The notes beneath the pieces are model-generated. The model made no database searches. It had not been told where the DNA came from and saw nothing but the letters and a program-made list of their open reading frames with translations. A stretch of 64,000 bases of DNA. Origin: Psilocybe cubensis. Lineage: Eukaryota. The stretch spans positions 372,001-436,000 of the forward strand of contig CM039002.1 of NCBI GenBank assembly GCA_017499595.2, in the 5' to 3' direction. Shown one piece after another: positions 1-64,000 of the stretch. The first letter of the stretch is position 1, and every line of letters starts with the position of its first letter. Both the position numbers and the translations under genes were made by a program.

Positions 1-175
1 GACTATTGTATTTGTTGTACCACAACCAACACCAACCCAACAGCGTTCATTGTACATTTCAATTCATTATATTGAAGGAGGTTATCTGGTTGAAACTTTT
101 CACAAGCTCCGATAACCGCAAAGCTACGCGCACAACGGTGTACAAGAAGTCGAACAACGTCTTCAACTTCACGGA

Positions 176-1399
176 ATGGACGGTGCCATCGAAGACGAAA
201 AAAAGCCATTTGACGCCGAAACAGCGCAGGACGATGATGCGCAGCCTGATCCCGATGAACATTTGATGCTGAATCAGGGCTCTGGAGCTGTATGGATTGT
301 CAAGGTGCGCTTGAGTAGACAGACCCTATCTTCACGCGCTTGAGCTGGCCCCCAGGTTCCCAAATTTTTGATGGAACGCTGGTCTGCGGTGAACGCAGAA
401 GATGTGCATCTCGCTACGATACGCCTATACCAACTACCAGACGGGAAGCAACGCGTTGTGTTGTTCCTACCACCTAACCGAGATCCTTCCATACCACCTT
501 CTTCTCAACCACCACCTCCGGAGAACCCCAATAGACCTACCTTTGACCCCTCCGCGTACACAACCTATACGGCTTTGGGTTCGGAACCGGATTGCTACGA
601 ACTCGATTTGGTCATTGAGGATGTTCAAAACCAGGTCGTGGTCGCCGAACGGCCCAAAGATGCCTCCACGTCTGCATTTTCATCTTCCTCCCAACCCACC
701 CCTCCAAATAGCCGTGCGCGTACGACGATCTTGACTGGGAAAATAAAAAACGAATTCAACATGCGTCCGGCTCTTACCGCCACGTATCGCAAGCAAATGA
801 GAGAGCGCCATAGAAAGGCCAATACACCGGCGAGGCAGATCAGGATGATTGACGAGGCTGGAGTGCCAGGTGGCAGAGGAGGTGTGAACAGACTGAGCAG
901 TGGCGTTGGCGTGGGGTCTGGGAATGCATTTGGGGATCTTATTGTGCGTTCTTTCATCTTGATATTTTTCCTTTGTTTACATCCCACAGCGCACAAAACC
1001 AAAACCTGCCAAGGGTGCTTTCGAGCGCATGGCCCGCATGCCTCGCAATCAACTTCTCGACGCTCTTTTCTCACTGTTCCGAGAGTCTCCACGTTGGTCT
1101 ATTAAACCTTTGCGGGATAAAACACAACAACCAGAGGTATACCTGAAGGAGGTGTTACAAGAAATCGCAATGCTGCATAAGAGTGGCGAATATAATGGCT
1201 TGTGGGAATTGAAGGATGTTTTCAAAGAAGAAGGAAGCGTAAGTTGTTTGCTTTTGATGGAAAGCGATTACGCTGATACTTGGCTTAGATGAAAGCGGAG
1301 AATGTGCCTCTCACAGCTGGGACCAGTGGTGATGTCAAAATGGAAGACGATGATGATGACGACGACGACGAAGACGATGATATGGAGGAAGTTTCATAG
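176..1399 (+). CDS. TFG2: Transcription initiation factor IIF beta subunit (RAP30/Tfg2), multi-exon
   Basis: Spliced reading MDGAIEDEK...VWIVK|VPKFLMERW. C-terminal winged-helix segment RMPRNQLLDALFSLF...WSIKPLRDKTQQPEVYLKEVLQEIAMLHKSGEYNGLWELK. Acidic tail ends at TAG 1397-1399. Confidence 0.9.
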
Positions 1400-1901
1400 G
1401 TCATTTTTCGCATTTTATTCTATCCTATATCACCAGTGCACTTGTAAGTAATTTGTATCAACTATCACATTTCTCTTTCTGTCTGAGGCAATGCTCTCTC
1501 GGTGTTGTATGGCATGTTTCGGGCCGGGGCTCCAGGTGCATGGACGAAACACTCTCTGTTCCGGGAATCTGTTAATTTCTTCATCACCGTGAAGCTAATC
1601 TGTTCATGGCAATCATATTTTCCACTCTCGCGCATGCACCCTTTAGCACAGGCATCGATATCAGGTTTTCGTTTTCTCATGAGTTGCTGATGGCTTCTGA
1701 TGCGGTGTGTACGGGTTGTACCCAAGTACGATTGTAGTTGGCCACAACGCAGTGTCCATCTTATATGGTACCCTCTTTGTTCCTTCAAGAAAACATCTAT
1801 CTCTATGGAGACAATGGGGACATGTATGAGATATAAATTGGAGGTGTAGGTCGAGCTCAAATATTCATCTTCAGCTCTAACCACTTTTCGACCTCATAGA
1901 A

Positions 1902-4900
1902 ATGCTCTCTCCTTTTCAAGAACCTGTTAAATGGGATCACACCCCTGAAAGCCTCAGCGAAGAGGCGGATGCGGCCATTGCGCGTTTCAAGCGTGCGCTG
2001 GATAACGTCGCGTCGTTAAAACCAGAAGAATGCAATTTTGAATCTGTACGTCCTTCCTAACAATCACTCTTCCTATATTTTAACAATTTTTTTCCCTTCT
2101 TTTCCAGGTCTTCGTATGTGATCGTCATATCCGACGTCGACGTTGTAATATGACTGAGGGGATTGCCCCTTGAAATTAGGTTTTCATCGAATCTGAGCAA
2201 AGCACATACAATGCAAGCATCGACGTGCTTACATTTTATCAAAACGCGTCTGGGTCCCAAGCGCTCCGAGAAGCGTCCAGCAAGGCAGATTCGCGTTCTC
2301 GGGACTTTGAGGTTGAGCGCTCCATGCGGATGGATGTGTTCAATGCAAAGATTGCTGCAGAGAAGAATATCAAGGCAGAAGAAGGGAAATGGGAGGAAAT
2401 AGGCCTTGAGGGTAGAAGGCTTGTCGAAAAAATGGTAACGTTCATTTCGATTCGTGGGGTTGATTTGCTCATCAATTATCATATGCAGGTGTTGGAGGGA
2501 AAGAGGGCTGGCTTAGGCCTGCCGTCGGAAAAGCAGGATGAGCTTAAAATGCTGAAAAAAGAGTTGTCGCAAGCGACGTTGGAGTTTATGGTATTTCAAT
2601 TAGCTGGCACTGGCAAAGTTCAAGTCTATGATCTGATTTTTTATTTCATCGCAACTTAATCTCATATAGAAAAACTTCAACGAAGAGAATGTACGTTTGG
2701 GATTGAGCGATGCTTCGATATGCAAATGTTACTGACCTATGCTTCTTTATAGGGCAGTATATCCTTCACTAAAGAGGAGTTGAAAGGCGTCCCTGAGGGC
2801 ACGTTATCCGGGTATAGTAAACGCACCGTCACCTCTGTCAATGAATCGGGCGAGGAGATAGAGACGGAACAGTACATTGTATCGTTCAAGGGTCCCGACT
2901 ATTCACCAGTAGTGAGTACCCCACAAATTTTTATACTGCGACATACCTTTTCGCTTTTAGCCTTTGCGCCTGCTGATCCCTGTTTTCAACTTGTAACAAT
3001 TGTTAATTTCTAACGTTTTACCTTATATTTGTGTCAACATAGATGGGGTTCGCAGAGAACGCAGCTACGCGTAAACGGATACATGAAGCCGTTTCTTCGC
3101 GACTTGCTGTCAACGTTCCTATCATTTCTAAAATCATAAATCTCCGCCGCAAGATAGCCTTGTTACTTGGATACAAAAACTGGCGAGTATCGCTTTATAC
3201 GTACAAGAGACAGTAACTAGTTCTCAACTGACTTCATAGGGCTGATTATGTCACTGACGACCGGATGATCAAGTCGGGTAAAGCCGTCGAAGAGGTCAGT
3301 CCATCGCGTGTTTTCGTTACACTTGATACTTATCTTAGTATATCTCGTCTTCAGTTTCTCGACGGCCTGGCTACGAGCCTTCTCCCCTTCGGGCAAAAGG
3401 AGCGAGATACACTTCTCGCCATAAAACAAGCCGATTATGCATCTAGAAATCTCCCGCTAGACGATGCAGAGAAAGACAAATTTTACGTGTGGGACAATGG
3501 ATACTACGGTCGTTTGCACACTGAGCAAACGTTGAAGATCGACGCTCAGGCTGTGAAGGAACACTTCCCGGTAGAGAAGGTCGTGCCGGTTGTACTGGAG
3601 ATTTATCAGGATATGTTCAGAGTCAAGTTTGTGCGGCTGGAAGGAGCGAGTGTGTGGCACCCAGGCGAGTTATATGTTCTGTTCTATTCTTGGCGTTTCT
3701 TTAATTCTTGTAATGTTTTCATTTTTTCCTCGTATTTGAACACTAATAGACGTTCAAGCGTATGCTGTTTGGGAGAAGGACGCTGCGGACGGTGAGACGG
3801 GATTGATTGGTTACACATATTTGGATCTATACCCCCGTCGTACGTACTTCTCGCGGTTTGTAGCCGTTCCATGTTGAACATTCCTTTTACTACTAGCTGG
3901 AAAGTTCTCGCATATAGCAGTCTGGCCTCTGGTTCCGGGACGTATTCTCCCTTCCGGGCAGCGACAGTACCCCGTAAACGCGATGCTCGCCAACCTTGCT
4001 AGTCCGAATGCGAACACTGGAGCTGCAGCATTGATGCGGCACCATGATGTTGTGATGTTCTTCCACGAAATGGGACATGTTTTCCATGATTTGATGAGTA
4101 GGACGAAATATGGCAGGTTCCATGGCACTACGTATGATCTTTTATTCCTATAAAATGCAGTGTCGTGATTGAAATTATTTCAGAGGCGCACTTGATTTTG
4201 TCGAAATGCTAGAAAATTGGTATAGTCCCATCACTTCTCTAGACTGTTGGTTCTCCTAATTGGTGATTGTTAGGTGTTGGGAACCAAAGATTTTAAAGAA
4301 AATATCAAGCCATTATCAAACGGGAGAGCCTATACCCGACGAATTGGCAGAGAGTCTTGCAAAGAGGTAAATGTCCACTGACCATTTGTTCTATTCATCT
4401 TGAAATCTCTGTACACTGCTGATTCAAAATGTGACTTCTACTTCATTAACAGCCGCCTCCAGGACCGCGGTCTGTTTTATCTTCAACAAATCTTTAATTC
4501 AAAGTATGATTTGAAAGTGCATTATGATTGTGATCAACTCGGGTGTAAGTAGAGATCTAATTCATAACTTTATTTCTTCTCAATCCTGTTCTTCTGCACT
4601 AGCCCCGGAGGCGTATACCGCCTTGTGGAATAAGATCTATGGGGAGACATTGCCCTTAGATTACGACCAGGAATGTCCTGGTCACTGCGCATTTTCGCAT
4701 CTCGCTAGCGGATACGATGTGGGATATTACGGGTCTGTATCTAACCTTATCTTACCTTTATCTTTTCTCAATGTCTACTGCGACCAAAGCTATCAATACT
4801 CTCAAGTCTTTGCAGCAGATATGTATGGTGTGTAAAATGGTGGTCAAGTCTTGCAGACTGTAAAGCTGATTTTTATGCTTCATTTCTTTAGCTACTATTT

Positions 4901-5125
4901 TCAAGAGTGATCCATTGGACCCCTCCCGTGCCAAACTGTATCGAGAAAAGATCCTTATCCCAGGATCTACTCGTGACGAGCTCGATATTCTCGAGGTAAG
5001 AAAGTTTCGTAGCTTACTTGAAGCACACAAACTATGCTCTGTGGTCTAACATTCGATAGGAATTCTTGGGACGCCCCCCTAATAATGATGCTTTCAAGAG
5101 GCAACTATTCGGATCGACTGGGTAA
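1902..5125 (+). CDS. Peptidase M3A (thimet oligopeptidase/neurolysin/saccharolysin-like zinc metallopeptidase), many exons
   Basis: Motifs YLDLYPR, FFHEMGHVFH (HExxH), DFVE..MLENW, HLASGYDVGYYG and FLGRPPNNDAF across GT-AG spliced exons. Confidence 0.88.
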
Positions 5126-5899
5126 TTCAGATTTCAGAAAACATGTATATATCCAAAATCTTTGTTCTTTTTCGAAATGTATATCACCGCAAACGCCGCA
5201 AGGCAATGTCTATATTTGTGCACTATGTCGTGAAACCCAATCAAAAATGACGAAATTTTTACGTTTGGTCTACCGATGTTCATAAATTCAACATTTACAC
5301 AACTCGAGCTAGAACCAACGATCCGGGGTCTACGCAGTGACTTCAAAAACGCCGACAACGGTGTCCTGGTATGTTTTCTAAATTGCAGAACACTTTATAG
5401 TTTATACAGTTGCATGACAAGCATACGTACATGTTCTGGTCTCTTTTTTGGTGCCAATGATTTTCCCAACTCAGCAGAATTTACTTAGTGAGTTCAATGG
5501 TGATGAAGTTATGATCTTTGTGTTTTTCAATATCTTGACGGTGGCGGTAGCCTATATCCAGAGTGGCCAAGTTGCTCAATAATTTGAATTGGGAACCTCA
5601 ATATCTGGAACACGAAGCCTTGCTGAACGACTTTTCTTTGCGCCGATGGCACGGGCCTGAGATCGTTGATTTTAATTTGACGCTAGTGCAGCTTCTGGCT
5701 TCAAACGCTTAATGTCAGCTGTTACGACATCCGAAGCACTATAACGGCGAAAATTTCAACATACAACTCATATAAAGTATGAGTCCCTCAGTCAAGTGCG
5801 TCCTTAGAGTATCTTCTCGAAGTTACCGCCCACCTCCCACTGTCTTTTCTCCTGCTCAAAACCAGTCACTCTTTTACCCATCCAATCATATCATCTAAA

Positions 5900-6769
5900 A
5901 TGTTCAAACTCACTATCGCATTCGTCTCTATTGTCCTCTTCCACGGCGTGTTCGCCGCACCGGTTCTCCTCACCACTGCAAATTCTGAGGCTACTCACGC
6001 CGCGATTAGAAACCGTATGCAAACAATCAGTGTCTTTGCGAGATAACTGACATATTATGGCGCTGTTCCAGGTGGCCTCTTGGGTGGCATTGATGCTGGC
6101 ACCATCTTCGAGGATCTCGACCCCGAGCCCAGACAAGAACCTGGACTTCTCGGTTCGTCCGTTGGATCCCTGCCTCCCACCTCTGGTGCTCCTGTCGCCA
6201 CAACCAGGCGCAGAGCAGTTTCAGTTGCGGGGGCCTTCGATAACTTTTTAAACAACCTCCTCGGTGGCACACAGGACCAGGGCTCTTCTCAGAGGAGGGA
6301 AGACGCTCTGCCTTTCTCTTTCGATGGGCTAACCGCTGCGCTTGGTGGCTCTACTCCTAGCAATGTCGAGTCCCCGTCGAAGAGACAACTTTTGGGTGAT
6401 CTTGTCGATGATGGTCAATTGGATAACTTGCTTGGTCGACAGATTCTCGGTCCCGTCGTTGCTGAAGCTGGTGAACTTGTCGGCCAGGAATTGACACCTC
6501 CTGCTGGTGAGGATAGGCGCGCACTTGTCGATACTCTCACAGATGCTTCGGATGAGGACAACGGTGATGACGAAGATGGAGACAACGACGACGACGACGA
6601 CAATGGGGAAGACGATGGTGGAGACGACGCCGGCAATGACGGTGACGATGGTGCCCAAAATGGTGACGACAATGGTGAAGATGGCTCAGACGTTGATAGT
6701 CGAAGCAATGCCGCCTTGCCAGTCGTCCCTGGCTTCGAGACCTCTGGTTCTCCGATTACCAACTTGTAA
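5900..6769 (+). CDS. Secreted acidic low-complexity protein with repeated basic (Kex2-like) sites
   Basis: Signal peptide MFKLTIAFVSIVLFHGVFA, one intron (~6015-6071), then the 6080-6769 ORF frame with LLG repeats, RR/KR sites and a D/G/E-rich tract. Confidence 0.75.
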
Positions 6770-8108
6770 AAGTATGGATTGGATTGGTGTATAGTCATAT
6801 ACTGGTGCCACGACAGTTTCGTGTAGATATTATTGCGTCCAATATCTACTTCACATTCTTTACTTGTGCTTTAGTTTCAATGCTTTTTATCTGCGTTTAT
6901 TTTCTCTATTTCACTCATGTTTATTCATATTGACTGGGAATGTAACCTGTAATTAAAATCTAATCGTGTTGTTATGTTTAACATTGGATTCAATTGAATT
7001 ACTTACATGATTTTGTTTTGATTGTCACAATTTAAAACACTCGTATTGGGCTCTCTACCGGGGCTTCATGCTGATTCTTGGTTTTGGAACTTTTGGAAGT
7101 TGGTCGTTAGCATGAAAGTGAACCCCTGCTGAGCCCCTATTTATCCCGTGACCATGACCAAATCTTCAAGGGCAAACACACAGAAGTCTTTTTGTACTCG
7201 AACAACATCGACTTGTATCACTTTGTAACTATACGCTACCTGGGTGACGCTCTGTTACCTGAATAAGAGGGCCCAGCAGTTCCGCCTTTAATTCTTACGT
7301 TTAGATGGGGGCCAGGAGATGGGGGGCTCGTAACGGAGTTTTTTCCGGATTTTTTGTGGGTGGCATTAGATTGGCAGGTTTTTCATCTGACCTTCCCTAT
7401 ATCTCGCAGGAACAACGAATACACTAATTGGATGCTATGGACAAAGCTTAGCGTTTCCATTTAACTCTTCATTCTCGTGCTTTTTATGCTTGCCTCGAGT
7501 ATCAACCTGCGTTCGTGGAGAAAAACGCCGGGAGTAGACTCAAATTCGCGTATTGGTCCCTTACAACCCGATTGCAGCTACGCTTAGTTTCAACACTAAA
7601 TCGCTCTTTCCTTCCTCCAATTGGAGAGGACCATCCTTTACAATACAGTGGCGCGTCAGGTTCATCTTCTCGCGTGATGTGTTACCAAACTAATCTACAC
7701 TGCGCATTCCTGATGAGGAGTATAACGTTCTGAATCCACCACCCTAGAGGAACCTATTCGGATGTCTATCTTTCTACAAAATGTTCTCAAACTGTTTGTT
7801 TGTGAGTTGCCACTCTTTTCCCTCTGGTTCTTGTCTCCGCTTTCTCTGTGTCCTCACCTCAGACAGTGCGTTAGTATGCTTTTTGAACGTCGTTCTTCTC
7901 TTCCGCGGAGGGCAATGGTAGCGGGTCAGTATGCGCGTTAGGCTGTCAAACTGATCCGACCCTGGTCTACAATTCATTATGTACATATGCTCGCAGATCA
8001 TGTTGCCTACGCTATCAGTGAACCGAAGTAGCTCCACCCGTCGGCAAGGAGGCTAGCCGAGGATGTATAACAATCCTTCACCAACTCTCTGCCTTGCATT
8101 TACTCACT

Positions 8109-9677
8109 ATGTCCAGGCATCTACCTCAGGAGCTTAACGATGAAATCATGCATTACCTCTGGGACGACACTTTGGCGCTAAAATCATGTTCACTTGCCTG
8201 CCGGTCGTTCCGCAAAATATGCCAAAGGTTCTTGTTTTCGAGCATCGTTATCTACCCACCGTCGTACAGAAAACAATGGATATCCACCGCGTTTCAAGAT
8301 CTTCTGGAATCCTCACCTCACCTCGCACAATATGTACGATATCTGAATGTAATCGACCGCCATACTGCACCCAAGGTTTCCGACGAATGGTTGTCGAGAG
8401 ACACGGCTCTCGTTGCTTGTCTACCGCAACTCCTAAACCTCCGGGGTTTGGTCATACAATATCAAAAATATTACTACTACAACATCCCAGGCGTCTGGTC
8501 GCAAATGATGCGTTCTGGATTGGTTGCTGCCATATACGAGGTTATGCACCTGCCGAAATTCAGATTTTTAGATTTGACGGGATTTCCACTTGACCTGGTG
8601 AAGTACTGCCCGAACCTACGCCACCTCGCCGTCGACGACCCAATATTAATCAAAGTCAATTTGGGACACATTGACAATACCACATTCCAAAAAATCCAGC
8701 TGGAATCGCTTGAGGTATTCGCTCACGAGATATATTCCCTGCAGATTATTCCAGACGCGGACACATTTGACTACAAATATCCTGAGGCGTTCGTGAAGCT
8801 CTGCAACGAAAGTATTGATATCACCCAGCTGAAACGGCTGCACGCAAGCGCTGAAGGGTGCAGTCAGGCGGGCGGACATGGATTGCTCGCGTACATCATG
8901 CACGCATGCGCAGAGTCTCTCCAGGAACTCGTATTCTCTCCTTCGAACGGCAGTGAGTAGGTGGCTTCTCACCTTTATTTCTACAGCGGCTTCTTGACCA
9001 GCCACATTTTTTTGTTGTTTTTTATTTTCGTTTACGTGTAGTTTCGTGGGGAGGCGAAAAAACAGAAACGATCGACTGGGGTGCGATGACCGCGCTCCGC
9101 AAGCTCGACGTGAGCTTCACCTGGGAAGGCTCCGACGGCGGGTACGATTACACTGGTCCATGGCCCTGGTTCCTAAGCGTCTGCGGACAACTCTTCCCGC
9201 CTAACGTTGCCTCCACGCTCGAACAGTTTAATCTACACATTAAATACGACGTGGAGGACAACGACCCGTCCCTTGGACTCGGACCAATCCCCGACGCTAC
9301 GTTCTCAGGTTCCTCTGAGTCGCCGGTTGGGCACTCGGATGACAATTGGCGCGTGCTGCTCGATATACTGGGCGACCGCAAGCGCCTCCCACGCTTATAT
9401 AAAGTTGATATCCAGCTTTCGGCGTACGGGAAGGACATGAGCCAGCGGATTTCGACAGGACTTTCACAATTGATCAGAAACATGCCGTCCGTGCAGCCCA
9501 CTTTATCTGTCACTGTCCTAGAAGGCATGTGTTGACGACACTCTCCTATGAATACTTGCGTTCAATGTGCTCATTGCCTTAGCACCTATAGACATATACC
9601 AGAACGACAGATTCCCTGGTCTGCCTCCACTTGCTGACCCAGAATGGACCAAAACCTTTTTCAGGACGTGGTGGTAA
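8109..9677 (+). CDS. F-box-like protein with LRR-like C-terminal region (agaricomycete expanded family)
   Basis: N-terminal LPQELNDEIMHYL...LKSCSLACRSF...QRFLF F-box motif and LxxLxL repeats. The last exon is inferred through a possible GC-AG intron at ~9525-9581. Confidence 0.7.
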
Positions 9678-10217
9678 TGGAATCTAGCATTCTGTTAAAT
9701 CCGTCAACCTATCGAGTCCCCAAATTCTCAACAAACGATCATCAACAGAGTTGGGGATGGATATGTATTGGAAAAATGACAGAAATGTAAAAACACCTTT
9801 TTCTAAAATACATGCAAGCGCTAGTGAGAGTAGTTGAAAGAACCTAGCTAGTCAAAAACGAGGAAAGAAAAGAAACAATCTCGAAAGCAACTCCAAGCTC
9901 GAATGCATCGCTGTTCTTTTCAGCTATAAGAGTAAGAGGAGAAGGGAGAAGGGACCGACTTAATCTATATATGTGTGTATGATAAGTACGTTATGTATGA
10001 TGCTGCATTGCGTTAATAATTGTGGAGGATGGGGGATGAGGGTTGTTGTTGTTTGTACTTTGATAGGTAACTCGTATACTTATGCTTATGCAAATGAAGT
10101 CAAAAGGACATTAAAATCACAAAAGAAGAAAGAAAGAAAAGGTAGAAACACACAAAAAATGAAGCATCCTCGCCACACAACTCAAAAAGAAAAAAACCCT
10201 CTCTCTCACCTAACTTA

Positions 10218-13200
10218 TCACTCAACCGGTAGCGTATCCTTCCACCGCTCCGTAATTTCGGCGCCCTTAAATACTTCATGCAGTACCTCATTGACACTCT
10301 CCACATACACGAATCGGATCCCAGTCTTGACGCTCTCGGGCACGTTCTCCTCGATATCCGCACGGTTCGCCGCGGGGGCTAGGATCGTCGTTATTCCTGC
10401 CCGATGAGCTGCGAGGATCTTCTCTTTGAGGCCACCAACAGGAAGGACCTGACCGACGAGCGATATCTCTCCCGTCATAGCTAGAAATCAAACAAAAATA
10501 TAAATCTTTAGCGAAAAAAACTAGGATTAATCATGAAATTACACACCGATGTCAGGATTGATCTTCGTTTTGGTGAACAACGACACGAAAGCCGAAAGGA
10601 TAGCTGTTCCTGCACTGGGGCCCTCTTTGCCAATGCTGCCTTCTGGCATGTGTACATGCACATCCCTATCCGTCAAGAATTGTTCGTCGACCGACTGCGT
10701 GATACCCAGGTCATACGCGTGCGCGCGCACCCAACTCAAACCGATCTGCGCGCTCTCGCGGATAACTTCACCGAGTTTTCCAGTTAACTGGAGAGCACCT
10801 TTGCCTGGCATACTCTGAAATTATCACACACAAAAAACGTAAGTTTCCTGCATTCTCCATAAATCAGTAAACGAGAAATGAGATAACATACCATAGCCTC
10901 GATAGGCATAACAGCCCCACTTCCATTGCCCAGATATCCCAATCCTGTACTAACACCAGGAGGCGGCGGCTTCGCGTACATGCGATCCTTCTGGTACACC
11001 GGCGGGCCCACATACTCCTTCAAATTTTCAGGGGTGATGCGCACGTGCACATCGGGTGGGATGTGCATCGGGCGACGTTCGGTCGTGGTCACCGGAATCT
11101 CTTCTGGCGTCGCGGAGGTCGAAGGAGAAGAAGAGGATGAGGGTGAGGGATGAGGCTTGTCGGCGTCGGGCTCGTTCGGCGGGGGTTCTTGAGATGGGAC
11201 GGTTTCAACGGGCGGCGGTACAGTTTCGGGTTCGGTAACGGCAGGCTTATCCTCTGTAGGCTTGGTCTCATCGGCAGCTGTGGTGCTAGTGGCGTCAGCA
11301 GCACCAGCGGGCGCTGGTGGCTCAGGCAGCTTCTCCTCTCCCAGATCCTGCACAAGCTTCAATGCCGCCTTCCTATATATCTATTTTGTTTTTTGTGAAA
11401 AAATAAGTCGAATGCCTAAATCCAGAAAAACTATGACGCACCTTCTCAATACACTTCTTCAAATTCCTCACCCCGCTCTCTCTACAATAATATCTAATCA
11501 AGACATCTACCGCCTCATCCTCAACCTGCACATCTACGTCCCCAAGACCACTAGCAACCTTTGCCTGAGGCCCGAGGTACCGCTGGGCGATGACAGCTTT
11601 CTCCTCGGAGACGTAGCCGGAAACCTCGAGCACTTCCATGCGGTCGAGTAATGGCGCGGGGATGGTGTCGAGGTTGTTAGCGGTACATACGAAGAGGACG
11701 CGCGAAAGGTCAACGGGAACGTCCATGCTAATATTACGTGTCAGTAAAGTAGAGGAGACGGACTGCACTGTCGCTCACTAATGGTCCAAGAAGCTGTTAT
11801 TCTGTTCCGGGTCCAACATCTCCAGAAGTGCACTCGCGGGATCTCCATTGATGCCTCGTCCAATCTTGTCAACTTCGTCGATGAGCACGAGCGGGTTCTC
11901 AGTTTCTACGCGTTTGAGTGCTTGGATGATCTTGCCTGGCAATGCGCTGAACAAGTAAAGATGAGCCCTCCGCGAAACTGCAAAGAACAGCAAACACGTA
12001 CCCAACATATGTCCTCCGATGCCCCTTAATCTCCGCCACATCCGTCAAGCCTCCCACACTGAACCTGAAGAATTGCCTGCCCAACGCCCGCGCAATACTC
12101 TTCCCGATACTCGTCTTACCCACACCGGGAGGTCCAACGAGGCAGATAATCTTGCCTTGCACGGTACCGCGTAGCTTGCCGACGGCGAGGAACTCGAGAA
12201 TGCGCGATTTGATGTCGGAGAGACCGTAGTGGTCTTCGTTGAGTACGGCTTGCGCATGTGGGAGGGAGTAGTTCTCCGGTGTATGACGGCCCCATGGAAT
12301 CTGTTCAAGGATTAGAGTAGTCATTAGATAGAAAGGAAACACGCACTTGTGTCAACCAGTCAAGATAATTTCTCGTTACATTGGCCTCGCTTGCAGCTGG
12401 CTCAAGTCCCTGCAGCTTGGCCAGCTCTTCCTCGAACACCTTGCGCACACCGTCAGGCATCTTCAGCGCCGCCGCACGCTCTCTGAATTTCTCAATCAAC
12501 TTGTCCTTCCCATCACTTTCCATGCCCAGTTCCTTCTTGATACCTTTGAGTTGCTCCATCAAGTAATACTCCCGCTGGCGCTTCGCAATCTTGCTATCCA
12601 CGTCCCTCGAAAGCTTGCTCTGCAACTGCGCATTGATCAGCTCCTTTTTCAGCACCAACAGCGCCTTTCGCAGCCGCTCATCCACGACCAGCGACTCGAG
12701 CACATCCTGCAGCTCCTGCACCTCGCCTGTCGACACCGCCGCCGCAAAGTCCGCAAGCTTGTCTGGCTCGTCAAACACGTTCGCGGCGACCTGGTTGATC
12801 GAAAAATTGGTGATCTGGTCGCGGAAGAGCGGGTTCAGCTGCGCAATATCCTTGAACACGGACACAATCTCGGACATGAACGCGCGTATGTACTGGTCAT
12901 CCTTGTTGTACGGCTGTGTGTGCAGATTCTCCACGTTCACAATCGACACGTCGTGTTTGTGCAAGAATGCGGTTTGTACTGGGCCTGAGTGAATATATAA
13001 GTGTAAAACTAAATGCAAAGTGAACCAACTTGCCTTGATCGACTTTATCCTGTTTAGACGGCGGTGGTGTAGGCGGTGGCGTTGGTGGTTCCACAGTCTG
13101 CGGCTCCTCCTGCTGCTCAACTTCCTCTATGCGTGCACCACCAGCCTTGACCAATTCCGTAATTTTGATCCTTCGATGCGGATACAACACCGCAGTCAGA

Positions 13201-13841
13201 CCTTCCTCCTTGTCCTCCTCACCACGTCCTGCAGCCGCAAAGACGCTAGTGATCTGCGCAAACACCCCGACCGAATGCACCGAATTGATGTCCGTGATGA
13301 CGTCGCTGTCCGTATTCTCGTCCTTGAGCAGGAACGCGCCGAGATATGGCTGCCCACGCTTCATCATCTCCTTGATAGCAGATACCACAGCGGGGTTGCG
13401 GATCACCACTGCCTTGTAAAAGCCGGGGAAAAGGGGGCGGCGCGCAATGGGCAGCGCGAGCATCTGCGGGTACAGTTCCGGCACCGACTGCTTCGCTATT
13501 GAACCTGGGGCACCTGGGGGCGGGGACGAGGAGGAAGACGGGGCATCATGTGAAGCCGATGAGGGCTGGTTCGAAGACGAGGGTGAAGACGGAGCGGGAG
13601 GTTTCGTGTCAGGCTCTTCTGGTTGTTCTTTCCCTCCATCCTCCTTCTCTCCCTCCTCAGGTGATGTCGGGGGCGTTTCTTGTGGTGTCTTGGGGTTCAC
13701 CCATCGTGGAGACTTCAGGGCCGAAGGATTCCTCACGAAAAGCGCAGACGAAACAGAAAACGGGCGTTGGATATAACCCGCTCGTGGTGGCAGCCCGTAG
13801 CGAAGAGCCGGGACCGACCGGAAGAGGGCGAAGCGGCTCAT
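10218..13841 (-). CDS. PIM1: Mitochondrial Lon protease
   Basis: Arg-rich presequence, [12 protein letters not shown]-domain, Walker [10 protein letters not shown], Walker B LIDEVDK, catalytic EGPSAG and VGGLKEK. Confidence 0.97.
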
Positions 13842-14124
13842 GAATCTGCGCCAGGCCGCACCAAGTGTTCAGCAAAGTGTCGACGGCGACGAAGAAAATG
13901 CGTCTTCGTCGTCCTATGTGATGTGCAGCGTCGTGTGGAAGAAAAGTTTTGGGTAGCAGGCACGGCACCGGCGTTGATGACGCAGCCCCCATACGACTTA
14001 CAAAGCTTCCAAATCAAGTTCGGCTTTCTCTCGGCTTTCTCATCCCCGAGATTAAGCGCCTGCTCGGCGACATATCAGTGAAGAATTTCGCTTGATTTCG
14101 TTAGATTGGGGGAGAAGAGGTAAG

Positions 14125-14476
14125 TAGACGAGATCCTCCAAAACTCGTCTCTTCGACGGTGACTCGACATTGCTAGGAATAGTGCCGCCAAGCGTGGCGG
14201 TTAGTGCATCCACTGAAAGAGAGAGGCAGAGTCTCTTCCCTCCTCTGAGAAGAGCCCTGGTCCTGTGTGCCAGCTTGCAGCGACAGAAGCATCGAAGGTG
14301 TGCGGCAAGGGTCCAACGGACGAACCGAGAAGTTTAGGTTTTAGCGTCAAAATATGTCAGTTATCTGGCGAAGACACTGATGGCTTGCATACGTTTTGTA
14401 ATCTCAGCGTTTGCAGCCCGAGAATTTGCAGCGGTGAGGAGAACCGTGGAAGAGGACAATAGAGACGAATGTAACT
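14125..14476 (-). pseudogene. Degraded inverted copy of the 5900-6769 secreted-protein gene
   Basis: Reverse complement shares TTCGTCTCTATTGTCCTCTTCCACGG, intron sequence (ATCAGTGTCTT..AGATAACTGACATATT), CTTCTCGGTTCGTCCGTTGGA, GGCACACAGGACCAGGGCTCTTCTCAGAGGAGGGAAGA and CCTAGCAATGTCGAGTC.CCGTCGAAGAGAC with 5917-6390. The start codon is lost and there are internal deletions. Confidence 0.88.
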
Positions 14477-15034
14477 GTATGTTTCGTTTTTGGGGTACAT
14501 ACACACGAGGCTTGGTCTGAGCAGACTCGGAACACCATTGAACGGCAACAGCTACTCGTCAGGATATTCTCTTGCGTATTAGTGACTGACCAGGGATTGC
14601 CTCGGCGACCTCTTGAAATAAAAACGATCCACGGCCTTTGTGTTCTGTCGCACTTTTCAGGAGAAAGAATTGTGAGTCGAAATTCGAATATGTTTTCGAT
14701 TTGACTTCGATAATTTTTCTCTCATCAATCCAACGACAATTAATTGGAAGGCTAGCTGGTCTCCATATCAGCAGGATGCCTAGCTCAAGTCCGATGTCTT
14801 CCCTGGATACCTTCATCCAGTACTGACAGATCGCTGGTCCGATAATAGGATACTTATAAGGGAACTTTGCTAGGTTGCAATGATACGTGGCATGCTATCA
14901 GTATCATTTTCGATAATGGTATGGGACTATCCGTTCTCACAAATCTTGCTGATTTTATTTATCTATCCAGGAGTACATGACAATATACGAAGAGATGGTA
15001 GGTACAAGAAGTCTGGGGTGTTCAAATTTTCTAC

Positions 15035-15845
15035 TTATATTTCTCGCTGGGTAAAGGCCATCTCTCGTTGAACTTCAGTCTGTACACACAAGTTCAATGA
15101 TGGAATTGTATCCATCTGACGATGCGCACTCACAGGAGTCAATGTTCTGTTGAATATATCCATTCCACGAATCATTCCGTTCCATTGCGATCCGCCGACA
15201 TTCTGGTACTTGGTTCTTCCCAACACAACGTATTTCTGAGCCAAGAGGTTATGATCATGATTATAAGGCATGAAATAAATGCTTACGGTGGGTGGATTGA
15301 AGATCTGAGCTTTAATGGTATAATTGAAAGTCTGTTGAACGCCGTTCAGGTAAACATAGAACTGGGTTCCATCCTTAGCAATTGCAAAGTGGAAATCAAC
15401 GTTAGGTCCGGGTGCGGTTATCTGGGTGTAGACGTTGTCGCGACCCTGCAGATTGTTGGTGGTCATGTACGCGAAGTAAATCTGCATGCTGTTGGGCGGA
15501 AAAGCGACGTTGAAGAGTGATGTATCTACATCAGAAGACTCGATGGACACAAAAGTGCGCCACCAAGTTTGATCAGAGGGGTTAAGCCACCCCAAAATCG
15601 TGAAGGAGCCGCTGAGATCGAGGGTAGGGTAGAGCGTGTCATTAACAAAGCTAATATCGGGTTGAGTTTTGAATGCCCCTCCTCTTCAAAGCAGGTCAAT
15701 GAGGAGACGTGATTTTTAAATTAAGTTAAGCTCACCCCATCGACAGTCGGAGCGGAAAACTCCAGGTAGGACCTGGAAATGCCTGCGCGGCAACACTCAC
15801 AGCACTGTTGATAGCAACAAAGATTGAGAGGAGATATGCGTGCAT
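15035..15845 (-). CDS. Secreted concanavalin A-like/LamG-fold protein, paralog A
   Basis: Signal peptide MHAYLLSIFVAINSAVSVAA. LamG-like pattern SFTILGWL...FHFAIAKDGTQFYVYLNG...VVLGRT...WNGMIRGMDIFNRTLT. Introns match paralogs B and C. Confidence 0.72.
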
Positions 15846-17431
15846 TGCAGACGACACAGTTGAGAAGAGGGAGGGAAACAATCCGAAAGGTATAGATGCA
15901 TTGGAATAGAATATTATGGGTGTTTTAATTGTGCGGTTTTGATGACGATGAGGAGAATCGGCTTAAACTACTACATACCAACCTTCTTGATTAACCGAAA
16001 TTGAATGACCTTGGTCAACATTCTGTGATATTAAATCAACAGAATGGAAAGTCTGTCTAGCTTCTCCAAGTGTATTGGGATTAGGCTAGAATGGCTAGCT
16101 CATACCAACACTGCAACTTCTAGAGTCGTATCTTGAATCTACTACTTATCCACATTAGGGATGACGGGAGGGCGCTTATCCCTGAAAGCATTAAGCGAAT
16201 AGTGAAAACCATTAGCTGTATTGTAAATGAAGCGATATGAAAAGATACACTTATTCTTCCAACCGGAAACTCGAAATAGCTAGTAGCTGCTATCCTGAGC
16301 CGGCAACAAACAATGTCCTGTTATGACTCTAGTCAGTACTCAATACTTCGCTCACTTGGAGAAAATCCAAATATCTATCGGACGTCAGACTAACTAAATC
16401 AAACGTTCAATTTCCATCTATTCTCACTCCAACATCATTCTCCGAACAAACTTACAGTGTGTAAAACACGGCACAAATATAAGTGAATCCTAAATGCTTG
16501 AATGAGTTTGGTTCTAATCCACGACGTTCATCCGATGAGAGCTTTTGTTATTTGATGTTTAGTAAAATAACCCTTATTCCATTTCCATATCACTTGTCAA
16601 ACTACGAACCGCTGACATGATGGCTCACATGTAATGAAGATTTATACACTATCTTCCAAACGGGCGCTCAGGTAGGACTAGGCATAAAAAATGTTCGTTT
16701 GATCTCTCTACCGAGGGGATATACTTGACTTGAGGGACCATTACACTTTAGGGTATGAGCGTCAAGCTAGAAGATCGAATGAAACGATTCAAAGCAGGTA
16801 TAATATAGCTGGAGACTTACTATCATGTGAGTTTTAATGAGACGTCTGGTTCGAAATATAAATTAACCCGCTCCCAAGTCTCAGCCGTGGTCCCTTTGCG
16901 TGTTCAATATGATGTTGAAGTCATTCATTTCGCTCAGTGTAGTGGCACTGTACCCAGCGCTTATACTCGCGTATTCACATTACAGTGACCTGGGAGCTAG
17001 CATTATCGTATGTCAGCCTTTAATAGCGTTTTAACGTCTTTTCCTCATTCGCAATTGCAACTCAGAGCCACCACGCAATGCGGGACAGTTTGAATAAGTT
17101 TGATTTATCGGATAGTTGGGACGAACTGGTATGTTTTTTCTTCCCTGTAGAGGGTTGTTTCAATTCAGGCTGAATAATATGTATGTCAGATTCCTCGTCA
17201 GCAACAGGCAATGGGGCCTACTAGCAGACCAGTCGGAAATCAAAGCTTGTACAGAAACGTCACACCACGTAGAGGCAACAAGAATCCCCCTGGGAACGGG
17301 AATTGCGAGAGAAATAAACAATGCTAGCTACAGAAAGTAGACATAGTCGGTGTTAATGTAATCAATGTCGCCTGAAAAAGAAGGTTTGATACGACGCACG
17401 TAGTACACGATAATGAAGGCAAAATTTACTA

Positions 17432-19315
17432 CTAAAGAATGTGGACTGTTGAGATGTGTATGTCATCTGGATGGCGCTCATATTGCTTAGTACAAAGAAT
17501 GTCAACTAGGTCGAGTGGCTTCAACGCAGTAGTAGGAGGTTTCGCCATTCTCGACAGGTAGAAAAGGCCGCCTATACATACAAGGTAGAGTATCGATAGA
17601 GAGCCAGGAATAATGAGTTGAATCAACCATCGATCTCGGTTAATTGCCTCTGTTGGGACCAAAAGGTCTTGCGTAGTATTCCCAGACAAAGGTGCAGAAA
17701 AAATGACGGCGCTGAGAGCGGTATTGAGAGTTTTTGTCCACCTTTCACTGTTCAGCGCACAGTCTGCCGTGTCGGGACCTAGCTGAAATCCTGCGAGCAC
17801 CCCGCCTGGACACGAAAATGGAACCAAATCATTGGCGGAACTGCTTGTTGACCACCATGCGGCAATCACATCATCGACAGACCAGGCGACGCAGGAATAG
17901 GGATCAGAGCTGGGACATGGATCAAGGAAGGGATCATTTGGATTAGTGAAAATGATAGGTGTGCTGGGGTTGATTAGCTGAGAACTGGGCACCTGGGACG
18001 CAGATGGCGAGGGATTTAAATGAATGGTATGGTTGCATATGGTGTAAAAGATTTTGCCGTCGGAAGAGACAGTGGCATTAGGAATCGCATCGATATTATT
18101 TCCGGTCCATAAGTATTGGCGACTTGTAACTGAGTTAGACATCTGGGGAAACGTGACGAATCCTCCTGCAAGTCGGACGTTTGAGTACCCTACTGTCCAC
18201 ACGTCCGTTGTACTGAAGTTATACGCTTTCACTCCGGAAGGAAGGGGTGCAAGGCTATTGACGATGTATTGGGAATTTGGGGGTATGATAGAGACATTCC
18301 ATCCCTGCACTAGACCGCAGGAGATTTCTCCAGAGATATGGAATCCACTAGGTCGTGAGTCGACAGCCAAAGTAGTTCTATTATCTTGAACCACTAGACT
18401 TCCATCAAATGCGGCTGACGGTATATGAGGTGAATTTGGGACAACTAACCAGCTGTCCAAGACACCTGCCACAATGCGTTCGTCAGTACTGAAAAAGCGG
18501 GTATCTGCACGAGGAAGAGTAAAGCTATCGGGATAGGTAAATGATACGCGAACGGTGGTTGTACTGTGAAGATCGGGGATGGAGAATCCAACTATAAAAG
18601 AAATAAAAAGGCCTATGGCGATCTGGGACAGCGCAAGGAAGCCAAGCCACCCCACTCCATGTTGAACACCAGGTCTCGTCTTTCCACCGCCCTGCCAAAG
18701 TCGAGATGCACTTCGATACAGCGATTGGGCTGCCGTTATTTGCAAAGCCGCACCTGCCAACGACCCTTCAGCAGCGCTGATGCCCCTCTCAACGGCCAAT
18801 ATAGTAGCATCGTCTCTCCTTCGAAGAACAAGTCGAGCATTGCAAGCAATGAGTTCGGATAAGCCTAGGCTCGCAATGAATGTACCAGCCTTTAGCCAGT
18901 ATTGCATGAGGGTTTGAATGCGGGGAATTATGTGGCCCCTTGGGTCGAGGTTGTCGTGGCATTTGGCACCGTCAGGGCACCTGTAAACGCGGGGAAGAAG
19001 AACATGCCGAACAACAAATATCCCTGAGAGAGTGAGGCTGACCCCTACAACTACCCACAAGCTACACCTGAAAAGAGATATGTCGTCGTGTTTGGGAGTT
19101 CTTGATGCAGCGTTCTCTTCTTGAACGTGATGTTTCGCAGAAACAACTGAAGATGGAAGAGAATTTGACACCTTTTCGGTGTCCCGACTGGCTTGTTGAT
19201 CCTCTCTGTCATCAGGAGGCGGAGATGGCAGCTGATTCGAGGAAGGACTGTAGGGGAGCTCATGCAGAATATCGGGATGCTTCTCAGATAGGTTACGTTC
19301 CTTGGAGGAGGCCAT
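17432..19315 (-). CDS. Intronless multi-pass membrane glycoprotein of unknown family, paralog 1 (627 aa)
   Basis: Long ORF with hydrophobic segments near aa 81-107, 140-160, 222-246 and 565-590, a CPDGAKCHDN loop, and a large N-x-S/T- and Cys-containing region. Clearly homologous to 23313-25190. Confidence 0.8.
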   Translation of the reverse strand: MASSKERNLSEKHPDILHELPYSPSSNQLPSPPPDDREDQQASRDTEKVSNSLPSSVVSAKHHVQEENAASRTPKHDDISLFRCSLWVVVGVSLTLSGIFVVRHVLLPRVYRCPDGAKCHDNLDPRGHIIPRIQTLMQYWLKAGTFIASLGLSELIACNARLVLRRRDDATILAVERGISAAEGSLAGAALQITAAQSLYRSASRLWQGGGKTRPGVQHGVGWLGFLALSQIAIGLFISFIVGFSIPDLHSTTTVRVSFTYPDSFTLPRADTRFFSTDERIVAGVLDSWLVVPNSPHIPSAAFDGSLVVQDNRTTLAVDSRPSGFHISGEISCGLVQGWNVSIIPPNSQYIVNSLAPLPSGVKAYNFSTTDVWTVGYSNVRLAGGFVTFPQMSNSVTSRQYLWTGNNIDAIPNATVSSDGKIFYTICNHTIHLNPSPSASQVPSSQLINPSTPIIFTNPNDPFLDPCPSSDPYSCVAWSVDDVIAAWWSTSSSANDLVPFSCPGGVLAGFQLGPDTADCALNSERWTKTLNTALSAVIFSAPLSGNTTQDLLVPTEAINRDRWLIQLIIPGSLSILYLVCIGGLFYLSRMAKPPTTALKPLDLVDILCTKQYERHPDDIHISTVHIL

Positions 19316-20047
19316 GGTGTAATGGCCGTTAAGAGAACTATATTGTGCAGATCACTGTCAAAATCATAGACTGTCTGTGAATTGGTAATTTGGCGCACCA
19401 AAAGTCGTATAGAGCAGACTGGTCGCCCGCAGATGATGTGAAGGGAGAATGCTGCTGGTGTTCGGTTCCTTCATATGTATTGCATTTCTGCAACGGCTGT
19501 GTGCAGAAATAGTCGGTTTCATTTGGACATGTCACGCTTACGGCAAACGACATCCTTTACCTGTGCAGATTTACTATTTAGATGCCATTGCTTCCAGAAG
19601 TCGCATTGCATAATGCAGCCTAGCTCATGGGAGCCTCATGTTGTGGCCACACCGATTCGTGCGTCTAATAATAATCCTAAGAATGCAGTAGATCTCTCTC
19701 CTGGGCAGATACGCGACTAAGTTCTTCCAAATCCTATTACCACAGTCAAATTTAGTACTTACTTGATGCTATTGTCGTCTGTTTTGATCACGGACTACAA
19801 CCATTTGCAGAGAGTAAACTGCATTTGACGCTTGGACGCATTCAGTGGAGTCATCGTGAGTGAACGGATCACAGGTGACAGAAACCAGAAAATCATGCAC
19901 GTGGTCTCATGGTCTTATGCGATGAAACCGAAGTCCGACACACGGCAACGCGGCATCTCTTAGAACACCCAAAAGTCTTCCAAGTACGTTTTTAAATATG
20001 AGAACTGATGTCCCTAGATTGGAATATTGCTTATAAGAATGATACTA

Positions 20048-20892
20048 CTATTCCAATAGCGTTGCCTGATACTCCTCCTCAACTTCCGCCTAGGGCAGAA
20101 TTTATTGTTGTCAGCATATCAATGGTTTGATTAACCATGAGTGTACTCACATCATCCAAAGCAAAGTCAAATAGATACACGTCTCGGAGTATCCCGTTCC
20201 ATTGGGACCTGTCAGTGTTGCCATCGAGCCTGGTTCTTCCTAGCACTACTTGTTTCTGGGATGCAACAAACTGAGTGGAACAGACTCGATAGATGTTATA
20301 CAAAGACAATGTAACTCACATTCGCCGGGTTAAAAATTTGACTTGAAAGTGAAATAGAAGACGTTCGGGCCCCGTTCATGTAAAAGGCAATAGCATTTCC
20401 GTCTTTAACCATGGCCAGATGGAATTGAACGTTTGGCCCAGGAGCAACCACCGTTGTATTAATTGCTCCACCACGATTCTGTGCGCTTTGCATCCAGGCA
20501 ACGTTGAAATTCATTTGATTTGGTGGAAGCGCGATTCTGAACAGGGCAGAGGTTGCATCTGGTGATTCAATAGATAGGGCAGCACGCCAGAATGTACTGC
20601 CAATGTCTGAGACAGAGATCCAGCTCATGAGGCTGAATGGCTGAGTCAAATCAATATCAACGAAAACGTTATCGGCAAAACTTGTTGTCCGTGACGGATC
20701 CGCATTTCCTTGACCATTGCTGTAAAAATTGCGTTATGAACGACTCAAAAAATTGGAGTAAAATGGCTCTGCAACAACTTACGCTAGCGTCACTCGAAAT
20801 GGAAAGTACCAAATGGGAGGAGGATAGCTCTGTGCTATGGTTCCATGTATGAGCACAGATGCAAGAAAAACTGCGGATACAATGGCTATCAT
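20048..20892 (-). CDS. Secreted concanavalin A-like/LamG-fold protein, paralog B
   Basis: Signal peptide MIAIVSAVFLASVLIHGTIA, then WYFPFRVTL, FSLMSWI, FWRAALSIESPDATSALFRIALPPN, FHLAMVKDGNAIAFYMNG and VVLGRT..SQWNGILRDVYLFDFAL. Confidence 0.75.
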
Positions 20893-21619
20893 TGGAATTA
20901 ATTGGTTGAGGTCGACTGCAAGCCTTTGTACTTATACAACAAAAATTCGGAGCGACATTGCCAATCCATACTAACGCCACATCCTACTACAAACTAGTAG
21001 CTTCGGAACGAAACTCTTATCAAAGACATATCGCGGTGTGTACTCTGCAAGCCCAACCATTCCTGCAATAGAAGCATACAGCTCGGTAGACGAATAGAGC
21101 CTAGTAAGCTCGTTGTGAACTATGACAATCAAAAGGACATTTATGAAATACAATCAATTAAACGGGAGTCATCAAGCTTCGCAGACTTCCATTTTCTCCT
21201 AACACAAGACGAGTTTTAAAACTTTTATACGTCATTTGACGTGGATGACAGGTTGAATTGCTTGAGAAACACATAGGTAACAAAAGGCCGTTTCTTGAAA
21301 ATCTCCAAAAAAGAGAACCTCAATCATCCAGGTAATATGCCACAACTAATTTAAAGATTGCCGGTAGTTGATTGATGATTCTTCGGATTAGATTGCGAAT
21401 CTCAATTACCTCGTAATAACTTATTCGGTTTGTAATACAAAAAATCAACAACGGAAAGCATGAATAGGATAGTCGCACTTTCACATATAGATTAGCAGCT
21501 GTGATTGTTGAATAAAATGCGAAGCAGCGGCCTCATACGTTTGGATGCACATAAATAGAAAACATTTTTAATTTCAATGGAACGCAAGAGACACCTGTTT
21601 CTTTTACCAAAAATCTACT

Positions 21620-22421
21620 ATGTCGCTGTACGCCACCGCTATTGTGGTTTCTGTTCACCTTTTACTTGGCGTGCTCAACGTTATGGCGCAGTCTACTGGA
21701 CCATGGTATTTTCCTGACCGCTTGACTTTGGCGTTAGTGGTCCATCCAATCACATTAGACTGCTGGTACAAGTGCTGACCAATATACATACCTTTGCGCA
21801 GTAACGGGCAAGGGAACTCCGACCCAACGAGGCCCGTCAGCTTTCTAAATGATACCTTGTGGCGTGCATTCGATTTGAACAAACCTTTCAATTTGACTGC
21901 ACGGCTCAGCGTGTCTGATCAAAGGTTTTGGCGCGCGGCTATATCAATCGAATCCCCACAGGCGACGTCTGCCCTGTTTAGGATTGCTCTTCCACCAAAC
22001 GACATGCGATTCAATCTTGCGTGGATGAGCGGGCCACAGACTCGAGGCGGCGCTTTTAACACTACTGCATCAGCGCCAGCATTGAATACTGAATTTGATT
22101 TTGCCCTTGTCAAAAACGATAGCAGTATTTCCATCAGTATCAATGGCGAAAGGCAGTGGTCTACTCCGTTTAGCTCCCAAATTTTTAATGCTCCGAATGT
22201 AAGCAACTCTTATTGAATCAAAAGCCAGTTTTATATATTTTTTATGCTTTAGAAATCTATTATTCTTGGGAGAACCATGTTGGACGGGAATGCACTCCGT
22301 TCTCAATGGAACGGTGTGATTAGAAATGTCCTTCTAAGCCAGACTCCCCCTTCAGGTGAGATAATGTGTTTAGCACTAAGTGCTCACCGGTCACCTCACA
22401 GCTAATTATTCCAAAGTTTGA
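21620..22421 (+). CDS. Secreted concanavalin A-like/LamG-fold protein, paralog C
   Basis: Signal peptide MSLYATAIVVSVHLLLGVLNVMA, then WYFPDRLTL, FWRAAISIESPQATSALFRIALPPND, SQIFNAP and ILGRTMLDGNALRSQWNGVIRNV. Intron positions match paralog B. Confidence 0.72.
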
Positions 22422-23312
22422 ACAGCCGGACTGGCTGCCATGTCGCAAACAATGAATTCCAAACTTTTGGCGGATGCCACAAGTGGTTTCCGACCGACAC
22501 TGGAAGCTTCGAATAGGTGTTGTTTTGGGTGTTGTCCGCTTGTTTTTACAGTAAAGGAGATTGAGGAATGTCCTTGGCTTGAATACATGATACATCCCTT
22601 TAGGCTCTTGATTAGTTTTACCCAAGTTTTAACTTTTTCCGACGTGACATCTCTGCCGAAAATACCGATTGATTGCTTTTCTGATCCGTCCGCCATTGGC
22701 GTGATTTTTTTATTAAGGCCGATGTTAGGCCGATGGATTGCATCAACATCAACCGACCCTCCCTCGAACCTCGAGGCGTCTTGACACACTTGGTGCGTTA
22801 CCTGGCCCGACGCGCTGCTGACGCAAAATAATAGCAGAAATAGATGCTCTCGCCTGGATATTATGCTCCACAGCCTCGTGTGTTATGGACCTTCAGACTG
22901 GATCTTCTAATTTCTATTGTGAGTCGTGGCTAACCAACAGCACCAGGACAAGGGATCCGAATAGTGTATTCCAGTAACAACAGCTCAGCTGCATCAAGTC
23001 TGCGCGTGTCATTACGGAAGGTTGCATCAGCCGTAGGCACGCACTGCCGCACAATGGATTGGCCGTTATTCATTTTGTCCTCCCTAATGACCTAAAGCTT
23101 TCAACGAATCAACATCCATATTCACGCTGCGCAACGCTCGATGTCATTGAAGGGTTCGTCCTTGAACAAAGACCCGACCAAGCTCACCATGGAGCCGCAA
23201 GAGCCACAAGTACATCAAGCATTGGCTTCCACTACGGTACAGGTACTCAGTATACATAGCCTTGCAATGTGCTACTCTTATTGATTGCGCCATGTTATGC
23301 TTTGAATTTTAG

Positions 23313-25190
23313 ATGGCTCCCAAAAGTATCAAGATGGTAACCCAAGGCCATAGCGAGAAACGCCCATCTAGCGGCTACGAAATCCCAACGGCCTCGTCCT
23401 CAGGCAAACTTCCAATCTCGACGTTCGATAATACAACCTCCCCACCAAAAACTAATCACTCAACTTCGCCAAATCCAATCACTCCCCCCCAAAGCAGCAA
23501 GTTGATTGATCATACAGTAATGCATTCTCTACGGGATACCACCTCTCCTATTATTTGCGCCTTTTTTGTTATCATTGGAAGTGGCCTAATGGTGGCGGGA
23601 ACGTTGGTCGTTCGTCATTTTTTCCTCCCGCACATCTATACGTGTCCCGACGGTGCCACCTGCCATGACAATTTTGACCCCAAAGGGAATATCATTCCAC
23701 GCCTTCAAACCCTAATGCAATATTGGTTCCAAGCCGGGGTCTTCATCGCAAGTTTAGGGCTATCAGAGCTCATTTCTTGTAATGCCCGTCTCGTCTTGAA
23801 AAAACGGACCGATGTCACGATACTGGCGGTGGAAAGAGGCGTCAACGCGTCAAAAGGGAAGATGAAAGATGCTGCTCTGCAACTATCTATCGTCGAATCA
23901 TTATATTCCATTGTGTCTCGACTTTGGCGCCGTGGCGACTATATCAGTCCCAAAATCCATCATGGTACTGGTTGGTTGGGTGTCCTCGCGCTGTCCCAAG
24001 TTGCTGTGGGAATCTTTATCTCATTTATCGTCGGATTCTCGATCCCAGATTTGCAAAGTACGACCACTGTCAAAGTTCCCTTCAGCTATCGTAGCATCAT
24101 CACCCTCCCGCGAGCGGACAGGCGATATCCCAGCATTGACGAACGTGTTGTCGGAGGTGTTCTAGACAACTGGTTGATATTGCCAAATTCTGCACATAGG
24201 TCACCGACGGCATTTGACGGGAGTCTAGCCGTACAAGACAATAGAACTATTCTGGCCATCAATCCCCAGGCCAGTGGATCTCACATTACGGGCGGCCTAT
24301 CATGTGGCAGACAAGGGTGGAACGTGTCGAACATTCCTTTCGACTCGGACTATTTCTCTGACGATCACGCTGCTCTTCCTTCTGGATCGAAAGCATATAA
24401 CATTAGCGGCAAGGATTCATGGGTGGTTACATATTCCTACTTTCCTCTAGCCGCATCTCCCGTTTTATTCCCAAACCCAAACTCCATACTGATATCCAAC
24501 TCTACCATCAATCGTCAATATGTATGGGCGGGAAATACGAGCAAAGTGATCCCAAATGCAACAGCGTCAGAAGATGGAGGAATTTTTTTCACGGTCTGCA
24601 ATCAGACTGTATTTATGGACGACCTTCCTGAAATCTCAGAAGTCAACACCCAGGCCATCAACCCCAGCCTGCCTGTAATTTTCTCCGACACTAATGATCC
24701 TTTCACCCTTCCTTGCATCAGTTCCGACCCCTTCACTTGTGTCGCTTGGTCTGTCGATCGCATTATCTCGTCTTGGTGGCTGGTCAACGCTGTATTCTCA
24801 GATTTGATTCCCTTTTCCTGTGTGGAAGGGATGCTCGTCGCGTACGATGGACTTTCGGACACTAACAACTGCGCTCTAAACTCTGAAAGATGGCATAAAA
24901 CTCTCAACATGACGTTGAGTGCTCTCATTTCCGCCGCACCCCTGTCCGGGAACCTTACTCAAAATCTTTCGGTGACTACAGAGGCTATGAACACCCACTT
25001 TTGGTTAATTCAGCTCGTCCTTCCAGGTGCCACAATGACTCTCCTGCTCGCGTGTCTGTCATATATGTGGTGTCTCATTCGCAAGGGCGATGTGCTTTAC
25101 AAGCTTGACCTACCGGAGGTGGTGGCAAATCAGAAAAAACTCGAAGTCAATGAAGGCAATACACGCACAACGACAGTCACTGTAGAGTAG
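23313..25190 (+). CDS. Intronless multi-pass membrane glycoprotein of unknown family, paralog 2 (625 aa)
   Basis: Long ORF sharing CPDGAxCHDNxDP, PRxQTLMQYW, SLGLSELIxCNARLVL, FISFIVGFSIPDL, AFDGSLxVQDNRT, CVAWSVD and CALNSERWxKTLN with 17432-19315. Confidence 0.82.
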   Translation: MAPKSIKMVTQGHSEKRPSSGYEIPTASSSGKLPISTFDNTTSPPKTNHSTSPNPITPPQSSKLIDHTVMHSLRDTTSPIICAFFVIIGSGLMVAGTLVVRHFFLPHIYTCPDGATCHDNFDPKGNIIPRLQTLMQYWFQAGVFIASLGLSELISCNARLVLKKRTDVTILAVERGVNASKGKMKDAALQLSIVESLYSIVSRLWRRGDYISPKIHHGTGWLGVLALSQVAVGIFISFIVGFSIPDLQSTTTVKVPFSYRSIITLPRADRRYPSIDERVVGGVLDNWLILPNSAHRSPTAFDGSLAVQDNRTILAINPQASGSHITGGLSCGRQGWNVSNIPFDSDYFSDDHAALPSGSKAYNISGKDSWVVTYSYFPLAASPVLFPNPNSILISNSTINRQYVWAGNTSKVIPNATASEDGGIFFTVCNQTVFMDDLPEISEVNTQAINPSLPVIFSDTNDPFTLPCISSDPFTCVAWSVDRIISSWWLVNAVFSDLIPFSCVEGMLVAYDGLSDTNNCALNSERWHKTLNMTLSALISAAPLSGNLTQNLSVTTEAMNTHFWLIQLVLPGATMTLLLACLSYMWCLIRKGDVLYKLDLPEVVANQKKLEVNEGNTRTTTVTVE

Positions 25191-26540
25191 TAAATTTCTC
25201 GCCAACGTACATTGCTTCCCTGGTATTGTGCTACATCTTCGGCCATTTGAGTAGCTAATATCCAGTGTAGTACCGCCTGCGTTTCGCTCCTGGCTTGCTT
25301 AATCGACTCGAGGTAGATACGGTGAATGACTATCCACCGGCTCAGATTCGCATATGAGCCTGGCAGCCCCATGATGCGAGATATCTCAGCTTATGTATTC
25401 TGTACTGCATTTTTAGGGAATTGTTGATAATAACTCACCTCTAGTACATCTAAAGGGACACCAACTCAGTATTATTATCTGATGAGATGCACGACATGGC
25501 CGAGATCATGAAAAGCAGGGCAAGTTGCTCATCGACGGTTCTCAAATGGAACATCATTGAGCGGAGGATATACTCCAACAAAGAAGCAAACTGTTCAAGT
25601 ATCAGCATTCGGTAAGACGTTGCTTTAGAACCTCCCCAATCGCATGCAGTGCAGCATATTCGCTGAACCCCTCAGTATGGACTTATCAGTAGAATCTCAC
25701 AGAATAGATATTCAGAAGGACGTCCCAAAAAGAAGCATCCAGCATTAGATCCCTTGAGTGATAGAGATGCCAAATTGTGCTCTGTAAAAATAAACTAGCT
25801 CTGATTTCTCGTCTGCAAGGTAGTAACAGCAGTGAACTGGAATTTGGCTCACTTACGGGGAATACCAAAGTTGGGCGACGACATATTAGATCTTGCAAGA
25901 CGTTGACCGAGCCCAATAGTGCGGCCAGGGATGGATTTCAAACGTCAATGTATGTTTGACCGTTGCGAACAGTACATAGATAAGGACATCTTGATATAAA
26001 TATGTTTCCTTGATGATTCAGTTCTCGAAATGTCAAGTTGGGGTGTGGCAAATGCATGAAGATAAGCCCCTGTTCGGCCTCAGAGAAAGGCAATGCCGCC
26101 ACGACCTGCAAGTACAAGTAACATTGAACCTCAGTTTATGCTCCGATTTGGCTCCGACATATGGCGCAGTAACTTCATCAGTCTTCACGGCGAGCCAAGA
26201 AAGTGAACGCGCGATAAATACAATGGTAAAATGATTAAATCTCTTCGCCATCTATTTCTCCTTGCGGCGGTGTAGCCAAAATTTAGCACGACATTAATAG
26301 CTGAGAGACTGAAGGTCGTCAGGCTCTCGGAGGAATCCTGTATGATGGCGTAGAAAGCAAAAAAAAACGTATTGATCGATTCAAGTTGCACTGGGTCTTC
26401 TTGACATGGAAGAATACTTGAAGCTCCATATGATTCTACGAGCCATGAGGTTATCAGTCTTAATCCTGTTAGATCATACAGGGTAGTGTTTCAACTTCTT
26501 TGTGTGCAACTTTCCCCCAGTTTCTGGCCTCACTTTGACG

Positions 26541-29253
26541 ATGGCACATATGTGGAATGAAGCTAAGAATGTGGTTGTACAAGGTGGTACATTTGTGGCT
26601 CAAACGGTTCGCCCAAGTACCGTTGTGATGTGTATGTTTGCTGAAGTGTTTCTGTTTCAACTGGACACATTCTCAGGTTGAGCACTCGCCGTACATATCG
26701 AGCGCATTCAGCATTAATGTGTTTCCTCGTATCTTTCGGGCACAAGCGGAAGCTTTGGAAGATACTACTGCTTCATCGGCCAAGAAGGATTTCTCTAGGC
26801 TGGGTCCCATATTTCCTGAGCCCCTCGTCGATGTCTACGGCCGTGACGAATACCTCGAAGACCTGGTGTTAAACAAAATTCTAGCGCAATTCGTTTCAAA
26901 ATCAGAAAATAAACGACACGTAGCCATCAAAGGAGGCCACGGTATAGGCAAGACGACAGTTGCAAACAAAGTTATTCGGGATCCTCGCATCGTCAAGTAT
27001 TTCGGGAATGCAAGGCACTGGGTTAGCTGTCGAGAAGCTTCTTTTATTGACAATTGTTTCAAGGGGCAAAAGTTGCTCGAATATATCTCCAGGAGCCTCG
27101 GGCTGGAGCTTACAGCATCTAACAATCTCCTCTACGACGTAAGATATTTTCTCGAGACAAACAATGTCCCTCGCATCATTATCTTCGACAATTTTGAGAC
27201 CATGTGGGGAGCCATTGAAGCAGGAGAAGGAGTGGGGAGTATCTTGAAAGCCTTAGCGCAGCACACCCAGGTCCTCATGGTTATCACAACTCGCTTCATA
27301 TATCCGCCCGCTGTCCACCTGGGAGTGTCGTGGCATTCCTTAGACACTTTGAGCCCACTCTCTTTGGACGCATCAAGAGATTTATTTATGAGCATTTGTC
27401 CTCAAGAATCTATCGATAAATACCTAGACGAGCTCCTTCTGGCAGTTAACTGTCTACCTCTTGCTATTGTCCTCATGGCGTCGACGGCACACGGATCGTT
27501 CACGACATACAGAATTTTGGAAAGATGGAGGAAAGGCCTTCAATGCGTAGCCCCAGACCGAAAAATGATTCCAGGTGACCCCGTAAAGCACCTCGGACCC
27601 TCAATTGAAATGTCGCTCGAAGGCCCATTGCTGAAGCATCATCCGGACGCAGTCGTACTCCTGAGGATAATTGCGGGCCTTCCTGGTGGCATAAAGGTCG
27701 CAAACCTTCAACAAATTGTTCCTGGAATACCGAGGGTAGATGAAGTGCAAGAGATTCTCCAGCAAACATACCTGATATACGAAGAAGACGGACTTACACG
27801 CGACCCCGAAGATCGAGTTCTCCAGATGCATTCCACCATTCGCAAGCATATGTTAGAGAACTACCACCTCGATTCAGAACATGAACGGAATATCCAGAAT
27901 TTCTACTTCAGACTGATTCACGAAGCCGGAAAAGATCCTGGAGCCAAAGATTTTCTGGCTTGTGCTCGGCGCCTATCCAAAGAGGAAATCAACGCAAAAA
28001 GTATTCTAACTGGAGTCTTGAGGGACGAGGCCAATGAGTATCAGGATTTCGTAGCAGCAATAACCGTCGCAATGGACTACTGCAACTATCTTATATGGAA
28101 CACTCCCAGCACAGATATAGCCGAGAAAACCGTCGATCTGCTAAAGAAACGACTGCCTTCAGGGACGTCAGTGTTGTTATCGCCAATGGAAAACTTAAAC
28201 GCACATCGGAATAGAGTCGCAGGGCAATGCTCCCGCAATATTGGTTCAGAGCAATTGTTTGCTATGGAACAATATCCACTTGCACTGCTGCATTTAGGCA
28301 AATTACAATCTCGATTGTCCCGCTACGGGGAGTCAAAGAAGACTTTCAACCAATTGTTACAACATTGCAATCCTGTGGAGCATCGGAGCCGGACCGCGGA
28401 AGCTGAATTCGAGTTGGCTCAGATCTATCGCATCCAGGGTGATCACGAGAAGGCATTGGAGCTCTTTTACAATGTATACAGTCGCTCAGGAGACGAGGCA
28501 CGCAGAAGGGCAGCCGCCCAACGAGGGATTGCAATTGTACACTTCGATGCAAATAATATTGCTGAAGCATTGGAAGCATTGAACAAGAGCAAACGTATTT
28601 TTCCGGAGAGCGACCAGGCATGCCAGGCCGACTACAAGCTCGGTGTGGGAAGAATACATAGAAACCACGACCAAACGCTCTCGATCAGCCTCTTATCCGA
28701 GGCAAGAGATTATTACACTGAACATGGACCTCGTCGAGAGGCTGCGATAACGCTGTATCAGAAGTCCATCGCACAGTATCTGAAGGGCGAATTCGATGAT
28801 GCTGAGAGAGGATTAAATGACGCATTTGATGAATTCAGGCCTCTTAGAAATGACGCGCAAATGGGATATTGCGTTTACCACCTAGCTTTATTGAACATGA
28901 AGCGTAGGAGGTTGCGTGACGCCTTGTCGCTGTTCCGCCGCGCGGAGAAGATGTTTGCACACATGGATAACAAGTTGATGGTTGGATTATCGTTGAAGGG
29001 GCAAGGAGACGTGTTGACATCGCTCTTTCGAATACAAGAAGCGGCAAACGCATACGATAAGGCTGATACTCTGCTAGGCAGTGTGAGGTCAACGGAAGCC
29101 ACGACTGCCTTGAAGAACATTCAACATACGCGTTACGCGATGCAATGGTACATCACCTTGGGCGTGGCATTTGCAGTCCTCTTTACATTGGCCCTTTTAT
29201 ATACCACTCAGACCACCAGTGTGGACATTTATGGGTACATACATCGTTTCTGA
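26541..29253 (+). CDS. Fungal NLR: short N-terminal motif + NB-ARC (STAND NTPase) + TPR repeats + C-terminal hydrophobic helix
   Basis: Walker A GGHGIGKT, Walker B IIIFDNFE, LPLAI (GLPL-like), MHSTIR (MHD-like) and helical TPR-type repeats. Exon 1 (26541-26606, MAHMWNEAKNVVVQGGTFVAQT) joins the long ORF in frame through a GT-AG intron at 26607-26676. Confidence 0.88.
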
Positions 29254-29854
29254 GAGTGCGTATGTCTTTGTAACAATGATAGATCGCATGAAACTCGCCT
29301 TTATAGAGTACAGATGTTTCGCTATTTGGTATTTTTTCTTTATTTTTGTTCGCCGCCTAATTCAATTGATTTTTCAGGTAAAGCCTCTTGACGATACCTC
29401 TGCACGTATATGTGAGTCAGGCTGCCTCTACTCGATTCACTGATGGAAGGTTCTTTGTGTAGTTGCACCTGTCAGCTGTCCTGTATTCCCAACTTTAAAA
29501 AGCAAGGATTACACTGCGATAACTTGACTGGCATGAAGTTGACGTCGAAGTTGAAGAAGAAGAGGGGTACTCAGTAGCAGTTCTCACGGTTGTTGTTTTT
29601 TTACGAGATTACCAAACAGCCCTCAGCAGAGCCAGTGGCAGTGCCAGCGTTGGTGAGTCAATGACCGGTCAACGTTTGATGGGTCAATGACTCGTGATGG
29701 GGTGATGACTAGTCATTGACTCTGAGGTGACTAGTCAATGACTTTGTAATCACGTGATGACTGGCAACGGTTTTGTGACTTGGTCATCTAAGGTGACCGT
29801 TATCTGATGACTGATTATGTAAAGAAATCAAGTCACGTTACAGTTGACCAGTCA

Positions 29855-30718
29855 CACGTCGGGGATTTCCGAATATAAGACGCACTTTTATGTAGAAACC
29901 CAATGTTAGTCGTGAATATTGAATACCGTACAAAGATGGATGAATTTCTTTTCCTTAAACTGTGAATAAATGTGTATGAATATTTCTTATGCCACATACG
30001 GGATCAAACTGTAAGAAAATATGCAAGAAATGCTTGACCAACATGTAAGATTAACTTTTAGTGTGACAGTGGGTACTGAGCGGCCGCTCAGCGGGCACTG
30101 AATACGAGTATGTACTCGTATGTCAACTGGAGGAAAATCTGTAAGATTTTCCTCCATGTTGATTTCTAGTTAATCTGTAGGAATTTCTTCAACTTTTTTA
30201 TTTATTTTACCTGTAAATATCCATGTATGATAAACTTTTTGCCCAAATGAAAAATTATTTTGCAGCGATTCTGCCACTCGACATAGACAAATAGATAAAA
30301 GTTAATCTTACATGTTGGTCAAGCATTTCTTGCATATTTTCTTACAGTTTGATCCCATATGTGGCATAAGAAATATTCATACACATTTATTCACAGTTTA
30401 AGGAAAAGAAATTCATCCATCTTTGTACGGTATCACCGCTGGCGCTCTTACATATTTTCAAAGAAAATAAGACCCAGTAATTATGTTTCCTACATTTTTT
30501 TGACGTATTTTATTGGAATATAGGCTTCGGGCTTCCCTAATTTGGTAACCCTGGACTCTATATACGAGAAAAATACGTCAAAAACCAATAGGAAACATAA
30601 TTACCGATACATATTTTTCTATCAAATATGTATCAGCGCCAGCAGTGTATTCAATATTCACGACTAACATTGGGTTTCTACATAAAAGTGCGTCTTATAT
30701 TCGGAAATCCCCGACGTG
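29855..30718. mobile_element. Foldback/MITE element with CAC...GTG termini and 3-bp TSD (TCA), CACTA/CMC-like
   Basis: About 70-bp perfect inverted repeat beginning CACGTCGGGGATTTCCGAATATAAGACG. TCA is duplicated at 29852-29854 and 30719-30721. An uninterrupted copy of the target repeat lies at ~30741-30785. Confidence 0.88.
29926..30430. mobile_element. Tc1/mariner-pogo-type MITE with long TIRs and TA TSD
   Basis: About 135-bp near-perfect TIRs beginning CCGTACAAAGATGGATGAATTTC, flanked by TA at 29924-29925 and 30431-30432. Confidence 0.9.
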
Positions 30719-31115
30719 TCAATTGATGGGCATTGACCGAGTCACGTTACAGTTGACCAGTCAATTGATGGGCATTGACCGAGTCATGACTATGGTGACT
30801 AGTCATGGGGTGTCATTGACTAGTCAATGACTTTACCATCGCTGAGAGCCACGCAGTGTGTACACGGCGGGACCTTCGCCACTGTTTTTTTGGCGTCGAT
30901 CGGAGTTACAAATAAATACGTTTAGATTTACAAAATAAAACCAAATTTAATACTGAAAATTAGCATCCGTCGGCGATGTGTTTAGCCGCGTTAAAAATCA
31001 CAAAATAACCAGTGCGTCAATGAGTCTCTGTTTTATAGCTTCAAATCCACTTCCTTACCACAGTCGTGTTCTGATTCTTTTTTTTTGTGGCAGCTAATTT
31101 GACGGCAGCCTAATA

Positions 31116-34100
31116 ATGGTCTTCGGCATTGACCCTGCTGGTTAGTGACATCACTCTCGGTCCACCTTACTACTCGGCTGAATTAAGAATAGTCGTTCAA
31201 CGACAAGTTGTACACGGTCAAACACTCTATTATTGCCGGGTCTGTCAAGATACAAAAGGTCGCCAAAAACACCACCTCAATGAGCACTTCAACACCACAA
31301 AACACCAAACAGCTCTGCAGGCATTTCATACCAAAGAGAAATCCTCTGCTTCTTCACAAACCTCGTTGCCACCGGTTAACAAGTCCCTTTTGTTAGAGGA
31401 CGCCTTACGTGCAATTCTTGTGTCTGCATCTCGTCAACCACACCAGCCTTTGTATCCTGCCAATGACCCTTGCCTTTCTAGGGTCTCGGCTGCACCTTCT
31501 TCAACCACTTTGTCGACGGTCTCTCCACTCACCAGGATTGACTGGAATCTATTCAACGATGATGAAATTATGTCGGATCCATCTCCCATCGACTTTGCGT
31601 CTGCCCAAATATGTCAAGCTACTCTGGATTTTCTAAATTCTAATAACGAGAGTGATGGATCTGATGATGGTGGTGGCAGTCCTCCGCTTTCTGAGAGTAG
31701 CAATGAGCAAGCCAATTCAGGTGTGTAACGTCTAAATAGCGCATATTGTTTGAGTCCTTAACTTTTAATCAGACACTGAACAAGTTGATAATGAATCTTT
31801 GCCCCGAAAACGTATGCGCGGTATTCACACCGACCCGGCTGAAGCTCGAAAATGGTATCTGTGGATTGATAAAATTGTGAGTCTTTGCCTGCCATCGGTT
31901 AGATTTTCTGCTCAATCAATAAATCAGACTTGTTCTCTTGATGTTTTGATGCACCTTCCACGATCACTATTTTCACGTCGTCAGCTGGATTTATTTCTCT
32001 GGCTACTGCGTATCAATGGCGTCAACGATGTGCCTAGCGTTAAGGCTATGCAAGGCATTAACAAGGCATTGCAGAATTTGTGTGGAATTGAGACGAAGGA
32101 GTACAAGGGCAAGCTGGGCAATGTATACTTTGTAAATTCTCTGTCTCAAATTCTTGCCCAGGTATGAATCTATATGTTACAAATGAATACTTTTGATTTC
32201 TAACCAATCTGAATAGGAAATGTCTAATCCTCAAGTCCGACCGTTCCTTTACTTCTATCCTGAAGATACGGGCAAATCGATTAGCGAAACCTATCAAGCT
32301 TCGGGTTGGCTGCGTGAAATCAATCCTGAGGATGGTACTCCAATGATACGGCTCAATAATAATGATTTTTTCATCTTTGAACCAACTATGCTGATTGATG
32401 GACGTTGCTGCATTCCTATTCAATGGTTTCTCCGAGAAGGTGTATTTTATGCCAAAGCCTGGCTTATGGAAGATACTCCTAGTGGTTGGGTTGTGTCCGA
32501 AGATCGCGAAATCAAAATCACGCAAAGCCAATTGCTAAAGAATTTTATTCAGTTGTCAAAGGATCACTTGTTGTATAACTTGTCACACCCTTCACGAATA
32601 TTTGGTATGGACTATATTTTATATATTTTATTCAATTTCTTATAAGTAAACAGGTGTGCGATCCATTCGGGGCCTGGGCTGTCGAAATGGACACGTACAG
32701 ATCCTACTATTGGCAATCGTTGGCGTGTATTAGCAAAGGGATACCGAGTCTATTCTCTGCCGCTATGGATGTACTGTGACGATACGTCGGGAAACCAGTC
32801 CAAGAAGTGGAATAAGCACAACAGCTACCTATTTATTCTAGCTGGTCTTCCTCGCAAAAAGAGTTCACAAGAATACAATATCCATTTTCTATGCACTTCA
32901 GATATTGCGCCACCTCTAGAAATGCTTGATGGTGTGGTTGATCAACTTCAGTAAGTTGTCACTATCTTATATTTGCTGCACATATTCTAATCATTTTAAC
33001 TTTAGATTGGCTCAAAAACATGGTATTTGGGTATGGGACTGTATACACAAAGAGGCCGTTATGATTTTTCCACCTGTATTTGCACTTCTGGGTGACAACC
33101 CTATGCATAGCGAGTTTGCTTGTCATATTGGAATGCAAGGGAAATATTTTTGCCAGATTTGCTGGGCCAAAGGAGTTGACAGTCAAGAATGCCCACACAA
33201 AAATCTTCCACATGACAGTTGTGCTCGACCCAACTTTCCTACCCTTTCAATCCATAGTGATGTTGATTCTGAAGATACCTTCACACGGCCTTCTCACAAA
33301 CGGCGGAGGTACAAGGAGTCTATGGAGTCAATGCTTCGAAGGGTTAGTGATTTTATAAAGGTGCGTAAAAGTTGTTTTATAACAATTTATATTTTAATCA
33401 CCTTTGATTCTAAGATTGGCAAACCGCGTCGCAAGAAAGAGACTATGGCTACTCTTGACTCTTTTTTGGAGCAAGCTAAGATGATTGGCACAAAATCAAA
33501 ACTTAGAGCTGCAAAAACGGAAACTGGCATCAAGGATGTTTTCCAGGACTTCTTTATTGAAAAGCTTTTCAAATCTTATAAGGGAAAAGTTTCTACTCAG
33601 GCAAAGGAAAAAGCTCTTAAAGCGGCTGTCGATAAGCTTCCTGGAGACATCAAAAGTCCCGTATGGAAACTTGGTGCGATTGAAATATTTTGCTTTAATT
33701 TACTAGCTAAATCTATATTCCAGGCTTGGATCCTCATCAGGACACTCCCGTCAAAATTCTGCATGTTGTATTGCTGGGTTTCGTTAAATATTTTTGGAGA
33801 GACCTAGTTCAAAATCAGGTTACTCCTGCTAAAAAGCAAACTTTGATTATTCGTTTAAACAGCCTCAGTGTGGCAGGTCTAGGTATACCCACATTAAATG
33901 GCTCCACACTAGTGAACTATGCCGGGTCACTAACTGGTCGCGATTTCCGAATTATTGCTCAAGTAGCGCCATTTGTCATCTACAACATGGTTTCTCAGGA
34001 GGTTTATGATGCATGGGTGTCCCTATCTACGTTAGTTCCAGTTATTTGGCAGCCAGCAATCTCTAACATTGATGAGTACCTGGTGCGTCTTCATTGTGTC

Positions 34101-35530
34101 TTTCTTTAAATTGTTTTATTAAATTAAATCATGTTTTAGCCCAGATTAGAGGCCGACATCAAATACTTTTTGTTGAAAACGGCAACATGGACCTGCGCGT
34201 GGTTTAACAAAACCAAATTTCACATTATTCTTCATCTTCCAGAACATGTCCGTCGGTTTGGGCCAGCAATATTGTTTGCCACGGAATCGTTTGAGTCATT
34301 CAATGCTATTATCCGTGCAAAAAGCATTCACAGTAATCACCAAGCACCTTCACATGATATTGCCCGTGGCTTTGCGCAAGGCAATCGGATTCGCCATCTT
34401 CTTAGTGGTGGTTTTTTTCTTCCACAAGAGCTTTATCAGTCTTGGAAAAAGGATCCAACAAATGTGGCTAATTCAGAGTGGCGCACTGCTGGACCTGGAG
34501 GTCTTCACCTTATTGATGCTCCAGACTCAACACCAGCTAGCTATTTGGGACTGCAGAAACCTGCTGCCAGTAAGGCTGGTAAGTTATATTTACAAATCTA
34601 TACTACTAGTGAGCGGTCTAATGCAATGGCCTAGGTTCATGCAAATCTAATGGCACAGATCCTCAACCATTTCATCGCACATTATGTGGCCAAAAGCTTC
34701 CCAACATTGTGCTCAATACTGCAGCCAGCCAACAACTGTATGTAACCAATTCCCAGGTCTATCTGAGAAACGAGGATCTATGCACCATAGGACAGTTTGT
34801 CATTGCCCAAATTCATCCATCCCAGCCGCCTCTGATAGGGTGTGTTCGAGAGATCTTGCAGCAGGTTGGCTCTCCAAACCATCTTCAAAACCGGCCCGAT
34901 GGTATTCTTATTCAAACAGCTTTACACCAACCGCCGTCGCACATATTGCCTGCTGGACAACTGCAGCCAGTTTTTATGCTCCGTCTGATTCTTCAGCAGG
35001 AATGGTCCTTCATTCCGTGGAGTTGCCTTCTTTGCACCGTAAATACTCAACATGACTGTCAACGTCATGGATGCCAGGCAAATGGGCTACAATACATCTA
35101 TCAAGAGCAAATACAAACTGATCAGACTAAGGCAACAATACTGCATCAAAACTCATTGGATGATATGCTCCTCCTCAATATGTGTCAAATGCGCGATGCT
35201 GCTCATCTCCAAAGTTTTCACCTCCACTCTGCCCCGTTAAACGAAGATGCTATAATTCAAAGAAGTGTGGCTCAAGCCATTGTTCAACGGAAGGTAGGAG
35301 AAGCCTCCCAATCAAGTACTTCCAAACCAACCAAAACACCAACAGCCGCCTTGAGACAACATGCCCAGAGCCCCTTGGGCACCCCTACTCTAGCAGCCAC
35401 ACCTTCTGGGGGTGTCAGTTTGCCTCAACATGCTTCAGCAGGAACATCTTCTGGAGGTGTTAGTTCACCTCGACGTAGCAGGCAAGCATCTGTGGTATAT
35501 CCAGGTCAAATAACATTGGACTTTCGATAG
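31116..35530 (+). CDS. CACTA/CMC-like DDE transposase, multi-exon, probably decaying
   Basis: N-terminal CxxC...H...H zinc finger. Motifs YCDDTSGNQSKKWNKH, LLGDNPMHSE, DPHQDTPVKILHVVLLG, LTGRDFR, KFHIILHLPEHVRRFGP..FATESFESFN and a C-terminal NTQHDC..HGC. Confidence 0.82.
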
Positions 35531-35583
35531 AAGTAAAACCATACTGTATTTATTTACTAGAATTCTACAAGAAGAATAGCAGA

Positions 35584-38056
35584 TCAAACTTGTCCAGAGA
35601 CCTCAAACGCAGCTTTTGAAATAAGATCTTGTAAGGTGCACAACATGCCCAACCCCCTCTTCCATCGTGTTGGCCTAAGCTCCATTTGCTCTTGATAAAG
35701 CTTGGGGTTTGTACGTTTTAACTCCTTCTCGGTGCGGTAGCCATAATCAACCCATCTAAACAGGCCACCTGAAGCATACTGAGTAAAGGAAGCACGCTCC
35801 TCTCCGTGTTCAATGCTGGTGTTTGAATGTTCTAGGACGGCGGACAGCATAAGGATGGTAGATCCTGCAGGGAACTCAATGGCCACTTTCAGGCCCCACA
35901 CCACAAAGTGACCACCCTTTTTGGCATTGAATTTCCCTAAAGACTGGATGGCGCACCAGCCATATGGACAGTTTTTGATATCAAAATGCGGGATGGTGCA
36001 AACCACAGACCCTAGGTTGAAGGTGGCCGCCGGAAATATGCTGCGGCGAAACAGTCGGACTAGCGTGGAGTCATTGGCGAATATCTTATCCATGTACAAC
36101 TTATAGTGGTTGTACACTTTAGGGCTCCATGTAGCAAATGCACCTGTGGATGTGTTTAAAAACAGGTTCACAAAACAGGCATAGGAGTCACTTACTGCTG
36201 GCAAAACTGGCCATTTGTTGAATGCTTTCCGACTGCAAGAGCTTGGCAGTGATTTTGGGATGGCGCTGGACGCGGTTGAGTGGAGAGTGTGTCCCTACAC
36301 CGTGTGTAACGCCGATGTTGAGTGCGGGATAATGACCACGATTTTCTGAATAGTCTTTGTGTGTAAACACTGTGGTGTGTCCGGCCTCCCTCAGTAGATC
36401 AAATGCTTCCTCCGTGGCACGTTCGTATGCAGGGTCCTTAGGACGGCCTGCCAGAACCATAAAAATACGTCCGTCTTCAGAAACAAACGGGACGGGGGTG
36501 CTATAGTGCATTAGCTTTAACTCCATCAAACTGAACAGATCAGAAGAGTTGTAACTCACCATCTATCCCAAGGTATAATGCGGAACCCAAGGGCCTTGAT
36601 GGCATCCAAGCTATATAGGTGACTTTTGTGGGGTTTTGTTGGTTTAGCACCATAGGCGCCTTGCGTGGCAGGCAAAGTGTCAAGCTTGACGTTGAGAGCC
36701 TCTGGCTGGCAGCTGGGAAGCATGCTTAAAAGACTGGGTTTTGGTGTGTGTCCGTGCTTATTGTATTGTAACGTCCGCTGATACTTGCGGCTGCGATGAC
36801 TGTTGGAAAGCCCATTGTATGGCCTTTTCAGGCTGGCGGTTTGCACGGATGGGTCTCGCTGAGGTAACGAAAGCGAAAGCTTGGTCGACGATTGCGAAGG
36901 TACAATCGGCGGTGTCAACATATTGTCAACCGATGGTGTCAACGCATCGTGGGCTGACAGCATCGACTCGCGGGTTGACGGGGTCGACGCGTTGTGGGCT
37001 GACGTCGTCGATTCGCGGGTTGACGGGATCGACACATCGTGGGCTGACGTCGTCGATTCGCGGGTTGACGGGGTCGACGCGTTATGGACTGACAGCATCG
37101 ACTCGCGGGTTGACGGGGTCGACGCGTTGTGGGCTGACGTCGTCGATTCACGGGTTGACGGGATCGACACGTCGTGGGCTGACGTCGTCGATTCGCGGGT
37201 TGATGGGGTCGACGCGTTATAGACTGACAGCATCGACTCGCGGGTTGACAGGGTCGACGCGTTGTGGGCTGACAGCATCGACTCGCAGGTTGACGGGGTC
37301 GATGCGTTGTGGGCTGACGTCGTCGATTCGCGGGTTGACGGCGTTGACACGTCGTGGATCGACGTCGTCGATTCACGGGTTGACGGGGTCGACACGTCGT
37401 GGATCAACGCCGTCGGCGTCGACGTATTGTTCGTAAACTGCATCCAGGTATCGTCCGTCGACCGATTCTTTGACGCATCGTGGATCGACGGCGTCCAGAT
37501 GTTGTGAACGGATGGCGTCGACGTATCGTCGGTCGATGGAATCAAGACATCTATTGACAAGTACGTGAATGGGCAGATGACGAGTAGGCAAACATGGTGA
37601 CTCACCTTGATCTAGATCTAACAAGTCTGTGTCCTCCCTTGCATCTGCTGCCCGCCAGGCAGAGATCAAGTCAAAAGCCAACGGATCCTCCCATACCTCA
37701 GGCTGACACTGGGCATACACCCTCCCAGATCATGTCTGCTTGAACAGATTTCCGATTTAAAACTTGGTATATGCATAGAAAAGTTTCCAAGGACGTACCG
37801 TATAGCGCGCCTATTGGCAGGCCGACATCTGTGCATGCAAAAACCAACGGTGAGCAGGGTTCTTGCAATCATGACACGCCCCAGCTCCTGCGTTGGCTGG
37901 CAGTTTGACAGACCCGGTCCAGGGGTGATCCCTCGCCTGGCAAGCCTCTAACCAACGCGAGAGCTGGGCCCTGTCGCGTTTCTGATATACGAACGTTTGC
38001 TTACCGGTGGGACGGGTATTTATACGAACGCGAATGAGGGGAATGTTGAACCTCAT
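35584..38056 (-). CDS. TET/JBP-family 2-oxoglutarate/Fe(II) DNA dioxygenase; 5' exon structure uncertain
   Basis: FPAATFNLG, HFD (HxD), GWCAIQSLGKF..KKGGH, IEFPAGS, LEHSN, ERASFTQY..GGLFRWVDYG. Upstream exons carry DGRIFMVLAGRP and RGHYPALNIGVTHG. Confidence 0.87.
36945..37395 (-). repeat. Coding minisatellite, ~10 x 45 bp (STPSTRES[TT/ML]S[AVI]H[DN][AV])
   Basis: Direct tandem units such as GTCGACGCGTTGTGGGCTGACGTCGTCGATTCGCGGGTTGACGGG, with a higher-order three-unit repeat. Confidence 0.93.
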
Positions 38057-38066
38057 TAAACAGATC

Positions 38067-38107
38067 AGGGGTCAGGTGATAGGGGTCAGGTGATAGGGGT
38101 CAGGTGA
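38067..38107. repeat. 3 x 14-bp direct repeat AGGGGTCAGGTGA(T)
   Basis: Read directly, immediately 5' of the ATG at 38056 on the minus strand. Confidence 0.85.
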
Positions 38108-38319
38108 CGTAGGTGGACGCGTTGCACCCGCGACACACTTCAACTGCTTTGACCTCAGAACACCTGGTAATACGTCAGTCCGCTACAAACACAAACACCG
38201 CAGAGTAATGCAGGTCTCAGGAATACTACCCAGGTGCGTTATATTTCATGCATCCCTTTTGTAAGGCCAAATTGACAATATAGTATTGAAAGTGCTGCAG
38301 ATTCTATTTCACAAACCGT

Positions 38320-39223
38320 CTAAACAATAGCAATGGGATTGTCAGACTGCAAAGGCTGAGGAGGAATGTAAACCGGTACGTTAATGCCATGGGACGTCAA
38401 CGCTGCTTTCAGCTGTTGGCTCCAATGCCTCTCTTCTACCAGCATAATTGCTGTGTTGTGTTCCTGTCTGACATATGTCCTCAACTGCTCTTCTAGACCC
38501 TCCACCACCAACGTCAGGTATGCAGAGCGTTGTTTGGAATTCTTCACAGACCTAACCAAGTTTTTTACCGCCTTTTTAGTTGACTGGGCCTCCTGGCGTG
38601 CTGCGGCAAGGTCCAACCATGCCGTTCAAAGCTGATTCTTATAGGCCACAGCTTCTCTTGTTGCCTCGATGGCTATTTCACGCCAAACAGTAATCTCTGC
38701 CTCCAGATCGCGTCGGGAACGTGGATAGGCCCTGTTCAAGCTGATTGTGGTTTTGTTGCGGGGAACCTTGGAGGAATGGTCTAATAAAGTGGATGTGAGT
38801 GGTCTCAACCTTTCACAGCAATACTGTCAACTTATGAAACGCACCATTCTTTTCAGGCATTTTGGATACAACCGGCTGGTCTTCGAGATCGCTTTGGCAC
38901 GTTGATCCAGGGGTATCACCTAGTTGAGTTTGGATGGTGTAAGTTCAAGTGCATTCGTGATAAGATTCTATTTACCAAGGCCGTAAAAACTGTAGTTGGG
39001 CAGACCATCAGTAACGTCAAGCCCTACGGGTGGGAGGTCAGGGTAGGTTATGCTGAGGTTTAACAAGGTTTGTTTACTGACCTGCATTCAGAGTTGACAG
39101 GTACTTTTTAGGTGCCTCATCGTCTTCATCTTGGTTGTGCTTCCTGAAACTTTTTTTTGGCGATGGAGTCTTAGGCGACAGCAGGCGGGATGGTAGACAA
39201 TTGTCAAGAGTGTTGGTAGACAT
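38320..39223 (-). CDS. Hypothetical multi-exon protein with C-terminal coiled coil (transposon cargo)
   Basis: ORF pieces 39074-39223, 38626-38808 and 38320-38616 lie on the same strand with splice-like boundaries. The C-terminus is heptad-like. The join is not fully resolved. Confidence 0.5.
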
Positions 39224-39521
39224 GTTGAGCGGTTCAAGATAACGAAACCACACAAATATCAGACTGATGGTTAAGGGAGTAAGAGAGTGAGACAAAAGGT
39301 GAGCAAACCTTTGGAATAACTTTGACGCCTCCTTTTTATGTGACGCATAGGTTTGTTGTTGTTGATGTGACACGACGCGAATTGTTGATTGACCTCGAAC
39401 GCGACGCGAATTGTTGATTGACCTCAAACGCGATGTGATTCGTTTGTTGTGGCAAACATGGCAAATCAAACTTGGGGTATAAAAGCAAGGTAAGAGATGT
39501 TTGCTTGATTCTGAATCCACA

Positions 39522-41081
39522 ATGTCTCATTCTTCGATTGACCCAGCTTTTGCATCACAGCCTGTTTCTCGTGACGTGGACCGCCCAACTGGTACATAGC
39601 TGTTTATTGACAACCTGGTTCACCGATTCAACCTCACAAGCAACCACAGTGCAGATCTCACTTTTCTTTATCAGGTAAACTTGTTTTTTACATAACGCCT
39701 ACATCAAACTGCTTCTAACTCGTAAACCCGCAGATCTGTACAGCCGTGCCTGAAGAGCAACCTCCTTAGACCGAAGTGATAAGTCGAATCATGATGTTGG
39801 CCTGCCAGTTTGGGGCCGAAGTTCGTCTGCATAAAGCACTGACTGCCACGCAAACACATCTACAAGGACTCGGGCAGCTGAGCAGTTTTTTGGCTGATTA
39901 TGAGCTGCAAAAAGATGAGAACTTTGTGTTATCAAATGCACAAAAGGTGAGTCATTGTTTGCCTTTATGAACACGGTGGTCTGAGCCAGCTTTTAGATGG
40001 CCATTAAATCAACCTGTATCAAAGAGCTTCTAAAGCCCTCTAGACAGTCCTTTAAGACGCTTCACATCGATGTTGAGGTGCGTTCTTTTCACTTTAATTG
40101 GCGGTCTAAAACAAATGCATTTGCAGGCAAAGATGAAAAAAAAGCCCGCAGACAATTACCTTGACAACATCCTGAATCGGCTGGGACGTGAGGCCAAATG
40201 GATGGCGCATATACAAACCGTTTGTACAATTCAGAGAAACACGCTTCGAAAAGAGGTGTGTGGTTGTCCGGTTTACCATATGCCGTGTACTGATGTGTGA
40301 AATTAAAGATCATACAAAGCATAACTCCAGGCCCAAAGTTTACTTCTGTGCAAGAATTTGCGGCGGGCCTCATTGTGAAATATTGTCTGCCTACGTCAGA
40401 GTCTGGTGCAAATTCCAATACAGCTTACCTCTCAAAACATGTGTTATTGGTGTGTCTTCAATATTTCTGATTCAAAAAGTTTCACTAACGTGGCAATGTA
40501 AAGTGGCGGTTTTTCTGGGACCATTCATCTATGTTTTCGGCCTTTGAACTTGAGAAGGATGACAACAACTCAGAAGAGGAGAACAATGACCAGGATTTTG
40601 GAACACCAAGCACCGACAACTCTAGCGATTCGGGTCATTCTGCTACCAAAAACGTAAATTGCAAAAAACAAACATTCCCGCTGGGAAAACTCGCGGTCGG
40701 GTGGCTGATGGCGAAGACTATTGGTCCAAAGTTGATCAATGGCTCAAGAGGCTTGACGATGAGCTGGGAGATAATACAGCTGAGTTGAAACAGTCCGAGT
40801 TTTCTCTTGTATTCTCAATGAGTTATGCTAAGCTTGTGAATAGATTTATTGCTGAATGTCTGGAGATGGACTCTCTCAGGACCAATAAAGGCTTAGATTT
40901 CTCAAGCCACCCTTCCGAGCGCTCTTTTACCAGCCCTAGCGATGTCACATCCGACCCACAACCCACCACTATACAGTCCTTTCCTTCCAATTCTTCTTCG
41001 AGGCTGCCTGAACCTCATTTAAATTTTGGTAATGCAATTGCTCAATTATTTAGTGGTCCTTCAACAGGTAGACCTTTTTAG
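39522..41081 (+). CDS. Hypothetical multi-exon protein (transposon cargo), possibly degraded
   Basis: ATG 39522 (MSHSSIDPAFASQP...) followed by GT-AG-bounded exons matching ORF fragments at 39776, 40070, 40531 and 40659. Includes the segment GRVADGEDYWSKVDQWL. Confidence 0.55.
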
Positions 41082-41432
41082 CCACTAGACTCCACTACAA
41101 TATAGTTATTAATTATGCGGAAATGTATGTGTAAACGCAACTAAATCTGAAGTTGATGTTGAGAACATGTAGCCCCTAATATTCAGTTTGCTAGTGTTTG
41201 GCACCGGTGATCATTTGATCAACAGCAACGAGTTATCGCTTTCATCTTTTCCTCCATGATCTCGCACAGCGGCACCGTGTTTTCCGCCGTGCATTGTTAA
41301 GAGATCCAGCCCTTTCATGTACTAAAAGCCATGCACTGGAAAGATCCAGATTCCCAATATGTGGGAACGCGTTGAGCGGCATGGTTGGGCATAGTTTTTT
41401 TTTGGTGACTGACATTTGATTTGTAGATCGCA

Positions 41433-42185
41433 CACTGGTGCAAGAACCTGCTTATTGCTGAGTATTTTTAGACAGCTATCCATGGCGAAAATTACTTATT
41501 TTAACACCACAGGTTCAAGAATATGTGCTTTGAAGTTTGACAAGGTCCAAGAACACCATTGCCGGAATCGATAGCCATCGTTGACACCATAGTTTGGCTC
41601 TGGAGAATGGGTGATAGTTGGATGCGCAACACAACATCGTCAACGCCATAGCCGGAATCGATCGCCATTGTCGACACCATAGTTTGGCTCTGTGGAATGG
41701 GTATTTGTGGATGCAATAACCCAGTGAGTACTTTATAGGATAGACGTTAGATTAGTAGTTATTTAGCTTCAGCTTCATGCTCAATATATGGTGTTTTATT
41801 ATAACCTAATCTTGTATGAAAGACCAAAAATAAAATTTCACAATGATATTATACTGTGAATACATATGAAAAGCCTACAAAAAAATATGTATTTGCTAGA
41901 ATGTGGCTGACACAAACGGTGCTTGGCACTTATGTGGCAGCCACATGAATTTCGGCCTGTTGTGTCACCCACTGATATCGGATGGAGGTGGCAGACACAT
42001 GTTTATTTGTGTCTGACATACATCGGCCAAACACATCCAAAAATGTGTCCAGCGGCCGCCTGTGTAGCAACGGAAGACACTCAAAATCTCCCCTGTCCTA
42101 CACAAGTAGATTCTCCGACATTTTTCTCCTTCTTGTCAACTTGTATGCCGTTGCTCGATTAAGCTCGCTTTAGTTTGCACCAGTG
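41433..42185. mobile_element. Possible small CACTG-terminated non-autonomous element
   Basis: 11-bp inverted repeat CACTGGTGCAA (41433-41443) / TTGCACCAGTG (42175-42185). Internal ~50-bp direct repeats at ~41561 and ~41651. No TSD seen. Confidence 0.4.
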
Positions 42186-42623
42186 AGGTTCCATCTATTG
42201 TCAACTTGTAGTGGTGCTCGGTCTCATGCTCTTGTAGTGCCCCTTTAAGCTTCATTGGCTATCGTCTCTCCAGAAGGAGTTTCTCTTTCCTACCCACTTG
42301 AATTGTAGTTTTTGTCTTAAGTGCCTCAGTCATAAGCTCTCTCCGATGGGTATTTTATGGATTTGGTTTCTCAGCATCATTCGCTGCGTCATAGACGGCG
42401 CTGAACGGCACTGCAAGGAACTGCTTCGAAAGAACCAAAAACGCTGGGCGGTGACGTCGTTCATGTCCTGTTGTACTCTTGTTTTCATGAATATTCACAC
42501 ATGGGGCCAACGCTACAGCTACCGACTTGCCATCTTCGGTGATCTTCTTCCTGATAGGCTGATCGATTTGAAATGGTTTTGTATATAAAGGCACGAGTTA
42601 TCTTCGACAGTGTCACAAGAAGA

Positions 42624-43811
42624 ATGGATTCTAACACTCGTCCTTCTTATATCACACCCCCACCTTCCTTTACCCAAAGCACAAATCCATACCATTCAGT
42701 GGGAGATGATACATATTCATTTGCTGCACTTGTGGCCAGTACACCATCCCATTCAGGTTTCCGTCCACAAGAATCAGCACTTGTAAGTTAAACAGATATA
42801 GTTCAGCGCTTTCTTTCATGCATACTAGTAGGGCTCGGACATGGACTTCGATATATCATCGACCCTCCCGAATCAGCCATCGATTGTAACTAGCAATGAC
42901 CATAACGATGCCATGATCTCTATCTCCACCTCTTTCCATCCAAATACACGGCCAACTCCTGACACAACCTTCTCAGCTGGGGACGGTGTAATTTTCTGTG
43001 TTTATTCCAAAATCATACTGGCAGTCTGCCCCACAGCATTCTCTTCTGTCATAGGTGATCCCTTGTCTCATCCGAGGTTCAGGACGGAGACTATTCTCCT
43101 CGATGCACCGAGCGCCGAGGTCAATATAATTTTTCACGCCCTATATGGTACATCGCCTGCATCTAATCGCCCAGATTTTGAGACCCTTGTGCGAGCAGTA
43201 GACCGCATGCCAACGTATTCGCTCTCTCCCAAGGCACTCATCCGACCATCAGGAAGCTTATACGAACTGCTTCTCTTCTATGCACCACTGCACCCCGTTG
43301 ATGCTTATGCACTGGCTGCCCATCACGAGCTACACCCACTCGCAGTCAGTGTTTCTCCTCATTTGCTCTCAATAAAGATCCAGAGTATATCGGACGAGGC
43401 CGCCGAGCGTATGGGTGCGATCTACTTCAAAAAGCTGCTTGAGCTTCATCTAGGACGCTTTGCGGCATTGAAAGGGATCCTTCTCCGGCCTCCGCACCCA
43501 CATCCAGCCAGCAAGACGTGTAGCTTCGACGATCAAAGAAAGAATATACGAGCATGGGCGCTTGCCAGCGCATCTCTAGTTTGGGATGCAGGGCCTGGTT
43601 CGTCTGCCGTTCTTTGCACTGTCTATGCTGACGGTCCCTGTTAGATCTCTCATCACAGATGATACGTAACGCTCTCAATCCTACCACGGAGAACTTGACG
43701 TGTGAGATGTGCCTGCAGACTCTGAAGGACAAAATTAAGGACGTGGTGGTGCAATGGTCGTCCGTTCGGGTAAGTGCCATTGATCATGTTTCGTTGAAAT
43801 CGTAGCCATGA
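42624..43811 (+). CDS. BTB/POZ-like domain protein (agaricomycete family); 3' end approximate
   Basis: DTTFSAGDGVIFCVYSKII BTB-like start, VNIIFHALYG, AYALAAHHEL, RMGAIYFKKL and a Cys/His-containing C-terminus (HP..TC...CEMC). Confidence 0.65.
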
Positions 43812-45522
43812 CCATTACCATCGTCGTTTACGTGGCTTGAGCGTGCGACTGGGGGAATTTTCTCAAAGTGGAAACGTTGAAGTACTGTTTGGTCGCAAGA
43901 CTTTGGGGACTGCGTGCTCTTTGCGCAAGAACCACGCCAACCGTGGCTTATGTCGGGTTCGTATTCTTCGTCTTTGCTAAGCTTCATGTGTATTATTATA
44001 GCGCACGATCTGAGACCAAAAGAGTGTCATCAGCGGCGGCAAGCAGAACATTATCAGGCTGGATATTGGACTGCTAAGCCGAACAAGCACAAGCTTCAAG
44101 CTTACGAATGTTCAGGAGCTCTGGCTTAATTTTTGAACGCTTATGAAATGTATCAATTTTCCGTACATGCCTCTTCTATTTTCCATTTTTCTTCTTGCTA
44201 TAGTGATTCGATATGCTGGTCTGGTGTTAAAAACATCATGAACTTTCGTTTTTACAATGCCGCCAGAGGCTTTTGATAAGCGCCCATCTTCTGTGGCGCT
44301 TGACACTACTGCTGCATCAGTCTTAAAACCGTGTTGAATGGTAATTCTCCCATTTGTATTCAACCATAAAAGATTTTGCCTTGTGTCTAAATTGAATTGG
44401 TAACAGTAATTAAACCGATGGATTAGGACCTATTGAGCAATGAAATCACTTCGTATGGTTGAAGGAATGGTTAGGTATGTTTTTGGCGTATCACACTCGA
44501 CCACATCACGTAAAACGTAGGTAAATTTTTGTTCATACAACGCGTTGTGGACTCTTTCAAAGCGAAAACACCATTTTCCTCGCTTCCCTCTCTTTCCTCG
44601 TTTCACTTTTCTCGCTTCCCTGTCCTTGCTTCTGACCTCTCTTCCTCTGCTCCCTAGTTCTCTTCGCTTACCATAACCCGTTCACGGCTCGTTATGTAGC
44701 CCATATTTTAAGTTTGTTGGTAATGTAGATAGGCCTTTTCTGCGACCAGTGGAGGCAAGCTCAAGCGCCTTGGCCACTGGACTCTTTTCCACTAGCAAGT
44801 AAATGTCGCCTGCTTTTCTGCGTTTATAAACTTGGATTGATTATGCTTCATACTTCGAACACATCTGCGATTCGTATCATGTGTCAAATGCACTAGTAGC
44901 ACCACGAATATCCACGGTCAAGCAACGTTCATATGCTCGAGGTCGCTGTCCCGATATACGATTTGTCTTATTCGGCCTAGGATCCTATTGAACGAAAAGG
45001 GGCGCAGGAAAAAAGCCTTGCAGGGGACGCGAGGATTTAATGAACAAACCAACAGAATCATACCTTCCAACATTTCAAAGCGTCCCCACTTGAATATATA
45101 AACCTGAATGCCACTGTCGCCACTATAGACTACAGGTTTCAACGCTCATCCACCCTATCCGCCGTTGTGCACAGCCACCTCTTGAGCTAGAACACGCCGA
45201 ATCGCGACTCACCATTGCAACTACGAGGTATCTCAAGACTCAAGGTATGTATCTTCGTTATCAATTTCTGATGACGACAATGCCCATTCCGACCCCAAAA
45301 CACCATTTATGGTACCCTGGTGTCGATTGTTGCACGATGCGCACGGGTAAGACCCGACGCAAGCGCGAAAAATGCATCTGGGGTAGCCTCTGTGCCCTAT
45401 CTACGCACTCGTCTTGATTTGTCTTGTAGCTGACAACACATTAAAAGGATATCAGAGTCTGAATATAAAGTGCACGACTGGTCGGTAACCTGCAAAGCGC
45501 TTTATCACTGAACGATATTGTC

Positions 45523-46899
45523 ATGTCCGTCGAAGTTGAGCGACTAAAGTCGTCCATTTCAGTTACCCCGATATTCGATGTTGACCAGCGTACGGGATTC
45601 ATGGCGCCGGATCCTCCGATTCCACGCTTACCGACCGCATGGGAGCCCTGGGAGGCCGCCCTCGACGCCGCCGTGCAGGCGAAACTTCAATTAGGAGACA
45701 AGATAGGGTTGACGAACCTGGAAAAAACCACATCAAGCAGATGGAGAGAGAGCGTCCGACAGGTGGGCATACTTCGGATCTTGTTTCAATTATCAAACTG
45801 ACAGATGTAGCTCCCTGTTCTTGCCACAGAAGAACTCTCCAACTCTGCTATTCTCCTGCGGCGCGCGCACCTTGTCCTTGCATATATTTTACACTTCTAT
45901 GTCCAAAGTCTCCCACTTACCGCAGAGATATTGATACCTGAATCGATTGGCGTCCCCTTGCTGGAGGTCTCCTCCAAACTCGACATCCCGCCGCTCCTGA
46001 CCTTTTCCGACACTGTGCTCTATAATTGGCGCTTTCGAGATGAAGAGAGTGCCGAAGATTCGGTACCGACACCTGATAACATTCGGAGCCAGACGCTGTT
46101 TACCAACCTCGTCGACGAAGAAGAGTTCTACCTCTGTTCTGCACGCATTGAGCTCCGGGGTGTCGAAATCCTAGAGTTGATGAGAGTGACAATGGACGAA
46201 ACATTCGTCGGTGACGTTATTGCCGTCTCGCGGATCAAAGAATATCTCAAAACTATTGCCCGAGTCATTGGAGAGCTGAAGGCCCTCCTGATGAGCGTGA
46301 AGCAGGGCTGCGATCCTGATGTTTATTACAACAAGGTACGGCCGTGGTTTAGAGGGGAGGACTCCGCGGAGACTACCAGAAAGTGGAATTTTGAGGGGTT
46401 AGACAAACATCCACATCTCAAGCTTCCCACCGAGCTTTCAGGGCCAAGTGCAGGTCAAAGTTCCATGGTTCACGTTCTCGATGTCTTCCTGGGCGTAGAC
46501 CATCAGGCAACGTCTCCCGGAAAGCCGTCGTTCATGTCGCGCATGCAGTCGTATATGCCGCGGAACCATAGGCTGTTCCTTGATCATCTCAAAGCGAATC
46601 CTCGTCCTCTGCGAGCGTTCGTGGTCGACGCAAACAATGCGGAGTTGCTGTCAGCTTACAATCAGGCTGTCATGTCTTTAAAGGAGTTTAGAGACGCACA
46701 CATGATCATCGCCACACTGTACATTCTAGGGCCAGCCAGGCGTGCGTCTAAATTGGCGAATGACATTGCGGAACATGATTCTACCACCAAATCAAGAGCC
46801 CCTGTCGGATGGACGCCTGTGAAGGGAACCGGAGGCACAGAATTGGTAAAATTCCTGAAGGATACTCGAACTCGTACCAGCGAGAGCTTGATACACTAG
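45523..46899 (+). CDS. Indoleamine 2,3-dioxygenase (BNA2-like)
   Basis: TGFM..P..RLP..W..WE, RRAHLVL, PPLLTFSD.VLYNW, GPSAGQSS, YMPRNHR, FRDAH (proximal His) and KGTGGT. One intron at ~45763-45830. Confidence 0.93.
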
Positions 46900-47219
46900 A
46901 ATGACCTTTCCAAGCTTTGAATAGTGACGGAGAAGAATTAGACTTTGTTATATATTACCAGTAGATTACATAGAATGGCTTCGTTAACGATCATGAACAT
47001 TGACACTGAATAATTCATTCTGCTGATTAAGATCACTTTTGTAGCGATCCCCGAGTTGATGTGAGAAATCAAACTATTCGTGGAGATTGATGTCAGCTTT
47101 GACAAGAGACATCTGTGGGGGCCGTACCTTATATACGAGCTCTGTAAATGTTATAAAATGCCTGAAGGAATGGCCACGAGAACTCGCTTACAACGCCCTC
47201 CGTCTTCAATTAGAACGCC

Positions 47220-47966
47220 ATGCGCTTCCCAATACTCGCAGCAGTCTCGTGTTTTTTGGCGACATTGGTCCAATGTTCGCCAACTCCCAACCATAAGACC
47301 TTGGTGTCCCTGAGAATCGAAGGAGAAGATAAAACAATATTCGAGGGCGTTGTCCTAACCAAGGGCCATGACATTACTACGGCTTTGGGAGGAACTCACC
47401 ACTGTGATGGGACAAACAATGGAGCAAGTACAACACCGGGTCCTACTCCAAACGCCGCTTTGGACGACGCAGCGAAGTTGCATGACTTTGCCTTCGATGG
47501 GTAAGTTGATATATCATAGAGCTTGAAATATTGTGCTCACTGGTTTTCTGCCAGCGCCTTCTTCCCAGAATTCGACGACTTTCTCATCAGCTCCATCGGG
47601 GGCGAAGCGAATACGGACACACAATTTTGGACCACCCTCGTAAACTTCCAATTCATCCCAGTAGGCGGATGCCAACAAAAGGTCCAACTTGGCGATGAAA
47701 TTTTGTACGCGTTCGACGGATTCTCAAAAGCTCACATCTTGAAGCTTTCTGGACCCGTTGTTGCTCGTAAGAACCATCCTGTTGTCTTCACGGTCACCGA
47801 TGGTTCTACGGGAGCTCCCGTCGCCGGCGCCAGCGTAGATGGGCAGATTAGTGGAGTCGATGGAAAGGTGTCTGTTACGTTTGCTAAAACCGGTCTTAAT
47901 GGTGTCAAGGCGCAAAAAGATGATTCCGTTAGATCCAATCAGGTGGATGTCGTAGTTGTAGCTTGA
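47220..47966 (+). CDS. Secreted protein with DUF4430/beta-grasp-like domain plus small beta-sandwich domain
   Basis: Signal peptide MRFPILAAVSCFLATLVQC, then LRIEG..KTIFEG, GGTHHCDGTN, FLISSIGG, FWTTLVN..VGGCQQ...GDEILYAF. One intron at ~47501-47554. Confidence 0.7.
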
Positions 47967-48100
47967 TTTCTGGATATGTGGTGTAGGCACTAGTACGTCC
48001 AAGTTTCTAAGTAGAATAACTTGAAAATGAAAGTTATAGTACGAAGTGGCTTCGGTGGTTGCGGTTGGAGATAACGGGACACTTTAATTTCCCACACGTA

Positions 48101-48212
48101 GGCAAGATGGCCGAGCGGTTAAGGCGTGTGACTCAAGCTTAGCTTGCCCACGATTTGTGGGTTTCCTTTCTCATTACGTAATGTAGCATGGGTTCAAATC
48201 CCATTCTTGTCA
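48101..48212 (+). tRNA. tRNA-Leu(CAA) with intron
   Basis: Acceptor stem GGCAAGA/TCTTGTC+A, D-arm TGGCCGAGCGGTTAAGGCG, anticodon loop CT-CAA-G followed by an intron, long variable arm, T-arm ATGGG-TTCAAAT-CCCAT and a downstream TTTT. Confidence 0.9.
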
Positions 48213-48409
48213 TAACTTTTACCCCGCAAAGCTTTACAGGTCAATGAGGGACAGTGCAGATGTCGAAAATTCATTTTTGAGATACATGGAGAAAGAGGTG
48301 ATGCCAGATGGAGTTGACGATATTTAAACTCAGATTACAAGAAATTCACACAGTGCCACATTCGCGTTAGGAAGATGCCGGCGAAAACTTGTTCAATATT
48401 TAAAAAACT

Positions 48410-49264
48410 CTACGCTGTACTCTTCACCCCGTCTTTAACTGCTATCCAAGCAGGGCGTGAACTAATGTCTTGCCACCATCTAGGAAACATAAGAATATAG
48501 AAAGTGTGTCAAATCTTTTGACTTACCGTGCGACGTTAGGTTTTTTGTCCAGCAGCTCACTTCCTGCCAACGGCAGTCCTGATCCAAACGGGAGATGGAA
48601 AAGGTCAACAAGAGTGATTTCCTGAATAATTGTGTTCAATATATTGCCGAAGTGCAATGTGTTCAATGGACTCACGTTACCAGCCAGATACCTTTGCTTA
48701 GATAGAATGGTGTCGTAAACATCTAATTTGGCAGAAAGGTCACTATCTGCTTTGACGAAGGCAGCGAGATTTGGTTCTTGGCCAAGTTTTCTGGATACGT
48801 TTTTTAGAAAATCATGATGATTTTTGAAATATTCTATACATACTTTGGTCTGACAACTTCTCTCCATATTTGCGATGCGTATGGATCAAAGTTAGCGAGT
48901 TCGCTTGAGGCCGCTTGCTCGAAAAGTGCCTTTGCTTTCAACTCTGTCGGAATAAGCGCTGGTCCTTGATCCGCATACTTCTCGGCGATGTAGCGTCCAA
49001 TGGCACGGCTCTCATATAAAATGAATCCATCATCGTCCTAGTGTGCACAGATATGTCCATTAGTTGGAGTAAATATGCCAAAAATAATCTCACAATATAT
49101 GGAACCTGGCCAAACGGCTGCTTCTTCAGATACTCTGGCGACTTGTGTTGCTTGTTTGCAAAGTCGATTGAAATGAATTCAAATGGGACGCCTTTCTCCA
49201 CCAATATAGTTGCCGCCCGGACGGTGGCCCTGGACTGAGATACGCCGTAGAGTTTCAATACCAT
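48410..49264 (-). CDS. Glutathione S-transferase (Phi/GTT2-like)
   Basis: HKSPEYLKKQPFGQVPYI, DGFILYESRAIGRYI, LSKQRYLAG, ITLVDLFHLP and PNVARWW. Confidence 0.93.
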
Positions 49265-49986
49265 AGCAAGTTATGTGGGTTTGAATTGGATTGCAGATCG
49301 AGTAGTAGCCTGGGAGGAAAATGAACGGAATGAATGACAGAAGGTTGGTTAAATACTTCTGTACCAACTCAAAGGATCTGAATGATCGCTTCATTTGATC
49401 GCGTTCTACAATCGACTCACAATGAAGCAATAATTCACTTGATGACGGAAACAGGACGGAATCAAAGCGAAACTTAGGCCAAAGGTTTGCAATCATAGTT
49501 CATTTTGATATTGCTACAGACATTTTGATATTAACCAACAGCTTTCCCTTGCTAATGCTGTCGAACGATGTTTTGTTAGTGACTTCAGATGGTGACATCT
49601 AACGCGATAGAGCCCTTGGCACCCGGTACGTCTTCCGCCTAAGCGATATCGGCCTCGTATATTAAATTGCAAAAGCATACAGACTCGCTGTGATTTTCGT
49701 TGCGTAGAGTATTTGATGCCCTCCCAAGTTATGACAGCATTCAAAGCTCGTGCAAAGGGCAACTATGAGCATCGTCAAATCTGACCATTCTAAAAATAGA
49801 TCATGGCTGTTAATTCTGGATCATAAAGCTGATGATCATCATTTATCAGTGGATGCTATTCTCCAACGTTGATAACAACGTCCATCCCTGCGATTCGAGA
49901 CAACAAAAAGAGGTCTCCTAACCTCTTCGACATAGTGATATCTCAAGGACGGCAGAACGAGCTTATTGACAGAGTGTTTCAACACC

Positions 49987-51656
49987 ATGGAGCATGCAGA
50001 CTCAGGACTCGACATAGTGGCAAATCCAGTAGATTCGGGGGCCAGCCGTTCTCCCATATCGCAACTGGACCAAGATGTCATGTGGAGAATTTTCTCGATG
50101 AATGCCAATATGAACAATGACGACGAATTTCGCATCTACTCGAATGACAAACTCAAGAACAAAAACAACAGGGCATTATACACTACCTGGCATAGTTCAC
50201 AAGTATGCCGGTTCTGGCGTCGCCCTCTGTTGAATGCACCAACATTATGGGCACAGCTCATCGACCTAGATGGCCTCTCATCCGTGGACGATTTAATGAA
50301 GGAGGAGATCGTTCGCAGATCCGGGCTCTGCCCCCTCGCTATTGCTGGCCACGTCTTCGCCATATTTCCAAAGGAAAAAGACTTCTTTATTTCAATAATT
50401 CGTAATAACTGGGCAAGAATAAGGAGTCTCAAGGTTTCAATCAGCCAATCCAACAAAATTCCAGGCGATGTTTGGGACGTCCTATCGGAGCCTGCCCAGA
50501 CCCTTGAACATTTCAGGATTCGAGCATCTAACGGTTTAAACCCTAGCAACAACAATGGCATAATCAGCAACGTCTTCGCAAACTATTCGCCATTTCTCAA
50601 ATCCTTTAGATCTTGGAAAATCAACTTTAATTTTGGCTCTGGAGATGGTTTATGCTGGTTATCAAATATACGCCAGCTTGACGTATCGTACATGACATCG
50701 ATGTCCTTCCCTCAATGGCTGGACGCGCTACAGCACATGCCCTTACTTGAGGATCTACAATTGATACACCCTTTCCCTTTGGTAGCACCCTTGCTGCACG
50801 ATAAACCCAGTTCTCAACAATTCACTTGCCAAACCTTTCAAATATATATATCAACCACACTCTCAATTCCTGCGTCATCCTCCTGGATCACATACTACCC
50901 GGAAAGGGCTGTTATCTTTTCATGGATACCCTAGATGAGGCCGATGAACCACCAACGCAATCAACAATTATTCTTGCTACAAAAGTTTTATCGAGGTATT
51001 CACAAAGCTTCTTTGAAAATAATCCGGTTACGACTTTCCAGTACGCCATCACTCATACAACAATCACAATAGCAGAATATCGATCCAAAACTCCAATGTA
51101 TCGCATCTTTGTTGGCTGCGGTGACCCTGGCCAACTTCCTCTCTTATTCACTCTCTTTGAGGCTTATTCGTCTTGCGATTTCTCCCATGTAGAAACCTTG
51201 CTATTTGACATTGACATTTTTCCATCACAGACAATAAATGCGGATGTTCTCAAGATTCTGTTCAAGTTTAATTCCGTCAAATCCTTATTGTTTTCAAAAC
51301 CTGGCACCATCCCCGCTCTATACAGCCTGGTACGGGAATACACGGATACAACCAGGTCCAGTGAAGCCATACAATTCTCGCTATTCCCTTCCCTTACCGC
51401 CATCAAAGCAATTGGAGCGTATAATTTTGTTAGTCAGACGAAGAAGGTTTCTCCAGCACTCTTGCTACTTCAAGAAACCCTTGCCAAATTCGTGATATGG
51501 CGGAGAGATTACGGCATTGAAGTCCCTGTGGAGGTTATTGACATTTCTGACCTAGGGGATGCAGCCAAAGTGGAAATATTCAATAGTATTTCGGGCATAA
51601 AAGTCATCTGTAAAGCGTCACCTGACGAAGCGGAAGGTGCTAAAAATGAACTATGA
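49987..51656 (+). pseudogene. F-box-like/LRR protein split by an apparent frameshift near 50800-50826
   Basis: SPISQLDQDVMWRIF...SSQVCRFWR..LLN.PTLW F-box-like motif in ORF 49966-50934. The coding signal continues in an overlapping different-frame ORF (IHLPNLSNIYI) to 51656. Confidence 0.6.
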
Positions 51657-52334
51657 AAAACATTCGGAATGATAGAAGTGTCATTTTTTTGCTAAAGGTT
51701 GTTGTTACGACCGGCACAAAATATGATGTGCCGAGGATTCAAGATAAGTTTACAGCCGCTTAATGTATCAGTGGAGTGAGATAAAGAAGCCAGTAGTAAG
51801 TGACAGCAGCAGACAGTGAGTAGAAAGCTATGCCAAAATAGCCATTGTGATCCGTTGAAACCTTGTACTTCGGGGCAGTACTCTGACTGTTTTTGAGGTA
51901 AATGTCTTTGGATTTCGACCTAGCACTGGGAGCCCTCGCCTTTCTGATTTCATTCCTTCGTAGGCTCTCAGGAGGAGAAAAGGAGTTCTAATATTAGGCT
52001 GTTTTTCTACAATGTGACAGAGATACATTCCCGAATCCCGGCATTTTTCTCAATAAGTACTAGTGCAAGTCCATCGCCTATTCTATCCGGCTTTCTCTCT
52101 AGTTATGTCGTGAATTGCAAGTAATCAGAATCGGAGAAACGACGGGAATAAGGGATTGATTCAAGGGTGATTGAATTATACGAGGTACGAATCTGGCACT
52201 TGCGCATATCATATATATGTATAAAATAAATCAGCCATTGTAATTAAACGGTCCAATTGTGCTACACAGGCAGAAATGATCATCATGAGTTATTGTACGT
52301 TATGCTCTCTTGTCCATTTTTCAAACGAAGGCAA

Positions 52335-53480
52335 TCAGACTGGGGGCGATAACTTGCGTTCCCTGTTATTGAAACAAATGGTAAATATATCGCAACGGAG
52401 AACCGAAAGCAGGTGATATCTCTCTTACCCATTTGCATTCCCTAAAAGCTCTTCAAACCGCCTGCGTTTCTCTTCTAATTCTTGGTCGTGTTCGTGTCCA
52501 GTGGTATCTCCATGATCCATTTTAAAAGATTCGCACTCTCGGATGAACTGCTCCAAGTCCTTGACCCGGGTTATCGATAGTTCAGGTTCATTCGAACCTC
52601 TAGCGCGTGCCAAATATGAAGCAACCATTGTCGCAAGTGCACCTTGTGGATAAAAAGGTTTAATCGAACAGAAAACTACCAAGTGACTAAGAACTCACCG
52701 AGGATAGTTGTCGACACAGCCGCCTGCAATATACAACAAGGTCGTGTAAGCAAGTGATAAGAAGATTAGTATATAAAATTAACTTACAGATCTCCCAGAG
52801 CCAGAGGTAGCCACGGCTGATAATCCCGTTGTAAGCGAACCGAGTAGCACTTGTAGTCCTATAGCCACGTTTAGAGCATATCCAGTCCATTGCGCCTTCG
52901 CTGCGTATTTGTCCCTCTCCCTGACTGCTACGTCAATTGTCGGTTGGAGGCGTTGTCCAAGAGTAATGGGCTTTGCGACAATAACCAATAAGCAAGACGC
53001 TGAATAAGTATGAGCGATGCTTACTTTTGTCTCCACTGATGGCACAATCCAATCAATTGCTGATTTTCTCTGGTTGCCGTTGTCATTCAAAGAAATCCGC
53101 GTGTCCATCGTTCGCGTTCGGCGAACTCCCTGAGTCGCTTCATATTGCCTGGTGTTCAGAGGTGGCAGAGGGAGGCCGCCACCAATTCCCTGGTTAAAAT
53201 TATTGCCACGATTTGGATGATTCTGGAAGCTGTTGAAACTGTTTTCATCGCCCTGCTTCTCTTCGATAGACCTTGAGGCAGATACATTCGCGGACAAATG
53301 GGCTGGATTCTGTGGTGCAGACGTGTTTATCTGAGCTGCTGGGCGTCGTGGACTTCCTTCATGAGACGAGAATGGGTCGCCTTCCTTGCTTGGTGGTGAC
53401 GGTGGAACTAACGCCTGATCCATACGAGTTTCCTCCCGAATAGCATCGTCGGAAACAACAGCAGGGCGCTCGGACGACAT
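52335..53480 (-). CDS. Fungal SLATT-like (SMODS/SLOG-associating 2TM effector) domain protein
   Basis: Disordered N-terminus, then two TM helices (ALNVAIGLQVLLGSLTTGLSAV; LGALATMVASYLAR) followed by ARGSNEPELS..RVKDLEQFIRECE. Confidence 0.72.
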
Positions 53481-54106
53481 AGTTTTGCACTACTGAGACG
53501 TGGGTACCTGATGGCAGTAGGGAGAAGCAAGGGCATTCAAGCTAAACCAAAGTTGATAAGTTATATTTTGACAAACAAGCAGCCCAGTGCTATCTATTTC
53601 GTGAAGCTGTCAAACACGTCTTCGGTGGGATTATCGCGGACGAAAAATGGAGATGCGCACCAGGTATGGAAGGCGTGCTCACATTTAACCTTCCAGCATC
53701 CCACGACGTACACTGTTCAACAATCACAGAAGCCATTGACGGAGGTGCGTTGTCTGACAATTACTTTTATTGAAAGCCGCAATTTTGATGGCACCGGATC
53801 GAATGTATTTCATTCCAGATATATGTTCTATTTTTATCCCTGCTTGAGTATTAAAGCCAAGGATGCCGACGCTAAGCAAAAAGTCTTCTCATCAAATGTC
53901 GAGACACCAAAGAAAGAACAGCTGAAAGACGCAGCCTGGGGACTGTGCCGCCGAAAAAAATAGGAAGCTCTAGAACATTGCATGCGCATGATTGATATTC
54001 GATAAAGGAACCAGTACATTACCAAGGCCTACATACAAAACCAACAAATGAATAGACAACGACAAGCACAACACGGTCAACATATAGACAATTGTACATA
54101 CTTCAA

Positions 54107-57100
54107 TCAAGATGGCGTAGGGGTAGCGAAGGACCCTCGCCCTCGACCTCGGAATCCCCCTCGACCTCCTCGACCGCGATCGCCATTGGGGACAAACCCT
54201 CGCAAGCCACGGAACCCAGGACCAAATCCGCCACGTCCCCCTCCTCTGTGCGAACCTCTGCCATTTACCGGTATGGGTACAGCTGGTTCAGCATGTGCAA
54301 CAGATGCCGGTTCTTTTGTTTGCGGTTGCGAATGAGGGCCCGTAACCGCAGATTGGAAAGGAGGACCACCTCGACCGTTAACAAACCCACCTCTGCCTCT
54401 GTTTGGGTTGGACATTATATGAACACGCGCTGGTTGGCTACATTGATCAGGATTAGCAAAAACACGTTTATGGAGCCGTGGAGAACACGTACGTTGATGG
54501 AGGAGCAGGACGGAACCCAGAAGCTGGCGTGTGGCCGGGAGCTGGATTGATGGCTGGATGCGGTCCAAAGCGAGGTTTGAATGGGACCTGGTTTCGAATA
54601 GGAGGAGGCGCTTTGGGATTTGTAGAGGTAACAAACTGCGGGTTCGTCAAATTGAGGCAAGTGTTGAATTCAACAGTTGATCCACGATATTGGGAGCAGC
54701 TAGGGGAAATAGGATAATCAGCATGGTATATTGGTGGGTGTAAAGTGGATTAAAAATCACCGGTCTCCCAATGTGACCCCTGCCATAAATGGAACATCCC
54801 AAACAACATCCATTGATTTGGCATTGAGTCCGATTACCACTCCCTTCACTGACAGAGGGACACTGCCTGAATCCTGAACCATGGTCACGCGATCACCGAG
54901 AGCGAAATGCTGATTTTGAAGGCGATAGACCGCATGAGCAGGTTTGAGGACAGCTTGTCTGGGGATGCCCTTGACGATGGCTTTCTTGATTTGAGAGGGA
55001 ACCTTATTCTTGGTAAAAGTATCCGCCAATGTCTCAATCTCAGCCACAGTTTCCTGTAAGAAATAAGTTCAAGAATCACAGCCTCGCTAAAACACGATCA
55101 TACCTTTGTCAATTGATCGCAAAAGAGAGATACCGGTTCAAAATCGCGAACGCCTTTAGATTTCAACCAGTTTTTGATTTCTCTGACTTTACCATCCGGA
55201 TCAGGCCCAGCAAAGACATCGGAAGCTTTCGCCATTGCTGTAAAAGTTTGGTCAGCCAAAACTTGGCCAATAGTTCATAAACAGGTAACTGACCATCCCC
55301 GCTCATATCGAGGATCCTGAAAACTTCCGGGAACTTTTCCTAGTACAAAGTAGAAATTATCAGCCTCACCGAGACGCCCAATATTATAGAATCTTGCCTT
55401 GTATTCTTTGATCAGTTCCACTGTCTTTTCACTATATTCCCAAGTGCGTCCGTCTTTACGTGAATAATCAATAACCTTTAGGGACTTCGCCTCAAATTTG
55501 AGGCTGAGGCCCAAATTAGTCTTTTGATTATCGGAAGTAATGACCATAAAACTGGATGTGATTTTGCCCAACGCGCGCCCAGTCAATCCGACGAGATCGG
55601 CTGCTTTGAACGAAGGGTAGTATCGACTGGCTTTACGATTGTTGACAATTGTCTTGAATTTGTCGTTTTCCGCCTTTTCAGAAGGGAAAAACTAAAATGG
55701 ACGTCAGCAAAGTCTTTGGAAAGACCAATGTGACCAAAACATACTGCGAGTATGACAGATAGTGCCGTTTCCGTTGTAGATGAAACTTGGGCAGCGACAC
55801 CGTATGCGTGTTCCCCAAGGAAAAAGATCTTACTGCCATCGGGGAACTCTTCAGAAAGTGGAGGAGCATCTCTTTCCATAAACCGAGGATCCTCAGATAC
55901 AACCTCTGTTAGGCACATTTGTACGGCTTGTTCCTGCTCTTTATCCGGACCTTCGTAATCTTTCACGAATGCCCCTGTTTCCAGTCTCTTGAGACCTATA
56001 TAAATTTGTTTAGCATGTTTGTTCAGAGCTTTAGACAATTTAGCTATACTCGCCTTTTAGTGGGCGAATGTGGAGTAATATGTCAACGTTTCCGGTAATC
56101 ACTCCACACCGCTTGGAGTAGTAAGTCTCGATACGCTCCGCTTTCATCTTCCAGTGGCCCAATCCTTGAGGTGCATGAGGATTCGAAACGACCTTGGCGG
56201 GTGTGCCGGGAACAACCACCATTTTTTCGTACTTGAACAACGAATCTGACACAGCAACGACCAAACCCTCCTGTAAGAACGGCCACCCCATAAAGATTCG
56301 CTGATCGATCATGTTGGTGGCAATATCTTGTACTTTGGTGTTTTCATAAGGATTCTCGATATGCACGATCATCGACTTATTTCGACTCTCGGACCCATGT
56401 ACGTTAACGCCATGATAACCTAATTGAGCGGTGTGTGGAAGGGTTTGTAATGATGGGAAACCAGCGAGAGCCTCAGCGCCCAAGGCAACACCGTCACAAA
56501 GCCCTGGTATCAGATGAAGGCCATCGAGTGTCGGTAAATCAAATGGTTCCATAATGCAAGCACATCGGTATAAAGGAGGGAAGAATCCAGGCAGCGAAGA
56601 CGGGTAGTAGGTTGGCTCTCCTGGATTGTAACGGAAAATGGTGCTCGTTCCACGGGAATTTCTTTCGACTTCCTCCTTTGTAAGGCGGTGCTCGCGCGCT
56701 GAAAAACAAAACAAAATAAACTCTGGTCAGAAGCGGAGATTGTTAAGACTATACGAATACGAACATGCCATAGCTTTCAGTAATCTGGCCTCGTCAATGA
56801 AAGGGATCTTGACAATCGCCTCCCAATCCTGCTTCTTGCCGTTCAGATCTTGCTCGAACTCGAGAGGATAGAAATCAAGGATCGGCGAATTTGGGTCGTA
56901 CATCAGATCCTATTTGGGAGTTTGAACAATGCAGACAACAAAACACAGTGAAGAAAAATGCCAACCCTGTAAGCCATAGGGATATGTTCCATACTTGCTA
57001 CCGGTAACACACCCATTAACTGTTCGTATGGTTTGAATGGTGTGCCAAGCTTGAAATCAAAAGTCATTTTATCAACTCCTCGTAGGTCTTACAACGCAAC

Positions 57101-59453
57101 AGGTCAGAAGATTACTTTTGTTATCGAAGAGAAGAATATTACCCGAAATTCTTGGAGCATAATGATAGTTGTAGAACCAGCCCCATGAGGCCACACCACT
57201 GTAGTAGTAGTGCATCACCCACTGCAGTCCTTCCACGTATTTATATACAAGATCGTGCATATCTTTGGGGTTGTCGTATGATATTTCAAGTTTGCCCTAT
57301 AAAAAATTGGATCGGTATCAAACGAATGGAAAACATTGGCCACGCATACCTGATAATACCCCCTCTTCCATTCATCCATTTTTTCTTGCACAGATCTTTT
57401 ATACCGTTCGTCAAAGCTTCCTTCTTCGTCAGGGTCCACCACACGAGCCTTCTCATACTTCTTCAACACACGGTCTACAGCAGCCCGACTTTCGTCATCG
57501 TCAGCATCATCCTCCCATTCACTTCCGTCAGTCCCATTCTCTCCTTCTTTGATTTCATCCTCATCCAACGCCCTAGGAAACCTCCAAGTCACGAGATTTA
57601 CGTCTTGGTCGTCGTATTCATCCCAGCGCACACTTAAGTGCAGGTCCTCTGATAATTTGGTAATAAACTGCCTATCCTTTGCTGGAAATTGGTTTGGCAT
57701 TGCCAACATCGCTGCACGATAGTGTGAAGGCGAAGGCAAATTCCTGTTTTCCATCACAAACGTCCTAACTCTTTCGAATACTTCTCTCTGTGTTTGTGTC
57801 AATGCTGTAAAAATGATTAGAATCTGTTTTCCGTGAACGATACTTGAGACAGATGATGACATACCCAGTTCTCCTCGTTTTGGGCCGCCATTTTCCAACT
57901 TCTTCACATGCTTGTCTTGCTTCCCCTTGTACCAATTCATATCGGCGTATTCACGTTGGAAAACTTCCTCTTCCCACTGAGCCATCTCGTCCAACACTAT
58001 TTGAAGTCGTTTAGTGTTGATCTTGCCACTTTCGTTGATGTATCCATCTGTCACGAAGGGAAATTTAATCAGGCTGAATTTGAGCATGTATAGATAATAC
58101 TAACCCATGCCCGGCAACACCTTCTTGTAAACATCAAACAGTCGCTCCAACCCATTTTCGTGGATATGTAAATCTGGCAGATTGGGCAAAAAATCGTTGC
58201 CGACAAATACCGCCAGCAGAATAAAGTCGTCAATAACTCTTTCTAGGTTGTATTTGAAGGGCAGTATCGGTTCTATATCGTGAAACTCCAAGTCAAGGTA
58301 TTCCCGCATCAGCGATAGATGTAAAAGATAGAAATTGATGGATTCCAAGCTGTAATGCTTCAGTGAGACGAATCAACCACATTAAGGCTTTGTGCTTACC
58401 TCGTGCTGCCCTTCTTACGGGAGGCAGGTCCAAACTTCACTTCTTCACGTAGCAAACAAAAATGAGGGTCGTGACTTAAGAGTCCTAGCATGATTAAATC
58501 GGCGTCGAGTCCGTAAAGACAGTGACGAATGTTGGGGTTGTAGTCTGGTTGCGCTCGCGACAATCGAATGTACTCCATAATCTTATGTTCCCCTTCTCCT
58601 GGCACTTCGTGGCCTGACAAAACAACTTCGACATCCCGCCAGTTCGAATCTTCTGTGATCTTCTTGTTGATAAAATACCGAAGCTGCTCTGAAAGACGGG
58701 CCATGAATGGTGTCCCTGTTCAAGTTATTTAACACTGTGACTGATATTGGACATCCCAGAGAACGTACCTGGTGTTATACAATTGCTGTCAAAAGCTTTC
58801 TCGTCTGGAAGCTTCTCCCCTTTAGCCTCTGCTTTCTCTCGGACCTCCTTAGCTTCTTTCGCTGTCCTGAAACGTCTACTTCGTTGCTGGTTCATCTTCG
58901 CACGGGGAGCAACACCGTCGACTGCCATGAAAAACAACTTTTTGGGTTTGATTTTTCCGAAAAGATGGTCGACATAAGCAAAGATGGAGGTAAAAATCTG
59001 CTCTTCTGACAACCGGAAATGGGCATCCTCGTCGTTTGGATGAGAACCTGCATTCGCAAAAATGATAGTTAGTGCATATCTAAGTAAATGGAATGCACAT
59101 CTCACAGTTATGAATGATTCCGTTGAAATCCAGGTAAAGGTTATCTGCTGGCACGTTAGAACCAACTCCGTGAAGAAAACAAACGTAGTGGACGCACCGA
59201 ACTCTGGAATTTTGTTCTCTTGAATAAGTTGGGACGTTAAAGGATAGCGTTCTCTGTTATCCAAAGAAAGGATAAGCAACACTTAGAGTGGTGTTGAACA
59301 TGAGGCTACTTACGAGATGTAGCGGAAGAACTTGAAACCATAATTCAGCGCTTTCGCCAGCCAATCTCAAGAAGTGGAACATACCTTTGGGATACCTAAA
59401 GAAGAATGGTATTAGAGCATAATTTGCTTTGACGCAACGTTTGACGTACCCAT
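54107..59453 (-). CDS. XRN1: 5'-3' exoribonuclease 1
   Basis: Spliced [82 protein letters not shown]3-like domains and an RGG-rich tail. Confidence 0.97.
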
Positions 59454-61780
59454 TGTGGTCAGGAACTAGGACTTGGATGATATAGTAGGTGATGGTAAGG
59501 ATGAAGGTGTGTGTTTGGTTCCTTCCATGTTGGGAAACCGCCTTCTTTCATCCACCACAATGATCTTCCGGCCCTGGCCATCGTTTCTGGCATTCTGTGG
59601 TGCCTCCTCCTTGCTATTTTTCTTTATCGCAGACGGATATCGCTTTTTGCGTACCCTCCTATCAGCAGTTGTGATTCCCTACAGATCAATGCTTTTTTCA
59701 ACCGTCGATGACACGCTGTTGAATTCGAGTCTCGAACAGCGCAAAAAGCCTCTGTCGATAAGTTCCATTGTGACAGGAACATGGAATGAAATCCAAGGCG
59801 GATCATCAGCAGTTCTATTCGATGTGCCTATCTTTGCTTCGTCGTCAATGGATCCATCCATTGTCCTAGGTGTTTCACTTTTTGCTCGCCGTCATATAGG
59901 ATTCAGCTTCATCCTCACTTATGCTGCTTTCTTTCCATCACTAAAGAATAGGCCGTCAAATATCGGCAGACAAGGGGACTGAAAAGTCTTAAACTGCTTA
60001 GACAGGCGGAAACGCCACTTATCCATACTACCAGAGAAGTACGGTCGAATGAAGAGAACAAAGGCACATATCGGACGCAATTGCACCACTTGAATTGGAG
60101 TCACTTTGATCTTTTTTTCAACGGTATCACTCCGCAGACTCCATTTCTACTGCCGTCGTCATGGGCGTAGCACATGTCATTTACCGTGGTCTGTACTCAC
60201 CGACCTTGTCTTGTCCAAAATTTCAAATACACATCGCCCATTAATTTGGGAAAGGCAGCAGCCTTTTACAGTACACCATCTGTTCTTGGCTCCTCATGTC
60301 TCCTCCGACGCAATCGAAGAGCGCCAACGTGTCAAAAATCAAGCAAACACCAGACACTATAGGTCTCATTCTGGCATGTTTCCCCGACATTTCTCTCTGC
60401 TGCAGTCCTGAATTGAGGGCCAAAACTTTTTTTGGCATTGTCAAGTCTGCATCCAATTTTTTTAATGCATTTCTCTTTATTACTGTTCCAGTTGAGGCAA
60501 CTAGGTTAAGTTCACCCCCAAATAATGATGGTAACGTCCCTGTCCTTTCTTCTGACCATTCACGGCCTACAGTCCGGTTCTCTGAGGGCACCATGGGAAG
60601 GCACAAGCTGTACAGCTGTCATTTTCTTTCGCAAGAAGTCGAGGCACACGCTCATCTGTGCATAGAGCTCATTATCCGCCTTCCGTCTTCATAGGTGAAT
60701 ACCAGATAGACATAAATTGACCTTCCAACCCTGAAGATTCTTCTATTCTTGAGCTGTGCACAAGCTTTTTCATTATAATTTGAACGACGATCTCGGAAAT
60801 ATATAAGGCCCGATTCCCGAACTTGAAGCCAGTTCAATCCAAAAAAGCAACGAATGGAAGAACCCTTTATTGAACAGTGGATTGATGGGGCCTTGTGCGG
60901 AGTACCGTACGCTACCCTCCATGCTGGCACAATTGCTCATTTCTGAGCAGGTAGTTGTTAGTCACATCATTGGTAGGCCATGGGCCATTGTCTGTGATGC
61001 ATTTGTTCGTGCCGACTAGGACGGCAGTTGCAGGCCACCCACCTAACCATTCACGTTACCCAATGATTGCAGCCGTGTACACTGTATCCTCCGTTTGTCT
61101 GACATCCTTCAACTATGAAGCATACTCTGCGCAGAGCGGCGCAGTGTTGCAACCTCCAAAAGCTTTGGATCCCAAGCTATGGCAATTACGTTCTGATTTC
61201 TATCGTCAGTTGGTCAAACTAAATCAAGCAAAATGAGCATAGATCTCAATTCGTTTCTAGTTCTGTCGTCTGGACTGTGGAAATTGTTCCGCTAGACAAT
61301 TAATACCTGACATGAGTCTTTTTTATTACACCCGCATAGCGCAATCCACCTGTTCGATCAAGTAGCGGATTGAAGCTGTCATGTCAGCGGAAAACTTTAT
61401 AATCTTAGCCGCCGTCGCATCACCGTACTTGCAAGCGATGACTGAGAATTGACCCAGCTTGTATCCAATCGCTTTGTCACTTATCACTGCTCTTCCTCCA
61501 TGCTCTAAACGAAAAGAGAAAAACAATGCGTGAATTTGTTGAAATGAAACGAAAGCTTGGCGAAGGCTTAAAGACAGTCCATGGATTGCGGAACACTGTT
61601 AACCAGAGCAATTCTATGTTCTGGATCTGATGACATCAGCGCTGCTCAGCTTGCCGAGTGTACAACATCTCGTAAATACCCGAAGCCTATCGTTAAAAAC
61701 AGAACCAATTATTTGAAATGACGCAAAGACAATCCGTTGAGATGTCACTGAGCGCTTTGCTCTAGGTATGACTTTCTCGG

Positions 61781-64000
61781 TCACAACCATTCAACAGTCT
61801 AATAAGATGGCTAGGTTAGTCAACGAACATACGGGAAAAAGTAATAGCTACGCACTGCCGGAGGTTTCGAAGAAATATCATAAGTAACACGGTTGATTCC
61901 AGCCACTTCATTTGTGATCCGAGAGGAGATGCGGCGAAGGACCTCAGGAGGGAAAGAGAACCTGTGATATGCATCCCGCTGATAAGTAAATTGTACTGGT
62001 GGGTAATGGGGCCGAACTTACCAGTCAGCCGTCATGAAATCTTCTGACTGTACAGCTCTGAGAGCGATAACCTAATCCATTAGGTGTGAAGAGGGACAAA
62101 ATATCAGTAAGCATCATAATTTTGAATAGGATACGGGCCGCAGTTTTGGGCCGTGGAAAGATATCTCAAAGAGGGGCAAACACACCTGCTCGTATGTCCG
62201 TAGGTCACCCATGACTCCGACGGCTTTAACTGGCAAAAGAACGGCGAAGGCTTGCGCAATTTGATCGTACAATCCTGCTTTGCGAATCTCTTCGATGTAA
62301 ATAGTATCGGCTAACTGAAGAATTCTGACTTGTTCTCTGTTAACCGGACCCAGGATACGAATGGCAAGGCCGGGTCCTGGGAAAGGGTGTCGGCCGACGA
62401 GTTGCGCGGGGATTGACAATAGGCGCCCTAGAGCTCGAACCTCGTCTGATGTATGTCAGGATTCTGAATTGCAGGAGACAAAATACAAAAATGAGGCAGA
62501 CCTTTGAAGAGCTCTCGCAGAGGCTCGATCAATTTTAGTTTCATATCCTTAAGAAGACCACCGACATTGTGATGAGTCTTAATGGTGGCACTGGGGCCTT
62601 TGAAGCTGATACTTTCGATGACGTCGGGGTACAATGTTCCCTGTAGAAGCCATTCGACGCGACCCTTGGCTTCAGCGCCGTTCTTTTCGTCTTCCTCAGC
62701 AGCAGCTTCTATTTTCGCAGCCTCTGCCTCAAAAACATTAATGAACGTGTTGCCGATGATTTTGCGCTTCTTTTCAGGGTCTTCAACTCCCTCGAGACGA
62801 GATAGGAAGAGGTCAGAAGCGTCAACGACAGTCAGATTGACGCCCAAATCCTTGTTGAGCATCTCATGGACCTGTTTGGCTTCATTCAGCCGCAGGACAC
62901 CGTTGTCTACCATAATGGCGTGGAATCTAAGCAATACAGATGTAAAAAAATCCTAGACAAGTTTACAAGAGCACTCACCGATCACCGATGGCTTCGTGCA
63001 TTAATTTCGCAGCGACTGTACTATCAACACCCCCACTAACAGCTCCAATAACTCTTCCCTTAGGTCCACAAATTTCTCTGATACGCGCAATCTCCTTTCC
63101 GATGAATTCTTCCTATAATTTTACGCAGATTCATTTTTGGATCATAAAGAGGAAAGGGGAAACTCGCACCATTGTCCAATGCTTCCGACATCCGCAGATG
63201 TCAAGGATGAACTTCCCAATAACAGCCTTTCCGGTAGGAGAGTGCGTTACTTCAGGATGGAATTGGATACCATATATCGGTTTAGAATTATGCGCAAGGG
63301 CAGCATATGGGGCAGTGGACGTGTGTCCGATGACATGAAAATCAGGAGGTGGCTTCGATAGTTGATCCCCGTGTGACATCCAAACCTGATAACAACTCAA
63401 TCAGCCATAACTTTTAGCGCGATAGGCTAGGCTCACACCTTCATCTCATTTCCTAGACCCTGGAACAACGCGTCTACTGAACCATTTCCGAACGTCGAGA
63501 CGGTGATATCTGCAGAGCCATATTCCCTATGGTCACATTTGGTCACTTCTCCACCAAGGTTCCAAGCAATCTCCTGTAGGGATTCTCGGTCAACAACCTT
63601 TATAACTAATGGATTTGGTTGAAAACCGACCTGAAGCCCATAGCATATTCCCAAAATAGGCACTCCGGCATCGAAAACTGCTGGATCAACATGAGGAGAT
63701 CCCTTGTCGTAAACAGAATACGGTGACCCAGATAGAATGATTCCTTCAAAGACCCAATGAATCGGGTGAAACGACCTTGATCCAGATTGGACGGACCTTT
63801 AGGTTTGAAGTTTACATCTTTTAACAAGGTTGTGCATGGAAGAAGTTCTGCATAAACATTGTGTTCTCTACATCTCCTTGTAATAAGGTGACTGTACTGT
63901 TCGGCATATTATTCAGTGCTCATAGATAAGAAGATCTGAGAGGAAGTAGCGCACCTGAGAGCCAAAATCAAGAATAAGTATCGTATCAAATTGGTCGTGA
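61781..64000 (-). CDS. GUA1: GMP synthase (glutamine-hydrolysing), 5' end outside window
   Basis: [73 protein letters not shown] and KPPATVEW. Confidence 0.97.

Follow-up and report, generated by a model that had tools for sequence, protein, structure and literature searches.

A 14-kb interval of the Psilocybe cubensis genome holds two copies of a module in which a gene for a secreted LamG protein lies beside a gene for a membrane glycoprotein with four transmembrane helices (4-TM). Our leading interpretation, held tentatively and at slightly less than an even chance, is that the two products form a surface recognition pair resembling cwr-1/cwr-2 of Neurospora, with a LamG protein replacing the PMO. 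An NLR gene and a third LamG gene complete the locus and probably act separately from the pair.

Organization of the Locus

The locus occupies positions 15035 to 29253 of the 64-kb stretch of P. cubensis DNA that was analyzed (the window). All six of its genes were confirmed as real, and NCBI P. cubensis records are identical (100%) to three of them (Table 1). The preliminary description had counted three LamG, two TM, and one NB-ARC-TPR genes in about 14 kb, with each TM gene directly downstream of a co-oriented lectin gene; both the inventory and the arrangement stand, but its label of "intronless" does not fit TM2. A GT-AG intron (23243–23312) immediately before the TM2 ATG is spliced in RNA contigs X10 and X11, so TM2 is not strictly intronless, and the extension listed in Table 1 could begin at an in-frame upstream ATG and cross this intron. 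Both TM genes are transcribed. In X10 and X11, which come from one study, the three lectin genes are uncovered and the NLR appears in scraps, a pattern that carries no weight on expression. Each lectin has a signal peptide and three introns at equivalent positions; the last exon of lectin C is compatible with two models (a 46-nt intron with a stop at 22421, or a 479-nt intron with a stop at 22977). The 11 short ORFs tested in the intergenic gaps and at the margins of the locus gave no Pfam match, and a repeat/transposon-like block begins at 29.8 kb of the window.

Table 1. Genes and gene-model features of the locus, in window coordinates
Feature	Position	Strand	Description
Lectin A	15845–15035	−	217-aa secreted LamG/ConA-like protein, A subtype; model identical to NCBI P0006
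Lectin A introns	15735–15684, 15286–15236, 15133–15080	−	Gene model
TM1	19315–17432	−	627-aa 4-TM glycoprotein, CWR-2-half architecture; ORF; transcribed (RNA contigs X10/X11)
Lectin B	20892–20048	−	Secreted LamG, ~223 aa, B/C subtype; directly upstream of TM1
Lectin C	21620–22421	+	Secreted LamG, B/C subtype; directly upstream of TM2
TM2	23141–25190	+	625-aa ORF from 23313; possible 34-aa extension from 23141
NLR	26541–29253	+	880 aa; NB-ARC and TPRs; NCBI P0011
NLR exon 1/intron 1	26541–26606/26607–26676	+	22-codon exon, 70-nt intron

The Lectin–TM Pair Is an Old Duplicated Unit

The module occurs head-to-head in the window, lectin B being followed by TM1 and lectin C by TM2, with 727 bp between the divergent lectin genes. 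Lectin A is of another subtype, and no TM gene follows it. TM1 and TM2 are 53% identical, and the paralogs are old and intact, with pS values of 0.79 and 0.85 (saturated) against pN values of 0.26 and 0.29. In Gymnopilus dilepis, the locus tags of a B/C-subtype lectin and of a TM homolog are consecutive (CVT26_016007/CVT26_016006), and both genes are assigned to a 49,841-bp contig; their linkage is inferred from the tags and the equal contig size rather than from the DNA. The pairing is thereby represented by three diverged copies in two genomes. Lectin C is 59% identical to both lectin B and the G. dilepis protein (P0010), and lectin B is 58% identical to the latter. In the lectin tree the three lectins that neighbor a TM gene group together, separate from the remaining four (support 100/100), and lectin A groups with Galerina proteins and P. 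cubensis 0005595 (100/100). Searches of listings of openly accessible literature found no publication on the pair.

The main competing explanation is an old linkage without functional pairing. Neighbors in an ancestor of Psilocybe and Gymnopilus would have been co-duplicated by an inverted segmental duplication, with the NLR alongside in a dynamic region near transposons. We consider this unlikely, although several observations fit it. One duplication and one retained adjacency account for all three pairs, the repeat/transposon-like block lies close by, and the pair is seen in two genomes only, where related agarics can keep neighbors that do not interact. The TM family also extends beyond the detected range of the lectin family, with TM homologs named in seven agaric genera and lectin matches in three only, in a lectin search that was word-limited. 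The preliminary description had named TM homologs lacking lectin or NLR neighbors as evidence against its proposal, and this was seen in part: the one distant homolog with readable DNA (L001, ~30% identity; 1/1) has neither within 10 kb on each side. Against mere linkage, both genes have stayed intact in both copies through saturated synonymous divergence, the TM-adjacent lectins are exclusively of the B/C subtype, and a linked partner is known for the family that the TM protein resembles. A complex prediction for lectin C (24–214) and the TM2 ectodomain (240–565) scored 0.00 in two runs made without alignments or folded controls and has no weight either way.

The Membrane Protein Resembles One Repeat of CWR-2

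TM2 has helices at residues 77–107, 127–164, 220–243, and 561–589, leaving an ectodomain of 317 aa (~244–560). The AF2 model has four membrane-length helices and a pLDDT of 80.7 (89.5 in the ectodomain). Across 32 aligned members of the family, loop 3 contains 2.49 sequons per 100 aa, the small loop 1 is 7.5% Cys, and loop 2 is 13.8% Lys plus Arg, which sets the topology; the cytosolic loop is conserved (45% among the six closest members). Neurospora CWR-2 has 1217 aa and 8 TM helices, with small ectodomains ED1 and ED3 and large ectodomains ED2 (164–496) and ED4 (746–1100) of 333 and 355 aa (PMC12135175). ED2 and ED4 set allelic specificity against the PMO domain of the linked partner (PMC12135175). 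One CWR-2 repeat thus matches the 625 aa and 317-aa ectodomain of TM2, and in both systems a gene with a carbohydrate-active fold is linked to a multi-TM gene with alternating small and large ectodomains (~330–355 aa in CWR-2). The tight partner–receptor linkage is found twice in the window and, by locus tags, in G. dilepis, but not at L001. The systems differ in that the partner here is a PF13385 LamG jellyroll rather than a chitin PMO, and in having 4 TM helices and one large ectodomain rather than 8 and two. The present locus is moreover basidiomycete, its function is a predicted one, and no haplogroups were seen in the X8, X10, and X11 pieces.

Searches based on language-model features (Atlas) placed TM2 nearest to DUF3176 (PF11374), DUF3433 (PF11915), and CLZ1_N (PF28351) clusters (0.95–0.98), which have similar lengths (570–830 aa). 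DUF3176 and CLZ1_N clusters scored 0.97; when these were skipped, DUF3433 clusters made up 22 of 30 hits (best 0.95, 183/256 features). TM2 is DUF3433-like by these features without a Pfam DUF3433 match. Pfam HMMs do not confirm membership of the TM family in DUF3433 (0/32 members at E ≤ 1) or DUF3176 (1/32, E = 0.049). The clusters are mostly ascomycete, and the TM family would be an agaric branch below Pfam thresholds. No solved structure was found for TM2 by sequence. The full-length fold search returned generic four-helix bundles only (best Z 10.3) and no Foldseek match at E ≤ 0.001; the ectodomain alone gave a best Z of 2.3 and no Foldseek match, which is not proof of a new fold. A scan of viral contigs for the TM protein yielded 0/39 candidates.

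Deep haplogroups were not seen: the listed pieces of X8, X10, and X11 differ by at most ~3.5% from the window, in a search that finds near-identical DNA only. Measured against a single control gene (Lon, 0.62%), TM1 in X10 differs by 2.95% of nucleotides (~5-fold; Fisher p = 1e-8), and TM2, at 0.68%, is no more variable than Lon.

The NLR Is Membrane-Anchored and Probably Signals Separately

The NLR has the features used to recognize fungal NLRs, an NB-ARC domain (E = 2.5e-07) with an intact Walker A motif and C-terminal repeats (TPR_12, E = 1.4e-18). Its description as membrane-anchored was borne out by hydropathy, which places a hydrophobic C-terminal segment at residues 848–866. Across the NLR clade the C-terminus scores at least 1.7 in 11 of 18 members, and a majority of the complete homologs carry an extra hydrophobic segment ahead of NB-ARC. 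A lumenal NB-ARC-TPR part was considered for this clade but is not supported: 79 sequons were observed against 58 expected in 16 homologs, and control spacings gave 62, 74, and 85 against 81.

The N-terminus carries a candidate Agaricomycete amyloid-like motif that by eye resembles N-termini labeled NLR05/08/22. The Agaricomycete NLR05/08/22/29/44 proteins likewise have a short motif at the extreme N-terminus followed by an NBD and TPRs (PMC9815663), and the N-terminal pattern of the present NLR is like the aligned N-termini of cluster ESK86804 (PMC9815663 supplement). The present clade adds a C-terminal anchor; the word "transmembrane" is absent from the main text of that paper. A home-made regex for the motif matched the 64-kb window once, within the NLR, and had no match in 30 shuffles; no neighboring effector with a matching motif was detected by regex in the window. 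In the published survey, the family that the motif resembles has 0 neighboring effector-side motifs (PMC9815663, Table 1). The argument that fungal NLRs sit beside their partners, on which the preliminary description had drawn, therefore does not carry over to this locus.

That description joined lectin sensor, TM receptor, and intracellular NLR into a single pathway, in which the tail-anchored NLR might guard the cytosolic loop of the receptor. The lectin–TM link gains from the duplicated unit, the G. dilepis tags, and the likeness to CWR-2. The NLR link does not: NLR homologs lie on contigs of 13,891 and 149,901 bp in P. cyanescens and 19,345 bp in G. dilepis, and TM homologs on contigs of 6,174, 33,484, and 49,841 bp, which leaves the three-part pathway unsupported. 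A third P. cubensis NLR paralog is on another contig, and the sister NLR (P0012) has lost its anchor. The membrane anchor shared within the clade is consistent with the pathway, as is the only NLR–lectin link found elsewhere (a second P. cubensis pair, 0005595/0005596, in the same chromosome record), but that lectin is of the A type and no TM homolog was found from that pair. Also in favor of the pathway, an X8 contig joins an NLR-like to a lectin-A-like piece (28829 to 15362, with 44 letters on the short side), and in X8 the TPR part of the NLR is more variable than the NB-ARC part (2.73% vs 0.26%). On balance the single pathway appears improbable.

The LamG Proteins

PF13385 matched lectin A (E = 1.7e-10, 41.6 bits) and lectin B (E = 7.7e-07, 29.8 bits) above the 27.6-bit cut-off; the NCBI model containing lectin C scored under it (E = 1.2e-4, 22.7 bits), and the lectin C exon-2 ORF had no Pfam match. 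The nearest solved sequences are carbohydrate-binding modules, from a bacterial arabinanase (5hon, E = 5.8e-4) and a bacterial sialidase (4c1w, E = 5e-3). These matches are weak and limited to the C-terminal 70 residues; "lectin" here names a fold, with glycan binding predicted at most. A scan of prokaryote genomes for the lectin gave 0/66.

Secreted defense proteins are established in mushrooms. The lectins could accordingly serve outward defense or adhesion against competitors or fungivores, with the TM protein as a self-protection or anchoring partner rather than a signaling receptor. The carbohydrate-binding modules among the nearest structures suit such a role, but we give it little credence; those matches are weak and point to no ligand, and the conservation of the loop on the cytosolic side of the TM protein fits signaling. 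An NCBI record (P0001, 925 aa), whose 23243–23312 intron is confirmed by RNA, merges lectin C and TM2, so that the lectin would serve as an N-terminal ectodomain of the membrane protein. We regard this as highly improbable: with the lectin on the lumenal side, the four helices would be inverted and the glycosylated, cysteine-rich loop would end up facing the cytosol. Lectin B and TM1 are encoded separately, as are the two G. dilepis proteins, and the linker has no homolog in alignments.

Proposed Mechanism and Implications

In the cwr-1/cwr-2-like interpretation, the functional unit would be two genes, one for a secreted LamG protein of the B/C type and one for a 4-TM protein of the plasma membrane that bears a large ectodomain and is a single-repeat counterpart of CWR-2. 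The LamG protein may be released into the wall and engage the ectodomain, either on its own hypha or on one that touches it, by direct binding or by way of a wall glycan. The receptor could then report the contact to the cell interior through the conserved loop and the tail that face the cytosol, the most likely output being the gating of hyphal fusion or of a contact response, as for cwr-1/cwr-2. An ancient inverted duplication would have produced the two copies of the module. Lectin A and the NLR would share with them a recognition-gene island bordering the transposon block, and the NLR would use its amyloid-like N-terminus to signal to an effector encoded at another locus. The specific proposal of a mushroom pre-fusion self/non-self checkpoint, built from a CWR-2-type receptor with a recruited LamG partner instead of a PMO, is one we regard as decidedly unlikely.

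Almost nothing is known of the molecules behind somatic recognition in basidiomycetes, and the first locus, somA of Coprinopsis cinerea, was mapped only in a 2026 preprint (bioRxiv 10.64898/2026.06.24.733965). The present candidate recognition locus resembles somA in belonging to an agaric, in comprising several genes with NLR-like members among them, and in its narrow taxonomic range; somA differs in its kinases, NACHT proteins, LRR gene, and highly divergent alleles, whereas the present locus has neither kinases nor an LRR gene and the compared runs show shallow divergence. In Neurospora, how CWR-1 triggers CWR-2 is still unresolved. If the cwr-1/cwr-2-like interpretation is true, the system would be an easier one for binding and structural work, with a partner that is small and soluble and a receptor of one repeat whose ectodomain is confidently modeled, and a large, functionally uncharacterized family of fungal membrane proteins would gain its first function. 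Were the checkpoint proposal also true, the duplicated pairs would provide two specificities, and CWR-2-like proteins would constitute a receptor family spanning the Dikarya, whose ligands are interchangeable and linked to them in the genome.

Locus organization and gene models

Six genes, arranged as A(-), TM1(-), B(-), C(+), TM2(+), NLR(+), lie between the end of a gene that we take to be Lon-protease-like, a name given from sequence (~13.9 kb), and the start of a repeat-rich block (29.8 kb). ORFs, Pfam matches, and gene models bore out the content first proposed: three LamG genes, two TM genes, and one NB-ARC-TPR gene. The NCBI Psilocybe cubensis records P0006, P0001, and P0011 were 100% matches to three window products (lectin A after splicing), which identifies the window as DNA of an agaric. 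The preliminary description called the TM genes intronless; their ORFs are uninterrupted, but RNA contigs revealed a spliced intron immediately 5' of the TM2 ATG. Both TM genes were covered by contig sets X10 and X11, whose RNA origin was shown by the splicing of five Lon introns. Other features of the window are collected in the table.

Other features of the window
Feature	Position	Strand	Details
Two inverted element copies	5919-6406 and 14127-14471		77-86%; flank F-box and Lon-like genes; no Pfam match; related copy elsewhere abundant in RNA contigs X10 and X11
Nested inverted repeats, MITE-like element	29854-30719		600 bp after NLR; high DNA depth in X8
Outer repeat pair of MITE-like element	29854-29926 / 30647-30719		100%
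Inner repeat pair of MITE-like element	29923-30060 / 30296-30433		99%
Transposon-like block	31117-41100		broken ORFs; low CpG at 34-36 kb
TET/JBP-like ORF	35587-36294		PF12851, 4.8e-05, below cut-off; within transposon-like block
Tandem array	36932-37415		within transposon-like block
Indoleamine 2,3-dioxygenase gene	45811-46896	+	PF01231, 9e-113
SLATT_fungal 2TM effector domain gene	52782-53489	-	PF18142, 1.9e-10; ~23 kb from NLR

Lectin-fold genes

"Lectin" is used here for the fold only and does not imply glycan binding. All three genes encode a hydrophobic N-terminus and share three introns at equivalent places. A word-limited search, whose query still contained two read-through introns, retained 5 of 165 candidate proteins, with source names limited to Psilocybe, Galerina, and Gymnopilus. 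The tree separated two subtypes with 100/100 support and 36-47% identity between them: B, C, and P0010 from G. dilepis (58-59% identity among them), and A, Galerina P0008, P. cubensis P0009, and a Logan protein. The last exon of lectin C (window 22356-22977) has two models: with an intron of 46 nt the tail is short, and with one of 479 nt it is closer to the final helix of the other lectins.

TM family and its pairing with lectin genes

A profile search collected 52 TM-family proteins (E<=0.001). Thirty were looked up, and the named ones came from Gymnopilus, Amanita, Leucocoprinus, Collybia, Agrocybe, and Cyclocybe; two further proteins came from P. cyanescens, where one gene lies on a 6,174-bp contig and the other is partial. 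Pfam gave no convincing domain match for the TM protein. Its AlphaFold2 model, built on a 32-row alignment, contained four membrane-length helices (pLDDT 80.7), and the ectodomain modeled alone reached pLDDT 89.5 and pTM 0.88. The distribution of sequons, cysteines, and charge predicts a cytoplasmic N-terminus, a small disulfide loop outside, a helical loop inside, a 317-aa ectodomain outside, and a cytoplasmic C-terminus. This predicted topology argues against the 925-aa NCBI model P0001, in which lectin C is fused to TM2.

The pairs B-TM1 and C-TM2 are inverted duplicates of each other; their synonymous sites are saturated, and all four genes remain intact. The corresponding G. dilepis genes, CVT26_016006 for the TM homolog and CVT26_016007 for a lectin of the B/C type, are each on a 49,841-bp contig, and their adjacency is inferred from locus tags rather than DNA. 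The Psilocybe-Gymnopilus TM clade was supported at 100/100. A metagenome scan for TM homologs yielded one locus (L001) from 114 candidates, where no lectin or NLR match was found in the 21.5 kb around a distant homolog, the surroundings holding F-box, Zn-cluster, and KDZ genes only. Lectin pairing is thus seen in the close clade but not in the single distant case, which had neither a lectin nor an NLR neighbor. A separate L001 gene (6089-5186, minus strand), ~3.8 kb from the TM homolog, encodes an amyloid-like N-terminus similar to that of the window NLR followed by a Pro/His-rich region; it is not an NLR.

The NLR

The window NLR (26541-29253, 880 aa) begins with a 22-residue exon 1 that encodes an amyloid-like motif, continues with NB-ARC and TPRs, and ends in a hydrophobic segment, in agreement with the membrane anchor originally suggested. 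Among 19 proteins from the search, 18 formed one clade at >=40% identity. The C-terminal segment scored >=1.7 in 11 of these 18, several of the rest being incomplete proteins, and a second such segment lies N-terminal to the P-loop in eight members, though not in the window NLR or its sister P0012. Hydrophobic segments flank both sides of the NB-ARC-TPR core in this agaric clade (P0013-P0028). Two cysteines near the C-terminus occur in 14/16 and 13/16 rows and are both missing exactly in the window NLR and P0012, the two without the N-terminal segment; sequons are likewise fewest in these two (1 and 0). The core could conceivably be lumenal, although the sequon test gave no support.

By eye, the N-terminal motif resembles the NLR05/08/22-labeled N-termini in the PMC9815663 supplement, and for this group that survey found no matching motifs in genomic neighbors. 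None occurred within the 64-kb window either. A second pairing of an NLR with a lectin gene is that of P0012 (tag 0005596) and its neighbor on one contig, P0009 (0005595), a lectin of the A type; the two pairs, both in one genome, may share one origin. The P. cyanescens and G. dilepis homologs of the window NLR were on contigs other than those of the TM genes, near which other NLRs may still lie. The proposed three-part lectin-TM-NLR pathway is unlikely.

Polymorphism

In the run index, 9/12 runs contain half or more of the words sampled from the window. Among listed pieces, the divergence of TM1 in X10 was 2.95% (Lon, 0.62%), and that of the TPR region in X8 was 2.73% (Lon region, 0.46%). TM2 and the NB-ARC region were at background. 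Three of six TM1 coding differences changed a residue (among 40 of 344 differences displayed). The pattern is consistent with recognition surfaces under mild diversifying pressure.

Comparison with cwr-1/cwr-2

Atlas look-alikes of the TM protein were DUF3176 and CLZ1_N clusters; with these skipped, 22/30 matches were DUF3433 clusters. Neurospora CWR-2, the protein characterized by DUF3433, is described in PMC12135175 as having 1217 aa, 8 TM segments, and two large ectodomains, through which it is allele-specific for the PMO domain encoded by the linked gene cwr-1. By that published description, the TM protein matches one CWR-2 half in size and loop pattern. It differs from the Neurospora pair in having a LamG-fold partner rather than a PMO and a TM count other than 8, and so falls outside cwr-1/cwr-2 itself. 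The divergence seen here, from a run index that cannot find divergent alleles, is also far from the six haplogroups described for cwr. The lectin(B/C)-TM pair is the best-supported unit of the locus and, if anything, would work like cwr-1/cwr-2, as a variant with another partner and TM count.

Follow-up and report, generated by a model that had tools for sequence, protein, structure and literature searches.

Our analysis of a stretch of Psilocybe cubensis DNA points, with a probability that we put at roughly 0.78, to an autonomous, recently active transposon of the CMCT type that inserts at TA and carries a TET gene and two orphan genes as cargo. The stretch, hereafter the window, comprises 64,000 nucleotides (assembly GCA_017499595.2, contig CM039002.1, positions 372,001 to 436,000, forward strand); within it the DNA transposon occupies 11,202 bp at 30863-42064 and houses all four genes (Table 1).

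Results

The boundaries and mobility of the element are seen directly in sequencing data. In all three DNA runs examined (X5, X6 and X9, from two studies) there is an empty-site allele, assembled into contigs in which 29634 is joined to 42061 at single-copy depth and which continue through both unique flanks. A neighboring small element of 1.2 kb, which has a MITE nested in it, is missing from the empty allele too, making this a compound polymorphism. The filled allele reads ..GTGTG-TA-[CAC...GTG]-TA-GCAACGG, whereas the empty allele has one TA only, between GTGTG and GCAACGG. The same three runs carry the element elsewhere, at 3-5 times the depth of the flanks, on contigs covering 30861-36983, 37364-39402 and 39409-42066 (depth 291-331 versus 88, 82-91 versus 21-37, and 45-47 versus 9.5, ratios that are not equal to copy numbers). 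Compared with the window, these multi-copy contigs show about 0.8% divergence (50 of 6124 positions); they start at 30861 and stop at 42066, several contigs part from the window sequence before 30861, and the TA at both ends falls within sequence common to all copies. The left end is placed by the contig ends, the inverted repeat and the TA, with no clean single-event joint. A preliminary description of the locus had given its span as 31116..41081, which is too small for the TA-flanked mobile unit. The terminal inverted repeats span only some 10 bp. A subterminal 14-mer emerged when the left 253 bp were aligned locally with the right 315 bp in reverse complement.

Table 1. Features of the P. 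cubensis transposon, in window coordinates.
Feature	Position	Strand	Remarks
Whole transposon	30863..42064	+	ends 5'-CACGGCGGG ... CCGCCTGTG-3'; contigs in runs X5, X6, X9
TA target-site duplication, left copy	30861..30862	.	filled versus empty allele
TA target-site duplication, right copy	42065..42066	.	filled versus empty allele
Left terminal inverted repeat, short	30863..30874	+	CACGGCGGGACC; matches reverse complement of right end, CAC(A)GGCGG, one extra base
Right terminal inverted repeat	42052..42064	-	end comparison
Subterminal 14-mer	30975..30988	+	inverted copy at 42024-42037, 13/14 alike
Transposase gene with introns, 1283 aa	31116..35530	+	introns aside, identical to P. cubensis P0001/A0A8H7XVA1
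N-terminal C2H2 (U1-like) zinc finger, residues 21-47	31228..31308	+	C-x2-C ... H-x5-H in sequence
C-terminal BAH-like domain, P0001 about 1018-1169	34730..35185	+	mapped from model of relative P0002
TET/JBP-like 2OG/Fe(II) dioxygenase gene	35584..37828	-	catalytic part about 35584-36560; H738-x-D740, H791, R802 (P0048 numbering)
45-bp tandem repeat, about 10 copies	36938..37402	-	codes 15-aa Ser/Thr/Pro-rich repeats, disordered N-terminal half of TET
TAG stop, codon 6 of TET frame	37811..37813	-	subfamily B copies have Trp here
Orphan gene 3, about 227 aa, without known domain	38320..39223	-	N-terminal part of merged model P0048
Orphan gene 4, about 400 aa, P0071-like	39522..41081	+	acidic Ser-rich stretch, then basic KKRK stretch
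Right non-coding arm	41082..42064	.	90-bp repeat (41552-41702); short motifs of GTGGCAG / GTGTCTGACA type

The transposase and TET genes are convergent, with stop codons (35528-35530 and 35584-35586) 53 bp apart, and beyond TET lies a divergent pair, gene 3 (-) and gene 4 (+); this layout, with a spacing of some 50 bp, and the protein motifs had been described correctly beforehand. Given that the window holds a single copy and that the two genes lie on opposite strands, one might suppose that a host TET gene merely sits beside a transposase gene. We assign this practically no probability. In the annotated JR316 genome, a TET accession lies at +/-1 of the transposase accession in 10 of the 10 listed, and hence the adjacency is not due to chance; moreover, one multi-copy contig covers the transposase and the 3' part of TET in three runs, and both genes lie inside the segment that is absent from the empty allele. 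The JR316 linkage and the empty allele together refute a fortuitous neighborhood, which copies without TET would have suggested. Gene 4 is listed at a distance of 3 to 5 accession numbers for 7 of the 10 JR316 transposases, its copies sitting on different contigs. The earlier view of a transposon with its own TET cargo is thus borne out by the empty allele, the multi-copy contigs and the JR316 adjacency.

In the transposase (P0001), the motifs lie at residues 458-469 (DDTSGNQSKKWN), 544-548 (GDNPM), 724-733 (HQDTPVKILH) and 885-894 (FATESFESFN), and the CMCT-type DDE signature comprises D458/D459, D545, C564-x2-C567, H724/H733, H867-x3-H871 and E888/E891, residues that 30 to 34 of the 34 relatives share. 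No Pfam transposase model matched the protein. The profile comparison suggested in the preliminary description gave the same picture for the family, with the KDZ, Plavaka and Transposase_21 models matching none of the 34 relatives at E<=10, whereas the KDZ control P0066 matches PF18758 at 4e-65. The structural model of the transposase folds like RAG1 and Transib: Foldseek returned RAG1 (1.5e-5) and HzTransib (1e-3), and VIA aligned RAG1 over 440 residues (Z 14.5), with HzTransib at Z 11.9. The N-terminal zinc finger has a weak, below cut-off Pfam match to SF3a60_Prp9_C (E 0.002), and the relative P0013 bears the UniRef name C2H2-type protein. Toward the C-terminus, residues 841-984 of the P0002 model match the BAH domains of AIPP3 and EBS (both Z 10.2), followed by those of BAHCC1, ZMET2, DNMT1 BAH1 and ORC1 (Z 8.2 to 8.8); the Pfam BAH model gives no match.

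KDZ (Kyakuja/Zisupton) transposons with TET genes, covered in Kojima 2025 (PMC12730594) and reportedly found in mushrooms by Iyer and colleagues (2014), are likewise DNA transposons with TET/JBP cargo in Agaricomycetes. The transposase might be a divergent KDZ (Kyakuja/Dileera/Zisupton) enzyme, as with most mushroom TET genes, and a relative of the P. cubensis TET, P0066 (35% identity over 303 aa), indeed adjoins a KDZ transposase, being fused in its gene model to CxC2 and KDZ domains. The likelihood of this is negligible, and the idea is refuted by the P. cubensis transposase itself: PF18758 and the CxC models match 0 of 34 relatives, the fold is RAG1/Transib-like, and the target duplication is 2 bp rather than the 7-8 bp of KDZ. 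The enzyme belongs to another superfamily, and the KDZ link concerns the origin of the TET gene only. The preliminary reading of a CACTA-like rather than KDZ transposase therefore agrees with the DDE, C(2)C and H(3)H residues, the fold, the CAC..GTG ends and the 2-bp duplication.

Membership in the described Plavaka lineage, for example as a TET-carrying PlavakaB like that of Agaricus bisporus instead of an ESTA/EnSpm-like element, is improbable. The nearest named Atlas clusters carry the Plavaka model PF18759 (score 0.95, 201 of 256 features; 18 of 30 matches with that set), the C(2)C / H(3-4)H signature is also found in Plavaka, and available passages of Kojima 2025 (PMC12730594) note that rust elements filed under EnSpm also resemble Plavaka transposases. 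However, PF18759 matches none of the 34 relatives at E<=10 and is carried by only 32 to 42% of the members of the best Atlas clusters, and the CAC..GTG ends with TA differ from the ends given in those passages, TGT..ACA for PlavakaA and CATCA..TGATG for PlavakaB. The earlier claim that the element is not Plavaka thus holds for the Pfam profile and the termini, but not for the labels of its nearest named clusters; we class it as not KDZ and, from the Pfam profile and the ends, as not a typical Plavaka.

The TET protein has a TET/JBP fold, with CcTET as the best match (E 3e-12), then NgTet1, TET2 and CMD1. Its catalytic domain is modeled at pLDDT above 90 and residues 55-253 at <50; HxD..H..R is kept, the H, D, H and R being invariant or nearly so in 20 relatives. 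By sequence the kinship is fainter: Pfam Tet_JBP scores 23.1 bits, under the 34.9 cut-off, and no PDB chains were found, while 19 of 30 Atlas matches are Tet_JBP clusters. CcTET itself is far from the P. cubensis protein (11% identity in structural alignment, no HMM match), which by eye lacks equivalents of Gly331 and Asp337. The 45-bp repeat varies in number among element copies, and contigs break at it.

Besides its early stop, the window TET has Leu in place of a Pro (at least 90% conserved) that precedes the distal His, and Arg within the WDG motif; it falls in the commoner subfamily, which accounts for 7 of 10 JR316 TET accessions and shares the Leu. These changes in the commoner subfamily imply that most copies do not need the enzyme in cis, and it may be dispensable altogether. 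TET could even be a decaying, hitch-hiking passenger without a role, in a unit spread by the transposase alone; the damage fits this, as do the orphan status of genes 3 and 4, the fact that no listed run is recorded as RNA and the lack of coverage of the four genes in run X14. We nevertheless think it unlikely: TET is kept in all 10 listed copies, its catalytic domain is otherwise stop-free, retains H, D, H and R and is nearly the same from one subfamily to the other, relatives of the dioxygenase are kept in many Agaricomycetes, and the repeated capture of TET by unrelated fungal transposons, as described in Kojima 2025 (PMC12730594), suggests that the element profits from it.

Neither gene 3 nor gene 4 has a Pfam match; the last exon of gene 3 has no match among 1.84 billion representatives, and relatives of gene 4 were found in P. 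cubensis only. The four-gene anti-silencing module proposed earlier stands insofar as the four genes travel together; anti-silencing can only be suggested for a module with two orphans and, in the window, a TET with an early stop.

Discussion

Judged by its TA duplication and terminus, the element is, at the level of sequence, closest to the ESTA and fungal EnSpm elements in the available portions of Kojima 2025 (PMC12730594), where TET-carrying EnSpm, ESTA and Plavaka elements of fungi are described. As portrayed there, ESTA elements share the TA duplication and ends that start with CAC, ESTA-3_PCor opening with CACGGCGGGA, the first 10 bases of the P. cubensis element (Table S1); their transposase resembles RAG1 with the CMCT C(2)C / H(3-4)H signature, and some families have a TET/JBP gene. 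In the text and supplement passages covered, however, ESTA is confined to rusts (Puccinia, Melampsora) and carries a TET of PU type, whereas the P. cubensis element resides in Agaricales with another TET type; neither a BAH-like domain nor the two orphan genes are mentioned there. EnSpm-22_AB of Agaricus bisporus, in the same source, is likewise an Agaricales CMCT element with a TET/JBP gene, and 9 bases of its terminus, CACGGCGGG, recur unchanged in the P. cubensis element. Yet its TET is of PE type (HxE) rather than HxD, the EnSpm label is tied there to 3-bp duplications rather than TA, and the start of its first ORF is, by eye, unlike the N-terminus of the P. cubensis transposase.

The catalytic core shares its fold and its DDE, C(2)C and H(3)H residues with RAG1/Transib, but identity is about 10%, RAG1/Transib make 5-bp duplications, the C2H2 and BAH-like domains are extra, and no RAG2-like partner was seen in the P. 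cubensis element. With plant CACTA/En-Spm it has in common the motif order D, D, C2C, H3H-GP, E, the CAC start and more than one gene; PF02992, however, matches 0 of 34 relatives, the ends are not CACTA, the duplication is not 3 bp, and the long subterminal repeat arrays common to both ends are lacking.

On our preferred reading, this is a cut-and-paste transposon with CAC..GTG ends that inserts at TA and duplicates it. Its transposase probably belongs to the CACTA/EnSpm-Mirage-Chapaev-Transib (CMCT) clade, with a predicted RAG1/Transib-like core, bearing DDE and zinc-binding C(2)C and H(3)H residues, preceded by a C2H2 finger at the N-terminus and followed by a C-terminal BAH-like domain that may guide the enzyme by chromatin marks. 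The cargo comprises the convergent TET/JBP-fold 2OG/Fe(II) dioxygenase and two lineage-specific orphans. The dioxygenase would oxidize 5-methylcytosine, and possibly also 6mA, on element DNA and so counter methylation-based silencing; the window copy, with its damaged TET, may rely on intact copies in trans. For three of the four genes, observed/expected CpG stands at 0.59-0.68, versus 0.92-0.98 in the host flanks, a deficit consistent with the element being a methylation target.

A first catalogue of such TET-carrying elements in fungi appeared in late 2025 (Kojima 2025, PMC12730594). The suggestion of a less-described TET lineage is accordingly weakened by the EnSpm, ESTA and Plavaka elements with TET in that work, and retains force in that this family and host are absent from its available parts. 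Since such elements are already there, the P. cubensis transposon is best seen as an ESTA-like variant in Agaricales and not as a new kind of element.

Boundaries and mobility of the element

The window comes from Psilocybe cubensis. Contigs of four public sequencing runs were compared with window positions 27000–44500, and other copies were inferred from the sequencing runs and from protein records. In three of the runs (X5, X6 and X9, from two studies), a contig of single-copy depth follows the left flank to 29634, continues for five letters and resumes at 42061 through the right flank; an allele without these 12,426 bp is present in all three. The gene-bearing part appears in the same runs as three contigs (30861–36983, 37364–39402 and 39409–42066), which show about 0.8% difference from the window and whose breaks within the element coincide with tandem repeats. 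The k-mer depth of this part is 291–331 versus 88 for the flank in X5, 82–91 versus 21–37 in X6 and 45–47 versus 9.5 in X9, depths that are a sign of several copies and not copy numbers. At the left boundary (30861) multi-copy contigs start and several contigs diverge, and at the right boundary (42066) multi-copy contigs end. The filled site reads ..GTGTG-TA-CACGGCGGGACC ... GGCCGCCTGTG-TA-GCAACGG and the empty allele GTGTG-TA-GCAACGG, with a single TA. The element therefore occupies 30863–42064 (11,202 bp) and has short inverted ends, CAC(A)GGCGG, inside a TA duplication; its two ends also share a 14-nt subterminal inverted match. Positions 29635 and 42060 were considered as element ends and rejected, since neither inverted repeats nor a duplication can be placed there. 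The element is a TA-inserting cut-and-paste transposon that has moved recently, and the filled and empty alleles, together with about ten copies more than 90% alike in protein, are direct population evidence of this movement. The insertion site (29600–29634 and 42061–42090) sits in a short sequence that recurs, diverged, elsewhere in the genome; several contigs match 29600–29633, beyond which they have about 72% similarity to the right flank.

The stretch absent from the empty allele is compound. A separate small element takes up its first 1.2 kb (29635 to about 30852), lies 8–10 bp from the TET transposon and is likewise missing in the empty allele. The GTCAATGAC repeats, of which the window holds six against 0.6 expected, were considered as part of the TET transposon and rejected, being carried by the inverted ends of the small element. 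The MITE nested within it has a further inner inverted repeat of 138 nt, and its depth in three runs is 10–20 times that of the flank. Since the MITE and the TET transposon have similar termini, a transposase related to that of the latter may mobilise the MITE.

Features of the insertion cluster and its immediate surroundings (window coordinates)
Feature	Position	Strand	Remarks
NB-ARC/TPR (NLR-like) host gene	26629-29253	+	directly upstream of insertion cluster
Small element, about 1.2 kb	29635-30852		own inverted ends from 29645 and 30843; AGAGCCA repeats flanking
MITE, 864 bp	29855-30718		nested in small element; perfect 72-nt inverted repeats starting CACGTCGGGG; TCA duplication
Transposase gene	31116-35530	+	introns aside, equals UniRef A0A8H7XVA1 (P0001, 1283 aa)
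BAH-like domain of transposase	34730-35185	+	mapped from the model of P0002, a relative
Dioxygenase (TET-like) gene	37828-35584	-	matches dioxygenase models P0048 and P0049
45-bp tandem repeat	36938-37402		encodes 15-aa Ser/Thr/Pro repeats in disordered part of TET
TAG at codon 6 of TET frame	37811-37813	-	in conserved first exon
Gene 3	39223-38320	-	one half of divergent pair
Gene 4	39522-41081	+	P0071-like, 400 aa; other half of divergent pair
Indoleamine 2,3-dioxygenase host gene	45811-46899	+	downstream of insertion cluster

Gene content and linkage across copies

The preliminary description had proposed a transposase gene and a TET gene converging on closely spaced stops, followed by a divergent pair, and this arrangement is borne out, with 53 bp between the two stop codons; the four motifs that it quoted are all found in the transposase. 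The 45-bp repeat of the TET gene varies in copy number among copies, and assembly breaks there. Genes 3 and 4 have no Pfam domain. The last exon of gene 3 has no match among 1.84 billion representatives, and the relatives of gene 4 found in a word-limited search are all from P. cubensis. Both genes travel with the element, and a TnpA-like accessory role for them is only a guess. The remaining genes of the window are ordinary host genes: TFIIF-beta, M3 peptidase, Lon, NB-ARC/TPR, indoleamine dioxygenase and Xrn1.

It is worth considering whether the transposase and TET genes are neighbours merely by chance. For the annotated strain JR316, a cluster look-up gives at least ten transposase and at least ten dioxygenase GenBank accessions among those listed, with up to four accessions per protein. 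A dioxygenase accession lies at +1 or −1 of the transposase accession in all ten listed cases, with adjacent locus tags such as 0002693/0002694, 0008111/0008112 and 0010408/0010407, and gene 4 lies 3 to 5 accession numbers away in seven of the ten. A TET-fold dioxygenase is carried in every listed copy. Chance adjacency is excluded because the TET gene adjoins the transposase gene in 10/10 listed JR316 copies; the association put forward in the preliminary description is real. The window's apparent assembly has a number of UniRef entries similar to that of JR316. In other species (Favolaschia, Agrocybe chaxingu and three Mycena), transposase and TET matches of one species never fall on contigs of equal length, a very weak test that does not speak for absence of the linkage. 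GenBank and UniRef call one JR316 transposase copy (P0076, KAH9483730.1) “Heat-stable 19 kDa antigen”, apparently an annotation error.

Classification of the transposase

The transposase was compared with Pfam at E<=10 using 34 relatives from many Agaricomycete genera. None of the 34 matches the KDZ (PF18758), CxC (PF18802/PF18803), Plavaka (PF18759) or Transposase_21 (PF02992) models. Likewise, none of eight window exon pieces matches KDZ or CxC at E<=0.1, and none of 15 relatives matches Plavaka PF18759 at E<=1. The positive control, P0066, a relative of the element's TET fused to CxC2 and KDZ domains, gives 4.3e-65 for KDZ and 9e-39 for CxC2. KDZ elements as described in Kojima 2025 (PMC12730594) have target site duplications of 7 bp (Kyakuja) or 8 bp (Zisupton and Dileera), whereas that of the element is TA, 2 bp. 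The initial view that the transposase is not KDZ is thus upheld both by the domain model and by the duplication.

The relationship to Plavaka is less simple. Plavaka ends are given as TGT..ACA (PlavakaA) or CATCA..TGATG (PlavakaB) (Kojima 2025, PMC12730594), whereas the element ends are CACGG..CTGTG, and judged by these terminal features the element is probably not Plavaka. However, in Atlas, a protein-language cluster search, Plavaka-labelled clusters are the nearest to the transposase and Transposase_21 is farther, so kinship to Plavaka at some depth is likely. The proposed unlikeness to Plavaka therefore stands for the Pfam model and the ends but not for the nearest clusters.

The transposase family retains D458/459, D545, C564-x2-C567, H867-x3-H871 and E888/891 (numbering of P0001, the window's transposase), each in 32 to 34 of the 34 relatives; with H724/H733 added, the residues are kept by 30 to 34 of 34 family members. 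These residues carry the signature of the CMCT group (CACTA/EnSpm-Mirage-Chapaev-Transib), and the CAC..GTG ends and TA duplication agree with the 5′-CA..TG-3′ ends and 2–5 bp duplications of that group. Fold comparison, for which the AlphaFold model of the relative P0002 (pLDDT 74) stood in for the window's own protein, gave RAG1 as the best match (Foldseek 1.5e-5; VIA Z 14.5, rmsd 5.1, 440 residues), with HzTransib at Foldseek 1e-3 and VIA Z 11.9 over 409 residues. A profile of the transposase found no match in the PDB by sequence. A RAG1/Transib-like catalytic fold is predicted from the model. The earlier label “CACTA-like” holds for the CMCT signature, the ends and the fold, but not for the plant type: plant-type CACTA/EnSpm elements have CACTA ends and a 3-bp duplication, whereas this one starts with CACGG, has a 2-bp duplication and matches PF02992 in 0/34 relatives.

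Among named systems, ESTA is defined by a TA duplication and an EnSpm-like transposase similar to RAG1 (Kojima 2025, PMC12730594), and the element, here called ESTA-like, shares the TA duplication and a RAG1-like transposase. The terminus of ESTA-3_PCor is identical to the first ten bases of the element, and the start of EnSpm-22_AB, a TET-carrying element of Agaricus bisporus, is identical to its first nine. In the available part of that source, ESTA families are reported from Puccinia or Melampsora only (Kojima 2025, PMC12730594). The motifs DDTSGN, GDNPM, SFTQ, LFRW, FNLG, GGHL, FPPGS and HSNT have no occurrence in the available part of its supplement, which lists no transposase proteins. 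Lanisha is a moss lineage.

A predicted BAH-like domain on the transposase

The last 150 residues of the P0002 model match seven different BAH proteins (VIA Z 8.2 to 10.2, 94 to 110 residues), among them AIPP3, EBS, BAHCC1, ZMET2, DNMT1 BAH1 and ORC1. The region is conserved across the 34-member family and contains nearly invariant residues; Pfam BAH (PF01426) is matched by 0/34 at E<=10. A literature search combining BAH domain, transposase and EnSpm found no fusion of this kind, and a chromatin-evolution preprint names, in its main text, transposable element fusions with Chromo and PHD domains, BAH not being among them. Judging from the modelled fold, the domain may guide the transposase via histone marks, so that this RAG1-like transposase possibly contains a chromatin reader.

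Identity of the dioxygenase

By sequence, the dioxygenase is only distantly recognisable. The Tet_JBP model (PF12851) scores 23.1 bits on the window exon, below the gathering cut-off of 34.9, and gives sub-threshold matches in two of nine relatives. The protein has no match in the PDB by sequence, as single sequence or profile, and a profile of 20 relatives reaches no PDB chain at E<=10 though the chains of CcTET, the AG-type reference, were searched. In the structural model, whose catalytic domain has pLDDT >90, the best PDB matches are CcTET (3e-12), NgTet1 (7e-9) and TET2 (9e-8), then CMD1, and FTO and AlkB-like chains are weaker (3e-5 or worse). Tet_JBP clusters predominate among its Atlas matches. 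H494, D496, H547 and R558 each show full or at least 90% conservation among the 20 relatives, and HxD, the distal His and Arg-x-Ser are conserved in the family. The enzyme is thus predicted, on its model, to be a TET-type double-stranded beta-helix with an HxD..H triad and a 2OG-binding Arg.

Within the types of Kojima 2025, the PE type was considered and rejected: as given there, PE has HxE, whereas the window has HFD, with D conserved to at least 90% across the family. CcTET shares 11% identity with the element's dioxygenase in structural alignment; where CcTET has Gly331 and Asp337, the latter reads, by eye, N and C/A after HxD. P0066, an Arthromyces gene model, is 35% identical to the dioxygenase over 303 residues and fused to CxC2 and KDZ, and the element's TET type therefore also travels with KDZ elements. 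This suggests, from sequence relationships, that the TET gene has passed from one transposon superfamily to another.

State of the window copy and signs of methylation

An alignment of nine dioxygenase models separates two subfamilies of the element in P. cubensis. The window's type is the commoner (7/10 listed JR316 accessions), and the other, with intact TET, accounts for 3/10. The first exon of the window's TET reads MSACQ-stop and that of other copies MSACQW. TET genes of the window's type have more 15-aa repeats, and the normal start is unused in all their gene models; ahead of the distal His they have Leu in place of a Pro that is conserved to at least 90%, and WDG has become WDR, changes that are probably damaging. 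Because the majority subfamily has a damaged TET, the enzyme may act in trans.

The CpG observed/expected ratio of the transposase gene, gene 3 and gene 4 is 0.59–0.68 versus 0.92–0.98 for host DNA, and TpG/CpA is raised where CpG is depleted in the element's genes, a pattern that fits present or past CpG methylation of the element. At sites of difference from the other runs, the window has A/T far more often than G/C (relative to X5, 56 A>G and 59 T>C versus 22 C>T and 27 G>A), an excess that fits C-to-T decay of the window copy. In X14, a run guessed to be RNA and uninformative on expression, contigs lie over host genes and over 41922–42066, not over the four genes. One X14 contig (1766 nt, depth 204) contains the element's last 145 bases (41922–42066) followed by unrelated sequence, as might result if a neighbour is transcribed through into another copy, or if the library contains DNA.

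Discussion

It is informative to consider how the parts of this element might work together. The RAG1-like DDE transposase would cut and paste the element into TA. By analogy with CcTET biochemistry and with Kojima's argument, the dioxygenase would oxidise 5mC, perhaps also 6mA, and such oxidation would relieve methylation-based silencing of the element. A more far-reaching reading, to which as a whole we give roughly one chance in four, is of an ESTA-type, TA-targeting, RAG1-like lineage outside the rusts that acquired a TET gene whose type, neither AG nor PE, is elsewhere associated with KDZ elements, and whose transposase bears a BAH reader of histone marks; such an element would both recognise repressive chromatin and remove DNA methylation, and the majority subfamily, without its own TET start, would live off the minority's enzyme in trans.

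The general kind, TET-carrying fungal transposons, was published in December 2025 (Kojima 2025, PMC12730594), and the element leaves that general picture unchanged. An ESTA-like element in Agaricales, a CMCT element with this type of TET and a BAH-like domain in the transposase of such an element were not found in the available part of Kojima 2025 or in the literature searched; none of the papers listed in a literature search for Psilocybe with TET or transposon terms mentions Psilocybe. In mushrooms the element's combination of transposase lineage and TET type is new, which implies another transfer of TET between transposon superfamilies. Among mobile elements, those carrying TET are the clearest candidates for countering silencing by DNA methylation with their own enzyme, and the intact- and damaged-TET copies of this one offer a natural comparison, in which action in cis, in trans or not at all is testable in a cultivable fungus.
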